In this document: piece by piece, positions 1 through 64,000 of the stretch
Layout of the letters: each line of letters starts with the position of its first letter
Position numbering within the stretch: the stretch's first letter is position 1
Origin: an uncultured Chloroflexia bacterium
GTDB taxonomy: Bacteria > Chloroflexota > Limnocylindria > Limnocylindrales > CSP1-4
Reading direction: 5' to 3'
Length of the DNA stretch: 64,000 nucleotides
Assembly: GCA_963813535.1 (NCBI GenBank)
Contig: CAWEZH010000002.1
Location: 992,001-1,056,000 of the forward strand
Program-made: the position numbers and the translations under genes
The notes under the pieces: generated by a model
Told to the model about the DNA's origin: nothing
The model's database searches: none
Seen by the model: only the letters and a program-made list of their open reading frames with translations

Positions 1-512
1 ATGTGGTTGGTCTGCTTGTCCTCCCCGCGGTCGGGTCGCAATACCGGGGCGCCCGGCTCGAGGGCCTTGTACGGGTCGGTGACGACGGGCAGCGGCTCGT
101 AGTCGACGAGGACCGCCGCCACCCCGTCGGCCGCGGCATAGCGCGACGTGGCGATGACCGCGGCGACCTCCTGACTCTGGTACATCACGGTGTCGGTCGG
201 GAGCACCATCTGCATGTCGCCGGCAAGGGTCGGCATCCAGTGGAGCTTGTAGCCCTCCAGGTCCTTGCCGGTGATCACCGCCAGCACGCCCGGGACCTTG
301 AGGGCCTCGCTGGAATCGATGCTCTTGATGGTCGCGTGCGCATACGGCGAGCGGGCGATGTCGAGCCAGAGCTGGCCCGGCAGGTTGACGTCGTCGATGT
401 ACTCACCGGCGCCGCGGATGAAGCGCGGATCCTCCTTGCGCTTGACCGAATGACCCATGCCACCGATCTCGGGGCTGGTCCGGAGCTCGCGGGGGGCTTC
501 CTCTGTCGTCAT
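1..512 (-). CDS. coxL: aerobic carbon-monoxide dehydrogenase large subunit, form I-like (5' part; runs off the window)
   Basis: Manual translation from ATG at 512: MTTEEAPRELRTSPEIGGMGHSVKRKEDPRFIRGAGEYIDDVNLPGQLWLDIARSPYAHA...LHWMPTLAGDMQMVLPTDTVMYQSQEVAAV. Typical CoxL N-terminus, directly downstream of coxM and coxS. Confidence 0.9.
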   Translation of the reverse strand, partial: MTTEEAPRELRTSPEIGGMGHSVKRKEDPRFIRGAGEYIDDVNLPGQLWLDIARSPYAHATIKSIDSSEALKVPGVLAVITGKDLEGYKLHWMPTLAGDMQMVLPTDTVMYQSQEVAAVIATSRYAAADGVAAVLVDYEPLPVVTDPYKALEPGAPVLRPDRGEDKQTNH

Positions 513-527
513 CTCGTCACTCCCCGC

Positions 528-1079
528 TCAACCGGCCGCTGCCGGTTCGGCCGACACGTCCTGGCCTTCGGTGGTCTCGGCGGCGACGACCGGCGCCGAC
601 TCCTCGGCACCGAGCTGTCCGGACGCCTGCTGGATCGACTTCACGATGTTCACGTAGCCGGTACAGCGGCACAGGTTGCCGCTGATCCCCTCGCGGATCT
701 CTTCCTCGCTCGGCTTGGGGTTCTCGCCGAGCAGCCAGGCGGCCTGCATGATCATCCCCGGCGTACAGAACCCGCATTGCAGCCCGTGCTGGTCCCAGAA
801 CGCCTGCTGGAGCGGATGGAGATTGGCGCCGTCGGCCATGCCCTCGATGGTCTTGACCTCGCGCCCGTCGGCCTGGATCGCGAGCATCGTGCAGGCCTTG
901 GCGCTCATCCCATCGACGTGAACGGTGCATGCCCCGCAGTTGCTCGTGTCGCAACCGATGTGGGTGCCGGTGAGCCCGAACGTATCCCGCAGGAGATGGA
1001 CGAGGAGGAAGCGAGGCTCGACGTCGGCCTCGTGGGCCTCGCCGTTGACCGTGACGGTGATGTGCTGTGTCGTCGTCAT
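528..1079 (-). CDS. coxS: CO dehydrogenase small subunit, (2Fe-2S)-binding
   Basis: [21 protein letters not shown] and GNLCRCTGY motifs. Confidence 0.95.
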
Positions 1080-1091
1080 GTCGTCGGTCCC

Positions 1092-1967
1092 CTACTCGTA
1101 CGCGAGCGCGCGCTGGACGGCTGACCGCACCGAGCGGACCGTCATCTCGGCGGCGAGGGCCCGCTTGTACTCGACCGGGCCCCGGATGTCCGCGGCAGGA
1201 CGGGCCTGCTGCGCCGCAGCCTGGCCAGCCGCCCGGAACAACTCCTCGGACGGGCGCTGGCCCGTCAGCACGGCTTCGGCGTCGGTCGCCGCGAACGGCG
1301 AATCGGCGACGCCGGTCACGCCGACGCCCGCGCCCTCGATCGAGCCGTCCTCGCCGAGACGGACGCCGGCAGCGACGCCACACGTCGCGAAGTCGCCGAC
1401 CCGGCGCTCGAACTTGGTGTACGCCCCGCCGGCTCGCTTCCAGCGGCGCGGGAAACGGATCTCGGTCAGGACCTCGGTGGGCTCGATGGCGGTCGAGAAC
1501 GTGTCGAGGAAGAAGTCGCGGGCACCGATCTCGCGATGACCACCCGCACTCTTGCACACGAGAGTGGCACTCACCGCCAGCAGCAGCGCTGGCCAGTCGC
1601 TGGCCGGGTCGGCGTGGGCCACGGATCCGCCGATCGTGCCCCAGTTGCGGACCTGCGGGTCGCCGATGCCGCCCGACAGGTCGACGATGCCCGGGTAGTG
1701 ATCCTGGACGATCGGGTCGTCGTGGATCTGCCGATGCGTGGCTCGTGCGCCGATGACCAGGTGGTCGTCGGTCTCGACGATGCCGTCGAGCCCGGTGAGG
1801 TCACGCATGTCGACGAGAAGCGACGGCTGGGCGAGTCGGAGCTTGATGAGCGGGATCAGGCTGTAGCCACCCGACAGCAGCTTCGCCTCGCCTTCCCTGT
1901 CCCGCAGGATCGTCAACGTCTGGTCCAGGTCGCCGGGACGCACATAGTCGAACTGGCCGGGGATCAT
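1092..1967 (-). CDS. coxM: CO dehydrogenase medium subunit (FAD-binding)
   Basis: MIPGQFDYVRP..., KLLSGGYSLIPLIKLRLAQP, IGDPQVRNWGTIGGSVAHADPASD; RBS GGAGGAGG upstream. Confidence 0.95.
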   Translation of the reverse strand: MIPGQFDYVRPGDLDQTLTILRDREGEAKLLSGGYSLIPLIKLRLAQPSLLVDMRDLTGLDGIVETDDHLVIGARATHRQIHDDPIVQDHYPGIVDLSGGIGDPQVRNWGTIGGSVAHADPASDWPALLLAVSATLVCKSAGGHREIGARDFFLDTFSTAIEPTEVLTEIRFPRRWKRAGGAYTKFERRVGDFATCGVAAGVRLGEDGSIEGAGVGVTGVADSPFAATDAEAVLTGQRPSEELFRAAGQAAAQQARPAADIRGPVEYKRALAAEMTVRSVRSAVQRALAYE

Positions 1968-2116
1968 CGCGCTGCCTGCCTCCTCCCGCTCGACGGCGGG
2001 GCATGGGGCCTGCCCGTGTCCGGCGCGGACCGGCCGAGAGCGTGTCCGATGACGGTGGCGCGGGGCACCGAGTCGCTTCCTCCGACTCGGTGCCGATGTG
2101 GCGGGTTGGTTCGGCG

Positions 2117-2146
2117 AGTATCCGCCTCGGGTCGTTGGCGCGTCAA
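2117..2146 (-). promoter_or_regulatory. putative sigma70-type promoter for coxMSL (TTGACG-N18-GATACT)
   Basis: Minus strand reads TTGACG (2146-2141), an 18-nt spacer, then GATACT (2122-2117), about 150 nt upstream of the coxM start. Confidence 0.5.
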
Positions 2147-2227
2147 CGTTCTGGGAGTCGTTGCGGCGGTGCCGGGGGTCGCCGCCGGCCGGTCGGGTTC
2201 GTGCCAGCTCCTGGTTCCGGCCCCCGC

Positions 2228-2580
2228 CGGTCCTTGGAACATGACGTGTTACGTCCGACCGGCGAAGGCTCGTTCACGGCCGGTTCAGCGGTCGTTTGTA
2301 ACGTCACGTGTTACGGATGACCGAAAAAGGCCTGTTTCGCGGGGTCGCGGCCGCGCCCGGCGGTCGCTCGTAACACGTGATGTTCCAGATGCGGCTGAGC
2401 AAGGCCCGTCGGCCCGTGGAACATCACGATGTTCCGACCGACCGGCGGGGCAGCCTGCCTGTGCCTCTCATCCGACGTTTGGAACGTCGGGGCGTTCCAA
2501 ACGACCGAGGAGGGCCCAGATCCGGCCCTCCTCGTGATTTCGGCGGTCACTTGGAACATCGGGATGTTCCAGATGCGATC
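2228..2580. repeat. six degenerate palindromes G(G/T)AAC-N7/8-GTT(C/A)C organised as a diverged tandem duplication of a ~183-bp unit
   Basis: Cores start at 2236, 2298, 2370, 2418, 2481 and 2553 (spacings 62, 72, 48, 63, 72). GATGTTCCAGATGCG is identical at 2379-2393 and 2563-2577. Confidence 0.85.
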
Positions 2581-2584
2581 AGCC

Positions 2585-3330
2585 CTAGGCGACCGTCATC
2601 GACGCACCCGTCTCGAGGGCCGTCTTCAGCCCGGACACGATGTACACGACGCCACCGCTGAACTCGCTCTCGGTCTTCGATCCCGGCGTCAGCGCCGAGG
2701 TCACGACCAGCTTGGTGGGAGCGCCGTCGCCCTCCCCGGGCTCGATCGCCCAGGTCATGCGGATCGGACCCTCGGCTTCGATGTCGGGCGCCCAGCGGGC
2801 GTGGAAAGACATCACGACCCGACGCCCGGGCTCGATCTCCAGGACGGAGCCGTCGGCGGCGATGCTGCCGTCGGGAGAGACGTACGTGATCGGTGCCCCG
2901 ACCTCCCAGGTCGAGGAGACGCGGGTGCCGAAGTAGTAGCGGACGATCTCGTCGCCGTCGGTGATGGCGCGCCAGACGCTCTCCGGGGGCGCCTTGATGT
3001 AGACGGAATAGACGTGATCGACCGTGGTCATCGGGGCCTCCAGGTGGCGTTTGAGTGCGGTCATCGGTCCTACGACCGATTCCGCGAACTTGCTGGTCCA
3101 TCGATCGTGGACGAGGCGGATCGGCACGGGGTCGAGGTAGTGGCGCTTCTCCCGGCCGACGCGTCGGGTCGAGATGAGGCCGGCTCCCTCCAGGACACCG
3201 AGGTGCATCATGACCCCGAAGCGGGTCATCCCGGGCAACGCCTCGCACAGCTCGCCGAGCGTCTGGCCATCGCGCTCGAAGAGCCGATCGAGAAGGACCC
3301 GCCGACTCGCGTCGCCGACGCCGACGGCCC
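2585..3330 (-). pseudogene. ArsR/SmtB HTH regulator fused to an SRPBCC (AHSA1) domain, apparently 5'-truncated
   Basis: DASRRVLLDRLFERDGQTLGELCEALPGMTRFGVMMHLGVLEGAGLISTRRVGREKRHYL (ArsR) followed by VYSVYIKAPPESVWRAITD (SRPBCC). The expected N-terminal 'MD.VF.AL' helix is missing; transposase-like sequence on the opposite strand lies there instead. Confidence 0.75.
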
Positions 3331-3695
3331 AGCGCGACGCCCGGCTGCGAGCCTGGCTGGCCAAGTGGGACACCCGCGTCGCGACGCAACTCAGCCGTCA
3401 CGCGTACCGGACCGTGACCAAGACAACGGGTGGGATTGAGACGGCGCTCAAGGTGCTCGAGCGGAAGATCCACCACCGCCGGCACATGTTCGCGAACCGC
3501 GCTCGGACCAATCTGATGCTGAAGTTGATGACCCTCGAGGCGCGTGGCGCCTTCGACGAGCGCGGCTGGTCAGCGACGGTCCGGACCTGGCTCGTCCCGC
3601 GGGGCGGGCGACCGCCGATCCCGCGTCAGATCACCGACCACGTCGGCGGGCCACGGAAGAGGAGTTCCCTGCGCCAGGGTGGGGCGTCCAAGTAG
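3330..3695 (+). mobile_element. transposase-like C-terminal fragment
   Basis: ..TKTTGGIETALKVLERKIHHRRHMFANRARTNLMLKLM.. resembles the post-catalytic (T-x-x-x-E) helix region of DDE transposases. No start codon of its own; abuts the truncated ArsR gene. Confidence 0.5.
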
Positions 3696-3709
3696 GTCAG
3701 CGCCCAGTC

Positions 3710-4405
3710 CTACCAGTCGAGTTTCAGGGTGCCGGCGCGCCACTCGTTCAGGATCCACTTGGCATCGAAGGATCCGGTCGCCTCCATCTCCTCCAGCAAC
3801 CGGACAGCCTCGTCAGGGTGCGATGGCAGCGAGTGGGTGACGGCCGCCTCACGAACCGCGGGATGGTCGTGACTCCGAAGTTCCCAGAGCCCGTCGCGAC
3901 CCTCGTCCGAGAGCCGCAGGTGCATGTAGAGGTCGTGGTTGCGATCGAACAGGCGGTTCGCTCGTGCGACCTTCGAAGACTTCATTGCAGAGTCGCGCTC
4001 CAAGGCGGTCGTCGTGTACTCAGCCAGCATGTCTGGGACGCTCCGAGGAAGGCGCGGCGGCTGTTCGCGGGGAGCCGCGTGCTTCGCGATCTTGTCGCCG
4101 AGCAGGGCGTCAGGTACCGAGTCGGTGTAGCGACTGCCCAGGTCTTCGAGAGCGGCCGCGGCCTCGTCCGACATCCCATCGACCATCGCCCGTCGAGTGT
4201 CTGGGTCCGCTTCAGCGGAGCCTGGGATGAGGTCGATGCCAGCCCTGATGAGGTTGGCCGCGGCGTCGAGATCAAGGAGAACGAACGCGGCTACGACCTC
4301 ATCCAAGCGAGAAGGCGCCGTCTCGAACGAATTGAGGAAGCCACCGTTCATCGTGAGGCCGTGGAACTGGATGGCGACCTCCGCCAACTCCTCTCGTCGA
4401 TCCAC
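3710..4405 (-). CDS. two-domain immunity-like protein (DMP19/DUF4375-like N-terminus + DUF2019-like C-terminus)
   Basis: N-terminal F.GL.MNGGF..SFE motif; C-terminal ANRLFD...L..L..HDHPAVR..A..H.L...P..A...LE......A...L.EW..G.L pattern. Confidence 0.55.
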   Translation of the reverse strand: MDRREELAEVAIQFHGLTMNGGFLNSFETAPSRLDEVVAAFVLLDLDAAANLIRAGIDLIPGSAEADPDTRRAMVDGMSDEAAAALEDLGSRYTDSVPDALLGDKIAKHAAPREQPPRLPRSVPDMLAEYTTTALERDSAMKSSKVARANRLFDRNHDLYMHLRLSDEGRDGLWELRSHDHPAVREAAVTHSLPSHPDEAVRLLEEMEATGSFDAKWILNEWRAGTLKLDW

Positions 4406-4664
4406 GATCCAACGATAGTGACGACGGACCGACCATGAGTTCGCCGATCTCGCTCGTTCCTACGCTCAGCGACGCCGACAGCGAAGTCGAGCTGACCGCT
4501 TGGGATTGCCGAGTCCGAGTTCGTTGCGGTGAGATCTCCTGTGTGGCCGAGACGGAATTGGGGGGTGCCACAGGCCTGCCGAGTTGCACTTCGCTGAGAC
4601 TTGCACCCCTGCGGCGGGGAACCAGAGACGCAGCCGCGCCAGCGTCCTAGGCATCCGGTAGCCC

Positions 4665-5474
4665 TCAGGGCCGCGCAACGAGGATGTGCGTGCGCATCGG
4701 ATATTCGAGCCGGCCGTTTCTGACATAGGGCTCGAGCGCGGCGCTCACGTCGCTGGCGAAGACGGATCGCCCCGCCTCGGGCAGGCGCGCGACCGCATGG
4801 CGCGTGGAAGGCGACCCGATCGTCATGCCGTCGAGAAAAGTGCTTATCGACTCGAAGCGCGACGTGCCGTCTTCGGTCTGGAGGGCGATCTGCCTGAACC
4901 CGGCGAGCACGGCCGCCGCGCGTATCTCTTCGGGGTCGGCAAAAGAACACGCGCGCTTAGCCGCAGTGGCATCGACACCCTGCCGCTCCAGTGCGGCTAC
5001 AACGGCGCGATGCCCCGCGTTTGCTTCGAGCGGTCCCCAGATGCTCGCGACGAGGCGACCCGTCGGTTTGAGAACGCGCCGCAGCTCCGCGAGACCCGCG
5101 GTGCGGTCGGGCAGGAACTGCAGACCCTGCAGGCACAGGCACAGGTCGAACGACGCCACGTCGAAGGGCATGGAGAGCGCGCTCGCACAGTGCCATTGGA
5201 TCGGCACGGCGCAGCGCCCGGCGGATTTGCGCGCAACTTCGATCATCCCTTGATCGATGTCGAGCCCCGCAATCCTGCCCGTGCCGCCAGATATTTCTGC
5301 GACGAGCCGCGCACCGATCCCGGTGCCGCATGCGACGTCGAGGACGTTCTCGTCGGGCTGCGGCGCGGCGATCCGCACAAGCATCTCCGCCCAATGGAGA
5401 AACATGCCGGGCACCATGTATTTCTCATAGGCTTCGGCCGCTGTCGTAGCGACGGATTGATCCGGTGTGGACAT
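4665..5474 (-). CDS. class I SAM-dependent methyltransferase (UbiE/COQ5-like)
   Basis: VLDVACGTGIGAR, GLDIDQGMI, SFDLCLCLQGLQFLPDR, RRVLKPTGRL motifs. Confidence 0.92.
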   Translation of the reverse strand: MSTPDQSVATTAAEAYEKYMVPGMFLHWAEMLVRIAAPQPDENVLDVACGTGIGARLVAEISGGTGRIAGLDIDQGMIEVARKSAGRCAVPIQWHCASALSMPFDVASFDLCLCLQGLQFLPDRTAGLAELRRVLKPTGRLVASIWGPLEANAGHRAVVAALERQGVDATAAKRACSFADPEEIRAAAVLAGFRQIALQTEDGTSRFESISTFLDGMTIGSPSTRHAVARLPEAGRSVFASDVSAALEPYVRNGRLEYPMRTHILVARP

Positions 5475-5708
5475 GGTCTACTCCCGCATCGCGCGCACGC
5501 GGTTCGCTGCCGGCCGCGCCCAGCATTGCGTAAGCCACGTCTGCAGATTAGTCCTTTCGAGAGATCGAGGAACAGATAGCCGCTCGCGCTCTTGCCAGAA
5601 CGACGCATTTGGTCGAACCTCGGTCTCAACCGAAAGCGGTCAAGGCATTGCGTCCGGCCGCTCGTATCAACGTCTCCCTACCACGTCTATTTGGTCACAT
5701 GTCAAACG

Positions 5709-5769
5709 GGTGGTATCCGGATGTGCGTTACTGGTGGTCCTGCCTCTGCGCTATACGCGTTGGGCGTTG
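5709..5769. repeat. copy A of a short repeat family (TGTGCGTTACTGGTGGTCC), inverted partner of 6605-6623
   Basis: 5722-5740 is the reverse complement of 6605-6623 at 18/19 nt. Confidence 0.6.
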
Positions 5770-5777
5770 CCGCTCGA

Positions 5778-6206
5778 TCAGGGCGCGTCTCCGGAGTCCA
5801 GGTCCGTAGGCCAGGGAACAGCGTCACACACCACGAACGCGCCGTCAGCATTCAGGGCGGGGCTGTTGGGGTCACCATCCGAAAGCACGATGACGCGCGT
5901 TCCGGTGCTAATGCGAACAGTGCCTGTGCCGTCCAGGACCTCGAAGTGCCCGCCGTCCGTCGCCCGGATCTCCCAGCCGTCGGGCACGTCGAGCGGCACG
6001 GGGTCGGAGGGAAGGTTGTGCTGGATGCTCCTGAAGACCGGCCGCCCGTTTTCGGCAATGAGGTCACCGTGGAACTGTTCGAGCGAGCAAGCAACGTCAT
6101 TCGGAGCGTCAGCCGCCGTCCGCGACCACGCGACGAGCGAGAGTGACAGGACGAGGCCCACGGAAGTGGCAACGACCGCGCGGCGGGACGCCGTGAACGT
6201 GTGCAC
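5778..6206 (-). CDS. hypothetical exported protein
   Basis: GTG start, RR plus hydrophobic signal (SRRAVVATSVGLVLSLSLVAW), two Cys and a beta-rich body. Confidence 0.6.
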   Translation of the reverse strand: MHTFTASRRAVVATSVGLVLSLSLVAWSRTAADAPNDVACSLEQFHGDLIAENGRPVFRSIQHNLPSDPVPLDVPDGWEIRATDGGHFEVLDGTGTVRISTGTRVIVLSDGDPNSPALNADGAFVVCDAVPWPTDLDSGDAP

Positions 6207-6434
6207 GCCGCGATCATCCCCCAGCGTCGGCCGCGTCAATAGTCCTCTCGGCACGACTGGAATGGCCGCCACTACCTCGACCAACGCCCATAACGCACAG
6301 GTGGTCCTGTGCCTCTTGACGTGCGGCCCTCTCCGCCGAACGTGATCCCAAGTTCTCCTCGCCAGTCGGGTTCGCGACGACCCGCCATCCCGGCGTGCGT
6401 GCGTCCATGCGTAGGAGATGCGTCGTGACTGACG

Positions 6435-6617
6435 TTGACCCAAGAGACCGAGATTCCCGGTCTGTGCCTATGCGGGTTTGTGCCCGACCTTTACTCCTGC
6501 CCGGGCGGCTGTGCAGCCTGTAACGCCAGCCAGCGGTGCTCGTCAGAGTGGCTCGAGTGGGCATGGGTCGAAACCCAACCGTCCGGGCCGCCACGCGTTG
6601 CTCGGGACCACGAGTAA
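6435..6617 (+). CDS. small Cys-rich hypothetical protein
   Basis: CLCGFVPDLYSCPGGCAACNASQRC (6 Cys in 25 aa); AGGAG at about 6413. Confidence 0.3.
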   Translation: MTQETEIPGLCLCGFVPDLYSCPGGCAACNASQRCSSEWLEWAWVETQPSGPPRVARDHE

Positions 6618-6633
6618 CGCACAGTGGTATCCG
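6605..6633. repeat. copy C of the short repeat family (GGACCACGAGTAACGCACA-GTGGTATCCG)
   Basis: Inverted match to 5722-5740; GTGGTATCCG also occurs at 5710-5719. Confidence 0.6.
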
Positions 6634-6666
6634 TGTGGGCGGTGACGCCCAGCCCCATGCGGTCGG

Positions 6667-6954
6667 CTACCTGGTGGCAGCGTCCGTCCGAAAACACTCC
6701 GTGATCGTTCCCTGGGCCGGGTCGGCGGGCTGGGCGAACATGTCCGTCTCCCTCGGGCAGTCCTCAGGTCTCGGCGCGATGGCGATGACCTTGTGCGTGT
6801 GCGCCTCGCCGCAGGCGACAGGGGTCGTGCCCTGGTCGCCTTGCACGACACACGTGCCTACGGCCAGCAGATCGCGCTGGGCGACGCGCTCGCAACCGCC
6901 GAGCAGAAGCGCAAGTGCAGCGACTCCAGCGAGAGCCCACCGCCGATGGCCCAC
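6667..6954 (-). CDS. small lipoprotein (LppU/SCO3897-like Cys-containing)
   Basis: GTG with GAGGGG RBS; lipobox LLLGGC; VGTCV..., VACGEAHTHKV, CP, C pattern. Confidence 0.7.
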   Translation of the reverse strand: MGHRRWALAGVAALALLLGGCERVAQRDLLAVGTCVVQGDQGTTPVACGEAHTHKVIAIAPRPEDCPRETDMFAQPADPAQGTITECFRTDAATR

Positions 6955-7071
6955 GTTCCCCCTCGACTCTGCTATCTGACACGGGCCAGCCACCGCTCGA
7001 CCCGACCCTCCGACGATCACGCCGAGGAACCCGTGATGTTGGCGGCCCGCGAAATCTCGGACAATCCCGTG

Positions 7072-7569
7072 ATGGAGTCCGAGACGAGTGTGGCGCGCGC
7101 CACCAAACTCGAGGCCGACCTTCACGCCGCCGCCTCGGCGCTGATCGCGGTGGTCGAGCGGATCGAACCCGAGCGCTGGACGCACGTCCCGAGCCCCTCC
7201 GTGTGGTCGGTCGGCAAGGATGCGGAGCACGTGGCGGAGGCCGCCGTGTATCACCAATGGATCGTCCGCCTCACGATCGGTCAGAAGGTGTCGAGGCGCC
7301 GGCCAGTCATCGAGCGGCAAGAACTCACGACGATCATGACCATGGAGCAGGCGGTTGATCTCATTCGCCAGCGCACCGATGAGGGAGCGGCGCTCATTTC
7401 GAGCCTGAGCGACGAGCAGCTGGCCATGCCGACGCGGCCCCCACGGGCCCGGGGGCAGTTGCTCGCCGACACGATCCAGCTCGTCTTGATCGGCCACTAC
7501 GACGCGCATCGCCGCGACATCGAACGAAAGCTCCGCGATGGCGGGCCGGCCTCCCTCGTACCGCGCTAG
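7072..7569 (+). CDS. DinB/YfiT-like metal-dependent protein
   Basis: WSVGKDAEHVAE and C-terminal GHYDAHRRDI His motifs. Confidence 0.85.
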   Translation: MESETSVARATKLEADLHAAASALIAVVERIEPERWTHVPSPSVWSVGKDAEHVAEAAVYHQWIVRLTIGQKVSRRRPVIERQELTTIMTMEQAVDLIRQRTDEGAALISSLSDEQLAMPTRPPRARGQLLADTIQLVLIGHYDAHRRDIERKLRDGGPASLVPR

Positions 7570-7626
7570 AAGCCGCGTACCAGGTTCAGTACCTGCTCCG
7601 CGGCCGTGAAGCTGCGGCACGGACGG

Positions 7627-8352
7627 CTATTCCGGCAGCGCGATGGCCGCCAGGTCCTCGAGGCTGACCAGCGTGTCGGCCAACCTGTTGCGCTCAGCGT
7701 CGGATAGCGGGATCGCGAGGGCCCGGGCGATCGCGCCGGCTGCGGCAGCGTGATCATCGCCCCTCAGCGCGAGCTCCGCTCGGTACGCCAGCGCCTCGAC
7801 CAGCTCGATCGCGGATGCAGTGTCCTGATCCCGTTCGAGCGCACCGTCGAGGATCTGCGCCGCCCGAACGTCGTAGCCGTGCGAATCCCCCATCACGACG
7901 GCGTTCTGCAGGATCGCGCCCAACCTGCCGGTGGCCGGCTCGTCTTCCTGTTCGAGCTCGGCCGTGGCGGCGTTGATCCTGATCCAGTTGCCACCGGGAT
8001 CGATCACGGCGAACCCGGAAAGGTTGTCGGCGTTCTTGCGCTTGCGCGCGCGAGTCATCCGGGGGATGCCGGAGACGAGGAGCTTGCCATGGGCAGCGCG
8101 CATCGCGGCGGCGAATGCCCGGTACAGCTCGCCGGTGTCGGGCACGATCACCAGGCAGGTCCCGTAGGAGTCCTCGGGCTTGAAGTCCGGCATCTCGAAG
8201 AAGTGCAGGTTGATGTCGTCGCGTTTCAGCGCCACGTACGGGTTCGGGAGGGTCTGGCGGTAGGTCTGGGTGAAGCCGAGCATCGTGTAGAACTCGACGA
8301 TCTCTTCGATCGACCGGCAGGGAAGAAGCGGCACGGTGACTTCGTTGGCCAT
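7627..8352 (-). CDS. VOC/bleomycin-resistance family protein with helical C-terminal extension
   Basis: TVPLLPCRSIEEIVEFYTMLGF, LHFF, FAVIDPGGNWIRI. Confidence 0.85.
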   Translation of the reverse strand: MANEVTVPLLPCRSIEEIVEFYTMLGFTQTYRQTLPNPYVALKRDDINLHFFEMPDFKPEDSYGTCLVIVPDTGELYRAFAAAMRAAHGKLLVSGIPRMTRARKRKNADNLSGFAVIDPGGNWIRINAATAELEQEDEPATGRLGAILQNAVVMGDSHGYDVRAAQILDGALERDQDTASAIELVEALAYRAELALRGDDHAAAAGAIARALAIPLSDAERNRLADTLVSLEDLAAIALPE

Positions 8353-8437
8353 GAGCGTCTCCGTTCCATGGCGAGGGGCGGGCGGGAAGGGTAGCCGAGT
8401 CCGACCGATCCGGATGGCATCCGCGATGATGGCGGCC

Positions 8438-8872
8438 ATGCCCGTCCGCGACACCATCCCGCCCGAAGCGCTCCTCGACGACTTCCCTCCCCCGATGCAG
8501 GCCATCGCTCATCGGCTCCGCGAGATCGTCATCGCGGCGATCCCCGACGCGATCGAGCGCGTCCGGCCGGGCTGGCGGCTCATCGGCTACGACCTCCCGA
8601 TCCGCAAGAACGGCGTGTATTTCGCGTACGTCGCGCCGGAGTTCGAGCACGTCCACCTCGGTTTCGAGCACGGTTGGGCGATGCAGGATCCCGATGGTGT
8701 CCTCAAAGGCGAGGGCATCACGAAGCGGGTGCGCTGGCGGACTTTCCGCCCGGGCGACGATATCGACGCCGACCGGTGCGTAGCGCTGGTCCGCGAGGCC
8801 GCCCGTGTCGCGGCGATGACCCGGGGCGAGCGCGCCCTGCGCGCGATGGACGAGGAGACCGGGCCGATCTAG
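8438..8872 (+). CDS. DUF1801 (YdhG-like) protein
   Basis: LREIVIAAIPDAIERVRPGWRLIGY..., HVHLGFEHG, DPDGVLKGEG..KRVRW. Confidence 0.85.
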   Translation: MPVRDTIPPEALLDDFPPPMQAIAHRLREIVIAAIPDAIERVRPGWRLIGYDLPIRKNGVYFAYVAPEFEHVHLGFEHGWAMQDPDGVLKGEGITKRVRWRTFRPGDDIDADRCVALVREAARVAAMTRGERALRAMDEETGPI

Positions 8873-9465
8873 GCCGTGGTCGGTGGGTACGCCCGCTCGT
8901 CGCGCTCGGCGCCCTCGGCGATGGCGGCGATCCGTTTCGCCCGCGTCTCGGGCCGCTTCGCCTGGACGACCCACTCCAGCATCGCCCGCCGCGCGCTCCG
9001 TGAGAACGCATCCCAGTGCTCGCGCGCCGGAGGACGGGTTGCCAGCGCGGCCGCGAGATCGTCAGGGACGATGAGCTTCTCGACGTCGTCGAGCAGTGTC
9101 CACGAGCCTGACCGCTTTGCCGCCTCGATCGCCTCGAAACCCGCGGGCAGCATCAGCCCGGCCGCCGTGAGTCGCTCGACCCGCTCCTTGTTCGAACGCG
9201 CCCATGCGCTCCCCGGCCGACGCGGCGCGAACCACTGGATCGACCGCTCCTCATCGATCGTCTTGCCGCTCGAGTCGATCCAGCCGACGCACAGCGCTTC
9301 CTCGACGGCCTCCTCGTATGACACGCTCGTTCCCCCCGAGCCCCGCCGCCACGACACGAGGAACACACCGTTCAACGCGGCGTGGTTGTCGATCAGCCAG
9401 GCCCGCCAGCCGGCCCGGTCGAACGGCCCGACCATCGGCCGTCCGTCGGGCGCCGCGGTCGGCAC
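8869..9465 (-). CDS. YdeI/OmpD-associated family protein
   Basis: WRAWL..NH, YEEAVEEALCVGWIDS, FAPRRPGSAWARSNKERVERL, AKRPETRAKRI. Confidence 0.92.
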   Translation of the reverse strand: MPTAAPDGRPMVGPFDRAGWRAWLIDNHAALNGVFLVSWRRGSGGTSVSYEEAVEEALCVGWIDSSGKTIDEERSIQWFAPRRPGSAWARSNKERVERLTAAGLMLPAGFEAIEAAKRSGSWTLLDDVEKLIVPDDLAAALATRPPAREHWDAFSRSARRAMLEWVVQAKRPETRAKRIAAIAEGAERDERAYPPTTA

Positions 9466-9476
9466 GTCCTTCGCGC

Positions 9477-10955
9477 TCAGTCCGCCGCCCCTCGTGGGTC
9501 CCAGGTGACGACGCCGATCGGCAGGGGTCGCTGACCGCGGAGGCCCACCAGACGGTCGGCATCCACCTCGATCAGCTCGTCGAGGGCGTCCTGGTAGCGC
9601 TGGTCGGCCCCGCTGCCGGGCTCGATCCAGAGTTGACGCCGGAGGAACATCTCGAGCTCGTCACGCGAGGCGAACCGCCGCGGGTCCCGGGCGAGCATCT
9701 CGACCACCGGCGCATGCCCGCGAGCCTGCAACAGCTCCACGAAGTCGGCCAGCGCCGGCAACGAGACTCTGGCCTCGCCGTGGACCGGCGGCCAGCACAC
9801 GTCGGCGATCGACGCCGGCTGGCGCTCCATGAGGACCGCGACGCACAGCCGGCGGGCGACCGACTCCATCGACCGGACGAACGGCCCGATCGCTTCGATG
9901 TCGTAGCCGACATGGGCGATCAGTGCGACGTCGGCCTCGAACCGCTGGAGGGCGATCCCGTCGGTAGGTGGCCAACGCGTCTCGATGACCTCGACATCGG
10001 TCACACCGTGCTCGACCTGGAGCTCCATCAGCGCGTCGAGCATGCCCGGCGACGCGTCGAGCGCGATCACGCGTCCGCCACTCGGGGCGAGCGCCATGGC
10101 GATCGGCAGCGCGTAGCGGCCGGCACCGGCACCGATATCGATCCATGTCTCGCCCGGTCGAACGAGTCCCCGAAGCACGTCGAGGACCGGTTCATCGGTG
10201 CGCCGCGGGTCGGCTCGGAAGAGGCCGCTGACGGGCGCATAGAAGTCGGCGCCGTCCGGAACTTCGCGGAAGCGCTCGACTTGCTCGGCGTTGGCGATGA
10301 CCCTGGCTGCCCAGGCGTTCTCGAGGAGGCCGACCAGATCGGCCCGCGTGTCGACATCGGGATTGCCGCCGTCGACCCGGATCGGGATCTCCTGGATCAG
10401 CTCCGGATGCGACTCGAGGAACGGCCCCAGCCCGCGGTCGCCACTCGTCTCGTCGACCAGCCCGAACGCCGCACGTCGCACGAGCACCGGGTTCCGCCCT
10501 GCACCGTCGCCGTAGACCGGGACGACGATGGGGCGGTCGGACGACGCCTCGGCGTCGAGCAACGCGCGGATCGCCCGTGGCGGCAATCGTGGCTGGTCGC
10601 CGAGGACGATGAGCGCGGCATCGGCGTCGGCGCGCAGTGCCCCGATCCCGACCTTGAGCGAACTCGATAGGCCCTCCTCGGGCTCGGGGTTGACCACCTG
10701 GCGGGCAGCGCCCCAATCGATCGCCCCATCGAAGTCTCCGGCGTCGTTGCCGACGACGACCACGACGTCGTGGAGCCCGGAGCTTTCGAGCCGATCGAGC
10801 ACGTGCTGGAGGATCGGTCGGCCCTCGAGCGGAGCGAGCAGCTTGCCGCCACCGAACCGCGACCCCGCGCCGGCGGCGAGCACGACGGCGGCGATGCCGG
10901 CCGGAGCCGGAGGAGTGCGTCCCATCCTTCCGATGCTCGCGTACGCGTCAACCAC
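9477..10955 (-). CDS. MocA-like molybdenum cofactor cytidylyltransferase fused to a class I SAM methyltransferase (start may be 10925)
   Basis: N-half VLAAGAGSRFGGGKLL, NPEPEEGLSSSL, LGDQP, GDRG, DVDT; C-half WIDIGAGAGRY, ALDASPGML. Confidence 0.88.
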   Translation of the reverse strand: MVDAYASIGRMGRTPPAPAGIAAVVLAAGAGSRFGGGKLLAPLEGRPILQHVLDRLESSGLHDVVVVVGNDAGDFDGAIDWGAARQVVNPEPEEGLSSSLKVGIGALRADADAALIVLGDQPRLPPRAIRALLDAEASSDRPIVVPVYGDGAGRNPVLVRRAAFGLVDETSGDRGLGPFLESHPELIQEIPIRVDGGNPDVDTRADLVGLLENAWAARVIANAEQVERFREVPDGADFYAPVSGLFRADPRRTDEPVLDVLRGLVRPGETWIDIGAGAGRYALPIAMALAPSGGRVIALDASPGMLDALMELQVEHGVTDVEVIETRWPPTDGIALQRFEADVALIAHVGYDIEAIGPFVRSMESVARRLCVAVLMERQPASIADVCWPPVHGEARVSLPALADFVELLQARGHAPVVEMLARDPRRFASRDELEMFLRRQLWIEPGSGADQRYQDALDELIEVDADRLVGLRGQRPLPIGVVTWDPRGAAD

Positions 10956-10995
10956 CCGTCACCGCACCAGGGCACGAAGCTTGCCCGCGAGGCCC

Positions 10996-11346
10996 CTAGG
11001 CCTCGGCCTCGTCCTCCTCGTCGACCTCCGCGCCCGCGTCGAACAGGCCGGGTGTCCGCTCCGCGGCCCGTCCGGGCCGAGGCTCTTTGGCGCCGATCCG
11101 CCGCCGCGTCACAACGTCGACCGTTGTGTCGCCCTCGCGCGCCGGGTGTTCGACCAGCGCGATGATCCGGCTCGCCATGAATCGCCCCGTGCGGACCGGG
11201 GACCCGCCGCGGGTCACCTCGGTGACCTCGACCACGCCTCGAGCCGTCGTCACCTCGATCCGACGGCCCGCGCGACTCGCGACGATCTCGAAATTCTGCA
11301 CGGCCCCACCCGTATCGACCACGACCTCGACTCGATCGCCCTTCAT
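10996..11346 (-). CDS. hypothetical protein
   Basis: MKGDRVEVVVDTG..., RBS AGGGAGG, co-oriented within the cox accessory run. Confidence 0.75.
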   Translation of the reverse strand: MKGDRVEVVVDTGGAVQNFEIVASRAGRRIEVTTARGVVEVTEVTRGGSPVRTGRFMASRIIALVEHPAREGDTTVDVVTRRRIGAKEPRPGRAAERTPGLFDAGAEVDEEDEAEA

Positions 11347-11417
11347 GACCTCCCTTTCCGCCGGCAGGTGCCGGCCCCTACCCGGCGGTGCCGGCGCATA
11401 CGCAGCGTGACCGGCAC

Positions 11418-12572
11418 CTACCCGGCCGTGACCGGCGTGCCTTCGATCGCGACGCGCGTTCCCGCGTCGCCCAGCGTGGCCCGCTCGCGCATCGGGACCC
11501 CCGAGCCGCCATACCGCTCGGCAACGACCTCGGCAAGGATCGCCAAGGCCGTCTCGGGCGGCTGCCGTCCACCGAGATCGAGTCCTACCGGACCACGCAG
11601 GCCGGCCAGTGCCTCCTGGCTGACGCCGAGCTCGAGCAGCCGACGTCGGCGATCCGCCTGGGTCTTGCGCGAGCCGACCGCCCCGACGTACCGACACCCG
11701 CGCTTCAACGCCTCGACGATGGCCGGCTCATCGAACTTGACGTCGTGGGTCAGGACCGCGACCGCGTCGTTCGGACCCAGCCCGATCTCGTCGGCGACCT
11801 CATCGGGCCAGCCGACGACCAGCCCATCCGCATCGGGGAACCGCTCGCGCGTGGCGAACGACGCGCGGCCGTCGATGACGACCGTCTCGAAGCCGAGCTC
11901 CTTGGCCAGCCTGACGAGCGTCCGCGCGACCTCGACCGCCCCGACGATCACCAGCCGCGGCCGGACCGGGAACACTTCGACGAACAGCGACCGCCCACCG
12001 AGCTCGACGGTCCTCGACTGGCCCCGTCGCAGCGCCTCGATCGCCGCATCGACCAGCGCGCTGTCGAGACCGGCGTCGCCGAGCGAGCCCTCCAGCCGGC
12101 CGTCCTCGTGGACGACGAGCTTCGGCTCGGGCGGTGCCCCATTGCCGGGCTGATGCGGCCCGCCCGCAGCCGGCGGCGAGTCCGCGGGGAGCGGCGTGAT
12201 CACCGCGGCGCCCTGGCCGCCGGCGCCGAGGGACTCGGTCGCCGCCCGCACGGCGTCGGACGGCACGGCGGGTTCGACGAGCACGTCGATCGTGCCGCCA
12301 CAGGCCAGCCCGACATCCCACGCCTGCTCGTCGCTGATGCCATAGCGGATGACCAGGGCATTGCCGGTCTCCCGGGCGTGCTCGATCTGTTCCGCCGCCG
12401 CCCCCTCGACACAGCCGCCGCTGACCGAACCCGCGATCCGGCCGTCGGTGGCGTGCAGGAGCACCGCTCCCTCAGGCCGCGGCGCCGAACCGAAGGTGCG
12501 GACGACGACCGCGCGACCCGCGTCGACCCCCTCGCCCTGCCAGGTGGACAGTGTGTCGAGCAGTTCCTTCAT
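11418..12572 (-). CDS. xdhC: XdhC/CoxI molybdoenzyme maturation factor
   Basis: VVRTFGSAPRPEGA, GSVSGGCVEG, VGLACGGTIDV, LTHDVKFD, YVGAVGSRKT. Confidence 0.95.
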   Translation of the reverse strand: MKELLDTLSTWQGEGVDAGRAVVVRTFGSAPRPEGAVLLHATDGRIAGSVSGGCVEGAAAEQIEHARETGNALVIRYGISDEQAWDVGLACGGTIDVLVEPAVPSDAVRAATESLGAGGQGAAVITPLPADSPPAAGGPHQPGNGAPPEPKLVVHEDGRLEGSLGDAGLDSALVDAAIEALRRGQSRTVELGGRSLFVEVFPVRPRLVIVGAVEVARTLVRLAKELGFETVVIDGRASFATRERFPDADGLVVGWPDEVADEIGLGPNDAVAVLTHDVKFDEPAIVEALKRGCRYVGAVGSRKTQADRRRRLLELGVSQEALAGLRGPVGLDLGGRQPPETALAILAEVVAERYGGSGVPMRERATLGDAGTRVAIEGTPVTAG

Positions 12573-13972
12573 CGCATGGGCCTCGCGGTGGTGGGATCGG
12601 TTGGCGTGCCGCCCACCACGGTGGGAGGCGCGACGCCGGCCAGGTCGGCGACCCCGGCAAGACCGGGGAGCGCCGCGTGCGCCGCCGCTTCGGCCCCCTG
12701 GCGGGTGTCGGCCGAGCGGACGCCGCCGAGGATCTCACCGAGTCGCTCGAGCGACGCGACCGTGCCGGCCGGCAGGAAATCGTCGATATACGGGTAGGCG
12801 GCACGCATCCCGCCGGCAAGCGGCTGGTAGCCGGGCGTGCCGGCCAGCGGGTTGAGCCACACGAGCCGATGGCAGTTGCGGCGCAGGCGCGCGGTCTCGG
12901 CGGCGACCAGGCTCGGGTCGCCCCGGTCCCAGCCGTCGGACACGACGATCACCACCCCACTCGAGCGCAAAGAACGACGCGCCCAGTGCTGGTTGAACGT
13001 CCGGAAGCTCTCGCCGATACGAGTCCCGCCCGCCCAATCGTTGACGGCCTCGCTCACGCGCGTGAGCGCGCGGTCGCGGTCCTTGTCGCGGAGGAGGCGC
13101 GTGACGCGCGTCAGCCTGGTCCCGAACACGAACGACTCCGCGCGCACCTCGCTCGACGCAGACAGCGCCTGGATGAACCGCAGAAGCAGCCGGGAGTGAC
13201 GCTCCATCGACCCGGAGATATCGCACAGCACGACGAGCGACCGCGGCTCGCGGACCGGCCGGCGCCAGACCCACGACATCAGCTGGCCACCCGTCCCGAG
13301 GTTGCGCCGGAACATCGCGCGCGGCGCCAGGCGCCGCCCGTGGGAGTGGAGCTCGTAGCGCCGCGTCCGACGTTGCTCGAGCCGCGGCACGAGCTCATCG
13401 ACCAGCCGCTCGGCGTCGCGCAGCTCCGCGGGCGTCATCCGGTCGAACTCGCGGTGCTTCAGCATCTCGCCGCGCGAGTACGCGTCGGGCGCCACGACCA
13501 TGCCCTCGATGTCATCGCCGCTGTCGTCCTCGTCGGCGGTGGACGGGATCGGCACACCCCATTCGTCGGGCCGCGACGAGATGTGTTCGTCGCCGGCCGT
13601 CGGCGAGGCCTCGCCCGTGGCGTCGTCACCCTCGGTCTCGGTCCCGTCCGGGTGGCGAAGCGGCGGCGCCTGGAAGTCGCCCGGCCGCCGGCCGCGTGAT
13701 CGCCACCAGCGGTCGAACACGACGTCGTAGGTCTCGCGATCGTCGCGGCGTCGCACGAAGACCGCCTCGCCGGCGGCGCGCACCTGTTCGCGCGAACCCA
13801 TGTCGACGAGGGTCAAGGCACGCGCGTAGTCGACGGCGGCGCCGAGATCGATGTGGAGGCCGGCGGCGCGCAGCGCCCGGCCGAAGCCGACCGCTTCGTT
13901 CAGCAGGCGACGGCCGTCGACCTCCGGGCCCCACGGAGCCTTGACGACGGCGGGATCGTCATCGGCCTGCAT
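12569..13972 (-). CDS. coxE: CoxE-like VWA domain protein
   Basis: VVLCDISGSMERHSR (MIDAS), FVFGTRLTRVT, WAGGTRIG, VSDGWDRG, WLNPL. Confidence 0.93.
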   Translation of the reverse strand: MQADDDPAVVKAPWGPEVDGRRLLNEAVGFGRALRAAGLHIDLGAAVDYARALTLVDMGSREQVRAAGEAVFVRRRDDRETYDVVFDRWWRSRGRRPGDFQAPPLRHPDGTETEGDDATGEASPTAGDEHISSRPDEWGVPIPSTADEDDSGDDIEGMVVAPDAYSRGEMLKHREFDRMTPAELRDAERLVDELVPRLEQRRTRRYELHSHGRRLAPRAMFRRNLGTGGQLMSWVWRRPVREPRSLVVLCDISGSMERHSRLLLRFIQALSASSEVRAESFVFGTRLTRVTRLLRDKDRDRALTRVSEAVNDWAGGTRIGESFRTFNQHWARRSLRSSGVVIVVSDGWDRGDPSLVAAETARLRRNCHRLVWLNPLAGTPGYQPLAGGMRAAYPYIDDFLPAGTVASLERLGEILGGVRSADTRQGAEAAAHAALPGLAGVADLAGVAPPTVVGGTPTDPTTARPMR

Positions 13973-16136
13973 CCGCTGACTGTGCCACGACCGCGCCGCG
14001 ACTGCCGAACGGGCCGGGGGCCGGGGCGTGGACGACTCGATACGGGGACGTGTTCGAGATGACCTCGACGGTCCCGTCGCGGAAGAGGATCTCCATCGAC
14101 CCCCCGCCGACCCGCAGGTTGTGGATCGCGATCTCGGGCAGCCAGTCTGGTAGCTGCGGGTTCACGTACAGCTTGGAGCCATCCGCGTCGACGGTCGCGT
14201 GGAGGCCGCACAGGATCGCCACGAACCGGAACACCGAGCCCGCGGCCCATGCCTGGGGCACGTTGGCACCGAGATACGGCACCGGGAAACTGGCCGGAAC
14301 GCGCGGCAACCCCGAGAACAGCTCCGGAAGGCGAAGGCCGACCAACCGTTCGGCGGCGTCGAAGATGCCCTTGGCGACCTGCGCAGCCTCGTCGGCGTAG
14401 CCGTACCGGCGGAAGCCGCCCGCCGCTGTCGCGTTGTCGTGGGGCCAGACCGAGCCGGTGTGGTACGAGAACGGGTTGTAGGCGGGATGCTCCGTCGACA
14501 GCGTCCGGATGCCCCAGCCCGACCACATATCGTCGGCCATCAGCCGGCGAACGACGCGACCGGCGCGTTCAGGCGGGACGATGCCCGACTGGAGGAGGTG
14601 GCCGGCGTTCGACGCGACGCTCCGGATCGGCTCCTTGCGCCCGTTGAGCCCGAGGTAGTAGGTGCCTTCCTGCTCCCACCAGAAGGTGTCGTTGAACCGG
14701 TCGTACAGACGCTGGGCCGCGCGCCGCAGGCGCCGCGCATCCTTCGGGCGTTCGAGGACGTCGTAGATGTCGGCCATGCGGTTCTTCGCGTCGAAAACGT
14801 AGCCCTGGAGCTCGCAGGTGGCGATCGGCAAGGGGGCAAGGGTGCCGTCGGCTTCGGGGATGGCGTCGCCGGCGTCCTTCCAACCCTGGTTGTACATGCC
14901 GTGCGACGAGCGCGTCTTGTACTCCTGGAACCCGTCGCCGTCGCGATCGCCGAAGTGGTCGATCCAGGCCATCGCCGCCTCAGCGTTGGGCAGATAGCGG
15001 CGCAGGATCTCGGGGTCGCCGATCCAGTGATAGAGGTACGAGAGCACGATCACGAACAGGCTCGTCGCATCGTGCGTCCCGTAGTACGGCTGATATGGCA
15101 GGATCCCGAGCTGCGCCAGCTCGCCGTGGCGGATCTCGTGCGGGATCTTGCCGGGCTCCATGTCGCGTTCCGGGTCGTCGGACTTGGCCTGCAGCTCGGA
15201 CAGGCGGCGGAGCGCGCCCGACGCGAACTCGGGGAAGCCGGAGATCCCCTGCATCGACACGATCAGCGAGTCGCGCCCGAAGAGCGTCACGAACCAGGGC
15301 ACGCCGGCAGCCGGGATGAACACGCCGCGCTCGAACGAGGGGTCCTCCAGGCGCAGTGCCTCCAGGTCGCGCACGGCCTGGTCCCACGCCCGATCGACCG
15401 TCTGGTTCGGTGTCTGGACGCTCACGTTGGGGAGCGTCGGCCGGACGAGCTTGCGTAGCGGCGCGTCGACCGCGTTGCATGGCAGGGTGACGAGGCGGCG
15501 ATGCGACCGGGTGACCGGCAACCATTTCAGGCACGTATGCCAGACACCCTTCGGCGGGATGTTCGCTACGAATACCAGGCGGCCGTTGGCGAACTGGGGC
15601 GTGGAGCCGGGGCGCTCGACAGCGACGATCAGGTCGCGCCGGAAGTCGCGGTTGACGTAGGCGGTCCGGAGCTCGCCCCGCGACCTGAACCAGCGCGTGT
15701 TGATCTCGCCCCGCCGGACGATCTCGCCGCGCTTGACGTCGAAGATGTCGGCGAAGTCGGACAAGACGGCGATCTCGATCGTCAGACGGACGGGTCGGCG
15801 GGCGTAGTTGACGATGTCGATGTCCTCGTGGATCGCATCGGCGACCGTCCGGTCGACGCGCATCGCGAGCGACTGGCGGTCGATGGAGCCCGCGGAATCG
15901 ATGAGGTCGTCGTTCGTGAACTCGAACCGGGACGAGAAGGACTGGATCGGCGCCGAGGCCAGGAGGATCGGCCGGCGGCCGTTGATCCACAGGTCGTAGC
16001 CGGAGATGAACCGCGTGTCCCGGGTGAAGAACCCGTCGGCCTCGCCGAGGACCCGTCCGTCCGGCTGGCAGATCAGGACACGGTCGTCCCGGTTGATCGT
16101 GATCGTCGACGGTCCGACCTGGACCGGGAACGTCAT
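13959..16136 (-). CDS. amylo-alpha-1,6-glucosidase / glycogen debranching-like protein (GDE_N + alpha/alpha barrel)
   Basis: PAAGVPWFVTLFGRDSLI, EPGKIPHEIR.GE, YYGTHDATSLF, NQGWKDAGD, YHTGSVWPHDN, PQAWAAG. Confidence 0.93.
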   Translation of the reverse strand: MTFPVQVGPSTITINRDDRVLICQPDGRVLGEADGFFTRDTRFISGYDLWINGRRPILLASAPIQSFSSRFEFTNDDLIDSAGSIDRQSLAMRVDRTVADAIHEDIDIVNYARRPVRLTIEIAVLSDFADIFDVKRGEIVRRGEINTRWFRSRGELRTAYVNRDFRRDLIVAVERPGSTPQFANGRLVFVANIPPKGVWHTCLKWLPVTRSHRRLVTLPCNAVDAPLRKLVRPTLPNVSVQTPNQTVDRAWDQAVRDLEALRLEDPSFERGVFIPAAGVPWFVTLFGRDSLIVSMQGISGFPEFASGALRRLSELQAKSDDPERDMEPGKIPHEIRHGELAQLGILPYQPYYGTHDATSLFVIVLSYLYHWIGDPEILRRYLPNAEAAMAWIDHFGDRDGDGFQEYKTRSSHGMYNQGWKDAGDAIPEADGTLAPLPIATCELQGYVFDAKNRMADIYDVLERPKDARRLRRAAQRLYDRFNDTFWWEQEGTYYLGLNGRKEPIRSVASNAGHLLQSGIVPPERAGRVVRRLMADDMWSGWGIRTLSTEHPAYNPFSYHTGSVWPHDNATAAGGFRRYGYADEAAQVAKGIFDAAERLVGLRLPELFSGLPRVPASFPVPYLGANVPQAWAAGSVFRFVAILCGLHATVDADGSKLYVNPQLPDWLPEIAIHNLRVGGGSMEILFRDGTVEVISNTSPYRVVHAPAPGPFGSRGAVVAQSADAGR

Positions 16137-16164
16137 CGGGCGATCGATCTCAGCAGGACAGACA

Positions 16165-17095
16165 TCAGCCCCGGGCGGCGACCTCGGTCAGCATCCGGGC
16201 GGCCTGCTCGCCGCGGATCTGGCGGATGTCCTCCTCGTACTTGAGGACGACGCCCAGCGTCTCGTCGACGAGCTCGGGTTTCAGCTCGCGGGCTCCGAGC
16301 GACAGCAACGCCGCGGCCCAATCGAGCGTTTCGGCGATGCCCGGGCACCTTGGTCAGGTCGGCTTCGCGCAGCCGGTGGACGAACCCCACGACCTCGCGC
16401 GCGAGCTGTTCCGGCGCGGCGGGCACCCGCGCGAGCACGATCTCGTACTCCTTCTGGGCGGTCGGGTAGTCGATCCAGTGGTACAGGCAGCGCCGCTTGA
16501 GCGCGTCGTGGACCTCGCGCGTCCGGTTCGAGGTGAGGATGACCCGCGGTGGCTTCACCGCCTGGATCGTGCCGATCTCGGGCACCGTGACCTGGAAGTC
16601 GGACAGGATCTCGAGGAGATACGCCTCGAACTCCTCGTCCGCCCGGTCGATCTCGTCGATGAGCAGCACCGGGGCGACCCCATCGTCGCTCTCGAGCGCC
16701 TGGAGCAGTGGTCGGCGGATGAGGAAGTCGGGCCCGAAGATGTCCTGGGCGCTGGCCCGCTCGGCCTCGCCGCGCGCCTCGAGCAACCGGATCTCGAGCA
16801 TCTGGCGCGGGTAATTCCACTCGTACACCGCGGTGTTGACGTCGAGGCCCTCGTAGCACTGCAGCCGGATCAGGCGCGCGCCGAGCGACGCGGCGAGGAC
16901 CTTGGCGAGCTCGGTCTTGCCGACGCCAGCCTCGCCCTCCAGCAGGAGCGGACGGCCGAGCTCGAGCGCCAGGAAGACGGCCGTCCCGAGCGAGCGGTCC
17001 GCGATGTAGTCGCGCGAGCGGAAATCCTCGGTCAGGGCATCGATGGAGCGGGTGCCGGGCGGTCGGTCGTCGCGGTCCGCCGGTTGGTCGGTCAT
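16165..17095 (-). CDS. coxD: CoxD-like MoxR AAA+ ATPase with one +1 frameshift near 16340
   Basis: LLEGEAGVGKTELAK, RLQCYEGLD, LLIDEIDRADEEFEA. After DLTKVPG an extra base shifts the frame; the other frame continues IAETLDWAAALL...LGVVLKYEEDI to a stop at 16165. Confidence 0.9.
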
Positions 17096-17147
17096 CGGCT
17101 CGGATGCTACACGGACCGACCCGGAGACGGTGCGCGCGGTGCGGCCC

Positions 17148-18998
17148 TCAGGCTGGCGGTCGCGACCCGCGCACCCGATCGTGCAGGCCGTCGATCGAGG
17201 CGAGCGTGCCCTCCACCTCGGCCTTACGGGCACGGCGCTCGGCCGTTTCGCGCTTGGCGGCGCGGTCCAGGGCGGCCGCGCTGGCCGCGACGGTCCGGTG
17301 CAGCTCGACGATCCGGTCCATGAACCGCGCCCGCATCTGGCGCTGCATCTCGTCGATCACGGAGGCCAGCCGCCCATCGACCTGGAAGCGGATCTCCTCG
17401 ATCAGGTCGGCCAGGAACGTGCGTGCCTGCTGGCGACGATCGGTCAACCGGCGGCGTCGCTCGTCGAGCACCTCCTTGCCGCCGTACACCGCTGCCACGC
17501 CGAGCACCGCCGGACCCACGATCGCCGCGCCCAGCAGCGTCCCGACGAGACCCAGCAGCTCGACGCCCGCCTTGGCACCCGTCACGAGGCCGTACCCCGA
17601 TCCGAGTCGGGCTCGTGTGCGGCTCTCGAACTCCGGGTCGTTCGTCCAGAACTCCCCGACGTCGAACGTGATCGCCGGCACGTCGTCCTGCGGCCCGCGT
17701 TCCTCGTCGGCCAACAGCGCGGCGATGGTGGCCTGGACGTCGGCGGCGCCGGTGGCGGCGTTCCGGAACGCACCGCGGACGGATGTGGCGATCAGGTCCT
17801 GGACCCGGGCGCTGAGATCCGGCCAGATGGCGGCAGGGTCGGTGGCCTCGATCTCCCCCTGGGCATCGCGCAGGATCGACCGCATGTCGCGCTGGAACTC
17901 GAACGCGATCCGAGTGCGGAGGGCGCCGAACTCGTCGTCGAGGCGCGCCGACCATGCCGCGTCGACCCGCCGCAGGTCGGCGAGGCGCTGGCGCGAGGCC
18001 TCCAGCTCCTCCGACATCCGGCTCGCTGCGGCCGGGTCCGCCAGCGCAGCACGTTCGGCGATCAGCGGCTCGCGGAGCTGGCCGAGCACCCAGCGCAGCT
18101 CACCGGCGGCCGACTCAAGGGTGGCCGTCCGGGCGCGCTCGACGACATCGCCGCGAAGCGCCTCGGCAAAGGCGCCGTAGCCGCTCTCGTCATCGATCTC
18201 GTCGGATCGCATCTTGAGCGTCGAGCTGAGCCCGAACGGCCGTTCCATGAGCCCGATCGCGGCGAGATGGCCGGCGTCGAGCTCGAGGATGCGGCGCCAG
18301 CCTGGGTACATGTCGATCTTGGTAAGCGCCACGAGCACGGGCGGGCCGGCGGTGCGGGCACTTGCCAGGAACTCGAGCTCCGCGGCGGACAACTCGGCGG
18401 ATGCGTCGGTCACGAACACCAGCGCGTCGGCAGATGGGAGGAAGGCCAACGTCGCCGCGGCATGACCGGCGTTGAGTCCCCCGACCCCGGGTGTGTCCAC
18501 GAGCGTCAGGCCGCTTGCGAGCACGGGTTCGGGCAGCCGGACCTCGACGAGCTCGACGTCGCTTCGTCGTTCCCGACCCGGGACCTCCTGCGCCCATTCC
18601 GCGATCGCGGCGGGATCGATCGACTCGACAACCCGCTCGTCGCCATCGCGCCGGTGAACCTCGGCGCTCGCCGGGTCGCCGTAGCGGACGACCGTGACGG
18701 CGCTCGTTGCAAGATCGTCGTCGACGGGGCACGCGACCCTCCCCAACAGGGCGTTGATCAACGCGCTCTTGCCGTTCTTGAACTCACCGACCACGCAGAC
18801 GACGGTCTCGGTCCTGGCCGCGCGCCGCCGGATCTCCTCGATCCGGTCGGCAAGGTCGGCACGATCCAGGCGCTCGGCGAGGAGCCGGATGTCGCGCGCA
18901 GCCTCGTCCATGGCCCCAGGCGCATCGACCACCTCGTCGGTCGAGCCGGGCGCGTCGATCGGGCGCGTGGCCGGCGCCATCGTCATCGTCGCGGACAT
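17148..18998 (-). CDS. bacterial dynamin-like GTPase (IniA-type)
   Basis: G1 GEFKNGKS, G3 LVDTPGVGG, G4 TKID, membrane hairpin LLGLVGTLLGAAIVGPAVLGVAAVYGG; RBS AGGAGGGAGG. Confidence 0.92.
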   Translation of the reverse strand: MSATMTMAPATRPIDAPGSTDEVVDAPGAMDEAARDIRLLAERLDRADLADRIEEIRRRAARTETVVCVVGEFKNGKSALINALLGRVACPVDDDLATSAVTVVRYGDPASAEVHRRDGDERVVESIDPAAIAEWAQEVPGRERRSDVELVEVRLPEPVLASGLTLVDTPGVGGLNAGHAAATLAFLPSADALVFVTDASAELSAAELEFLASARTAGPPVLVALTKIDMYPGWRRILELDAGHLAAIGLMERPFGLSSTLKMRSDEIDDESGYGAFAEALRGDVVERARTATLESAAGELRWVLGQLREPLIAERAALADPAAASRMSEELEASRQRLADLRRVDAAWSARLDDEFGALRTRIAFEFQRDMRSILRDAQGEIEATDPAAIWPDLSARVQDLIATSVRGAFRNAATGAADVQATIAALLADEERGPQDDVPAITFDVGEFWTNDPEFESRTRARLGSGYGLVTGAKAGVELLGLVGTLLGAAIVGPAVLGVAAVYGGKEVLDERRRRLTDRRQQARTFLADLIEEIRFQVDGRLASVIDEMQRQMRARFMDRIVELHRTVAASAAALDRAAKRETAERRARKAEVEGTLASIDGLHDRVRGSRPPA

Positions 18999-19097
18999 CT
19001 CTGGCGGCGTCCTCCCTCCTCCGGCCCGCGAGTGTAGCGTCCGACACGCGTCGCGCACGGTAGACTCGGGAACCCTGCCAACTGATCGAGGGGACTG

Positions 19098-20980
19098 ATG
19101 GCCTACTCCCTGGGGATCGACCTCGGGACGACGTACTCCGCGGCTGCGACCGCGCGCGGCGATCGACTCGAGATCTTCCAGCTCGGTGAACGCGCGGCGA
19201 CGATCCCGTCGATGGTTCTGCTCCGGGCCGACGGCGAGGTCCTGACGGGTGAGGCCGCCGAGCGCCGAGCGCTCGCCGAACCGACCCGCACCGGGCGCGA
19301 GTTCAAGCGCCGCCTGGGCGACCCGACCCCGATCATCCTGGGCGGCACCCCGTACGGCGCCGAAGCCCTGCTGGCCCACCTGCTCCGCGCGATCGTCGAG
19401 CGGGTGACGCAAGAGCTCGGTGAGCCGCCGTCGTCGATCACGCTGTGCCATCCCGCCGCGTACGGGGCATACAAGCTCGACCTGCTCCAGCAGGCCGTTC
19501 GCCAGGCCGACATCGGCCCGGTCACGCTGCTGACGGAGCCCGAGGCTGCCGCGCTCGACTACGCGCGCCAGGAGCGCGTGCCGTCGGGCACGGTCATCGC
19601 CATCTACGACTTCGGCGGTGGCACGTTCGACGCGACGATCCTGCGCAAGACCGACGACGGCTTCGAGCCGCTCGGTCAGCCCGAGGGCCTCGAGCGCCTC
19701 GGTGGCATCGACTTCGACGAGGCGCTGTTCCGCCGCGCGATGGAGCACGTCGCCAGCCAGGGCGTGACCGTCGACGCCAACGAGCCGGCGACGATGGCCG
19801 CGATCGCCCGGCTGCGTGACGAATGCCGTCGCGCCAAGGAAGCACTGTCGTCCGACACCGACGCGACCATCGCGATCTTCCTGCCGGGATTCCAGAGCGA
19901 GATGCGCCTCACGCGCTCGGAGTTCGAGGACATGATCCGGCCGCGCATCCACGAGACGATCGCGGCGCTCGGTCGGGCGACGCGGAGCGCCGGGCTCGAA
20001 TCCGGGGACATCGATCGCGTCCTGCTGGTCGGCGGCAGCTCGCGCATCCCGCTCGTCGCCGAGATGGTCCGCGACGCGACCGGTCGACCGGTGGCGGTCG
20101 ATGCGCATCCGAAGCACACGATGGCGCTCGGGGCGGCGTACGTGGCGGAGCAGCAACGAGTCGCGACGGCGGGGGCCGGGGCCGCGAGCGCGGCCGGGGT
20201 GGTCGCGGCCGGAGCGGCGGCGGCAAGTGCGGCGAGTGCCGCGGCCGACGCCGGGATCGGGACGCCGTCGCCGGTCCTCCCGGACGAGGTCGAGCCCGCG
20301 GCTGCTGCAGCGGCCGCCTCGGGGGTGGCTGCGGCGTCAGCCGCCGATCTTGGCGAGCCCGAGTCCGTGCTCGAACCGAGTCCGACGACGACAGGCGCGC
20401 CTCCTCCTCTTCCGGCGACGATCGCTCGAGGCGCATGCTGCCGGTCGGTCTCGCCCTCCTCGGCGCGCTGGTCGTCGGGGCAGTCGCGATCGGGGCGAAC
20501 CTCATGGGCGGTGGTGGCGGCGGAGCGGCGACCGCATCGCCCTCGGCGTCGCTGGCCGTCGTCCCGTCCGCGTCGCCGTCGCCGTCTGTTGCAAGCCCGT
20601 CGCCCAGCCCGGTCGTGACGCCGACCGCGGTCCCCTCCCCGACCGCCGTCCCACCGTCGGCCACACCGGCCGGCCGACAGGCACGGATCACCGGCATCAC
20701 GATCAGCGGCGGACGCTACGTCGTCGACTACGACGTCTTCAACTTCACCCCGGAACTGCCCGGCGGCCGGCACGTGCACTTCTTCTACGACACCGTCACC
20801 CCCGCGAACGCCGGCGTCCCCGGCAAGGGTCCGTGGTTCCTCTACGCGGGACCGGTGCCGTTCAAGGAGTACAAGGTCAGCGAGCGGCCGAGCGGCGCAC
20901 GGCAGATCTGCGTCCTCGTCGCCCGGGCGGACCATTCGGTCGTCCAGGACACCGGCAACTGCGTCGACATCCCGTCCTGA
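19098..20980 (+). CDS. membrane-anchored Hsp70-family protein (ATPase domain + TM + S/P/T linker + small extracytoplasmic domain); frameshift near 20378
   Basis: LGIDLGTTYS, IYDFGGGTFDAT, LGGIDFD, LLVGGSSRIP. Restoring one C in GAACC|GAG joins it to RRMLPVGLALLGALVVGAVAIGANL...HVHFFYDT...ICVLVARADHSVVQDTGNCVDIPS. Confidence 0.88.
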
Positions 20981-20994
20981 CGCGGATCATCGCG

Positions 20995-22463
20995 ATGAGC
21001 GATCTGGCGACGGATGTCCGGGCGATCGCCGATCTCGCTCGGCAGGCGGCCGCTGGCACCGGCTACGTCGCGGCGATCGACACGGTCACGCGCCGACTCG
21101 ACGAGCCCTTGCGCGTCGCGATCGCCGGTCGGGTGAAGGCCGGCAAGTCGACGCTGCTCAACGCCCTGGTCGGCGAGCGGCTGGCGGCGACGGACGCCGG
21201 CGAGTGCACCAAGATCGTGACGTGGTACCGGCACGGCCTCGGGTACCGCGTGAGCGCCGACCTGCGTCCGGAGGGTCGCGCGGACCTCCCATTCCGGCGC
21301 GAGGACGGCGAGCTGGCGATCGACCTTGGCGAGCACGGCGTCGAGGGCATCGAGCGAATCGAGGTCGGCTGGCCGTCGGCCAAGCTCAAATCGATGACGC
21401 TGATCGACACCCCGGGTCTCGGGTCGGCGAACGAGGGCACGTCGGCGCGCACGATGGCGTCGCTGCTCGACACCGGCGTCGAGGGACCGGCTGACGCCGA
21501 CGCCGTGCTCTACCTGATGCGCCACCTGCATCACGGCGACGCCCGCTTCCTCGAGGCGTTCATGGACCACTCGATCGCGCATGCGTCGCCTGTCAACGCG
21601 GTCGTCGTCCTGTCGCGGGCCGACGAGATCGGTGCGGCCCGGCCGGACGCGCTCGATTCGGCGCACGCGATCGCGGCCCGGTACGCGTCGGACCCACGCG
21701 TCCGCGAGCTGGCCTCGGGCGTGCTGCCGGTCGCCGGACTCCTCGCCGAGACCGGCGCGACGCTCCGCCAGGAGCAGTTCGAATGGATCCGCCAGGTGGC
21801 TGGCCTGGATGCGGAGGTCCGCGATCGACTGCTCGTTTCGGTCGAACGCTTCCGCGACGACGGCGAGAACCCGCTGAGCGAGGCGATCCGCGAAGACCTT
21901 CTGGAGCGCCTTGGGTTGTACGGGTTGCGGCTGGCGACCCAGCTCGTGGCCGACGGCTCCGTGCGCACGGCTCCGGAGCTCTCGACCGCGCTGCTCGAGC
22001 ATTCCGGGATCCGGGCGCTGCAGCGCGTGCTCGAGCAGTCGTACTCGGCGCGCGCGTCATTGCTGAAGGCAAGGTCGGCGTTGGTCGCACTGCGGGCGAT
22101 CGCGATCGTCCTGGGTCGGGACGGCGTGGCGGAAGCCGGTCAGGTGGTCGAGGCGATCGACCGGCTCGAGGCGTCGTCGGGTGCGCTGGCGCTGCTTCGG
22201 CTGCAGCACCTCGTGCTGGCGGGTCACCTGGAATTGAGCGATCGGAGCGCGCGGAGGTGGACCGGCTGTGCAACCCGGGCGATCCGCGTGTTCGGGCAGG
22301 GCTGGACAGCGACGCGACGGACGACGACGTGCGTGCGGCGGCTCTGGCCGGCGTCGAGCGCTGGCGGGCTCGTGCCGGCAACCCGTTGAGCGACCGCCGC
22401 CTGATCGAGGCGGCCGAGATCGTCAGCCGCGCCTATGAAGGGATCTACGCAGGCGCCGGCTGA
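20995..22463 (+). CDS. bacterial dynamin-like GTPase (IniC-type); frameshift near 22245
   Basis: LDEPLRVAIAGRVKAGKSTLLNALVGE, LIDTPG, ADAVLYLMRHLH, LSRADEIGA; the C-terminus ERWRARAGNPL..EIVSRAYEGI lies in the shifted frame. Confidence 0.9.
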
Positions 22464-22502
22464 AGGGCGGTATCGGACGACCGGCCCGCCTACACTCCTG
22501 CC

Positions 22503-22931
22503 GTGCGCCGGAACCTCCAGCCGAGCGACCTCGGCGATCTCCTGGATCGCCCGCTGAACGCCGTCCTGGGCTTGCATCGCAAGGACGGCTCGATCCTCCT
22601 GACGCCGGTCTGGCATCTGTTCAAGGACGGCTCGTTCTACATCCAGTTTCCCGGTGGCGATCGGAAGATCGCCATGCTCGAGAGAGATCCGCGCTGCAGC
22701 ATCCTCGTCGCCGAGGACGACGTCCCGTATCGGGGGATCGAGGTCAGCGGCGAAGGTCGGACGTCGACCGACGACTACACGCGCTCGGGAACCGAGATCG
22801 TGCGCCGCTATGTCGAGGCTCACGATCCTGGGGCGATGCCGGCCGATTACCTGCTGGAGGGTGGGGTGATCGTGCGCATCGAGCCTACGGCGATCCGAGC
22901 CTGGGACTACGCGGACGCCGCCTACGTTTGA
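22503..22931 (+). CDS. pyridoxamine 5'-phosphate oxidase-like (PPOX/F420-dependent) protein
   Basis: RKDGSILLTPVW, K...LERDPRCSILV, YRGIEVSG, RIEP..IRAWDY. Confidence 0.88.
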   Translation: MRRNLQPSDLGDLLDRPLNAVLGLHRKDGSILLTPVWHLFKDGSFYIQFPGGDRKIAMLERDPRCSILVAEDDVPYRGIEVSGEGRTSTDDYTRSGTEIVRRYVEAHDPGAMPADYLLEGGVIVRIEPTAIRAWDYADAAYV

Positions 22932-23004
22932 CCGGCCGGGCGAGCCGACCTCATGGCTGGGCCCTAACATCAACCACCCGCGAACACCAGAGGAGGGAGA
23001 GGCC

Positions 23005-23331
23005 ATGCCGTTCTATCTGACTCGCTTCAGCTACACACCCGAGACATGGGCGCGACTCATCAGCAAGCCGGAGGATCGGCGCACCGCCGCACGGGAGTAC
23101 ATCGAATCCGTGGGCGGCAAGCTGCATGGCTTCTGGTACGCCTTCGGCGAGCAGGACGGCTACAACCTCTTTGAGGCGCCGGACAACGTATCCATGGCCG
23201 CCGTCGCACTCGCCATCGGCGGAGGCGGAGCCCTCAGTTCGATCGAGACCACCGTGCTGCTCACGGTCGAGGACACGCTGGCGGCTCTCGAGAAGGCGCA
23301 GTCGATCAAGTACAAGGCGCCTGGGAGCTAG
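23005..23331 (+). CDS. GYD domain protein
   Basis: MPFYLTRFSYTPETW..LI.KPEDR, GGKLHGFWYAFGEQDG; strong RBS. Confidence 0.92.
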   Translation: MPFYLTRFSYTPETWARLISKPEDRRTAAREYIESVGGKLHGFWYAFGEQDGYNLFEAPDNVSMAAVALAIGGGGALSSIETTVLLTVEDTLAALEKAQSIKYKAPGS

Positions 23332-23407
23332 CCGCCAAGCAGCGTCGGGGATCCTCCGCGCCCGAACGTCAGACGCACTTGAGTCTGGCGACGCGATCGA
23401 GTGATGG

Positions 23408-23431
23408 CTCAGTGTCCGGGAATGTCACCCG
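23408..23431 (+). repeat. 24-bp direct repeat copy 1 (CTCAGTGTCCGGGAATGTCACCCG)
   Basis: Identical to 24459-24482. Confidence 0.9.
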
Positions 23432-23481
23432 AGCAACTGGTCTGGGAGCCGGAGCGTGGCACTGAAGTCCATTCGCGAAAG

Positions 23482-24360
23482 TCAGCCTTGTTCCCCTTGG
23501 CCCCCCTCCACGATGTCGGCGATGAACCGCGGCAAGGCGAAGCTGGCCTTGTGGAGCTCCGGGGTGTAGTAGCGGGTGTCGAGGCGAGCCGCATCGAACC
23601 GCTCCCGGAGCGTCGTGAGTGGCACGGTCCGGAGCCCTACGTCGTCCGTGCCCCAGCCGAATGCCATGAACCCGCCGACGTAGGTCGGCACGACCCCGAG
23701 GTAGCAAGTCGCGTCGGCGAACAACCCACCGAAGATCCGCATCGTCGACTGGAGCTCCGCGGGCTGGAAGAACGGGACACCGTTCTGCGTCACGAGCACA
23801 CCGCCGGGCTGCAGTACGCGCTTGCAGTTCCCATAGAACTCGGGGGTGAAGAGGGCCGCACCCGGACCGATCGGGTCGGTCGAGTCGACCACGATCACGT
23901 CGAACCGCCTGTCGACCGTCGCCACGAAATCGGCCCCGTCGCCGAGCACGATCTCGACGCGCGGGTCGTCGAACGCCCCGCGGCTCAGATCCGCGAGGTG
24001 CGTCCGGGCGAAATCGATGACGCCGGCGTCGAGCTCGGCGATCGTCACTCGCTCGACCGTCGAGTGCTTGAGGACCTCCTCGACGAGCCCGCCGTCGCCG
24101 CCACCGACGATCCCGATGTCGCGCGCCGCGCCGTGGGCAAGGATCGGGACGTGCGCCAGCATCTCGTGGTAGACGAACTCGTCGGCCATCGTCAGCTGCG
24201 TGACGCCATCGAGCGTGAACATGCGCCCGAACCGCTTGCTTTCCGCGACGACCAGATGTTGATGCTCGGTCTGGCTGTCGAACAGCACCCGATCCACCTT
24301 GATCGACATCCGCACGTCGTCGTAGAGGGTCTCAGTCAGCCAGATCTCGTCAGACTCCAT
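23482..24360 (-). CDS. speE: polyamine aminopropyltransferase (spermidine synthase)
   Basis: LDGVTQLT..DEFVYHEMLAHVP, IVGGGDGG, FDVIVVDSTDPIGPG, VPTYVGG. Confidence 0.96.
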   Translation of the reverse strand: MESDEIWLTETLYDDVRMSIKVDRVLFDSQTEHQHLVVAESKRFGRMFTLDGVTQLTMADEFVYHEMLAHVPILAHGAARDIGIVGGGDGGLVEEVLKHSTVERVTIAELDAGVIDFARTHLADLSRGAFDDPRVEIVLGDGADFVATVDRRFDVIVVDSTDPIGPGAALFTPEFYGNCKRVLQPGGVLVTQNGVPFFQPAELQSTMRIFGGLFADATCYLGVVPTYVGGFMAFGWGTDDVGLRTVPLTTLRERFDAARLDTRYYTPELHKASFALPRFIADIVEGGQGEQG

Positions 24361-24458
24361 ATGGGTAGCGTACTGGCGCGCATCAGTCGTCCGAACACAG
24401 AGGATCGCAAGCGTTCGGCGGCAGTTGCCTCGAGGGGAGGCACATCAACGCCCAGTGA

Positions 24459-24482
24459 CTCAGTGTCCGGGAATGTCACCCG
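24459..24482 (+). repeat. 24-bp direct repeat copy 2
   Basis: Identical to 23408-23431. Confidence 0.9.
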
Positions 24483-24616
24483 CTCAAGGTGGCGATCGAA
24501 TCGGATCAGGAGCGCGCGCGAGAGGCAAGCTCGACGGACTCCGCGGCCTGTCGGCCGAGAAGCCCCGAGGCGGATCTGTAGGGCGAGCGCGACATGCTCG
24601 GCCACGGCTTCCCCGT

Positions 24617-25531
24617 TTAGGCACCGGCTCGACTGGCTCGCAGGCGTGGCAAGACGTCGGTGGCGATCCGTTCGAAAGTCCCCACCTGCCGATCTTCCAA
24701 CGGGTAGTAGAGGCCGATCTCGTCCATGCCGAGCTCGATGATCCGACCCACCATGTCCTCGAAGCGATTCGGCGAATCGAAGTAATCGATCGACCCCCCT
24801 CGGGGTCGGGCCTTGGCGTCGAACATGGTGTAGGAGCGTCGCAACGTCGCCGGCTCGCGCCCAACCGACGCGCAGACTTCGTCCATCAGCGTCGCACGTC
24901 GACGTGTCTCGTCCACCTGGTCCTCGAACGATTCATGGAACGACAGGCTGTTCCAGGTGTCCGCGTACCGAGCGGCGTTGCGCATCATCACCGGCCCAAG
25001 CGCCCCGACCATGATCGGCGGCCGCGGCGACTGGACCGGACGGGGATTCATGATCGCCCCAGCTACCTGGTAGAAGTCACCCGCGAACGATGTCACCTCG
25101 TCGCGCAGGAGGCGATCGACGATCTCGACATATTCCGCGAGCCTGGCGACGCGTTCCTTCGGCTCCCAGTCGGGGATGCCGATCATGCCGTACGACGGGT
25201 CGTGCACGAGGCCCGTCCCCAGCCCGATCTCGAGTCGGCCATGCGAGATGTGATCGAGCGTCAGGGCTTGGCGAGCGAACAGCGCCGGGTTCCGGAATGG
25301 GATCTGCGTAACGCAGCTGCTGAGTCGGATGGACGTCGTGGCGGATGCCAACCCAGTGAGTGCCGTCCAGGACTCGAACCACGGACTCGGCGGGTTGGTC
25401 CAGTCGACGAAATGATCCGGTAGCGCCGCCACCTCGATCCCGAGCTCGTCGAGACGGACGAACCGCTGTTTCAGGACGTCCCATGGGACATTGGGCAGGC
25501 ACAGGACCTGGAACCTGAGCACCGGGCTCAT
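24617..25531 (-). CDS. LLM class flavin-dependent oxidoreductase
   Basis: PDHF, ESWTALTGLA, FRNPALFARQALTLDHISHGRLEIGLGTG, PRPVQSPRPPIMVGA. Confidence 0.93.
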   Translation of the reverse strand: MSPVLRFQVLCLPNVPWDVLKQRFVRLDELGIEVAALPDHFVDWTNPPSPWFESWTALTGLASATTSIRLSSCVTQIPFRNPALFARQALTLDHISHGRLEIGLGTGLVHDPSYGMIGIPDWEPKERVARLAEYVEIVDRLLRDEVTSFAGDFYQVAGAIMNPRPVQSPRPPIMVGALGPVMMRNAARYADTWNSLSFHESFEDQVDETRRRATLMDEVCASVGREPATLRRSYTMFDAKARPRGGSIDYFDSPNRFEDMVGRIIELGMDEIGLYYPLEDRQVGTFERIATDVLPRLRASRAGA

Positions 25532-25672
25532 GGCGCATTCTGGCACGCTCCATCGAGGGCGCTCGGGCGGCTAGATAGTCGCAACCGGGTGACGCGGATC
25601 GATGTGATCGAGCCTGTGTCGCATCCAGGAGCTTCATCCGCGCGGAGGATACGACCTCGCGGTGGCAATGTG

Positions 25673-26188
25673 TCAACGCACCTGAACGTCGACGTCGACC
25701 GGTACCGCTCGGACGACCGCGTCGTGAACCGGGCACTTTGCGACCGCATCCTCGATCGCCGCGCGCACCGAGCTGGCATCCACACCGCCCGCTGACGCGG
25801 ATACGGCGACCCGGATGCTCAGCGGACCGGCGGGGACGCTCTGATCGATGCCGAGGATCCCGCGATCATCCGACTCCGAGTCGACCACCACCTCCAGGCC
25901 GCTGAGCGACCATCCCTCCTGGGCGCCTCGCATGGCGATCAGGGTCGCCACGCACGACGCATAGGCCGCGCGGAACATCCACCCAGGACTCGGGGCCGAC
26001 GCCCCACCGCCGATCCCGGTGACCATGTCCGTCACGAGCGAGGCGCCGTCGGCACCGGTCACGCGCACCCGCAGCCCGTCCTCGATCGAAGCCGTCGCGG
26101 CGCCGTCGCGATACCTCGCCCCAGTCGGATTAGACGTCAGGTAGGACCGCGCCTCCGCGATCGCCCTTGCGATGTCCGCCTCGCCCAC
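25673..26188 (-). CDS. OsmC family protein
   Basis: GGGASAPSPGW..RAAYASCVA and KCPVHD Cys pair; GTG with GGAGGG RBS. Confidence 0.9.
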   Translation of the reverse strand: MGEADIARAIAEARSYLTSNPTGARYRDGAATASIEDGLRVRVTGADGASLVTDMVTGIGGGASAPSPGWMFRAAYASCVATLIAMRGAQEGWSLSGLEVVVDSESDDRGILGIDQSVPAGPLSIRVAVSASAGGVDASSVRAAIEDAVAKCPVHDAVVRAVPVDVDVQVR

Positions 26189-26199
26189 CGCTATCCCTC

Positions 26200-27243
26200 C
26201 TACCCTTCCGGCGCGTCCAGGTCGCGCGCATACCGAGGAAATCGGAAACGCTGGTCGCGCGTCAGGATCCCGCCGTGGCCGAGCTTCGCCACTGTCGCCT
26301 CCGACGCTGGCTCGCCGGCCAGCAACCTGGGCAGCAACAGATCCGCCGCCGTCGCCTTCGAGTAGGCGCCGCACGTCGGCAACCCCAGGATCGACGTTCC
26401 ACCGACCCGTGCCAGCCACAGCATCGAGCCGGGATGCGACGGCACGCCTCGCCGCACGACGCGCCCACCGAGCGCCTCGATGGCGATGAAGAACGCGTCC
26501 TCGGGGTCGGTCGAAGCCGACCCGGCCGTCAACACCAGGTCGGCCGTCTCGGCTCCCCGGGTGAAGCGCCCGACCGCGGTCTCCACGGCATCGGCATCGT
26601 CCTCGACGTAGACGATATCGAGGATCTCCGAGCCGAGACCCTCGACCTTGGCGCGCACCGATGCCTCGAAGCGCTCCTTCGCCGTCGCCCGGACGGACTC
26701 CTTCACGACGACGCCGACGCGCCGAGCGACGAACGGCGCGACCGAGACGATCGGCTGGCTGCCGAAACCCGCGATCCGCGCACCCGCCTCGATCACCCCG
26801 GCATCGACGAGGTGCGGCGCGACCTTCACGCTCGCGACGAGGTCGCCGCGCTCGACGACCTGGCCGTCGTAGACCGTGAACACCTCGAGCGGGTCGAGCC
26901 GGTTGATCCGTTCGAGATCGGCGATCCGCACGGTCACGACGCCGTCGACCGCCGCGACCAGGTCGAGCCGGCTCTGGTTCGGGCCGCGGACATCGAGCCC
27001 GCTCCCGGCGATCGCCTTGGCCAGCCGAAGTGCGGCCTCGTCCTCGTGCAGCTCGTTGCCGCTCGCGACCAGCACGCTCACGGGCGGGCCCGGCTCCTCG
27101 GCGGCCAGCGCGAGGAGGTCCTCTTCCGACAACCGTCGGCCCTTCGACCAACGCTTGCCGCCGACCGTGAGGTCGCGCGTCAGGACCGCGCCGGCCAGCC
27201 GGGCGGGGGCGCGCCGGCCCGGGACGACCCGCTCGACGCGCAA
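26200..27243 (-). CDS. molybdopterin-binding (MoeA-C/MoCF_BD-like) protein
   Basis: LHEDEAALRLA, LTAGSASTDPED, GVPSHPGSMLWLA, ILGLPTCG, DLLLPRLLAGE, LGHGG. Confidence 0.85.
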   Translation of the reverse strand: MRVERVVPGRRAPARLAGAVLTRDLTVGGKRWSKGRRLSEEDLLALAAEEPGPPVSVLVASGNELHEDEAALRLAKAIAGSGLDVRGPNQSRLDLVAAVDGVVTVRIADLERINRLDPLEVFTVYDGQVVERGDLVASVKVAPHLVDAGVIEAGARIAGFGSQPIVSVAPFVARRVGVVVKESVRATAKERFEASVRAKVEGLGSEILDIVYVEDDADAVETAVGRFTRGAETADLVLTAGSASTDPEDAFFIAIEALGGRVVRRGVPSHPGSMLWLARVGGTSILGLPTCGAYSKATAADLLLPRLLAGEPASEATVAKLGHGGILTRDQRFRFPRYARDLDAPEG

Positions 27244-27268
27244 CGCTCAGACGCTGGGATCGAGCGCG

Positions 27269-28111
27269 CTAACGACCGAGGGCGGCGTCGATCGCCCGGC
27301 GCGTGTACACCTCGGCCATCTTGGATCGATAGTCCCGGTCGGCATAGAAGTCACCGTTGACGGTCTGGCCCTCGGTCACGTGAGCGGCCGCCGCCGCGAC
27401 CGCGCTCGGCGAGCCGTCGCCGCCCATCAGCGCGGATTCGACGGCCTTGGCCCGGTATGGCGCCTCCCCCACCCCGGTGATGGCGATACGGGCGTGCGAC
27501 ACGCTCCCGCCGCTCATCGCCACGACCGCGCCGACCCCGACGATCGCGTAGCCCGAAGCCGGATTCGCCATCTTCTTGTACGACCCGGCCGCACCCTCGG
27601 GGAGCGGACCCCGGATGATCCTGACGAGGATCTCATCGGGCCGGATCGCCGTCTCGAAGGCGCCGGTGAAGAAGCCGTCGAGGGGCACGGTCCGCTCACC
27701 GCTCGACGAGCGGAGCACCGTCGAATAGTCCAGGGCGAGTGCCAGCGCTGGTGCATCGCTGGCGGGATCAGCGTGACTGATCGACCCGCCGATCGTCCCG
27801 CGGTTGCGGACCTGGACGTCGCCGATCTGGGAGAGGCATTCCTGGGCGATCGGCAGCTTCGCGACTTCGAGGACCTCGGCGTACGTCGCCAGCGCGCCGA
27901 CTTCGAAGCCGCCATCCGCCGTGGGGCCGACCCGCTTCAGCTCGTCGATCCCGCCGATGTCGACCAGCTTCGTCGGTCGTGCCAGCCGCAGCTTCATCAG
28001 CGGCAGCAGGCTCATCCCACCGGCGATGATCTTGGCCTCACCGCCCGCCAGCGCCCCGAGCGCGTCCTCGATCGAGCTCGCCCGCTGGTAGTCGAACGCT
28101 GCCGGGATCAT
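27269..28111 (-). CDS. coxM: xanthine dehydrogenase-family / form II CODH FAD-binding subunit (CoxM-like)
   Basis: MIPAAFDYQRA, AGGMSLLPLMKLRLA, IGDVQVRNRGTIGGSISHADPASD. Confidence 0.92.
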   Translation of the reverse strand: MIPAAFDYQRASSIEDALGALAGGEAKIIAGGMSLLPLMKLRLARPTKLVDIGGIDELKRVGPTADGGFEVGALATYAEVLEVAKLPIAQECLSQIGDVQVRNRGTIGGSISHADPASDAPALALALDYSTVLRSSSGERTVPLDGFFTGAFETAIRPDEILVRIIRGPLPEGAAGSYKKMANPASGYAIVGVGAVVAMSGGSVSHARIAITGVGEAPYRAKAVESALMGGDGSPSAVAAAAAHVTEGQTVNGDFYADRDYRSKMAEVYTRRAIDAALGR

Positions 28112-30531
28112 GCCTGGCCTCCCTTCGCCGACTGGATGGCTTGCCAGACCTTCTGTGGCGTGTACGGCATGTCGAGGTGCCGGATGCCGTGTGCGCCGAG
28201 CGCGTCGATCACGGCGTTGGCCACTGCGGCCGTGGATGCGATCGCGCCCGCTTCACCGACGCCCTTCACCCCGAGCGGGTTGACCGGCGAGGGGGTAACC
28301 GTCTTGTCGAGCTCGAAGTTCGGCAGTCGCGAGGCCTTGGGCAGCGCGTAGTCCATCATCGAGCCGGTCAGCAGCTGGCCGTCGTCGTTGTAGACCGCGC
28401 CCTCCCACAGCGCCTGGCCGACACCCTGGGCGATACCGCCGTGCAGCTGGCCGGCCACGATCAACGGGTTGATCTCGTTGCCAACGTCGTCGACCGCGAC
28501 GTAGCGCACGAGGTCGACCACACCGGTCTCCTCGTCGATCTCGACCGTCGCGATATGGGTGCCGAACGGCCACGTGCAGTTCGGCGTGTCGTAATAGGCC
28601 GTCTCGTCGAGATACGGCTCCATGCCCTCGGGAGCATCGAACGCCAGGTCGATGGCGAACGCGATCTCCTGGATCGTCTTCTTGCGGTCCGGCGAGCCCT
28701 TCACGCGGTATTCGGCACCGTCGATCTCGATGTCGTCGGGGGACGCCTCGAGCATGTGGGCGGCATAGCGCCGCGCCTTGTCACGGATCTTGTCCGTCGC
28801 CTTGATGGCGGCGGTCATCCCAACGGAGCTCGTCCGAGATCCGTAGGTCCCGTAGCCGAACGGCGTGCCCTGCGTGTCCGAGTGCTGGACGATGATGTCC
28901 TCCATCGGCACGCCGAGCTGGTCCGAGATGACCTGTGCGTACGTCGTCTCGTGGCCCTGGCCCTGTGGCTGGGTGCCCACGGTCGCGACGACCTTGCCGG
29001 TCAGGTGGACCTTGATGTTGGCCGACTCCCACATGGCCGCGCCCCAACCCTCGCCGACGGCACCGATCCACTTCGACGGGGCGACACCGCACACCTCGAT
29101 GTACGTGCTGAAGCCGACGCCGAGCAACTTGCCGCGGTCGCGCGCATCCGCCTTCTGGGCTGCGAGCGCCGGGTAGTCGACCATGGCCAGCGCCTTGTCC
29201 ATCGCCGGCTCGTAGTTGCCCGAGTCGATATAGATCTTGGCCCCGCCACTGGCGGTCCCGAGCCCCGACGGGTTGTCGTACGGGAACTGGTCGGGCTGGA
29301 TGAAGTTGCGCCGGCGGAGCTCGACGCGGTCCATGCCGATCTCGGCCGCGAAGAGGTCCATCGCCCGCTCGATGACATAGGTCGCCTCGGGACGACCGGC
29401 GCCGCGATAGGCGTCGACGAAGGTCGTGTTCGTGTAGACCCCAGTCACCTCGGCGTAGACGTTCGGGATCTTGTAGCAGCCGCTCAGGACGCGGGCGTAC
29501 AGCGTGGTCGGGATGCCCGGGCCGATGGTCGACAGCCGGCCGCCGAGGTTGGCATACGTCTTGACCCGCAGACCGGTGACCTCGCCGTCACGCTTGCCGG
29601 CGATCTCCAGGTACGTGATGTGGTCGCGACCGTGGATGGTCGACTGGTAGTTCTCGCGGCGGCCTTCGATCCACTTCACGGGCCGCCCGCCGATGGCCTT
29701 GCTCGCGAACATGCACAACGCCATGTCGGCGTAGGTGTAGATGCGCGAACCGAATGCGCCGCCGATATCTGGAGCGATGCAGCGGACCTTGTGCTCGGGG
29801 ATGCCGGTCACGAAGGCGGTCAGCAGCAGCCGCTGGATGTGCGGCGTCTGGCTCGACATCCAGACCGTGTATTCGTCGGTGCCGGGGTTGTACCAGCCGA
29901 TGTCGCCGCGGGTCTCGATCGAGTTCGGGATCAGACGCTGGTTGATGATCCGCTGCTTGACGACGACTTCCGCGCCATCGATCGCGGCGTCGGTGCCGGC
30001 CTTGTCGCCGACGTTCCATTCGAAGACGACATTCTTCGGTGCGTTCTCGTGGAGCTGTGGGGCTCCGGCTTCCATCGCCTTCTCGGCGTCGACCACGGCC
30101 GGCAGCGGCTCCCAGTCGACCTGGATGGCCTCCAGGGCGTCGACCGCCTGCTCCGGCGTGTCGGCGACCACCGCGGCCACGCCTTCGCCGGTCCACTTGA
30201 CGTCGTCCGTCGCCAGAACGCGCGGGGTGTTGACGTTGTTCTGGATGCCCGCGCTGCCACCGGCCGGCCACGCCATCGGCAGTGGGTTGTACGGGATGTC
30301 GGCACCGACGAACACGGCGTGGACGCCGGGCATCGTCTTGGCGGCGCTCGTGTCGATCGAGCGGATGTTGGCGTGCGCATACGGACTGCGCAGGATGGCC
30401 AGGTAGGTCATCGACTGCAGCTTGATGTCGTCGATGTAGCGGCCCTTGCCGGTGATGAACCGCGGGTCCTCGGTGCGTTTGATCGGCTGGCCGAGCGGCG
30501 TGGTCTTCGGGGCGTCGAGTACGTCGGTCAT
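28108..30531 (-). CDS. coxL: form II CoxL-like molybdopterin-binding subunit
   Basis: IKRTEDPRFITGKG, active-site loop DAYRGAGRPEA (form II), QGQGHETT, GVKGVGEAG. Confidence 0.93.
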   Translation of the reverse strand: MTDVLDAPKTTPLGQPIKRTEDPRFITGKGRYIDDIKLQSMTYLAILRSPYAHANIRSIDTSAAKTMPGVHAVFVGADIPYNPLPMAWPAGGSAGIQNNVNTPRVLATDDVKWTGEGVAAVVADTPEQAVDALEAIQVDWEPLPAVVDAEKAMEAGAPQLHENAPKNVVFEWNVGDKAGTDAAIDGAEVVVKQRIINQRLIPNSIETRGDIGWYNPGTDEYTVWMSSQTPHIQRLLLTAFVTGIPEHKVRCIAPDIGGAFGSRIYTYADMALCMFASKAIGGRPVKWIEGRRENYQSTIHGRDHITYLEIAGKRDGEVTGLRVKTYANLGGRLSTIGPGIPTTLYARVLSGCYKIPNVYAEVTGVYTNTTFVDAYRGAGRPEATYVIERAMDLFAAEIGMDRVELRRRNFIQPDQFPYDNPSGLGTASGGAKIYIDSGNYEPAMDKALAMVDYPALAAQKADARDRGKLLGVGFSTYIEVCGVAPSKWIGAVGEGWGAAMWESANIKVHLTGKVVATVGTQPQGQGHETTYAQVISDQLGVPMEDIIVQHSDTQGTPFGYGTYGSRTSSVGMTAAIKATDKIRDKARRYAAHMLEASPDDIEIDGAEYRVKGSPDRKKTIQEIAFAIDLAFDAPEGMEPYLDETAYYDTPNCTWPFGTHIATVEIDEETGVVDLVRYVAVDDVGNEINPLIVAGQLHGGIAQGVGQALWEGAVYNDDGQLLTGSMMDYALPKASRLPNFELDKTVTPSPVNPLGVKGVGEAGAIASTAAVANAVIDALGAHGIRHLDMPYTPQKVWQAIQSAKGGQA

Positions 30532-30547
30532 CGTTCCTCTCCCCGGA

Positions 30548-31042
<495 letters not shown>

Positions 31043-31195
31043 GGGCCGGACCTCCTTCGACGACGACTGTGACGCGGACTCGGGGTTCGCGACAGGGTCA
31101 GGATGCATGTGTCCGCTGGAGCAGAGGACCTCGCCCCGGCTGGCTCCTCGTGCCGGTGGGAGGGACTGCGATGGTCCCACCGTCGAGGGTCGGAA

Positions 31196-32080
31196 TCAAG
31201 TGCGGTCGGCACCCGTCGCGCGCGGTCGCCGGCCCCGTCCCGGAGGCGACGGCTCGACCCGGCCGAGTGCGGCCGAACGGCTGTCGATTGCGCGCGGGTC
31301 GAGGGCCTGGCGCCGCTCCTCGGGCGAGGCGGTCACGAGCCGCGCGGCCTCGCCGAGGCGACGGACCTTGGTCGCGGCCTCGTCCCAGATCAGTGCCCCC
31401 ATGGATCCCGAGGTGGCGAGACCGACCCGGTCGATGCCCCTGCCCGCGCTGGCCGCGGCGTAGCGCGCGGCCCACAGGAGGAGTTCCGGGCCGTCGTCAC
31501 TGCCCGCGTGTGCCGACAGTGCCCCGCAGATCAGTCCGCGCTCGGTCGGTGCCCTGACCGCGAGTCGCCAGTTGTCCGGCCCGTTGATGAGATCGACCGC
31601 GAGGCTCGAATAGGCGCCCGCGAGGATGGTCTCGATCCCCGCGATGTCGGCATTTCCGCCGGTGATCGCGAGCGTGAGATGCACATCCGTGCCGAGATCC
31701 GCGGTCAACTCGCGATGTGCGGCGGCATAGCGCTCCCGTGCTTCGTCGTTCGACCCGATCGTCGTCGCGCCGGGCTCGTGGACTTCGATCAATCGACAGC
31801 CCGCGTCGGCGAGGGCCAGGATGTCGCGCCGCACCTCCCCGACGTCGCGTGTCGAGGACCACGGTCCGACGATCACGGCCTTGACCAGGCGGTCGGAGCG
31901 CTCCGAGGTCGCCCGCCACGACCCGATGATGTCGTCCGGATGTCGCGGCCAGCCGCCATCGGTCGCGGGTTCGAGGCCGTGTTCGGCCTGCAGCTCGAGG
32001 CAGGCGTCGAGGATCGCCTCGGCTGGTGCGTCGTCGGGAAGCGGCGGCCGCGGCAGGGATCCGAGCAGCGTCGCGAACAT
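31196..32080 (-). CDS. cobalamin-independent methionine synthase II / URO-D-like TIM-barrel protein (divergent)
   Basis: ATLLGSLPRP, Q..HGLEPATDG, VKAVIVGPW, LADAGCRLIEVHEP, LICGAL; canonical Zn ligands not evident. Confidence 0.7.
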   Translation of the reverse strand: MFATLLGSLPRPPLPDDAPAEAILDACLELQAEHGLEPATDGGWPRHPDDIIGSWRATSERSDRLVKAVIVGPWSSTRDVGEVRRDILALADAGCRLIEVHEPGATTIGSNDEARERYAAAHRELTADLGTDVHLTLAITGGNADIAGIETILAGAYSSLAVDLINGPDNWRLAVRAPTERGLICGALSAHAGSDDGPELLLWAARYAAASAGRGIDRVGLATSGSMGALIWDEAATKVRRLGEAARLVTASPEERRQALDPRAIDSRSAALGRVEPSPPGRGRRPRATGADRT

Positions 32081-32099
32081 CGGCTCTATCGGCCGCCGG

Positions 32100-33311
32100 C
32101 TAGGGCACGAACCGCGGCGTCCCGACGATGATCCCGAGCACGACGGCCAGCGCGACCACCCCGATCGCCAGGACGGGCACGTACCAGGGAACGGTCGCGA
32201 TACGAGCCGCGGTGCTGCCCGCCGGCTGCCACAGCAGTGCCACGGTCGAGACCCGCGTCGGCGGCCACACCGTCCCGATCCAGAGACCCGTCGCAAGGCC
32301 GCCGAGGTGGGCGGCGTTGTCGATGTTCGGGATGGCGAGGCCGAACACGATGTTCACGAGGATCAGGAAGCCGAGCTGACCCACCAGCATCCGGCTCGAT
32401 CGATCCACCGGCCGGTGGAAGCGGTTCGCGGCGAGCAACAGCCCGAACAACCCGAAGATCGCGCCCGATGCGCCGACCGATGGCACCTCGGCGCCGAAGA
32501 CGAAGCTCGCGATCGAACCGCCGGCGGCACACAGGAGGTAGAACAGGAGGAAGCGGGCGGGGCCGTACCAGCGCTCGACGATCGGTCCGCACAGATACAG
32601 CGCATACATGTTGAAGAACAGGTGCGCGAGCGATTGCCCGAAGAAGCCCGGTTCCGGACTGCCGTGCAGCAGCGTGACGGTCCACAGCCGCCAGTACTCG
32701 CCCTCGGCCACGGCCTGCTTGTCGAGCTGGAAGGCCTCGTACAGGAACAGACCCTCCGTCGACAGGATGGCCGTGAGGGACACGATGACCGTGGCGGCGA
32801 TCAGGACGGTGGTCACCGACAACATCGACGACTCGCCCCGGCCACGCGCGAAATAGCCCCGAGCGGCGTCGGTGTCGCCGGTCTCCTTCGACAGCCAGCC
32901 GAGCGTATTGGCGATCTCCGCCTTGTCGCCGGCCGGCGCACGACGTTCGGCCTGCCGATAGGCGCTGATGGCGCCGTTCATGTCGCCGTCACGGACCGCG
33001 GCCGCGGCGATGTTGCGCCATGCCGGGTACGCGGAGGGCGTCTCTCCGACCTGGATGACGGCCCGCCACGCGGCGAGGGCGGAATCGTCCTCACCGAGCT
33101 GGAGCCGTGCCTGGCCGAGCCCGAGGAGAGCCGCGGCGGTCATGCTCGCGTCGTCGAACCCGACGACCCGGCCGTAAAGGGCGGCGGCCTCGGCGTGATC
33201 GCCCGCGGCGAGGCGGGAATCGCCTTCGGCGAGGAGGGCCGACGCCTCCTCCCTCGATAGACGGCCCGGCCGCAACGGATCGGGCGAGGCGGGGGGCCGA
33301 GCGTCGTCCAT
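32100..33311 (-). CDS. TPR-containing rhomboid intramembrane serine protease
   Basis: N-terminal TPR-like helices; EYWRLWT..LLH, HLFFNM, SVGASGAIFG, AAHLGG. Confidence 0.93.
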   Translation of the reverse strand: MDDARPPASPDPLRPGRLSREEASALLAEGDSRLAAGDHAEAAALYGRVVGFDDASMTAAALLGLGQARLQLGEDDSALAAWRAVIQVGETPSAYPAWRNIAAAAVRDGDMNGAISAYRQAERRAPAGDKAEIANTLGWLSKETGDTDAARGYFARGRGESSMLSVTTVLIAATVIVSLTAILSTEGLFLYEAFQLDKQAVAEGEYWRLWTVTLLHGSPEPGFFGQSLAHLFFNMYALYLCGPIVERWYGPARFLLFYLLCAAGGSIASFVFGAEVPSVGASGAIFGLFGLLLAANRFHRPVDRSSRMLVGQLGFLILVNIVFGLAIPNIDNAAHLGGLATGLWIGTVWPPTRVSTVALLWQPAGSTAARIATVPWYVPVLAIGVVALAVVLGIIVGTPRFVP

Positions 33312-33338
33312 CGGCCCGACGATACTAGACTTCCGACC

Positions 33339-34073
33339 ATGTGCGGACGGTTCACGCAAGAGCGGCCGGCCTCCGATCTGGCCGAGATCTTCGCGGCCGA
33401 ACCGCTCGCCGACGAGCTCGGAGCCCGCTACAACGTCGCCCCGACTGACGACGCGTTCGTCGTGGTCCAGCGCGAGGAGCGGCGCGCCCTGACGGCCTAC
33501 CGCTGGGGCCTGATCCCCCACTGGTCGACCGACCTAAAGGGTGGCTCGCGGATGTTCAACGCCCGAGCCGAGACCATCACCGCCAGCCCCGCCTTCCGCG
33601 AGGCATTCCGTCGGCGACGATGCATCGTGCCGGTCGATTCGTTCTACGAATGGAAGCGCGAGGGCGCGGTCCGCCAGCCCTACCGGGTGACGAGGGCCGA
33701 CGGTCTCCCGCTGGCGCTGGCGGGGCTATGGGCCGGCTGGCGCGACCCGGAGATCGACGAGGTCCGGCGGACGTTCACGATCGTGACGACGACGCCGAAC
33801 GAGGCCATGGCCGGACTCCACGATCGCATGCCGGTGGTGCTGGACGTGTCAGCGTGGGACCGCTGGCTGGTCGACGGCCGGGCGGGGCCGCCGGTCGACG
33901 AGGGTGAGCTGCTGGCGATGCTCCAACCGACCGACGACGTCGAGCTCCGGATCTACCCGGTCAACCGCTACGTCAACGACGTCCGACAGGATGGCCCGGA
34001 ACTGATCGAGCCGCTGTCGGACGCGCCGGCGACTGGTGTCGCCACGGCGGCCGAGGGCACGCTCGGCTTCTAG
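33339..34073 (+). CDS. SOS response-associated peptidase (SRAP/YedK/HMCES)
   Basis: MCGRF N-terminus, YNVAPT, WGLIPHW, NARAET, RRCIVP..FYEW, HDRMPVVL. Confidence 0.96.
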   Translation: MCGRFTQERPASDLAEIFAAEPLADELGARYNVAPTDDAFVVVQREERRALTAYRWGLIPHWSTDLKGGSRMFNARAETITASPAFREAFRRRRCIVPVDSFYEWKREGAVRQPYRVTRADGLPLALAGLWAGWRDPEIDEVRRTFTIVTTTPNEAMAGLHDRMPVVLDVSAWDRWLVDGRAGPPVDEGELLAMLQPTDDVELRIYPVNRYVNDVRQDGPELIEPLSDAPATGVATAAEGTLGF

Positions 34074-34714
34074 GCGCTCACCGACTCGGCACTCACCGAC
34101 GCCACGAGCGCCTCGAAGGCGTCGCGCGGCGGATCGCCCCGATCGAGCGCTGCCGCGTAGCGACCGACCGCTGCACCCGCTGCCGACTCATCCTGGTCAT
34201 CGATCTCGAGGGTGATGGCGGTGGGCGGCAGGCCTTTCGGCACCGATGTGCCGGACGGAACGATGACGACGAGCGCGGTGTCGGCCCACGTGGCTGCGGC
34301 GACCGCCTCCGCCAGGACGTCGTCGGGCAGGTGGACCGCGACGATGACGCCGATCTGTGGGAGATAGCGCAGGGCGAGATTCACGTCCGCCGCCTCGAGA
34401 TGTGCCGCGTCCCGAATCGAGGTCGATGGCGGTGCCGCGGCCTCCTCTGACGCTGGATCCTGACCCTCGACCAGTTCATCGGGGACGACCGCCGTCCGCT
34501 CGCCCAGGTCGCGCAGGACGGCCACGTGTCCGACCTTCTGACGCGCGAGCGACAGCAGCACCGCATCGCCTGCCGGGTCGTCGCCGAGCCTGGCGATAAC
34601 CTCGACACGCGTATCGGCAGCGGCAGCGGCCGTGGCGACCGACGAGACCAGGCCGGCCGCATCGGAATCGTCATCGAACCCTCGCAGCCGGAGCGCACCG
34701 ATGACGACGATCAC
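34070..34714 (-). CDS. hypothetical protein with PfkB-like N-terminal fold
   Basis: MIVVIG..., VEVIARLGDDPAGDAVLLSL (PfkB signature-1 like); lacks the DTTGAGD signature. Confidence 0.6.
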   Translation of the reverse strand: MIVVIGALRLRGFDDDSDAAGLVSSVATAAAAADTRVEVIARLGDDPAGDAVLLSLARQKVGHVAVLRDLGERTAVVPDELVEGQDPASEEAAAPPSTSIRDAAHLEAADVNLALRYLPQIGVIVAVHLPDDVLAEAVAAATWADTALVVIVPSGTSVPKGLPPTAITLEIDDQDESAAGAAVGRYAAALDRGDPPRDAFEALVASVSAESVSA

Positions 34715-34743
34715 GTCGTCAGGCTACCCGACCTTGATGTCGC

Positions 34744-35409
34744 CTATGTCTGGCTATCGTCGCTCCCCGATCCCTTGCCGGAGCTGTCGCCGCTCCCCGA
34801 GCCCTTGCCGGAGCTATCGCCGCTCCCGGAGCCTGGGCCGGAGCTGTCGTCACTCCCCGAGCCACTGCCGGAGCCGCCGCCGTGATCGTCGGTACCGGAC
34901 GGTTCATCGGTCTCGGTCGGCGAGGGCCGCGCCGTAACGGTGGGCGTGGCGGTCGGCGACGGACTCGGCGAGATGCTGGGGGACGGGGACGGGACGACCG
35001 ACGGGGACGGGATCGGTGACGGGCTCGGCAGGGTGGGCGGCGGCGTCCCGTCCGGGCCGAGCAGCCGGCTCGCACCGATGACGGCCACGGAGCCGACCGA
35101 GCCGACCGCGACGGCCAGTGCCAGCAGCATCGCGAACGCCTGCGCGCGTAGCGCGAGCGGTCGGCCGCTGCCGAAGGCGATCGCCCAGGCGTCCCTGGCC
35201 GTCGCGAGCAGTCCGCGACCGGCCGGTCGCGGCATGGGTTCGTCGGCGATGGCCGCCATGACGCGGTCCTCGAAGCCGACGCTCGGGCCGGCCAGACCCG
35301 TGGCGGCGTACGTCTCCAGGTCCCGGGCCGTGGCCAGCAGCTCGGCGCTCTCGGAGTCGAGCTCGAGGTCGAGCTCGGACGGATGGAAGCGGCTGCGCGG
35401 ATCGCTCAT
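34744..35409 (-). CDS. putative membrane anti-sigma factor with P/S linker and Gly/Ser/Asp tail
   Basis: Overlaps the sigma stop (ATGA), PSVGFEDRVMAAI motif, one TM helix. Confidence 0.75.
   Translation of the reverse strand: MSDPRSRFHPSELDLELDSESAELLATARDLETYAATGLAGPSVGFEDRVMAAIADEPMPRPAGRGLLATARDAWAIAFGSGRPLALRAQAFAMLLALAVAVGSVGSVAVIGASRLLGPDGTPPPTLPSPSPIPSPSVVPSPSPSISPSPSPTATPTVTARPSPTETDEPSGTDDHGGGSGSGSGSDDSSGPGSGSGDSSGKGSGSGDSSGKGSGSDDSQT
34755..34882. repeat. 30-bp coding tandem repeat (about 4 copies) encoding DSSG(K/P)GSGSG
   Basis: CGCTCCCCGA(T/G)CCCTTGCCGGAGCT(G/A)TCGC recurs with a 30-bp period. Confidence 0.8.
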
Positions 35410-36101
35410 CGCTCGCCCCCTTCCATGCTGGATCGCAGTCGCGCCAGCCCTCGATGGAGATGGGTCTTCACGGTCCCGAGTGGTCGGCCGGTCTCCTGGG
35501 CGATCTCCTCCAGCGAGGCCTCCCCGAAGAACCGCAGCGCGACGACCTCGCGGTACGGCTCGGGAAGGGTCGCGACGGCGGTGCGTACCTCGGTCGCCCG
35601 TTCGGCGCGCAACGACAGGATCGCCGGATCGGTCATCGGGGCGGCGGCCATCGCATCGCGCTCGGCCGCGCGGTCGGCGGCGCTCGGCGACGCCTCGGAG
35701 GCGCTGACCCCAGCCGGCGAGCGCCATGCGACCGTCCGGCGCCGGCCCGCCTGTCGCAGCGCGATGCGCACCCCGATCCGGGTCAGCCAGGCGCCGAACG
35801 GCCCGTCGCCGCGCCAGCTGGACAGGGAACGGAACGCGGTCACGAACGCCTCCTGGGCGGCGTCCTCCGCCTCGGCGTGGTCGCCGAGGACCCGATGGCA
35901 GGCCCGGACGAGCGCGGGTGCCTCGCGCTCGACGAGACGGCGATAGGCCTCGCGGTCGCCCGCCAGGACCGCGTCCACGATGGCGCGATCGTCGTTCCAG
36001 ACGGTCGGTTCGAAGGCAGGCGATGACTCGGTGGCGATGAGCGACCTCCAGGCGGCGTGGGGGCCTTGGACGTCGGACACACCGGATCGGCCCATGACCA
36101 T
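35406..36101 (-). CDS. ECF RNA polymerase sigma factor
   Basis: GDREAYRRLVER, AEDAAQEAF, FGAWLTRI, LPEPYREVVALR, EIAQETGRPLGTVKTHLHRG. Confidence 0.93.
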   Translation of the reverse strand: MVMGRSGVSDVQGPHAAWRSLIATESSPAFEPTVWNDDRAIVDAVLAGDREAYRRLVEREAPALVRACHRVLGDHAEAEDAAQEAFVTAFRSLSSWRGDGPFGAWLTRIGVRIALRQAGRRRTVAWRSPAGVSASEASPSAADRAAERDAMAAAPMTDPAILSLRAERATEVRTAVATLPEPYREVVALRFFGEASLEEIAQETGRPLGTVKTHLHRGLARLRSSMEGGER

Positions 36102-36167
36102 GATGCCGTGGTCTGGGCCGATCCACCCTGAAGCGGGTCGTGTCCGCATGGACGACGGGCGATCCCG

Positions 36168-36656
36168 TCAGTCGTCGTCGCCGCCATCACGGCCGGACGA
36201 TCCACCATGGTCGTCTCCTGCACCATCGTCGTCGCCGCCATGGCCATCGCCGTCGCGGCCGGATGAGCCGCCGTGATCGTCGTTGTCGCCGTCGTCATCG
36301 CCGTTGCGCCCGGACTGCCCACGCTGCCCGGAATCACCACCGTTGTCGTCGTTGGCGTCGTCGGTCGCCCCGGCGGTCGCTGTGGGTTCGGCAGTGCCGG
36401 CGGCGCGTGGCTGAGTGGTCGCGTCTGCAGTCGGCTCTGCCGTCGGGTCAGCGGTGGCCTCGGCGGTCGCCTCTGCGGTGGCTTCGGCGGTCGCGGTCGG
36501 CTCGGTCGTCGGGGATGCCGTCGGTGAGATCAGGGCTGGTGCAGCCGGGGATGGGCTGGCGGTCCCGTCGTTGGCGGCCATGGCCACACCAGCGACCAGG
36601 AAGAGCGAGGCACCTGTGATCAGGAGGCCTCGGAGTAGGCGCGGGTCATTTCGCAT
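36168..36656 (-). CDS. secreted low-complexity (Ala/Thr then Gly/Asp/His) protein
   Basis: Signal peptide LLITGASLFLVAGVAMA, (TAEA)n repeats, DDHGG tail. Confidence 0.7.
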   Translation of the reverse strand: MRNDPRLLRGLLITGASLFLVAGVAMAANDGTASPSPAAPALISPTASPTTEPTATAEATAEATAEATADPTAEPTADATTQPRAAGTAEPTATAGATDDANDDNGGDSGQRGQSGRNGDDDGDNDDHGGSSGRDGDGHGGDDDGAGDDHGGSSGRDGGDDD

Positions 36657-36715
36657 CGGTGTCGTCGTCTCCGTGAGTGTCGGCCGGTCATCGTGATCGG
36701 TCGCTACTCAGTCGA

Positions 36716-36740
36716 GACGTCGACGGGCGAAAATGTTTCA
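36716..36740 (-). promoter_or_regulatory. putative ECF-type promoter (TGAAAC-N15-CGTC) upstream of the secreted protein-sigma-anti-sigma operon
   Basis: Minus strand TGAAAC attttcgcccgtcga CGTC, 60 nt before the first gene; resembles AAC/CGT ECF consensus. Confidence 0.5.
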
Positions 36741-38291
36741 GGAGTCGGGGTCGGATTCCTCGCTCGACGTGTCCGCGGCGCCAGGATCGTCGGAGCCCGG
36801 GAGCGACGGATCCTCGGCGCCCGCCGTCGGGCCGGCCTCCTCGCCCTCATCGGCCGGGCCCGCCGCAGCCACGGCCTCCATCTCGGGCGCGAGCTGCGCC
36901 GCCGCGGGCTCATCACGGTCGATCACGAGTCGACCGAGACCGGCCGCCTCGAGGTCGGATCCGAACGCATCGACATCGCCGACGAGCACGATCGCTGCGC
37001 GATCGACCGCGAGGTGGGCTCGCGCGGCCGCCTCGATGGCGTCGACGTCGACCGCCTCCACACGCGCTCGATAATCGGTCAGCTCGTCGAGCGGCAAGCC
37101 ATGCACCGCGAGCCCGGACACCGCCCCGACGACCGCCCCCGGTGTCTCGAAGCGCAACGGGAACACGCCGACAAGGAAATCGCGTGCGGCCGCGAGCTCG
37201 TCGTCGGTGACGCGCGAGTCGCGCATCCGCTCGAGCTCGGTGATCGTGTCGAGGATCGCCGGCACGGTCACCTCGGTGTTGACGGCGGCCCGGGCGGTGA
37301 ACGGCCCCGCACCCCGACGCATGTCGAACCCGGCACCGGCGCCGTACGTGTAGCCCTTGGCCTCGCGGAGCTGCATGTTCAGCCGCGAGTTGAACAGACC
37401 ACCCAGGATCGCCCCCATCAGGGTCACGGCGTGGTAGTCAGGGATGCGGCGGGGTAGGCCGGGATGACCGATGCGGATCTCGGTCTGGACGCTGCCCGGG
37501 CGATGGACGACACGCACCAGGCGACCCGACCCCGAAGCCTGATCGACGATCGGGCCGGTGGCCCCGGCGCTCGGATGCCTCGTCCAGTCGCCGAACAGGC
37601 GCCGAGCGATGTCGACGACGTCCTGGCCACCCAGGTCCCCGCCGACCACCAGGGTCGCGCGCGCCGGGTCGAGGATCCCCTCGTACGCCCGCCGGGCCAC
37701 CGACTCGTCGAGGCGCTCGACCGTTTCCCGCGTCCCGCCGGACGGCCGGTGATACGGCGAGGCCGGCGCGTAGATCGTGCCGATATACGTCTCGTCGGCG
37801 CGGCGGCGCGGGTCGGCCTGCGCCTGTAGCAGATCGTTGAGCCGCTCGTCCCGCATTCGATCGATCTCGTCGGCCGGGAAGGTCGGGCGGAGCAGGACCT
37901 CGGCGAGGAGCTCGAGGGCGGGCGCCAATCGCGCCGATGGCACGTCGACACCGACGCTCGTGGCGTCCCAGCCGGCCTCGGCATGGAGTGACGCACCGAG
38001 CCGCTCGGAGGCCTCCGTCAGGCCGACGGCGTCATACCGTTCTGTGCCCTCGGTCAGGGCACGGGCGGCCAGGACGGTCGCCCCGGCGTCCGAGGCCGGC
38101 TCGTCGGCGGCCCCGACCGGCACGATCATCGTCGCGCTGATCAGCGGGCGGCCTGGCAGGTCGGCGACCATCACGGTCAGGCCGTTGTCGAGCTGCGCGC
38201 GGGCGACGACCGGGAACGCATAGGTCCGCGGCGTGCCAGGCTCGGGGCGCTCGGCGACCACCACGTCCCGCTCGGGCGTCTCGGCGGTCAT
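36738..38291 (-). CDS. M16 (pitrilysin) family peptidase, non-catalytic subunit
   Basis: LDNGLTVMV, LGGLFNSRLNMQLREAKGYTYG; lacks HXXEH. Confidence 0.92.
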   Translation of the reverse strand: MTAETPERDVVVAERPEPGTPRTYAFPVVARAQLDNGLTVMVADLPGRPLISATMIVPVGAADEPASDAGATVLAARALTEGTERYDAVGLTEASERLGASLHAEAGWDATSVGVDVPSARLAPALELLAEVLLRPTFPADEIDRMRDERLNDLLQAQADPRRRADETYIGTIYAPASPYHRPSGGTRETVERLDESVARRAYEGILDPARATLVVGGDLGGQDVVDIARRLFGDWTRHPSAGATGPIVDQASGSGRLVRVVHRPGSVQTEIRIGHPGLPRRIPDYHAVTLMGAILGGLFNSRLNMQLREAKGYTYGAGAGFDMRRGAGPFTARAAVNTEVTVPAILDTITELERMRDSRVTDDELAAARDFLVGVFPLRFETPGAVVGAVSGLAVHGLPLDELTDYRARVEAVDVDAIEAAARAHLAVDRAAIVLVGDVDAFGSDLEAAGLGRLVIDRDEPAAAQLAPEMEAVAAAGPADEGEEAGPTAGAEDPSLPGSDDPGAADTSSEESDPDS

Positions 38292-39643
38292 GCCGCCACC
38301 TCCTCGTCGACCGTCTCGCGGGCCTCGGCATCCTCGTCGATCGCCGTGTCGTCGGCGGTCGGGGTCTCGGGCAGGTACGTCAGCACCAGCCGGTTGTCGG
38401 CACGAAACGTGGCCGCCGCGACCTCCTGGATCGCCTCCGGGGTCACGTCCAGATAGCGCTGCAGCATCTCGTTGATCAGTGCGGGCCGGTCGAACAGCGT
38501 CGCGTACATCGACAGCCGGTCCGCCCGCTCCTCGACGCGTTGGAGCGCCCCCAGCTCGTCCGCCTCGATCAGCGCGAACGCGCGGGCCAGCTCGTCGGCG
38601 CTCACCGGCTCGGTGCCCAGCCGCTGCACCTCTTCGTGGAACGCCGCCTCGACCCGATCGACCGAGATGTCCGGGCGCACGGTCGCCCAGCCGGCAGCGA
38701 GCGACGCGCCGCCGATGAACCCGAGCGTGAAGAGCGCCACGTCCTGTGCAATTCGCTCATCGCGGACGAGCCGTCTATGCAGACGACTGCCCTTCCCGCC
38801 GGCCAGGATCTGGCCGGCGACCTCGAGCGCATCGAGCCGGCGATCGCCGTAGACCGGCGCCCGGAAACCGACGTAGATCCGCGGCAGCGGGACGCGGTCC
38901 TTCACCACTTCCCGGATCTCGCGGCCGAGCGTCGGCGGCAGCGACAGGTCGCCGAGGGGCGGGATCGACGGATTGGCTGGGATCGACCCGAAGTACTTCT
39001 CGACGCTCGTGCGCACCGCATCGGTGTCGACGTCGCCGACGACCGACAGCACCGCGTTGTTCGGCGCGTAGTAGGTCTGGAAGAACGCCTTCACGTCGTC
39101 GAGCGAGGCGGCGTCGAGGTCGGCCATCGACCCGATCGTCGAGTGGTGGTACGGGTGCTCGGGCGGGTACAGATGGGCCTGCAGCTTCTCCTGCCACGAG
39201 CCGTACGGCCGGTTGTCATACGACCAGCGCTTCTCGTTCTTGACGACCTCGCGCTGGTTGTCGAGGTTCTCCTGGCTGAGCGCGTCGAGCAGCGTCGCCA
39301 TGCGGTCGGCCTCGAGCCACAGGCCGAGATCGAGCTGATGGGACGGCAGCGTCTCGAAGTAGTTGGTGCGATCCAGCCAGGTCGTCCCGTTCATCGTGCC
39401 GCCGGCCGCCTGGATCAGCGCGATGTGCTCGGCCTTCGTGACGTGCCGGGAACCCTGGAACATCACGTGCTCGAAGAGGTGCGCGAAGCCGGTCTTGCCC
39501 GGCTGCTCGTGCTTCGAGCCGACGTCGTACCAGACGTTGATGGCCACGACCGGCGCGAGGTGATCCTCGGCGACGATCAGGCGCAAGCCGTTCGCGAGGC
39601 GGTCGTCGCTGAAGTTGACGGCAGGGACGGAAGAAGTCGGCAC
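38288..39643 (-). CDS. M16 family zinc peptidase, catalytic subunit
   Basis: WYDVGSKHE..GKTGFAHLFEHVMFQGS, DRTNYFET, VVKNEKR. Confidence 0.95.
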   Translation of the reverse strand: MPTSSVPAVNFSDDRLANGLRLIVAEDHLAPVVAINVWYDVGSKHEQPGKTGFAHLFEHVMFQGSRHVTKAEHIALIQAAGGTMNGTTWLDRTNYFETLPSHQLDLGLWLEADRMATLLDALSQENLDNQREVVKNEKRWSYDNRPYGSWQEKLQAHLYPPEHPYHHSTIGSMADLDAASLDDVKAFFQTYYAPNNAVLSVVGDVDTDAVRTSVEKYFGSIPANPSIPPLGDLSLPPTLGREIREVVKDRVPLPRIYVGFRAPVYGDRRLDALEVAGQILAGGKGSRLHRRLVRDERIAQDVALFTLGFIGGASLAAGWATVRPDISVDRVEAAFHEEVQRLGTEPVSADELARAFALIEADELGALQRVEERADRLSMYATLFDRPALINEMLQRYLDVTPEAIQEVAAATFRADNRLVLTYLPETPTADDTAIDEDAEARETVDEEVAA

Positions 39644-39784
39644 ACGTGCTCCTGGGCGGGATTGCGTGGTCTTGGTGGAGTGCGGTCGATCGTACCGCGT
39701 CGGATCGGTCCGGGCCGCGGGCTGCGACGTGGACGCCAGTCCCGTCTCCCGACGGGTCTCGGGCACCTTCACTATGCTCCGCCC

Positions 39785-40405
39785 ATGACGTTCCGAGACG
39801 GCCGCACGCTCGCGCCGCTCGCCGCCGTTGCTCTGCTCCTCATGCTCATGTCCCCGGTCGCCGCGCACGCTGAGCTCGTCCGCGCCATCCCCGCCGACGG
39901 CGAGACGGTGAGCCGCCCGGTCACGGTCGTCAGCGGGCGCTACTCCCAGGACCTGGGCGGCAACAGCCGCCTCGTGATCAAGGACGCGACGGGTTCGACG
40001 GTCGCAACCGGTGGCGTCGACCCGGACGACCAGCGGCGCATGGTGGCCCGCCCGGATACGCCGTTGACCGAGGGTACGTTCACGGTCGAGTCGACATCGA
40101 TCTCCGCCGAGGACGGCGACATCGAGCGGCTGACGTGGACGTTCACCGTCGAAGCGGCAAGCGCGGCCCCTTCACCGAGCGCGAGTACATCCAGCTCGCC
40201 CGCCGAATCGCCGACTGCCGCCCCGTCGACCGCGCTACCGAGCGCGTCCCCTCCGGCCAGCCCGAGCGTCGGTCCCTCGGCGAGCCCGGCCCCGACCACG
40301 CCGACGTCCAGCGGCGGCGATGTCGTGCTGCCGATCATCGCCGCACTCGCGATCGTGGGTATCGCCACCGGGTTCCTGCTGACCCGCAACCGTTCCCAGC
40401 CATAG
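39785..40405 (+). CDS. copC: CopC-family copper-binding protein with C-terminal anchor
   Basis: Signal peptide then AHAELVRAIPADG, SAEDG motif, P/S linker and C-terminal TM. Confidence 0.82.
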   Translation: MTFRDGRTLAPLAAVALLLMLMSPVAAHAELVRAIPADGETVSRPVTVVSGRYSQDLGGNSRLVIKDATGSTVATGGVDPDDQRRMVARPDTPLTEGTFTVESTSISAEDGDIERLTWTFTVEAASAAPSPSASTSSSPAESPTAAPSTALPSASPPASPSVGPSASPAPTTPTSSGGDVVLPIIAALAIVGIATGFLLTRNRSQP

Positions 40406-40415
40406 CGGGGACCTG

Positions 40416-41810
40416 ATGCGGCGCTCGAGACTGCTCGCGGGTTCGGTCACCGCCGGCTCGATCATCGCGCTGGCGGCCCCGGCCGCAGTGGCCGCGCACT
40501 CCCTCAACCCGACCTACACGAGCCGGTTGCCACTCGCGGTGTACGTTGCCGGCGCGGCGGCGACGGTCGCGCTGTCGTTCATCTTCGTGCTTGTCCGCGA
40601 CGTCCGTGCGGAGCGCCCGGATACGTCGGCGCCGGGTCACCTGCCGCCCGCCTGGCTGCGCTGGACCCTGCGGGTCATCGGGCTCGTCGCCTGGGCGTGG
40701 ATCGTGGCGCAGGGGATCGCCGGCGGCAGCAGCGCGGCCGAGGTCGCGACGCTGTTCCTGCTGGTCTACGGCTGGGTCGGGGTGGCCGGGGTGTCGGCGC
40801 TGGTCGGGCCGGTCTGGCAGTTCCTCGACCCGTTCTCGACGCTCTACGACATCGGCGCGTGGATCGTCCACCGAACGGGCATCCAGCCGTGGGAGCCGGC
40901 GACCTACCCGGAGCGCCTCGGACGATGGCCCGCGGTGGTCGGCTTCGTGGTCGTGACCTGGCTCGAGCTCGTGCTCAAGGCCGGACCCGACGTGCTGTTC
41001 ATCGTGGTCGTCGGGTACACGGCGCTGACCCTGGCGATGATGGCGCAGTACGGTCGCGACACCTGGCGGGCGAACGCCGAGGTCTTCACGGTCTGGTTCC
41101 GGCTGCTCGGCCGCCTTGCCCCGTACGCCCTGGTCGACGAGGACGGCAGGGTCCGTCGACGCTCGTTCGCCAGCGGCCTGCTCGAACCGGGCTGGATCGT
41201 CGCCGACGTGGTCATCGTCGCCCTCGGCGTCGGCACGATCCTCTTCGACGGCCTCTCGCAGACCGCGCTCTGGTTCGAGGCGTTCGGCGTGCCCAGCATC
41301 CCCATCCAGAGCCTGCTCTTCGCCGGCTGGCTCGCGATCGTGGTCGGGGCGGCGCTCGTCGTCACCCGCTACGTCGGTGTCGCCGCGACCGCCGCTGGAC
41401 TGCTCCCGATCGCCGTCGGGTACCTGATCGCCCACTACTTCACGTATCTCGTGATCGACGGCCAGCGCATCGTGGTGGCCGTATCGGACCCGCTCCAGAC
41501 CGGCGCCGACCTGTTCGGCACGGCCTTCTTCCAGCCGTCCGGAGCATGGCTGCCACCCGGATTGGTCTGGACGATCCAGCTGGCGGCCGTGGTCGGCGGC
41601 CACATGCTCGGAGCGTGGGCCGGGCACGTCGTGGCCGCGCTCGACGCCTCATCCGACGTGGAGCGCCGGACGCTCACGATGCGCCAGGTGCCACTGGCCG
41701 TGGTGATGGTCGCGCTCACCACGTTGACCCTGTGGTCGCTCGGACAGGCGATCGTCGTGACGCCGGACCAGGCGGCGGAGATTCAGGCGGTCGCGACCAA
41801 CCGGCTCTGA
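40416..41810 (+). CDS. polytopic membrane protein (fenitrothion hydrolase FedB-like)
   Basis: AHSL..TY.SRLPLAVY..GAAATVALSF, GRWPA, FDG, LLPIAVGYLIAHYFTYL. Confidence 0.75.
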   Translation: MRRSRLLAGSVTAGSIIALAAPAAVAAHSLNPTYTSRLPLAVYVAGAAATVALSFIFVLVRDVRAERPDTSAPGHLPPAWLRWTLRVIGLVAWAWIVAQGIAGGSSAAEVATLFLLVYGWVGVAGVSALVGPVWQFLDPFSTLYDIGAWIVHRTGIQPWEPATYPERLGRWPAVVGFVVVTWLELVLKAGPDVLFIVVVGYTALTLAMMAQYGRDTWRANAEVFTVWFRLLGRLAPYALVDEDGRVRRRSFASGLLEPGWIVADVVIVALGVGTILFDGLSQTALWFEAFGVPSIPIQSLLFAGWLAIVVGAALVVTRYVGVAATAAGLLPIAVGYLIAHYFTYLVIDGQRIVVAVSDPLQTGADLFGTAFFQPSGAWLPPGLVWTIQLAAVVGGHMLGAWAGHVVAALDASSDVERRTLTMRQVPLAVVMVALTTLTLWSLGQAIVVTPDQAAEIQAVATNRL

Positions 41811-44800
41811 GCCGGCTGTCCCGGCTCTGGGACCCACTCACCGAGCGACCGGACGGTCGCCACCGCCTCCGCGACCGAAGGGTCCAGCGCCTCGGCGGCC
41901 GCCACCGCCGTCTCCATGGCGGTCAGGCAGAGGATCCCTTCGGCCGTCGCCGCGTGGCGGATCTCGGCAGCATCCCGGACGGCACCCGATCGCGGCGTCG
42001 GCGTGTTGACCACCAGGCGGACCTCGCCGCTGGCGATCAGGTCGAGGATCGGCACCTCGCCGATCGACGCCTCGGGCTCCTCGCCCAGCTTCGCGACGGG
42101 CCGTGCGTCGTACCCGACATCGGCCAGGCGCCGCCGCGTCCCGGGTGTGGCCGCCAGCCGATAGCCCGCTCCCGCGAGGCCCGCCGCCAGCCGTCCGAGC
42201 AGGTCCTTGTCGCGATCGGCGATGGACAGCAGCGCCAACGCGCCCGCCTCGCCCGGTCGTGGCGGTACCAGCGCCGCCCCAAGGAGCGCCTTTGCGAGGG
42301 CCACCCGCGGATCTTCGTGGATCCCGATCACCTCGCCCGTCGACTGCATGCCCGGCCCGACCGACGGGTCGACACCACGCAGTTTGGCCGTCGAGAAGGC
42401 CGGCGCCTTCACCGCGACGAACGGCGGCGGCTGCAGCAGCCCACCGCCCCAGCCCAGCTCGTCGAGCGTGGCACCCAGCGAGATCCGCACCGCGAGCTCG
42501 ACCATCGGCACGCCGGTCACCTTGGACATGAACGGGACGGTCCGCGATGCGCGCGGGTTGACCTCGATCAGGTAGACGCCGTCGTCGCGCACGATGAACT
42601 GCGCATTGACGAGCCCGCGGGCACCGAGGGCGAGCACGATCCGCTCCATCGTCGACACGATGAGGTCCTGGTCGCCCTCGCTGACCGTCTGCGGTGGGAA
42701 CATGCCCACGCTGTCACCGGAGTGCACCCCGGCACGCTCGACATGCTCGAGCAATCCGGGGATCAGCACGAGCTCGCCATCGCTCACGGCGTCGATATCG
42801 ACCTCGATGCCCTCGAGGTAGCGGTCGATGCGGACGGGCCGGTCGGGGTCGACCACCGTCGCCAGCGCCAGCTGGCGCTCGAGGTCCTCGGGCGAGTAGC
42901 AGAAATCGATCGCGAGCCCACCGATCACGAACGACGGCCGGACGATGACCGGGTAGCCGATGCGCTCCGCCAGCGTCAGTGCCTCGTCGACGCTGTGGGC
43001 CATGCCGCCGTCCGGCTGGGGGATTCCGAGCCGATCGAGCAGAGCCGCGAACCGGACGCGCTCCTCCGCCTGGTCGATGGCCTCGAGGTCCGACCCGAGC
43101 AGTTCCACGCCACCGGCCGCGAGCGGCGCAGCGAGGTTGAGCGGCGTCTGCCCGCCGTACGCGACGACCGCCGGGATACCTCCCTCGGCGTCGATGACGC
43201 TGCGGACGCTCTCCGGGTCGAGCGGCTCGAAGTACAGCCGCGACGACGCATCGAAGTCGGTGGAGACCGTCTCCGGGTTGGAGTTGATCATCACCGCCTG
43301 CCAACCGTTCTGGCGAAGCGTGTCGGCCGCCTGGACCGCGCAGTAGTCGAACTCGATGCCTTGGCCGATGCGGACCGGGCCGCTGCCGATGACGAGGGCC
43401 GCCGGTCGCTCGACCGGGCCGGCTTCGGGTGTCGAGCCGGCCGCAGCGTACGTGGAGTAGAAGTAGGGCGTCTCGGCGGCGAACTCCGCGGCGCACGTGT
43501 CGACCATCGCGTAGCCCGGCACGATGCCGCGCGCGAGCCGCGCTTCCCGGATGGCATCTGCGGTGGTGCCGGCCAGCCCGGCCAGCTCCTTGTCCCCGAA
43601 GCCCGCGCGCTTCACGGTCGAGAGCAGTACGGCGGCCTCGTCGTCGGTGGGGTCGGCGATGCGCACGCCGGTCACCGACACCTCGTGCTCGAGCGCTACG
43701 TTCCGGCCCATCTCGGCAAGGAACCAGGGTGAGATGCCGGTCGCCTCCCCCACCACGGCCTCCGGGACACCGCGCCGCAGCAGCCCGAGCAGACGCCACA
43801 GCCGCGAGTCCGACGGTCCGAGGAACTGGCGCAAGACGATCGGCGCGCCGCTGCGTTGTGCGAAGCGAGTGCTCTCGCAGGCCTGCCCGGACTCGTCGAT
43901 CCAGTGGATGGGCTCGTCGTCGTCGGGGTCGCCGGCATAGACCCCCGCGAGGTAGTCGAAGGTCGGCGTCCACGACGGATCCTCGGCGAGCGGCCCGGCG
44001 CCCGCCTGCTCCAGCCCGCGGAGCGCCTTGTTGAGCGCCGAGCCGAAGGTCCGGTCGATGGCCATCACCTCGCCGGTCGCCTTCATCTGGCTGCCGAGCG
44101 TCCGGTCGGCGGTCGGGAACTTGTCGAACGGGAAGCGCGGCAGCTTCACGACCACGTAGTCGAGGGCTGGCTCGAACGCCGCGACGGTCGTGCCGGTCAC
44201 GACGTTCGGGATCTCCGCCAGGCGTCGGCCGACCGCGATCTGCGCCGCGACCCGCGCGATCGGGTAGCCGGTCGCCTTGCTGGCTAGCGCGGACGAGCGC
44301 GAGACGCGCGGGTTGACCTCGATCACCGCGTACTCGGTCGAGTCAGGAGACAGCGCGAACTGGACGTTGCAGCCGCCCTCGACGCCGAGCGCACGGATGA
44401 TCGCCAGCGCCGCGCTGCGCAGTCGCTGGTGGACGGCGTCGGTCAGCGTCTGGACGGGTGCGACGACGATCGAATCGCCCGTGTGGACCCCGAGCGGGTC
44501 GACGTTTTCCATCGAGCAGACCGCGATGCACGTGTCGTCGGCATCGCGCATCACCTCGTACTCGATCTCCTGCCATCCGACCAGGCACTTCTCGACCATC
44601 ACCTGGCCGATCGGGCTGGCGCGGAGTCCTGCGCGGACCCGCTCGCGGTAGGCCGCCTCGGTCGGGACGATGCCACCGCCGGTCCCGCCCAGCGTGAACG
44701 CCGGCCGGACGATCGCCGGCAGGCCGATCTCGCGGAGCGCGATGTCGACGTCCTCGTCCTTCTCGACGATCCACGATGGGGCGTAGGGCTGGTCGATCCG

Positions 44801-45214
44801 GTCGAGCAGATCGCGGAAGGCCTCGCGGTCTTCGGCCATCCGGATCGCCTCGAGGGGCGTGCCGAGAAGCCGCACGTCGTACCGCTCGAAGACGCCGGCG
44901 TCGGCGAGCGCCATCGCCAGGTTCAACGCGGTCTGGCCACCGAGCCCCGCCAGGATCCCGTCGGGGCGTTCCTTGGCGATGACGGCCTCGACCGCGTCGA
45001 CCGTGAGGGGCTCGAGGTAGATGGCGTCGGCGACCTGCGGGTCGGTCATGATCGTGGCCGGGTTCGAGTTGACGAGGATCGTTCGCACGCCCTCGGCGCG
45101 GAGCGCGCGACACGCCTGTGTTCCCGCGTAGTCGAACTCGGCAGCCTGGCCGATCACGACGGGACCACTGCCGAGGATCAGGACCGAGGCCGGCTTCGGG
45201 GACGCGTCGGTCAC
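41783..45214 (-). CDS. carB: carbamoyl-phosphate synthase large subunit
   Basis: ILGSGPVVIGQAAEFDYAGTQAC, EVNPRVSRSSALASKATGYP, GSGPVRIGQGIEFDYC, MQSTGEV. Confidence 0.98.
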   Translation of the reverse strand: MTDASPKPASVLILGSGPVVIGQAAEFDYAGTQACRALRAEGVRTILVNSNPATIMTDPQVADAIYLEPLTVDAVEAVIAKERPDGILAGLGGQTALNLAMALADAGVFERYDVRLLGTPLEAIRMAEDREAFRDLLDRIDQPYAPSWIVEKDEDVDIALREIGLPAIVRPAFTLGGTGGGIVPTEAAYRERVRAGLRASPIGQVMVEKCLVGWQEIEYEVMRDADDTCIAVCSMENVDPLGVHTGDSIVVAPVQTLTDAVHQRLRSAALAIIRALGVEGGCNVQFALSPDSTEYAVIEVNPRVSRSSALASKATGYPIARVAAQIAVGRRLAEIPNVVTGTTVAAFEPALDYVVVKLPRFPFDKFPTADRTLGSQMKATGEVMAIDRTFGSALNKALRGLEQAGAGPLAEDPSWTPTFDYLAGVYAGDPDDDEPIHWIDESGQACESTRFAQRSGAPIVLRQFLGPSDSRLWRLLGLLRRGVPEAVVGEATGISPWFLAEMGRNVALEHEVSVTGVRIADPTDDEAAVLLSTVKRAGFGDKELAGLAGTTADAIREARLARGIVPGYAMVDTCAAEFAAETPYFYSTYAAAGSTPEAGPVERPAALVIGSGPVRIGQGIEFDYCAVQAADTLRQNGWQAVMINSNPETVSTDFDASSRLYFEPLDPESVRSVIDAEGGIPAVVAYGGQTPLNLAAPLAAGGVELLGSDLEAIDQAEERVRFAALLDRLGIPQPDGGMAHSVDEALTLAERIGYPVIVRPSFVIGGLAIDFCYSPEDLERQLALATVVDPDRPVRIDRYLEGIEVDIDAVSDGELVLIPGLLEHVERAGVHSGDSVGMFPPQTVSEGDQDLIVSTMERIVLALGARGLVNAQFIVRDDGVYLIEVNPRASRTVPFMSKVTGVPMVELAVRISLGATLDELGWGGGLLQPPPFVAVKAPAFSTAKLRGVDPSVGPGMQSTGEVIGIHEDPRVALAKALLGAALVPPRPGEAGALALLSIADRDKDLLGRLAAGLAGAGYRLAATPGTRRRLADVGYDARPVAKLGEEPEASIGEVPILDLIASGEVRLVVNTPTPRSGAVRDAAEIRHAATAEGILCLTAMETAVAAAEALDPSVAEAVATVRSLGEWVPEPGQPAQSRLVATA

Positions 45215-46368
45215 CGAGTCCCACCCTCCCCGCGAGTCGCAGCCACGAACCGGTCGAATACGGCCAGGGCGTCCAGTGGGCCGGGTGCACCCTCCGGGTG
45301 ATACTGGACGGTCTCGATCGGCTTTTCGGCGTGGCGCAACCCCTCCACGGATCTGTCGTTCAGGTTGAGCTGACTCACGTGGAACCCGGAACCCGCCGGG
45401 AGTGAATCACCGACGACCTGGACCTCGTGGTTCTGGGCGGTCACCTGGACGAGCCCGAAATCGACGTCCTGGACGGGATGGTTCGCCCCGTGGTGGCCGA
45501 ACCGCAGCCGCGTGGTGTCGGCGCCAGCGGCGCGCCCGACGATCTGGTGTCCGAGGCAGATCCCCAGCAGCGGCCGCCCATCCTCGATGACCGAGCCGGC
45601 CAGGGCGACCTGCGCGGCGAGCCGGGCGGGGTCGCCCGGTCCGGGCGAGAAGATGACGCCGTCGATATCCGACGAGAGGACGTCCGACGGGTCGACCGTG
45701 TGGGGGAGCACCCGGACGCGCGCTCCGCGGTGGCGCATCGCTCGCACGATGTTCGACTTGAGGCCGAGGTCGACGATCCCGATCAGCGGCCCGCCGTCCT
45801 CCGACCCGCCGAATTCGGTGATCGCCGGTGGTGAGACCTGCCCGACGAAGTCCTGGTCCTCCCATCGAGGGACGGCGCGAGCGGCCGCGCGCGCGGCCTC
45901 AGGATCCGTCTCGCCGGGGGCCGTCACGATCCCGCGCAGGCTCCCGTTCGCTCGAAGATGACGCGCCAGGGCCCGGGTGTCGACGCCGGCCAGTGCCGGT
46001 ATGCCGTCGTCGCGCAGCAGCGCCGCGAGCTGGCGGGCATCGTCGAGGACGGCGGCCGTGGCGTTGGCGACGACGAGCGCCCGCAGCCACGGCCGTGTCG
46101 ACTGGTCGTCATCGAGCAGTCGGCCGTAGTTGCCGATGAGCGGGTAGGTCATGACCACGACCTGACCCGCGTAGGACGGGTCGGTGCAGACCTCCTGGTA
46201 GCCGGTCTGGCTCGTGTTCACGACCAGGTCACCACCGGCGGACACAGGTGCCCCGAATGCCACCCCCGGGAACACGGTGCCGTCCTCCAACGCCAGCAAC
46301 GCCGGCCCGAGGTCGCCGATCCGGGGATCGACGACGGCGCTCGACCGAGGCCGGGGTGGCGCGATCAC
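45211..46368 (-). CDS. carA: carbamoyl-phosphate synthase small subunit
   Basis: LALEDGTVF.G, TGYQEVCTDPSYAGQ, SPGPGDP, GICLGHQ, VQYHPEGAPGP. Confidence 0.97.
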   Translation of the reverse strand: MIAPPRPRSSAVVDPRIGDLGPALLALEDGTVFPGVAFGAPVSAGGDLVVNTSQTGYQEVCTDPSYAGQVVVMTYPLIGNYGRLLDDDQSTRPWLRALVVANATAAVLDDARQLAALLRDDGIPALAGVDTRALARHLRANGSLRGIVTAPGETDPEAARAAARAVPRWEDQDFVGQVSPPAITEFGGSEDGGPLIGIVDLGLKSNIVRAMRHRGARVRVLPHTVDPSDVLSSDIDGVIFSPGPGDPARLAAQVALAGSVIEDGRPLLGICLGHQIVGRAAGADTTRLRFGHHGANHPVQDVDFGLVQVTAQNHEVQVVGDSLPAGSGFHVSQLNLNDRSVEGLRHAEKPIETVQYHPEGAPGPLDALAVFDRFVAATRGEGGTR

Positions 46369-46384
46369 CCGACGGCGACCCGGA

Positions 46385-46498
46385 TAACGAAACACCCACC
46401 CGCCGGCGTGGCGTGGTGGGCGTGGGTATGCGCGGACATCGACGTTGCCTCCTTCGCCGGCCTCACGGGACCGGTACGCCGGTCTCACAGGGCCGGCC
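46385..46498 (-). promoter_or_regulatory. PyrR-binding attenuator leader of carAB
   Basis: Minus strand CCGGTCCCGTGAGGCCGGCGAAGG matches the PyrR loop consensus (GUCCNGNGAGGYN...AAGG), followed by a terminator-like hairpin CCCACC...GGTGGG TGTTTTC. Confidence 0.75.
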
Positions 46499-46569
46499 AT
46501 CCAAGGACGGCGTCAGCGTAGCATCCCGGCCCGACGGCGTGCGCCGGGCCGGGCAGTGTCGTGGCCGGA

Positions 46570-47832
46570 TCAGGCCCCCAGGTACACCCGTTCGGTCGAG
46601 ACCATGGGATCTGGGCAGAACGGCACGTCGCCTTGGGTGTTGAAGCTGGCGTCACCGCCATGGATGAGGACGCTGCCGTCGGGCAGCAGCAGCGCACTGC
46701 CGTCCTTGCGCGGTTCGAGGAGGTCGGGACCCACCGACCAGGCGTCGGCGACGGGGTCATAGAGTTCCGTCGTGACGGTGGCCTGGACACCGCTGCCGTC
46801 GGCGTCATAGACGGCACCACCGGCGACGAAGGCGCGCCCGTCCGCGAGGGTCGTGATCAGGGCGCCCTCTCGGGCCGTCGCCATCGGCGCGACCTCCGCC
46901 CACGTTCCGGTCTCGCCGTCGTATCGCTCGACGCGGGTCGACAGCTGCTGACCCTCGGCGACCTCCTCGTAGCCGAAGGCCAGGACGTCGCCACCGTCGA
47001 TCGGTACGAACCGCGGCTGGCGGACGACGCGCGGGCCGTCGATGGGCGTCCATGTCCTAGCGGCCGGATCGAAGAGCTGCAGCGCCACGTCGACCTCGAA
47101 GCCGAAGCCGACGGCCAGGACGCGATCGTCCGTGAGCCGGATGAAGGACAGGACCCCGAAGCCGTCGATGGGCGGACCTGCCGACCACGCCGTGGCGCCC
47201 GCATCGAGCAGCTCGGTGGTCGTGGTGTCGCCGGTCTCACCTCTCGCCACGACGCTGCCGACCATGACGCGTCCATCGGCGAGAGTGACCGCGGCGGGGT
47301 CACCACGGGCGACGTCGAGGAGCGGTCCGTCAGTCCACGAACCCGTGGTCGGGTCGAACAGCTTGGTGCTCGAATAGAGCTGGTCGTCGGGGTTCGTCCC
47401 GCCCACGACCAGGGCACGGCCATCGGACAGGCCGACCGTTGCGAAGGACTTTCGTGGCTTGTTGAGGCTCTCGGCCTCGGTCCACCGATCGGCCGCGGGG
47501 TCGTACCGCTCGGCCGTTTCGCTGCCGGGTTCGGCCGGCCCGGGCAGGCACGCGACGTCGTCGCCTACGGCCAGGACCGTCCCGTCGCCGAGCACCAGCG
47601 AGTCGAAGCCGGTCCGTGCGCGAAGCATCGGCGCAGCGCGCTCGACGCGGACCGCGGGTGCGCTTGGAGAGGGTGAACCAGGCGCCGACGGCGACCCGGA
47701 CGACGGTGCGGCAGTCGGCGCCGACGGCGCGACGGTGGGCGTCGGGCTGGCCGGTGCCGGCGAACCGCATGCTGCCACGAGAACGAGGCTCAGTAGAAGG
47801 GTGGTCGGGCGAAGGAGTGTGGGCGTTTCCAT
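46570..47832 (-). CDS. Kelch/galactose-oxidase repeat lipoprotein
   Basis: Lipobox LVAAC; repeats of L.DG.VLV.GG ... E.YDP....W. Confidence 0.9.
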   Translation of the reverse strand: METPTLLRPTTLLLSLVLVAACGSPAPASPTPTVAPSAPTAAPSSGSPSAPGSPSPSAPAVRVERAAPMLRARTGFDSLVLGDGTVLAVGDDVACLPGPAEPGSETAERYDPAADRWTEAESLNKPRKSFATVGLSDGRALVVGGTNPDDQLYSSTKLFDPTTGSWTDGPLLDVARGDPAAVTLADGRVMVGSVVARGETGDTTTTELLDAGATAWSAGPPIDGFGVLSFIRLTDDRVLAVGFGFEVDVALQLFDPAARTWTPIDGPRVVRQPRFVPIDGGDVLAFGYEEVAEGQQLSTRVERYDGETGTWAEVAPMATAREGALITTLADGRAFVAGGAVYDADGSGVQATVTTELYDPVADAWSVGPDLLEPRKDGSALLLPDGSVLIHGGDASFNTQGDVPFCPDPMVSTERVYLGA

Positions 47833-47887
47833 GGCCAGAGAGACGCTACCCCCGCGGCGTTGTGGCGCCGCGACGATCGACTGTCGG

Positions 47888-48850
47888 TCAGTTGACAGAC
47901 ACCGTGCGAGCGAACGTCTCGAGCAGGATGGCGACGAACCTACGCTCGTCGGCATCGAGTGCGACATCGACGTTCGGCTCTCGTCGACTCCGGAAGTTCG
48001 TGTCGACGACCGTCTCACCGACGGTGAGCTCGCCAGTCGTCTCGACGTCCACGTGTAGGTGGTGCGTGGTGATCACGCTGGGATCGACGATCGAGGCGAC
48101 GGCCAGGGCGTCGTGCACCGGGGCGGCGTGCGGCCGCTTCATCGGCTGGGTGGTGTCGTAGCCCTGGATCCGTCGCTCGGTGAATGTCGCCGCCGCGTTG
48201 GCGGCCGGTGTGCTCAGGGCCCGGAGCGCGGCACAGTCGTCGAGCGAGACGAGGGCCTGATGCGTGGCGTCGAGGGGCACGAGCGTGATCTTGCGGATGC
48301 CGCTGTTGATGACGACGCGGGCGGCCTCCGGGTCAGCCCACACGTTGAACTCGGCGCGTGGGGTCACGTTCCCGTAGCGGTTCGCGCCGCCCATGATCAC
48401 GAGCGCGGGGATGCGGTCCTTGAGCCGTGGCTCCTTCAGCAAGGCGGTCGCGACATTCGACAACGGCCCGACCGGGACGAGGATGATCTCCTCGGTCGCC
48501 GCGCGGTACGTCTCGATGAGGAAGTCGATCGCGCCGGTCGCCTGCTTCGATGACGTCGAGGGCGGGATGTCGAGATACCCGCCGTGGACGGCATTCGAGC
48601 TCTGGATGTCGCCGCGTGGGATCGGGAAGTCGTCGCGTTGCATCGGGCGATCGACACCCTCGTAGACGGGCACCGCCATACCGATATGGTCGAAGACTCG
48701 CAACGAGTTCTCGGTGCAGTAGTCGACCGGAACGTTGCCGTTGACGGTCGTCGCAGCGATGAGCTCCAAGTCGGGGTGGAGTGCCGCGAGCATCAGCGCG
48801 ACGGCATCGTCGGTCCCGGTGTCGACGTCGAGGATGACCTTCTGTGCCAT
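47888..48850 (-). CDS. inosine/uridine-preferring nucleoside hydrolase
   Basis: VILDVDTGTDDA, PVGPLSNVA, GNVTPRAEFN..ADPEAA, PVHDALA. Confidence 0.95.
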   Translation of the reverse strand: MAQKVILDVDTGTDDAVALMLAALHPDLELIAATTVNGNVPVDYCTENSLRVFDHIGMAVPVYEGVDRPMQRDDFPIPRGDIQSSNAVHGGYLDIPPSTSSKQATGAIDFLIETYRAATEEIILVPVGPLSNVATALLKEPRLKDRIPALVIMGGANRYGNVTPRAEFNVWADPEAARVVINSGIRKITLVPLDATHQALVSLDDCAALRALSTPAANAAATFTERRIQGYDTTQPMKRPHAAPVHDALAVASIVDPSVITTHHLHVDVETTGELTVGETVVDTNFRSRREPNVDVALDADERRFVAILLETFARTVSVN

Positions 48851-48883
48851 GGCGTCGAGTCTACGGAAGCGATCGATGGCTCA

Positions 48884-51800
48884 TCAGTGCGTCTCGTCAG
48901 GGTCGACCATTCCCAATCGCTGAGCGATCGCGGCCGCCTCGACGCGGTTCGCGACCCCGAGCTTGCCGATGATGTTCGACACGTGGACGCTGGCGGTCTT
49001 GCGGGTGATGAACAGGGCGTCGGCGATCTGCTGGTTCGACCGGCCCGCGGCGACGTGCCGGATGACCTCGGCCTCGCGATCGGTGAGACCCAGTCGCTGG
49101 TCCGCGTCGACGCCTTCGGGCTCCGTGGCGGTGGCCATGTCGATCCTGGCGTGGCGGGCCAGCGCCTCGATCTCGAGACGAAGCGGCGTGGCCCCGAGTC
49201 GTACGGTGGTGTCGTGCGCTTCCCGGAGCGCTGCCGAGGCTGACGAGCGGTCACCGCGCCCGGCTAGCAGCGCCTCCGCCGAGCGGAAGCGGGCGTAGGC
49301 GGTCGGCGCCGGCCGACCGATCGCCTGCCAGGCCGCCGCGGTTCGGGCCCAGGACTCCGTGGACGACACCCCGCGGACGCGATCGATCTCGCCGCGACAG
49401 AGTCCGGCCAGGGCGATCCGGCGCGGGTCTCCGTCGGCGGTGTCGTCGTCGCGACTCACGAGTACATCGGCGATCGGGGCCACTCGTCGCTCGGCCTCGC
49501 GCAGGGCGTCGTCGTCGTGGCCGGCACGGGCGGACGTCGCAGCATCACCCTCGGCACGCAGCGCGTGCCAGGCGAGCCAACCCGTCGCGGGGTCCAGGGG
49601 CGCCGTCGCATCGATGGTCGCCAACGCCGCGTCGGCGACCGTCCGGGCGACATCGAGCTGGCCCTGCCACGCCGCGAGCTCTGCGGTCGCCGACGCCAGC
49701 GCCGCGCCGTGCCGATCTGGACCGGTGCCGGTGGCGGCAAGCGCTTCGGCTTGCCGGAGATGTGCGGCAGCCTCGGCAAATCGACCCTGGTTCGTGTCGA
49801 CGCGCGCCCGGTTGACATGGAGCCAGATCGCCGCGGCACCGACGGGATCGAGCTCGAGCCCCTCGTCGGCTGCTGCAGCTGCCTCATCCCACCGTCCCAG
49901 GTCGAACAGACCCTTGGCGACGTGCCCCAGCAGGGCGCCCCCGTACGTCCGGGCGACACCGAGCCGCTGGGTGATGGCATATCCCTCCCGTCCGGCGGCC
50001 AGCGACTCCTCCGTCCGCCCGACGCGATCGAGCAACGCCGCCAGGTTCGCGTGCCCGAGCGCGATCCCTTCGACGCCGCCGAGTCGCTCAGCGATCACGA
50101 GTCCTTCCCGATAGGTGGCGATTCCCCGTTCGACGTCCCCGGTCACCGCCTCCGCCCAGCCGAGGATGCCGAGGCCCAGCGCCTCCTCGGACAACGCGTG
50201 CGCGGCGCGTGCGACGTCGATCGCCTCCTGGGCCATCACGTGGGCGGTGGTCGCGTCGCCGCTGAACAACCGCAACCCGGCCGCCTGGGCAAGGGCTCGG
50301 GCGCGGGCGGCCGACGGCGGATCCGCCGGGATGAGCCTGAGCGCTTCCGCGACGGCGGCGCCCGCGGCCCGTCGGTCGCCCGACTCCCACAGGAACCAGC
50401 GCTGTCGGTCGTGGAGGAGTCCCAAGCGGGTCGGGTCGGCTCGACCGTCGGCGACGTCGGCAAGCTCGGCCGCGATGATCGCCTGCTGCCCCAGCTCGAT
50501 CGCCCGAGCGTAGGCCCCCGTCAGCACGGCGCACTCGGCGGCCCGCTGCAGGACGGCGGGTCGGTCGAGGACCGTGTCTCGAAGGTCGTCGTTCGCGTCC
50601 CACAGCCCCAAGGCGCGTTCGTAGTGGTCGCGTGCCTCGGCGAATGCGTAGACGCTCTCGGCTGCCAGACCGGCTTGGACCAGGGCCGGGATGGCGCGCT
50701 CGTGGTCGCGCGCCGCGACCCAGTGGAACGCGAGCTCGGCCGGCGTCACCGGCACGCCACCGATCTGGCCGCGTCGCTCGAGCTCGAGACCGAACGCCGC
50801 GTGGAGGCGATGGCGCTCACCGTGGAGGAGCTCGCTCTCCGCGACCTCGGCGAGGAGGGCATGACGGAACGTGTATCCCGCGCGTCCATCACCAAGCGAT
50901 TCGGCGTCGACGAGCACGCCATGGACCACGGCCGGTCGAAGCGCGTCGGCGATCGCCGACACGGACTGGTCGAGCACAGCCGCGAGAAGATCATCGTCGA
51001 CGGGACGTCCTGCGGCGGCGGCAGCCCGCACGACGCGCCGCGTCGCCTCAGGCAGCGCAGCGAGGCGGTCGACGAGCACATCCCGCAGACCGGGCGGCAG
51101 CCGTCGATCGGTCCCGGTGCCCACGGCCGCCATGAGTTGCTCCACGAAGAACGGGTTGCCGCCCGTTCGGGCCAGGAGCTCATCCGTGTCCTTGGGCATC
51201 GCCCGATCGCGCTCGAGGCTGCGCATCAGGGCGGCCACATCGGACCGACCGAGCGGCCCGAGTTCGATGCGTTCGACCCAGGAGCTTCGCTCGAGCTCGG
51301 CCAGGAGTCGGACGATCGCGACGGACGGCTCGAGGTCGTCCGTGCGAACCGTCACCAGCAACAAGAGGGGCTGATGTCGCAGGTTTCGCGAGAGGTAGGT
51401 GACGAGCCCGCGGGTCCCCACGTCGGACCACTGGACGTCCTCGATGACGAGGACGACCGGCCCGTCGCGCCCGCGGCGCTCCAGGACCGTAAAGATCGCT
51501 TCGAAGAGACGGCCCTGACCGGCCCGGTCGGCCTCCTGTGCATCGGGCCGCGGCAATCCCGCCCCGGGACCGAACTCCGGTAGGAGACGTCCGATCTCCC
51601 CACGCACCGGCCCGAGCAGGCCGGCCAGAAGGGCAGGATCAATGGAGTGTGTCAGGTCGCGCAGCGCCTCGACGAATGGCGCGTACGGCACGGCCCCGCT
51701 TCCGGTCGGCAAGCAGGCACCGATCAATACGGTCGCGCCGTGCGCCCGGGCCGAGTCCGCGAGCGCACCGACGATGCGACTCTTGCCGATCCCCGCCTCA

Positions 51801-51922
51801 CCGCCGACGACGATCGTGCGACCGACCGGTGGGACCGCGACGATGCCGTCGAACGCGGCCTCCAGCCGAGCGAGTTCCCGCCCTCGCCCGACGATCTCGC
51901 CCGGCTCGATCCCCGCGGCCAA
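48884..51922 (-). CDS. AAA ATPase (STAND)-TPR-LuxR HTH transcriptional regulator
   Basis: IVGRGREL, GEAGIGKS, LVIEDVQWSD, GGNPFF, C-terminal GLTDREAEV...SNQQIA..LFITRKTASVHVSNI. Confidence 0.95.
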   Translation of the reverse strand: MAAGIEPGEIVGRGRELARLEAAFDGIVAVPPVGRTIVVGGEAGIGKSRIVGALADSARAHGATVLIGACLPTGSGAVPYAPFVEALRDLTHSIDPALLAGLLGPVRGEIGRLLPEFGPGAGLPRPDAQEADRAGQGRLFEAIFTVLERRGRDGPVVLVIEDVQWSDVGTRGLVTYLSRNLRHQPLLLLVTVRTDDLEPSVAIVRLLAELERSSWVERIELGPLGRSDVAALMRSLERDRAMPKDTDELLARTGGNPFFVEQLMAAVGTGTDRRLPPGLRDVLVDRLAALPEATRRVVRAAAAAGRPVDDDLLAAVLDQSVSAIADALRPAVVHGVLVDAESLGDGRAGYTFRHALLAEVAESELLHGERHRLHAAFGLELERRGQIGGVPVTPAELAFHWVAARDHERAIPALVQAGLAAESVYAFAEARDHYERALGLWDANDDLRDTVLDRPAVLQRAAECAVLTGAYARAIELGQQAIIAAELADVADGRADPTRLGLLHDRQRWFLWESGDRRAAGAAVAEALRLIPADPPSAARARALAQAAGLRLFSGDATTAHVMAQEAIDVARAAHALSEEALGLGILGWAEAVTGDVERGIATYREGLVIAERLGGVEGIALGHANLAALLDRVGRTEESLAAGREGYAITQRLGVARTYGGALLGHVAKGLFDLGRWDEAAAAADEGLELDPVGAAAIWLHVNRARVDTNQGRFAEAAAHLRQAEALAATGTGPDRHGAALASATAELAAWQGQLDVARTVADAALATIDATAPLDPATGWLAWHALRAEGDAATSARAGHDDDALREAERRVAPIADVLVSRDDDTADGDPRRIALAGLCRGEIDRVRGVSSTESWARTAAAWQAIGRPAPTAYARFRSAEALLAGRGDRSSASAALREAHDTTVRLGATPLRLEIEALARHARIDMATATEPEGVDADQRLGLTDREAEVIRHVAAGRSNQQIADALFITRKTASVHVSNIIGKLGVANRVEAAAIAQRLGMVDPDETH

Positions 51923-51955
51923 GCGTCGATGATACCGACGCCCGTCGCTGCAGCG

Positions 51956-52474
51956 TCACGGGGCGATCGGCTGCGTGGAGAGCAATCGCGTGCGGACCTT
52001 CGCCCGGGCCCGGCAGAGCAACGTACGTGTCGCAGGGTTGCTCCGACCGATCGATCGGGCGATCTCGTCGCCGCCGTACCCCATCGCCGCCAGCGCGAGG
52101 GCGACTCGGTGGACAGGGTCGAGCTCGGCGACGACAGCGCCGACCTCGCGGCTGCGCTCGTGCGCCAGGGCGACGAGTTCGGGTGACGCAGGCTGGTCCG
52201 GGATCGCCAGCGACGCCTGCTTCCTGTCCGCTACCGAGAGATGCCGGCCTCGACTCATCGCCAGGTTGTACGAGACGCGGTACAGCCACGGACCGATGTC
52301 GTCCGGCACGCGTCCCGCGGAGGTCTCGATGGTGAGACGGAGGAACGCGTCCTGGACGAGATCCTCCGCGACCGTCGCGTCCCGAGTGATACCCGTGACG
52401 TACCGCAACAATCCCGCTCGGTGAAGCTCGTACGCGGATCCCACGATCCCGTCGACAGATCCTTCGGTGGCCAT
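51956..52474 (-). CDS. ECF RNA polymerase sigma factor
   Basis: AEDLVQDAFLRL, WLYRVSYNL, GY..DEIARSIGRS..ATRTLLCRAR. Confidence 0.9.
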   Translation of the reverse strand: MATEGSVDGIVGSAYELHRAGLLRYVTGITRDATVAEDLVQDAFLRLTIETSAGRVPDDIGPWLYRVSYNLAMSRGRHLSVADRKQASLAIPDQPASPELVALAHERSREVGAVVAELDPVHRVALALAAMGYGGDEIARSIGRSNPATRTLLCRARAKVRTRLLSTQPIAP

Positions 52475-52584
52475 TCGTCGCCCCTTCGATCGGGTCGGCT
52501 GGATGCCGGCCGTGAGGCGACGCTCGGTCTAAGTCGATGGGAACGACATCGGGCACGAGCCCAGAACTTCATGGGACGACGGCA

Positions 52585-52622
52585 AAGAAACGACCCCGAT
52601 CCGATCGGACCGGGGTCATTCC
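52585..52622 (-). terminator. intrinsic terminator downstream of the CHRD gene
   Basis: Minus strand hairpin GACCCCGGTCCGATCGGATCGGGGTC followed by GTTTCTTT. Confidence 0.7.
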
Positions 52623-52638
52623 AGTAGCGGTGTGTCGG

Positions 52639-53130
52639 TCAGCGGCGGAGGTTGCCGCGGATCTCGCCACTGCCGTGGTTGATGCTGTGGACGTTGACGT
52701 ACGTCGCGCCGTTGCGCATCGCGCGAACGAGTTCTGCGAACTCGCCGCCCGTGATGGCCTGATCGACGGGACCGATGACGTCGGCCGCGTCGATGACGCC
52801 GGTCACCACACCGCCACGGAGCGGACAGGCCGGCTTATCGCCGCCGCCACACAGGAACGCTGCGACACCACCGTTCACGTCGGGTCGCGCGAAGTGGATA
52901 TGTGCGAAGCGCGAGTCCGAGCTGAGGTCACGGAACGTCAGCCGGTAGCGGATGGTCGAGCCCTTGATCTCGGCCGAGAACGAGCCACGAGCGGTCGTCG
53001 AGATGGACGGGACCTCGAGGTAGCCATTGAGCGATGCACGAAACACCTGATCCGAGTCGCCGATGACCGCCGGTGCGGCGACGACCAGGGCCAGCCCGGC
53101 GCCGGCGATGAGGAATGCCAACCTACGCAT
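52639..53130 (-). CDS. secreted CHRD domain protein
   Basis: Signal peptide; ASLNGYLEVPSIST.ARG, AHIHF, YVNVHS...GEIRG. Confidence 0.92.
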   Translation of the reverse strand: MRRLAFLIAGAGLALVVAAPAVIGDSDQVFRASLNGYLEVPSISTTARGSFSAEIKGSTIRYRLTFRDLSSDSRFAHIHFARPDVNGGVAAFLCGGGDKPACPLRGGVVTGVIDAADVIGPVDQAITGGEFAELVRAMRNGATYVNVHSINHGSGEIRGNLRR

Positions 53131-53173
53131 ACGTCTCCTCCTTCCGTCTCGGGCATGGGCGTCCGAGCTCTAT

Positions 53174-53325
53174 GGGTCGGTACGGTCGTGGTCGGGCGGC
53201 GGTTCTCTGCAGCCGTCGGGCATGGAAAGGCGCCTCGGCCCACCGGGGACAAACGAAGGGAGCCGAGGCGCCGGATGCGACGACTAAACCCCCGATATCG
53301 TCGCGCTCCTCGACCGTACGGACCC
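53174..53325. ncRNA. candidate structured RNA (outer stem enclosing three hairpins)
   Basis: 53174-53188 pairs with 53311-53325 at 14/15; internal hairpins at about 53195-53217, 53229-53272 and 53277-53304. Confidence 0.4.
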
Positions 53326-53474
53326 GGTCGTAATTGCGCCTCTATTCGCCCGCCGAGGGACATTACGCGGGCATTGCACGCCGACATTGGCGGTGACTGG
53401 AGGCACCACCCCAGGACAGGCGCGAAGGTCCTCTCGTTCGAGCTTGGCGTTGACCCGCGCTGTAGCGTGGATGG

Positions 53475-53804
53475 ATGCCCGAGCTCGACGACCTCGCGCC
53501 GACGACCGACACATCGGTCGGCAGCGGGGACGAGCTTGACCACACCGTGCGCGCCGAGCTCGTGGCGAGCTTCCTGGTCCTCGTCCTGACGGTGACGATC
53601 CTGTTCCTCGTGTCGGCTGCCGTTACGGGGCCGGAGGATGACCACGAGGAGCCCTTGGATCCCGATGCGCTCAGGACGGCCCCGACATTGATGGGCGTGC
53701 TCGAGGGGTCGGTGTCAGCGGGTCCATTCGATATCCCCCGGGTAGCGCCTGAGCACACGATCGAGCTCCTCGCGGGCAAGACCGCGGCCGAGTCGTCGCC
53801 GTGA
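53475..53804 (+). CDS. hypothetical membrane protein
   Basis: One strong TM (LVASFLVLVLTVTILFLVSAAV); the 3' end overlaps the opposite-strand ORF. Confidence 0.4.
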   Translation: MPELDDLAPTTDTSVGSGDELDHTVRAELVASFLVLVLTVTILFLVSAAVTGPEDDHEEPLDPDALRTAPTLMGVLEGSVSAGPFDIPRVAPEHTIELLAGKTAAESSP

Positions 53805-53888
53805 CTCCTCCTCGGCGCCAACAACAGACTCGAGGCGTAGGCGCTCATTGAGTTGGTCGCGCCTGGGATCCTGCGGCCTTTTCGTCAT
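53715..53888 (-). CDS. small hypothetical protein
   Basis: MTKRPQDPRRDQLNERLRLESVVGAEEESRRRLGRGLAREELDRVLRRYPGD; charged helical and protein-like. Confidence 0.55.
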   Translation of the reverse strand: MTKRPQDPRRDQLNERLRLESVVGAEEESRRRLGRGLAREELDRVLRRYPGDIEWTR

Positions 53889-54124
53889 CGCGATTGACAG
53901 CCTAGATGACGACCGAGCACCGATGATGGCCGCATGCCACGACATGCTTCCGAGGCGACACGTCAGGCCGCAGCCCCCCAGGCCAGCAGGCGGATGATCG
54001 CCCGTGGGCAGCGGCCCGGTATCGGTTCACGCGCCGCGTAGCGGGCGCTTGCGGTCCTCACCGATCGTCACCTGACAGCCGGAGGCTACTCTGACTCCCC
54101 TGCGCACCAGAAGGGGGCCGGACG

Positions 54125-54550
54125 ATGAGCACTGCCGGAGATCCCAAGCAGAAGCACAAGGGCACGGGTAGCAAATACGGACCACGGTTGACCTTCGCTG
54201 AGCGTGAGGCTCTCGCGAACCAGGCGGCCGCCAGTCACGCGACCGCGCTCGAGGACCCGGGCACCGGGCAGGCATTCATCCTGCTGGGCTGGATACCGCC
54301 ACTGATCACCGCCGCTATCGGCAGCGTGATCGTCGGACTCAGGACGGGCAGCCTCGGCGCTCTCGCCGCCGTGCTGATCGGCGGCACCGTCGCGGGCTAC
54401 ATCGCGTCTCTGGTGATCCTGTTCTCTGTCGGCCACAGTCTGGAGCAGCGCGGGGCGGGCTCGTTGATCGCGAAAGCGTTCGTCGGGTTGGTCCTGATCG
54501 TCGGCGTTGGCGCCGCCTGCTGGGTGGCGATAACGGTCGATCGTGGATGA
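54125..54550 (+). CDS. hypothetical membrane protein
   Basis: RBS GAAGGGG, 3-4 hydrophobic helices. Confidence 0.6.
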   Translation: MSTAGDPKQKHKGTGSKYGPRLTFAEREALANQAAASHATALEDPGTGQAFILLGWIPPLITAAIGSVIVGLRTGSLGALAAVLIGGTVAGYIASLVILFSVGHSLEQRGAGSLIAKAFVGLVLIVGVGAACWVAITVDRG

Positions 54551-54670
54551 AAAGACGAGAGCGCGAGCTGTCGCCGTCTCCGAGAAGTCGACGGACTGAC
54601 GTCGACTTGTCGATGGTCATCGACGTGACGCTATCGCGCCCCTATGCATAGGCCAAGTCGGTCCACGTAG

Positions 54671-54790
54671 GACTGTACGGGCCAGCAGTTACGTCCGGCC
54701 ATGCTGGAGCGCACAGCGGTCCAGATGGATGGGATCCTCACCCACCGCCAGAGGGCCGCTGGCGCCTGAAAGTGGTACAGCGGGTGGTAC
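54671..54790 (+). pseudogene. putative tyrosine-integrase C-terminal remnant with arm-type repeats next to the tRNA
   Basis: ..GQQLRPAMLERTAVQMDGILTHRQRAAGA* (stop 54769) resembles the helix after the catalytic Y; GTGGTAC repeated at 54772 and 54784. Confidence 0.45.
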
Positions 54791-54798
54791 GGACCACA

Positions 54799-54835
54799 AA
54801 GAGACCCCAGGCGGAACAACCGTCGGGGTCATTTC
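54799..54835 (-). terminator. terminator downstream of tRNA-Lys
   Basis: Minus strand GACCCCGACGG...CCGCCTGGGGTC followed by TCTTT. Confidence 0.65.
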
Positions 54836-54848
54836 GTGTGTGGAAGAG

Positions 54849-54923
<75 letters not shown>

Positions 54924-54998
54924 ACAGGATGCGGGGCGTTTCCCGCACGGATTTGGCAGTTTACATCGGAACGGTAGAGGCGCTGCCGGACGTCGGCC

Positions 54999-55307
54999 CT
55001 AGAAGCCCGGGTGAGTCCCGAACAACTGGATGAGGGCGATGCCCCAAGCGATGCTCACGCACGCGTAGAGGGCAGCGGCCTCGATCGATCGAGTCGAGCC
55101 GCCAAATCTCCGCGGCACGCTCGTCCGGCTGAGCGCCACAGCACACATGACCTCCCCGACGACGATGGCCACCACGAGCCATGGGGCTAGCAGCCAACCC
55201 GAGTAGTTGCCGAATGATTGGAGGGTGGCCCAGGCACAGAAAAGGCCGACCGCGGCAGGTACGACGGCCTCCCAGAGAAGGCCGAGAAATCGCCGGCGTC
55301 GATGCAT
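54999..55307 (-). CDS. hypothetical membrane protein
   Basis: Three hydrophobic segments. Confidence 0.5.
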   Translation of the reverse strand: MHRRRRFLGLLWEAVVPAAVGLFCAWATLQSFGNYSGWLLAPWLVVAIVVGEVMCAVALSRTSVPRRFGGSTRSIEAAALYACVSIAWGIALIQLFGTHPGF

Positions 55308-55332
55308 CCTCGAACGATATGCCTCGGCGTCC

Positions 55333-55842
55333 CTAGTTCAGGACGAACCAGGCCACGAAGGTGTCGGCCGTCGCCGTGCGATTGAGATAGATCCGCGCCT
55401 TTCCCTTGATCGGGTAGTTCGGGCGAACGGTCGTCACGAACGTGCCGGGTCGGTAGCTCATGAGATTGGCGAAGCACAGTGGCGTGCCCTCGAGACCGTG
55501 AAAGGGCAGATCGCTTGGACGGAAGTCGAGGTCGACGTAGGTCCTCCCCGCCCTGACGGTGGCTCGCCCGCTTCGCTTGAACCGGACCTTGCCGTGCGCG
55601 ATGAGTGCATCGCCGTTGTCGTCGGCGATCAGGCGCAGGACGTTCGCATGGGACAGCCACTCCGCCTGGATGACCGTCTCGGTCATCGAGTAGTTCGTCT
55701 CGCCCAGGACGACGTCGCCGTCGGTCCCGGCCATCACTGCAGCAGGTCGCCCGATCGCCGATGCCACCGTTGCAGCAGCGGCCCCAGCGACCGCTGTCAG
55801 CAGCGCGCGGCGTGAGTGCCGGGTACGGGTTTCGACGGACAT
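55333..55842 (-). CDS. Tat-exported hypothetical protein
   Basis: SRRALL twin-arginine signal followed by an Ala-rich h-region. Confidence 0.75.
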   Translation of the reverse strand: MSVETRTRHSRRALLTAVAGAAAATVASAIGRPAAVMAGTDGDVVLGETNYSMTETVIQAEWLSHANVLRLIADDNGDALIAHGKVRFKRSGRATVRAGRTYVDLDFRPSDLPFHGLEGTPLCFANLMSYRPGTFVTTVRPNYPIKGKARIYLNRTATADTFVAWFVLN

Positions 55843-56059
55843 CTGAGCGGCCTCAGCTACATGTGGTTCGCAGGACTAGACGCTCACCGGGGCTTCTCAT
55901 TGCGCTCTGGGACCTCGACGCGATGACGCATCGGTCGTAGCCTCAGACGCGATCGGCGGCTTGTTGCAGGCTTCTGAGCACCAAGGGGACGCGCCCGATG
56001 TGAAAGACATTGGCGATTCGGACGTCGATGAGCCGGATGTCGAACGCACCGACGCCCCA

Positions 56060-56617
56060 GTGATCACGAGCGGCGTAGCGCCTGGAGGCGTGTCGCACGC
56101 TGTGCCCCGAGCCGCGGTCGGGTCGATCGTCGAGGAGGCGTTCGATGAGCATGGGCCGCATCTGAAGGCCTTCGCGCTCGCCGCCGTGCGCGATCCCGAT
56201 GCCGCGGACGACCTCGTCCAAGAGTCGTTCCTCCGGCTTGTCGGCCACGTCCGCGCGGGCATGGTGCCGGACAACATCGGAGGTTGGCTGCACACGGTAT
56301 GTGCGAACCTCATCATCAGCCGCGGGCGACGCCAGGTCGTGGCGGTCCGGAAGCAGTCGTCACTTGTGGACCGCTCCGTCGGCGCCTCCGCCGAGGACCA
56401 CGCGATACGCTCCGACGAAGGCGCCCGGCTCCGTGATGGCCTCGCCGAGCTGCCGACCGACGCTCGGGTCGCGCTGCTCATGGCCGCCTCGGGTTACTCC
56501 GCGGCGGAGATCGGCGAGGCGATCGGTCGGACGTCGAACGCCACGTCGACCTATATCTGCCGTGCCCGGATCCGACTGCGCGAGATCCTGTCCCCCAGCG
56601 GGGAACAGTCGACATGA
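56060..56617 (+). CDS. ECF RNA polymerase sigma factor (start uncertain)
   Basis: ADDLVQESFLRL, WLHTVCANL, GYSAAEIGEAIGRT..AT..YICRAR. Confidence 0.9.
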   Translation: MITSGVAPGGVSHAVPRAAVGSIVEEAFDEHGPHLKAFALAAVRDPDAADDLVQESFLRLVGHVRAGMVPDNIGGWLHTVCANLIISRGRRQVVAVRKQSSLVDRSVGASAEDHAIRSDEGARLRDGLAELPTDARVALLMAASGYSAAEIGEAIGRTSNATSTYICRARIRLREILSPSGEQST

Positions 56618-57462
56618 ACGACCACGAGACCTACCTCCTGCTCGCGGCGAAGCGTCTCAACGAACGCCTCACACCAGAGGAAGAGGCCGCGCTCGAGGAG
56701 CATCTCGCTCGATGCCCGAGCTGCCGAGCCACGGCCGCCGGGATGCGGCGCGACGACATCATCCTCCGGGCCGCCTTGCAACCCGTCGGGGTATCGCCAC
56801 TCGTTCGTGAGCGAGTCCTGGCGGAGGCAGCGGGGGGCCGTCGCCTTGCTGCCGGTCGCCTCGTCCTGCTCCTCGCGGCGACAGTGGTCATCTTCGCGAT
56901 CGGCGTGCCGTTGATCGCCGGGGCGCTGCGGCCACCTGAGGCATCCGGCATACCGAGCGCCATCGCGACCGATACACCGTCGCCTTCTCTGGCTCCCTCA
57001 CCGTCGCCAGCCCCTTCCGCCTCCCCAGCATCGGCGCAGCCGTCGCCGACCGACGCCGGCTTCGTCAACGGGTCCTACACGTACAACGAACCGAACGCGC
57101 GACGTGACGCAATCAGTGCGCATTTCGAAGATGGTCGTCCGGTCGGCGCGTGGTCGCGGATCGTGCCACCGACGGGCGAGAGCGACCATTTCGGCGGCCC
57201 CATCACCTGCCTCGTGATCGCTGGCGATGACGCCTGGATGGCCGGACCTGCGACCGTTGCTACCGACGGGCGAAAGAACGCCGCAGCGTTCATCCATGTC
57301 CACGACGGCGGAAGCGACGGGAAGAACGATCGGGCCGTCCTGTGGTTGAGCAACCCAGGCCAGTCACTGACACTCCTGGAGGGCTGGTGCAGGACGCGCT
57401 ACATCCCGGTCGGGCCATTCCCGCTCAACACCGGGGACGTGGAGGTCGTGGAGAACCCGTAG
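56614..57462 (+). CDS. zinc-binding (ZAS, zf-HC2) membrane anti-sigma factor
   Basis: LEEHLARCPSC HxxxCxxC motif, TM helix, ATGA overlap with the sigma gene. Confidence 0.9.
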   Translation: MNDHETYLLLAAKRLNERLTPEEEAALEEHLARCPSCRATAAGMRRDDIILRAALQPVGVSPLVRERVLAEAAGGRRLAAGRLVLLLAATVVIFAIGVPLIAGALRPPEASGIPSAIATDTPSPSLAPSPSPAPSASPASAQPSPTDAGFVNGSYTYNEPNARRDAISAHFEDGRPVGAWSRIVPPTGESDHFGGPITCLVIAGDDAWMAGPATVATDGRKNAAAFIHVHDGGSDGKNDRAVLWLSNPGQSLTLLEGWCRTRYIPVGPFPLNTGDVEVVENP

Positions 57463-57555
57463 GGGAAACGACGCCCCGGCGTACCTGTCGGACGCCGGGG
57501 CTCCGTCCACGCTAGCGAAGGCCGTGGTGCGCGTGGTCACCGATAGACTTCGTCC

Positions 57556-57927
57556 ATGTCGACTCCGCTCGAACCCGGCAGCCTGGCCTCGGCGAACTGT
57601 TCGCCGGCCGACGCGTCGACCCCTGCGCTGGCACCCGACGAGGTCAGGCGGCTCGCCGCCGGCCTCGATGGCGGCTGGCAGGTCGGTGACGCCAGCCTGA
57701 CTCGCGAGTTCCGCTTCCCAACGTTCGCGGCCGCGTTCGGGCTCGCGACACGGATCGCGCTCCTCGCAGAGGGCCAGGGCCATCACCCGACCATGGAGAT
57801 CGCCTGGGGCCGTCTCGCCGTGACCTGGCAGACCGATGCCATCGGTGCGATCAGTGCCAACGACCTGATCATGGCTGCCAAGGTCGACCGGTTGGTCGCT
57901 CGAGGGCTTGCCCTCAAGGACGGCTGA
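57556..57927 (+). CDS. phhB: pterin-4-alpha-carbinolamine dehydratase
   Basis: LTREFRFPTF.AA, AEGQGHHP, S.NDLIMAAKVD. Confidence 0.88.
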   Translation: MSTPLEPGSLASANCSPADASTPALAPDEVRRLAAGLDGGWQVGDASLTREFRFPTFAAAFGLATRIALLAEGQGHHPTMEIAWGRLAVTWQTDAIGAISANDLIMAAKVDRLVARGLALKDG

Positions 57928-58390
57928 GCGCCTCGATCAGCCGGTCGATGAACGGGATCTGGGTGTCCTTGATGCGCGTTCGCGCTTCGTCCGGCGAGAA
58001 CCACTCGACCCGGTCGATCTCGGGGATCGTGATGTAGGTCCCGGAATTCGGTGGCCACTGGAACGGGAACGTGTTGCTCTGCGCCGTCGCCGGATCGAGA
58101 TCGCCCTCCAGGGCCCAGGCGACGACGACCTTGCCGCCCTTCTGGGTGATCTCGCCGAGATCGATCGACGCGGCATCGGGGGCCGCGTGGCCCGTCTCCT
58201 CCTCGAACTCCCGGAGCGCGACGGCCCACGGGTCTTCGCCCTCCTCGATCTCACCCTTGGGGATCGTCCACACGCCGGCGTCGCGCTTCGCCCAGATCGG
58301 CCCGCCTGGATGGGCGAGCAGCACCTCGATCCCGCCGTTCGCGGAGCGATGGAGCAGGATGCCGGCGCTTCGCCGACTCCGCTTCGCCAC
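57914..58390 (-). CDS. NUDIX hydrolase
   Basis: SAGILL, HPGGP.W, WTIPKGE...EDPWAVALREFEEETG, WPP.SG, PEIDR. Confidence 0.92.
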   Translation of the reverse strand: MAKRSRRSAGILLHRSANGGIEVLLAHPGGPIWAKRDAGVWTIPKGEIEEGEDPWAVALREFEEETGHAAPDAASIDLGEITQKGGKVVVAWALEGDLDPATAQSNTFPFQWPPNSGTYITIPEIDRVEWFSPDEARTRIKDTQIPFIDRLIEALSRP

Positions 58391-58398
58391 GGGCGCGG

Positions 58399-59934
58399 TC
58401 AGCCCTGTGCCTGGTTGTCGATCTGTGCTCGCTGCAGGCGACCACTGAAGTCGACGTAGATCGACTTCCATTCGGTGTACGTGTCGAGCGCGATGTTGCC
58501 CGCCTCGCGGTGACCGTTGCCGGTCTCCTTCCAGCCACCGAACGGCAGATGGACCTCGGCGCCGGTCGTGCCGGCGTTGACGTAGACGATGCCGGTCTCG
58601 AAGTCGCGCATCGCCCGGAACGCCGTGTTCACGTCGCTCGTGAAGATGCTCGACGAGAGGCCGTAGCGCGTCTGGTTGAGGGCCATCATCGCCTCGCCGT
58701 AATCGGCCACCGGGATGATGGACAGGACCGGTCCGAAGATCTCCTCCTGGCCGATGCGGTCCATCGGCCGGACGCCCGAGAAGATCGTCGGCTCGAAGAA
58801 GTAGCCGTTCGCGAGGTCACCGTCGCCAGCCCGCGAGCCGCCGATGATGAGCTCGCCCTCGGACCGGCCGATGTCGACGTACGACGCCACCTTGTCGACG
58901 GCCGGCGCGTTCACGAGCGGTCCGACGTCGGTCGCCGGGTCGAGGCCGTCACCGAGCTTGAGCCCCTTGGCCCGGGTCTCCAGCCGCTGCAGCAGCGGCT
59001 CGACCACAGCCCGCTCGACGATGACCCGCGACGCCGCCGTGCATCGCTGACCCGTCGTGCCGAACGCGCTCCACAGGATGCCGTCGGCGGCGAGATCGAG
59101 GTCGGCATCGCCCAGCACGACCACCCCGTTCTTCCCGCCCAGCTCCAGCGAGAGCCGCTTCAGACGCTGCCCCGCTCGGACCGAGATCGAGCGACCCGTC
59201 TGCGAGGAGCCGGTGAAGGAGATCACGCCGATGTCCGGGTTCTCGACGATCGCATCGCCGACCTCGGCGCCGGTGCCGGTCACGAGGTTGACCACCCCGG
59301 GCGGGACGCCTGCCTCGGCCATCAGCTCGACCAGCAGCGTCGCGCAGTGGGGCGTGTCGCTCGACGGCTTGAAGATCACCACGTTGCCGGTGACGAGGGC
59401 GGGCATGATCTTCCAGCACGGGATCGCCATCGGGAAGTTCCAGGGCGTGATGATCCCGGCGAAGCCGATCGGCTGTCGGATGCTCATCGCCCACTTGTCG
59501 GGCAACTCTGACGGGACCGTGTCGCCGTGCATCCGGCGCCCTTCGCCGGCCATAAGGAAGGCGATGTCGATACCTTCCTGGACGTCGCCGCGCGCCTCCT
59601 CGATGACCTTGCCCATCTCGCGGGTCATCGCCCGCGCGAGCCGTTCCTTGTGTTCCGCCATGAGCGCACCGAACGCGTAGAGGATCTCGCCTCGCTTCGG
59701 TGCGGGCGTCCGCTGCCACATCGGTCGGGCAGCCCAGGCGGCACTCACGGCCATCGCGACATCGGCCTTCGTGCCCTGCTGGAACTGGCCGATGACGTCG
59801 CGCCGATCGGCCGGGTTGCGGCTTTCGAACGTCTCGCCGCTCGTCGAGTCGCACCACTCTCCGGCGATGAAGTGGCGGAACGTCGGGGCGTCGGCGGGAC
59901 TGGTCTCCGGGGTCCGGGTGGTCGTCTCCGTCAT
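58399..59934 (-). CDS. NAD(P)-dependent aldehyde dehydrogenase
   Basis: IITPWNFP, FTGSSQTG, LELGGKN, GQRCTA, EEIFGPV, PFGGWK. Confidence 0.96.
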   Translation of the reverse strand: MTETTTRTPETSPADAPTFRHFIAGEWCDSTSGETFESRNPADRRDVIGQFQQGTKADVAMAVSAAWAARPMWQRTPAPKRGEILYAFGALMAEHKERLARAMTREMGKVIEEARGDVQEGIDIAFLMAGEGRRMHGDTVPSELPDKWAMSIRQPIGFAGIITPWNFPMAIPCWKIMPALVTGNVVIFKPSSDTPHCATLLVELMAEAGVPPGVVNLVTGTGAEVGDAIVENPDIGVISFTGSSQTGRSISVRAGQRLKRLSLELGGKNGVVVLGDADLDLAADGILWSAFGTTGQRCTAASRVIVERAVVEPLLQRLETRAKGLKLGDGLDPATDVGPLVNAPAVDKVASYVDIGRSEGELIIGGSRAGDGDLANGYFFEPTIFSGVRPMDRIGQEEIFGPVLSIIPVADYGEAMMALNQTRYGLSSSIFTSDVNTAFRAMRDFETGIVYVNAGTTGAEVHLPFGGWKETGNGHREAGNIALDTYTEWKSIYVDFSGRLQRAQIDNQAQG

Positions 59935-62231
59935 GACGGCGAGTGTACGGCGGTGGGCGCCTCGGCGAGCCCGTCAGGAGGCGTGTCGATGTCGCCCTCG
60001 ATGGTGACCTGTGGCAGCCAGCGCAGGAACCGCGGCAACCACCAGTTCCACTCCCCGAGCAGCCGCATCGTGGCCGGCAGCAGCACGCTCCGGACGATCG
60101 TCGCGTCGAGCAGCACCGCGACCGCCAGCCCGAACCCGAGTTGCTTGATGATCACCAGCTCCAGCGTCACGAACACGGCGAAGACCGTGATCATGATCGC
60201 CGCCGCGCTGGTGATCGTCCCGGCCGTGATGGCGATGCCACGCGCGACCGCCTCGTTCGAGGACAGTCCGTGATCTCGCGCCTCCTTGATCCGGGTGAGG
60301 ATGAACACGTGGTAGTCCATCGAGAGCCCGAACAGGATGGTGAAGATGAACACCGGCACGAACGCCTCGATCGGCCCGGGCTTGAATCCGAGCAGGTCGG
60401 CGCCGTATCCGTCCTGGAAGACGAGCACCAGCAGCCCGAATGCCGCGCCCGTCGAGAGCAGGTTGAGCAGGATCGCCTTGATCGGGATGACGATCGAGCG
60501 GAAGGCGACGAGCAGCAGGACGAACGACAGGGCCAGGACGAAACCGATGACCTTTGGAATGCCGTCGCTGTAGAAGTCGACGACATCGGCCGTGAACGCG
60601 GCCCGTCCGGTGACGAGCGCCTCGACACCGTCCAAGCCGCCGAACACCTCCGGCACGACGCTCTCGCGCACCTCGTGGACGATGTCGCGGTTGCGCAGGT
60701 CGTTCTGGCCACCGGCCATGACCACGGACACGAGCGCCGCCGTGCCGTCCGCGGAGGGCTGGGTATCAACGGGGCCGCTCAGGCCGTCGACCTCGAGCAG
60801 GCGTTGCTGGAGCGTCTCGATGGCCGACTGCGTCGCCGCCTCGTCCGCCCGGGTCACAACGACCTGGAGGGCCAGCGTGGAGCCTTCCGGCCACTTCGCG
60901 TCGAGGAGGTTGACGCCCTGCACGGCATCGATGGAGTCCGGGAACGAGGCGAAGTCGCTCTGGCCTAGGTGCAGCCGCAGCGCAGGGACGGCCATCGCCA
61001 ACAAGAGCGAGGCGGACGCCACGAAGGCGATGACCGGTCGGCGCATGACGGCCCGAACGACGACCGCCCACATGCCGCTGCCCTCCGGTCGGTCGCGTCC
61101 GAGGAACGGCACGCGCAGCCGATCCACCCCGTCGCCGAGGATAGCCAGGGTTGCCGGCAGGAACGTGAGCGAGCCGATGACTGCGATGAGCACGACCGAG
61201 ATCGTCCCGATGGCCATCGACTGGAAGAGGATGTCGTCGAGCAGGAACAGTCCCGCGATCGAGAAGATGACCGCCAGGCCGGAGAAGAACACGGCCCGGC
61301 CCGCGGTCGCAGACGCGACGCGGATGGCGTCTGGCTTAGCCCGCCCATGACGTCGCTCGGTGCGGTAGCGGGTGATCATGAACAATGAGTAGTCGACCGC
61401 GACCGCGAGGCCGATGAGCACGATGAGCTGGCTCGCGTACGGGCTGACGGGATCGAACACTTGGCTGTAGATGCCGAGCACGCCGAACGCGGCAAGGAGC
61501 GCCGTCACGGCCAGGACCAGCGGCACGATCGCCGCGACGGCCGCCCCGAACGCGACGAGCAGGATGAGGAACGTCAGCGGGATGGTCAGCCGCAGCGAGG
61601 CGTCGAGACCGCCGGTGACCAATTCCTGGATGTCCTCGTTGGCGAGCGATCCGTCGAGCGAGTGGATCCGAAGATCGCGATGTGCCGCCCGGGCGTCGTC
61701 GAGGAACGAGCGCATGTTCGCGAGCTTCTCGTCGACGGCGGCCCCATCGCCGGGCACCGCGGCCGCGATCCGGACCGTCGATCGGTCCGGCGAGATGAGA
61801 CCGGCCTCGGCCGGCGCGAGTCGTGGATCGACGATCTCTGCGAACGTCGGTTCGGCCGTCCCGTCGATCGTGGTCGTGTGGGCCGCCATCCGAGCGAGCA
61901 CGTCGTCCAGCGCGTCAGTCGTTGAGGGGTCGTCGATGGTTCCGGCCGCGGTGCCCACGACGAGCAGAGTCCGATGGGTGGCGTCCTCCACACCCGTCGA
62001 CCCGAACACGTCGTAGGCTCGGGCCGCCTCGTAGGTCGACTCCTCGGACGCGTCCTCATCGACCGCATCGGCGGTGCGCGTCCCGCCCATCGCCAGGCTG
62101 GCCACGAACAGGCCGATCGTCAGGACGAACCACAGACCAAACACCATCCAGCGATGGCGCGCGCTCCAGCCCGCGACCCGGACGGTCCACGGTTGCCGGG
62201 TGACGGTCCCGGCATCGATCGGTCGCGTCAT
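59931..62231 (-). CDS. MMPL/RND family transporter
   Basis: AVAVDYSLF..RYR.ER, TAGRAVFFSG, FGLSMDYHVF..RIKE, DATIVRSVLLPA. Confidence 0.95.
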   Translation of the reverse strand: MTRPIDAGTVTRQPWTVRVAGWSARHRWMVFGLWFVLTIGLFVASLAMGGTRTADAVDEDASEESTYEAARAYDVFGSTGVEDATHRTLLVVGTAAGTIDDPSTTDALDDVLARMAAHTTTIDGTAEPTFAEIVDPRLAPAEAGLISPDRSTVRIAAAVPGDGAAVDEKLANMRSFLDDARAAHRDLRIHSLDGSLANEDIQELVTGGLDASLRLTIPLTFLILLVAFGAAVAAIVPLVLAVTALLAAFGVLGIYSQVFDPVSPYASQLIVLIGLAVAVDYSLFMITRYRTERRHGRAKPDAIRVASATAGRAVFFSGLAVIFSIAGLFLLDDILFQSMAIGTISVVLIAVIGSLTFLPATLAILGDGVDRLRVPFLGRDRPEGSGMWAVVVRAVMRRPVIAFVASASLLLAMAVPALRLHLGQSDFASFPDSIDAVQGVNLLDAKWPEGSTLALQVVVTRADEAATQSAIETLQQRLLEVDGLSGPVDTQPSADGTAALVSVVMAGGQNDLRNRDIVHEVRESVVPEVFGGLDGVEALVTGRAAFTADVVDFYSDGIPKVIGFVLALSFVLLLVAFRSIVIPIKAILLNLLSTGAAFGLLVLVFQDGYGADLLGFKPGPIEAFVPVFIFTILFGLSMDYHVFILTRIKEARDHGLSSNEAVARGIAITAGTITSAAAIMITVFAVFVTLELVIIKQLGFGLAVAVLLDATIVRSVLLPATMRLLGEWNWWLPRFLRWLPQVTIEGDIDTPPDGLAEAPTAVHSPS

Positions 62232-62851
62232 GCTGCGGCCGGCGGGTCCCCGCAGGCCCAGCGCAGGCGACCGACCAGGGTCGCGGCGGCGCCAGCCGGG
62301 GCGACGTCGCCGCCGGTCAGGACGGCCACGTCGACCGGTGCGAGACCGGCCCGGTGCGCGGTGTCGGTGTCGATGTCGGGCAGGTCCAGCCGCGGGCCAT
62401 AGTTCGCGATGGCGCCGCTACCGCGGTCGGTCAGGTGGATCTCGAAGCCCGATCCTGGGAAGTCGATGTAGGCGTCGTAGTCGATGCCGTCGGCCGGTGT
62501 CGGCAGGCCGCTGACGGCTTCGACATTCGACCGCGCGGCGTCCCACCGGCACCAGGCCGTGCCCTCGATGCTGAGCGTGGTCGGCGTGTCAAGGCAAAGG
62601 CGCCATCGACCCGCGCCCTCGTCCGACGTGTCCATCTCCCCGCCGGGCTGCGGGGCGTCCTCGGCCCCCGGGTCCTGTTGGATGACGCACTCGAGATCGG
62701 CCGCGGGCTCCGGAGATGTGGCGGCACCCGATCCGGACGGCGCAGCGGAGCCGCACGCGGAGGCGAGCGCCGCGACGGCGAAGCACAGGGCCGCGGCTAC
62801 AGGACCGCGCGCGGCGCGCGAACCCGCCATCCGTCGTCTCGCGGCTGGCAT
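62228..62851 (-). CDS. hypothetical lipoprotein
   Basis: Lipobox LASAC; ATGA-coupled to MMPL. Confidence 0.65.
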   Translation of the reverse strand: MPAARRRMAGSRAARGPVAAALCFAVAALASACGSAAPSGSGAATSPEPAADLECVIQQDPGAEDAPQPGGEMDTSDEGAGRWRLCLDTPTTLSIEGTAWCRWDAARSNVEAVSGLPTPADGIDYDAYIDFPGSGFEIHLTDRGSGAIANYGPRLDLPDIDTDTAHRAGLAPVDVAVLTGGDVAPAGAAATLVGRLRWACGDPPAAA

Positions 62852-62856
62852 CCCCG

Positions 62857-64000
62857 TCAGACCCGCTCGACCGCCATGGCGACCGAGCCGCCGCCGCCCA
62901 GGCAGAGCGTGGCCAGCCCGTACCGGCCTTCCCTCCGGGCCAGCTCGTGGAGGAGCGTCGCGACGATGCGGGCGCCGCTCGCCCCGATCGGATGGCCGAG
63001 CGCGATCGCACCACCGTTGACGTTGACCTTGTCCCAGTCGAAACCGAGCTCGCGGCCGTCGGCAAGCGTCTGTGCCGCGAACGCTTCGTTGATCTCTATC
63101 AGGTCGAACGCGTCGATCGGCAGCTCGATGCGGTCGAGCAGCCGCTTCACACCTTCGACCGGGGCGAGGAATAGCCACTTCGGGGCCACCTCGGCCTGGG
63201 CATACCCGACGATGCGCGCGAGGGGCGTCAGGCCGAGTCGCTCGACCGCACGCTCGCTGGCGACGACCGTGGCGGCGGCGCCATCGGTGATGCCCGGCGC
63301 GTTGCCGGCGGTCACGGTCCCGGTCGTCGCGTCACCGCGATCCTCGCCGTCGGGCAGGGCGAACGCCGGCTTGAGTCTGGCAAGCGCCTCGGCGCTCGTG
63401 TCGCGACGCGGGTTCTCGTCCACGTCGACGACCGTCTCGCGGCCCTTGGCATCCGTGATCGTGACCGGCGCCATCTCGGCATCGAAGCGGCCCGCGTCGA
63501 TCGCCGCGATGGCCTTCTGGTGGCTGGCGAGCGCGAATGCGTCCTGGTCCTCGCGGCTCACGCTGTCCTTGATCGCGACGCGCTCGGCATGCGTGCCCAT
63601 GTGGCAGTCCTCGATCGAGCACCACAGGCCGTCTGCCACGGTCGAGTCGATGAGTTTCGCGTCGCCGAGTCGAAGGCCGAACCGGGCGCCGGGGAGGAGG
63701 TACGGCGCGCCGTTCATCGACTCCATGCCACCGGCGATCACGACCTCGGCATCACCGGCCCGGATCTCCGCTGCGGCGAGCATGATCGCCTTGAGCCCCG
63801 ACCCGCAGACGCGGTTGATGGTGGTGGCGCTGGTCGAATCGGGGAGGCCGGCATTCAGTGCCGCCTGGCGCGCCGGCGCCTGGCCAGAGCCAGCCTGGAG
63901 CACCTGACCCATGAGCACGTCGTCGACCTGGACGGTGGCCGGGTCGAGGCCGGCACGTTCGACCGCCGCACGGATGGCGACGCCACCCAGCGTCGTCGCA
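62857..64000 (-). CDS. acetyl-CoA C-acetyltransferase (thiolase), 5' end outside the window
   Basis: TINRVCGSGL, EINEAFAA, NVNGGAIALGHPIGASG, TLCLGGG. Confidence 0.96.
   Translation of the reverse strand, partial: ATTLGGVAIRAAVERAGLDPATVQVDDVLMGQVLQAGSGQAPARQAALNAGLPDSTSATTINRVCGSGLKAIMLAAAEIRAGDAEVVIAGGMESMNGAPYLLPGARFGLRLGDAKLIDSTVADGLWCSIEDCHMGTHAERVAIKDSVSREDQDAFALASHQKAIAAIDAGRFDAEMAPVTITDAKGRETVVDVDENPRRDTSAEALARLKPAFALPDGEDRGDATTGTVTAGNAPGITDGAAATVVASERAVERLGLTPLARIVGYAQAEVAPKWLFLAPVEGVKRLLDRIELPIDAFDLIEINEAFAAQTLADGRELGFDWDKVNVNGGAIALGHPIGASGARIVATLLHELARREGRYGLATLCLGGGGSVAMAVERV

Follow-up and report, generated by a model that had tools for sequence, protein, structure and literature searches.

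Organization of the Locus

The window, by which we mean the whole 64,000-nucleotide stretch of DNA analysed here, carries a trio of genes: Dyn1, an IniA-like bacterial dynamin-like protein of 616 aa (17148–18998, minus strand); a membrane-anchored Hsp70-type ATPase (19098–20980, plus strand, interrupted by one frame change); and Dyn2 (20995–22463, plus strand), a shorter, soluble dynamin-family GTPase of ~489 aa when intact, assigned from Dynamin_N and its homologues. Dyn1 and Hsp70 are separated by a 99-bp divergent control region (18999–19097), and Dyn2 follows the Hsp70 gene after 14 bp. The Hsp70 gene itself encodes, in order, a nucleotide-binding domain (NBD) of about 355 aa (19098–20162); an Ala/Pro-rich low-complexity linker that holds the frameshift site (20163–20434, from the sequence and the mapping of homologue P0002); a single transmembrane (TM) helix, MLPVGLALLGALVVGAVAI, with the basic residues RSRR just before it (20435–20491); an extracytoplasmic stalk that begins with Gly and continues rich in Pro, Ser, Thr, and Ala (20492–20674); and a beta-sandwich ectodomain of ~100 aa with an RHVHFF motif and two invariant Cys, ending at the stop codon (20675–20980, from the sequence and an AlphaFold2 model). 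All the sequence features listed in the initial annotation, from the GTPase motifs and the ATPase domain to the linker, TM helix, stalk, HVHFF motif, and two Cys, are present.

Two of the three reading frames are broken in the window. The Hsp70 frame changes between 20408 and 20411, within a CCTCCTCCTC run that has one base fewer than in homologues (site 20409–20410), so that residues 1–437 of homologue P0002 map to 19098–20408 in frame 3 and residues 438–626 to 20411–20977 in frame 2. The Dyn2 break, on which the initial annotation was silent, falls within 22233–22242; residues 1–416 of homologue P0271 map to 20995–22242 and residues 414–489 to 22233–22460 in the other frame. The adjoining MoxR gene also changes frame, near 16338–16340, and Dyn1 is intact, its residues 1–616 aligning with homologue L001 at 94%. 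Each break is a single base, with no stop codons or further decay. Because homologues 95–97% identical to the window proteins are intact single ORFs of 626, 625, and 489 aa (Dyn2 homologues of 489 aa, 95%), the Hsp70 and Dyn2 breaks are most likely 1-base assembly errors, and split matches in the same genes at several related loci form a pattern that fits assembly indels. Since close homologues encode the Hsp70-TM-ectodomain fusion as one ORF, the fusion is genuine in the family; the possibility of a separate gene from ~20435, raised when the window break was first flagged, is not borne out by the homologues. If real, the Dyn2 break would remove the Dyn2 helices predicted to bind the Hsp70 NBD.

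A conserved -10-like element, GTA(G/C)ACTCG, occurs twice in the control region, at 19029–19037 on the minus strand (1 mismatch) and at 19060–19068 on the plus strand, so that each of the genes bordering the gap has its own copy. Across 1,041,672 bases from 71 loci, 45 exact matches lie within 320 bp upstream of hsp70 and 4 elsewhere, and an alignment of 43 intergenic regions finds the element in both orientations in 36. We regard these copies as putative promoter -10 boxes.

Conservation of the Trio in Chloroflexota

The ectodomain is fused to an Hsp70 NBD in 44 of 71 Chloroflexota loci, and both dynamins stand beside the fused Hsp70 in 42 of those 44, the other two being cut by contig ends; the sample was fetched via the ectodomain alone, and these counts give the probability of the dynamins given this Hsp70 only. 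The three-gene unit proposed at the outset is thus conserved. Its order is Dyn1(-)|Hsp70-Dyn2(+) in 40 loci and Dyn2-Dyn1(-)|Hsp70(+), with dyn1 and dyn2 overlapping, in two Anaerolineaceae loci. The NBD is 75–97% identical over most loci and lower only in frameshift-fragmented or Anaerolineaceae loci.

In the window, the trio sits between coxD/E/F-like and coxMLS genes, with MoxR and a PNPOx-like gene as its neighbours, and it holds the same place in ~25 loci of diverged genomes (CoxM 47–91% identical). Flanking genes differ among loci, many of which have no cox genes. The trio had been described as a module inserted in the cox region; as a recent insertion, that description gives way to conserved lineage synteny, with the trio also found away from cox genes.

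The cox setting, together with the frameshifts in two of the three genes and in the adjoining MoxR gene, could be taken to mean that the genes have no joint function: they would be decaying pseudogenes, or an ordinary chaperone-like gene that lies beside dynamins by chance or acts in CO-dehydrogenase maturation. We consider this highly improbable, given the single-base nature of the breaks and the near-identical intact homologues, the recurrence of similar split matches at related loci, the many loci and other phyla in which the trio occurs with no cox genes, and an Hsp70 architecture, described next, that makes an ordinary chaperone cycle unlikely.

The Hsp70-Type ATPase and Its Membrane Anchor

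The Hsp70-like protein matches Pfam HSP70 with an E value of 2.4e-53, over the NBD positions of the profile only, and its NBD aligns with residues 3–346 of Geobacillus DnaK (2v7y). Across 29 sequences, D8, K70, E147, D171, G173–175, and T176 are invariant; we take these to correspond to the catalytic residues of DnaK. Like canonical DnaK, the protein thus has a full actin-fold ATPase domain with conserved catalytic residues. Unlike DnaK, it has no interdomain linker, no adjacent co-chaperone genes, and no substrate-binding domain or lid, Pfam and NCBIfam matches ending at profile positions ~372 of 599 and ~369 of 625. This bears out the earlier reading of an Hsp70 without the DnaK substrate-binding domain and is the reason why an ordinary chaperone cycle is unlikely. 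Pfam finds no dnaJ or grpE in the annotated ORFs that flank the trio in the window and in five other loci, in agreement with the initial annotation.

DnaK also differs in having neither the C-terminal membrane anchor nor the ectodomain of the trio protein, nor its family-specific NBD segment, residues 58–85, which stands where DnaK has its own type of sequence and forms the predicted dynamin-binding face. Mean pairwise identity is highest in the NBD (0.73), followed by the ectodomain (0.59), the stalk (0.32), and the linker (0.19), whose variable length gives fused proteins of 571–901 aa. In 7 of 7 Hsp70-type representatives, the region that joins the NBD to the ectodomain has a single hydrophobic segment, and the TM helix of homologue P0002 reaches a hydropathy of 2.49.

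The AlphaFold2 model of the ectodomain is all-beta, with a pLDDT of 94.5. The domain matches no Pfam, NCBIfam, or PADLOC family, and its best fold match in the PDB falls short of significance (E 0.031). Its family comprises 636 representative clusters. It is carried most often by receptor-type Ser/Thr kinases, in the sensor position, where it is the commonest outer domain found here, and it also occurs on TIR and CHAT proteins in Chloroflexota. It is an unnamed extracytoplasmic beta-sandwich module, widespread in that phylum. The ectodomain and the Hsp70 that bears it may have a sensing role. A check on its variability, suggested by the initial annotation, shows that the domain is not hypervariable, at the mean identity given above.

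The Two Dynamins

Dyn1 carries the G-domain motifs GEFKNGKS, DTPG, and TKID and matches Pfam Dynamin_N with an E value of 9.2e-24. Its residues 39–597 align with residues 13–580 of Mycobacterium smegmatis IniA (6j72) at 1.3e-65, covering neck and trunk, a full-length match that upholds its assignment as IniA-type. A hydropathy peak of 2.18 at residues 481–499 lies inside a longer G/A/V/L-rich segment, predicted to form a membrane paddle or hairpin near residues 470–505.

In Dyn2, the motifs are GRVKAGKS, DTPG, and SRAD, and the Dynamin_N match has an E value of 7.6e-11; the protein has no TM-grade hydrophobic segment, its hydropathy maximum being 1.65. Modelled alone, it reaches middling confidence (pLDDT 74), and its best fold matches are IniA, mitofusins, and BDLP, all weak (E 1.8e-3, TM 0.28). 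In Nocardia farcinica, the gene after an iniA-like gene shares 44% identity with Dyn2 over 286 residues, and the best blastp matches of Dyn2 are 'GTPase' genes of Gordonia and Rhodococcus. In these sequence matches, Dyn2 groups with the second, shorter GTPase of actinobacterial pairs. Its earlier designation as IniC-type holds insofar as it is a shorter second GTPase with an IniA-like partner, and IniC orthology is left at an indirect likeness through the Nocardia, Gordonia, and Rhodococcus genes.

The pair invites comparison with mycobacterial IniA/IniC, Dyn1 matching the solved IniA nearly end to end and a second GTPase of ~490 aa being present. Unlike the iniBAC operon, the Chloroflexota trio has no iniB-like gene seen beside it; in most Chloroflexota loci, its dynamins are transcribed away from each other instead of in tandem; and the trio has a membrane-anchored, NBD-only Hsp70 as an obligate neighbour, which is not reported for IniA/IniC in the literature searched. 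Dyn2's fold matches fall in the group of heterotypic bacterial dynamin pairs, comprising Campylobacter DLP1/DLP2, Streptomyces DynA/DynB, Nostoc BDLP, and Escherichia coli LeoA/LeoBC, in which two paralogous GTPases, one membrane-bound and one soluble, are likewise encoded together. Sequence likeness to these pairs is confined to the G domain (E 3e-12 to 2e-5), and the trio differs from them in having a third conserved component, the Hsp70-type ATPase, for which binding to the soluble dynamin is predicted.

Predicted Contact Between Hsp70 and Dyn2

A multimer check of the Hsp70 NBD against the dynamins had been proposed, and complex prediction covered one pair, NBD residues 1–360 with Dyn2. 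The prediction gave an ipSAE of 0.77 (runs 0.80, 0.77, and 0.77) against 0.00 for the best of three controls; it passes the mark for a contact. Of 157 solved complexes, 116 reach that mark, and of 215 mismatched pairs, 2 do; because our own alignments were used, these counts are only a rough guide here. The runs share at least 95% of their contacts, with a partner pLDDT of at least 77.

On the NBD, the core of the predicted interface is residues 72–85 (RLGDPTPIILGGTP), which are invariant or nearly so. On Dyn2, it comprises residues 451–486, including R458 and R468 and the near-invariant W457, P464, D467, E472, R479, Y481, and E482, and many predicted interface residues rank among the most conserved positions. 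The model supports a contact in which Dyn2 lays its conserved C-terminal helices against the ATPase domain of Hsp70. Solved complexes exist of Hsp70 NBDs with helical exchange factors, so the pass could partly reflect likeness to them.

A Model for the Module

We think that the trio is probably a conserved membrane-remodelling module, in which a membrane-anchored Hsp70-like ATPase is the adaptor or switch for an IniA/IniC-like dynamin pair. Dyn1 would be held in the cytoplasmic membrane by its hydrophobic hairpin, with the soluble, shorter Dyn2 as its partner. The Hsp70-like protein would be bitopic, its ATPase domain in the cytoplasm and its linker, TM helix, and stalk leading to the beta-sandwich outside the cell. 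By docking the C-terminal helices of Dyn2, the ATPase domain would bring Dyn2 to the membrane beside Dyn1, and ATP binding and hydrolysis, opening and closing the ATPase lobes, would gate Dyn2 binding and release; the protein would thus act as a membrane-anchored adaptor or switch and not as a folding chaperone. The dynamin pair would then drive GTP-dependent membrane fission, sealing, or vesicle release, as reported for IniA and IniC, and the ectodomain, in Chloroflexota, would connect the machine with the cell envelope or with a cue from it. For such a machine, whose function might be repair, vesiculation, or defence, we infer the gating by ATP, the pairing of the two dynamins, the output at the membrane, and the part played by the ectodomain.

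Bacterial dynamin pairs are known, and their recruitment and switching are still largely open, Ini proteins included; the latter are tied to drug tolerance and vesicle release in mycobacteria. An Hsp70-type ATPase that holds one dynamin would regulate bacterial membrane remodelling on a new principle, and the trio would put the Hsp70 ATPase fold to a new use, other than as a chaperone, with a concrete, testable interface. IniA is reported to mediate membrane fission, and vesicle release is reported to require both IniA and IniC. Our literature search found no description of a trio with a membrane-anchored Hsp70.

Related Clusters and Alternative Roles

A plasmid collection was searched with Dyn1 as the query, hence blind to Hsp70; 17 records matched, and at 11 of the 14 Dyn1 matches examined an NBD-only Hsp70 gene lies in the dynamin/GTPase cluster. 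These 11 comprise eight annotated Gordonia or Rhodococcus plasmids, R. opacus VOC-14, Nonomuraea, and Anabaena. By blastp, Dyn1 corresponds to the first dynamin of these clusters and Dyn2 to the 'GTPase' (for example, 1.3e-56 in Anabaena and 1.7e-29 in Gordonia), and the clusters show gene orders additional to the two of Chloroflexota. In Gordonia and Rhodococcus, the Hsp70 anchor is one TM helix and a ~170-aa domain unrelated to the beta-sandwich; in Nonomuraea, it is a CD225 two-TM domain (E 3.1e-21). Membrane anchoring thus appears, from sequence comparison, to be a constant theme of variable form, with some related clusters lacking an anchor. Because these clusters bear another ectodomain, a CD225 anchor, or no anchor, the beta-sandwich is not a core part of the system.

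The high conservation of sequence and synteny in Limnocylindria-like genomes could point to housekeeping in division, septation, or envelope growth, where the dynamins would stabilise or finish septal membranes like Streptomyces DynA/DynB and the ATPase would be an FtsA-like anchor tied to the wall. The NBD is, however, of Hsp70 type and not of FtsA/MreB type (2.8e-8 for the latter, against the E value given above), and the annotated flanking ORFs of the window and the five loci checked include no division or wall-synthesis genes. The Actinomycetota copies are plasmid-borne, which argues for an accessory role, and we hold the housekeeping reading to be improbable.

An anti-phage or conflict system, Eleos-like or DynA-like, whose ectodomain or Hsp70 would sense infection or envelope damage and whose dynamins would respond by sealing or sacrificing the membrane, is also unlikely. 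In its favour, the actinobacterial versions lie on mobilizable plasmids, and the R. opacus cluster has a RES/Xre toxin-antitoxin pair and an HNH gene in its vicinity. The version in Anabaena lies in the midst of DO-GTPases and adjoins a CHAT protein, and the Chloroflexota ectodomain is shared with the TIR and CHAT proteins noted above. Bacillus subtilis DynA is reported to act in phage defence, and Kaur et al. 2020 (PMC7159879) class components like those in Anabaena as conflict systems and describe in these an HSP70 without its peptide-binding domain. With PADLOC, Dyn1 matches LeoBC at 1.2e-17 and LeoA at 4.2e-17, and Dyn2 matches LeoA at 3.6e-12. These scores, 62 bits for Dyn1 with LeoBC and less for the others, are weak and of the order that general dynamin homology gives, and Hsp70 matches no PADLOC model; defence therefore stays a rival reading and not a result. 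Against it, too, stand the fixed place between cox genes in diverged genomes, unlike a mobile island, the strongly conserved NBD, and an ectodomain that is not hypervariable. Defence overlaps with the membrane-remodelling module that we favour, as membrane repair can itself be defence.

The DO-GTPase/GAP1-N2 systems of PMC7159879, whose main text does not contain the word 'dynamin', likewise include an HSP70, and both kinds of GTPase share one cluster in Anabaena pANA01. Unlike the GTPases of those systems, Dyn1 and Dyn2 match Dynamin_N and have no match to the DO-GTPase1/2 models of Pfam (PF19975, PF19993) at E values up to 0.01, and the same Pfam library finds these models in pANA01 (2.7e-15). 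Pfam searches of the flanking ORFs show no GrpE, DnaJ-FNIII, or tubulin near the window trio and list no GAP1 family there, and no ORF between or beside its genes could hold a GAP1, given the 99-bp and 14-bp gaps and the MoxR and PNPOx-like neighbours.

A broader proposal, which we advance tentatively and with more doubt than confidence, is that IniA/IniC-type dynamin machines of Terrabacteria (Chloroflexota, Actinomycetota, and Cyanobacteriota) widely have a third subunit that has been overlooked, an NBD-only, membrane-anchored Hsp70. The ATPase would grip the soluble dynamin by its C-terminal helices, bound across the ATPase lobes, ATP would load that dynamin onto, or release it from, the membrane-bound one, and interchangeable outer domains (the beta-sandwich, the actinobacterial domain, and CD225) would tune where or when the machine fires. 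If true, bacteria would have a counterpart to the eukaryotic coupling of Hsc70 with dynamin-driven membrane scission. The organism of the window is known only from assembled genomes; the module is also found on plasmids of culturable Rhodococcus and Gordonia, and experiments are therefore possible.

Two clusters weigh against the module that we favour. In Anabaena, the NBD-only Hsp70 stands beside DO-GTPase genes, several genes away from the dynamins, and may serve the DO-GTPase system instead of the dynamins. In Nocardia farcinica, a canonical DnaK directly follows the dynamin pair, and an NBD-like TM protein is encoded ~3.4 kb upstream on the other strand.

Gene content of the dynamin-Hsp70 cluster

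In the module of the window, two dynamins are joined by a third, so far undescribed component, a membrane-anchored Hsp70-like protein, and the features noted for the three genes in the initial annotation are present in the sequence. The region is about 71% G+C and therefore abounds in long spurious open reading frames; the real genes were chosen by family matches. Dyn1 (17148-18998, minus strand, 616 aa) carries the motifs GEFKNGKS, DTPG, and TKID, matches Pfam Dynamin_N at 9.2e-24, and aligns over nearly its full length with the solved IniA of M. smegmatis (E 1.3e-65; Dyn1 39-597 with IniA 13-580), with a predicted hydrophobic hairpin at residues ~470-505. The Hsp70-like gene starts 99 bp away, at 19098 on the plus strand, and matches Pfam HSP70 (2.4e-53) through the nucleotide-binding part of the profile only; Geobacillus DnaK residues 3-346 can be aligned with it, the catalytic residues are invariant, and by sequence and Pfam HSP70 profile the substrate-binding domain is absent. 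The nucleotide-binding ATPase domain (NBD) is followed by an Ala/Pro-rich linker, a transmembrane (TM) helix, a stalk running from Gly to Pro/Ser/Thr, and a domain of ~100 residues, the ectodomain, with RHVHFF and two Cys. Dyn2 begins at 20995 on the plus strand, 14 bp past the Hsp70-like stop codon, and contains GRVKAGKS, DTPG, and SRAD (Dynamin_N, 7.6e-11).

The Hsp70 frame in the window continues to 20618, with the TM helix and ectodomain encoded in a different frame. Mapping of P0002, a 97%-identical homologue of 626 aa encoded by one open reading frame, places the break between 20408 and 20411 (about 20409-20410), within a CCT repeat. A second frame change falls in Dyn2 within 22233-22242, as mapped with P0271 (95% identical, 489 aa), and a third in the adjoining MoxR gene at ~16338-16340. 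Each is a single-base break in otherwise undamaged sequence. Most of the 120 top-scoring Hsp70 homologues have lengths of 580-700 aa, and all eight inspected among them have the full fused architecture, so the Hsp70-TM-ectodomain fusion claimed at first sight is one gene in homologues. Because the breaks are single-base and otherwise undamaged, homologues are fused, and similarly split matches recur in several related loci and long contigs, we read the window breaks as probable assembly indel errors; they may instead be real pseudogenes, in this one genome only. Three of four consecutive genes (MoxR, Hsp70-like, and Dyn2) carry a single-base frameshift. Given these frameshifts and the split matches in related contigs, further genes of the window may be broken by assembly indels in the same way.

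Conservation of the trio in Chloroflexota

A profile of the ectodomain alone (alignment A1), scanned against one genome per species, recovered 71 loci, 70 carrying the label Chloroflexota and one, on a 4.5-kb contig, the label Binatia. In tblastn searches of these ectodomain-derived loci with the window's proteins, an Hsp70 NBD lies upstream of the ectodomain in 44 of the 71, and 42 of the 44 also encode both dynamins. In the other two (L005 and L034), the sequence stops at the Hsp70 gene or shortly before it, leaving Dyn1 beyond view. This linkage, together with the occurrence of the cluster in other phyla, supports the idea of a joint dynamin/Hsp70 system, and the alternative that the three genes lack any joint function is the less likely one. 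Gene order is as in the window at 40 loci; in two Anaerolineaceae loci (L041 and L045), dyn2 has moved to lie behind dyn1 on the minus strand, the two overlapping by 4 bases, and the pair is transcribed away from the Hsp70 gene.

The initial annotation described the module as inserted in the cox region. The trio does stand between cox genes, but so it does in ~25 loci that share its position between coxD/E/F-like and coxMLS genes, and the arrangement is therefore old lineage synteny rather than a recent insertion. Other loci have unrelated flanks, including two-component systems, Usp, and HtrA, so it is the trio that is the conserved unit. A functional tie to CO dehydrogenase was considered and rejected despite the cox synteny, because the trio is also found in other phyla and at loci whose flanks are quite different. 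As for the surrounding genes themselves, the trio, along with a few further genes, interrupts an aerobic CO-dehydrogenase-type cluster (9477-17356 and 26200-31195), with MobA-like, XdhC/CoxI, VWA_CoxE, glycogen-debranching-like GH, and MoxR AAA genes on one side and CoxM-, CoxL-, and CoxS-like genes on the opposite side; this split arrangement is kept in ~25 related loci.

Across 28 full-length fusions, constraint is strongest on the ATPase domain, with a mean pairwise identity of 0.73, followed by the ectodomain (0.59), the TM helix (0.34), the stalk (0.32), and the linker (0.19). The ectodomain, whose variability the initial annotation had singled out for attention, is thus not hypervariable.

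Related clusters beyond Chloroflexota

An ESM Atlas search with the whole Hsp70-like protein returned only Hsp70 clusters labelled Actinomycetota, which gave the lead to a search of a plasmid collection. The collection was queried with Dyn1, a query blind to Hsp70, and 17 records matched, of which 14 were examined (all except the unannotated Rhodococcus records H8, H15, and H16). A gene for an Hsp70 NBD lacking the substrate-binding domain lies in the cluster in 11 of the 14, and by blastp Dyn1 corresponds in each case to the first dynamin and Dyn2 to the second GTPase. In the eight annotated Gordonia/Rhodococcus plasmids, genes named 'dynamin family protein', 'GTPase', and 'Hsp70 family protein' are consecutive, except that in H10 the dynamin gene itself is unlisted; an unannotated R. 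opacus plasmid has the same arrangement by tblastn. The Hsp70 proteins of Gordonia KTR9, R. qingshengii (two proteins), and R. opacus S8 consist of NBD, linker, one TM helix, and an outer domain of ~130-180 aa that is unrelated to the Chloroflexota ectodomain.

Other members depart further from this plan. In a chromosome-sized record of Nonomuraea gerenzanensis (L085), Dyn2 and Dyn1 adjoin a fusion of an Hsp70 NBD to a two-TM CD225 domain (E 3.1e-21), which occupies 8666-10054. CD225 is the family of interferon-induced transmembrane proteins, tied to control of membrane fusion in animals. On plasmid pANA01 of Anabaena sp. 90, the NBD-only Hsp70 is 409 aa long and lacks a TM helix; the same strand encodes two dynamins, a C39-like peptidase, and two DO-GTPases (2.7e-15 and 2.7e-4). 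In Nocardia farcinica, a canonical DnaK gene comes immediately after the iniA-like and iniC-like genes (L079, 6809-12373), and an NBD-like TM protein is encoded ~3.4 kb upstream on the other strand; the dnaK gene may be a remnant of the Hsp70-dynamin linkage or a coincidence. The Lichenicola and Lysinibacillus records contain dynamins and lack an Hsp70. What recurs is an Hsp70 ATPase domain, in most cases anchored in the membrane, alongside two dynamins; outer domains are interchangeable from cluster to cluster, and the joint system reaches well beyond Chloroflexota.

In the Gordonia/Rhodococcus plasmid loci L072, L073, L075, L076, and L082-L084, a divergent gene tends to lie upstream and a gene annotated as a C39 family peptidase close by. 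Pfam, run on one of these loci, R. opacus S8 (L075), identifies them as a divergent DUF7373 lipoprotein gene and a C39_2-type peptidase gene. No C39-like peptidase of the kind recurrent in Rhodococcus and Anabaena is found among the annotated trio-flanking ORFs of the window and of L009, L010, L012, L041, and L045. R. qingshengii and R. erythropolis have two tandem Hsp70-TM genes and a small TM protein encoded between the dynamins. On pANA01 (L080, 834-12495), the order is HTH, NBD-only Hsp70, unknown, two DO-GTPases, a paralogue of the unknown, C39-like peptidase, unknown, and two dynamins, with a CHAT-domain gene upstream of this composite cluster. A (D/N/E)WF tail is common to the Hsp70, both paralogous unknowns, and one DO-GTPase, as if these proteins shared a docking partner.

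The ectodomain family

The ectodomain (20675-20977) is predicted to fold as a small all-beta domain, a beta-sandwich (pLDDT 94.5). It matches no Pfam, NCBIfam, or PADLOC family, and a Foldseek search of the PDB returned nothing at E up to 0.001; the closest fold, that of a SKICH domain, is not a significant match (E 0.031, TM 0.56). A weak ESM Atlas lead to DUF4399 (0.83) was discarded, with none of the 34 members of alignment A2 matching it at E up to 10. Searched against 1.84 billion representatives, the ectodomain profile found 636 clusters at E up to 0.001, 466 of them at E up to 1e-10. All of the best 150 of the 636 representatives carry one to five copies, and in 137 of these 150 the last copy ends at most 12 residues from the C-terminus.

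A Pfam run on 88 of the best 150, the longer ones, assigned Pkinase to 29, HSP70 to 7, FGE-sulfatase to 4, Beta_helix, PD40, and DUF11 to 3 each, TIR to 2, and FHA, CHAT, and Subtilase to 1 each (some proteins having two of these domains), and no named domain to 33. With seven truncated kinases excluded, a complete N-terminal domain of cytoplasmic type is present in 33 proteins (22 kinases, 7 Hsp70, 1 FHA, 2 TIR, and 1 CHAT), and all 33 have a single hydrophobic segment between that domain and the first ectodomain copy. The ectodomain is thus an extracytoplasmic Chloroflexota module, found as a rule where single-pass receptors have their 'sensor'; secreted enzymes also end in it. Its invariant residues, His33, His35, His87, Cys79, and Cys96, suggest a metal site and a disulfide. 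The initial annotation had the Hsp70 sense an external cue; such a 'sensor' role of the ectodomain is conjecture. Members of this unnamed family (loci L032-L067), in up to five tandem copies, are mostly C-terminal on Chloroflexota receptor-type Ser/Thr kinases, with others on FHA, TIR, CHAT, subtilase, and beta-helix proteins, and in L067 a single kinase bears three copies.

A predicted contact and a proposed tripartite membrane machine

When the NBD and Dyn2 were modelled as a complex, each chain supplied with an alignment, the ipSAE was 0.77 (runs of 0.80, 0.77, and 0.77), and none of the three controls scored above 0.00. At least 95% of contacts are shared between runs, and the partner pLDDT is at least 77. 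In calibration, the mark was reached by 116 of 157 solved complexes and 2 of 215 mismatched pairs, a yardstick only roughly applicable here, our own alignments being used. The predicted interface joins NBD residues 58-85, 121-126, and 193-240 to Dyn2 371-396 and 451-486, and many of its residues are among the most conserved of both families: on the NBD, the RLGDPTPIILGGTP segment, and on Dyn2, the ERWR...NPL...RAYE tail, which is encoded past the window frameshift. Solved structures exist of helical exchange factors bound to Hsp70 ATPase domains, and likeness to these may contribute to the score. The score expresses how confident the model is in a contact between the Hsp70-like ATPase domain and Dyn2; it does not measure binding.

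The best-supported reading of the trio is a tripartite membrane machine. Dyn1 would be the membrane-inserted dynamin and Dyn2 its soluble partner, and the Hsp70-like protein would act as a membrane-anchored, ATP-driven adaptor or switch gripping the Dyn2 tail, tied to the envelope in Chloroflexota by its outer domain. The output would be membrane fission and vesicle release, as described for IniA/IniC, with envelope repair as another option; a role in division is less likely. The main rival, partly compatible with the membrane machine, is that the trio is a defence system, as the initial annotation also allowed: the clusters occur on plasmids, have toxin-antitoxin, CHAT, and DO-GTPase neighbours, and give weak matches to LeoA/LeoBC, whereas in Chloroflexota the chromosomal synteny is stable and variability is low.

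Full-text literature searches turned up no report of bacterial dynamins having an Hsp70-like partner; subscription papers and supplements may hold more. Nearest are the GTPase-centred conflict systems with HSP70, and with HSP70 lacking the peptide-binding domain, of Kaur et al. 2020 (PMC7159879). These involve a different GTPase family, and the main text of the paper leaves dynamins unmentioned.

Control region

The 99-bp gap between Dyn1 and the Hsp70-like gene contains two copies of the element GTA(G/C)ACTCG, one towards each gene (19029-19037, minus strand, one mismatch; 19060-19068, plus strand). Exact copies number 45 within 320 bp upstream of the Hsp70 gene versus 4 elsewhere in 1.04 Mb, and both orientations are present, with at most one mismatch, at 36 of 43 loci. 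The Hsp70-facing copy lies 34-44 nt before the start codon at most loci, and the spacing of the two copies ranges from overlapping to ~95 bp; at four loci they overlap into a perfect palindrome. An inverted motif could be read as a regulator's operator, a reading set aside because of the variable spacing, the fixed distance of the plus copy, and the position of other copies near starts. The same observations fit better with -10 boxes (TAGACT and TACACT) of two divergent promoters under strong constraint, and this would imply that Dyn1 and the Hsp70-like gene are co-expressed. The window holds three exact copies against 0.68 expected. Those at 48856-48864 and 59940-59948, both on the minus strand, lie 5-6 nt upstream of an ATG start codon and look like -10 boxes of leaderless transcripts; the genes that follow were named by eye as nucleoside-hydrolase-like and aldehyde-dehydrogenase-like.
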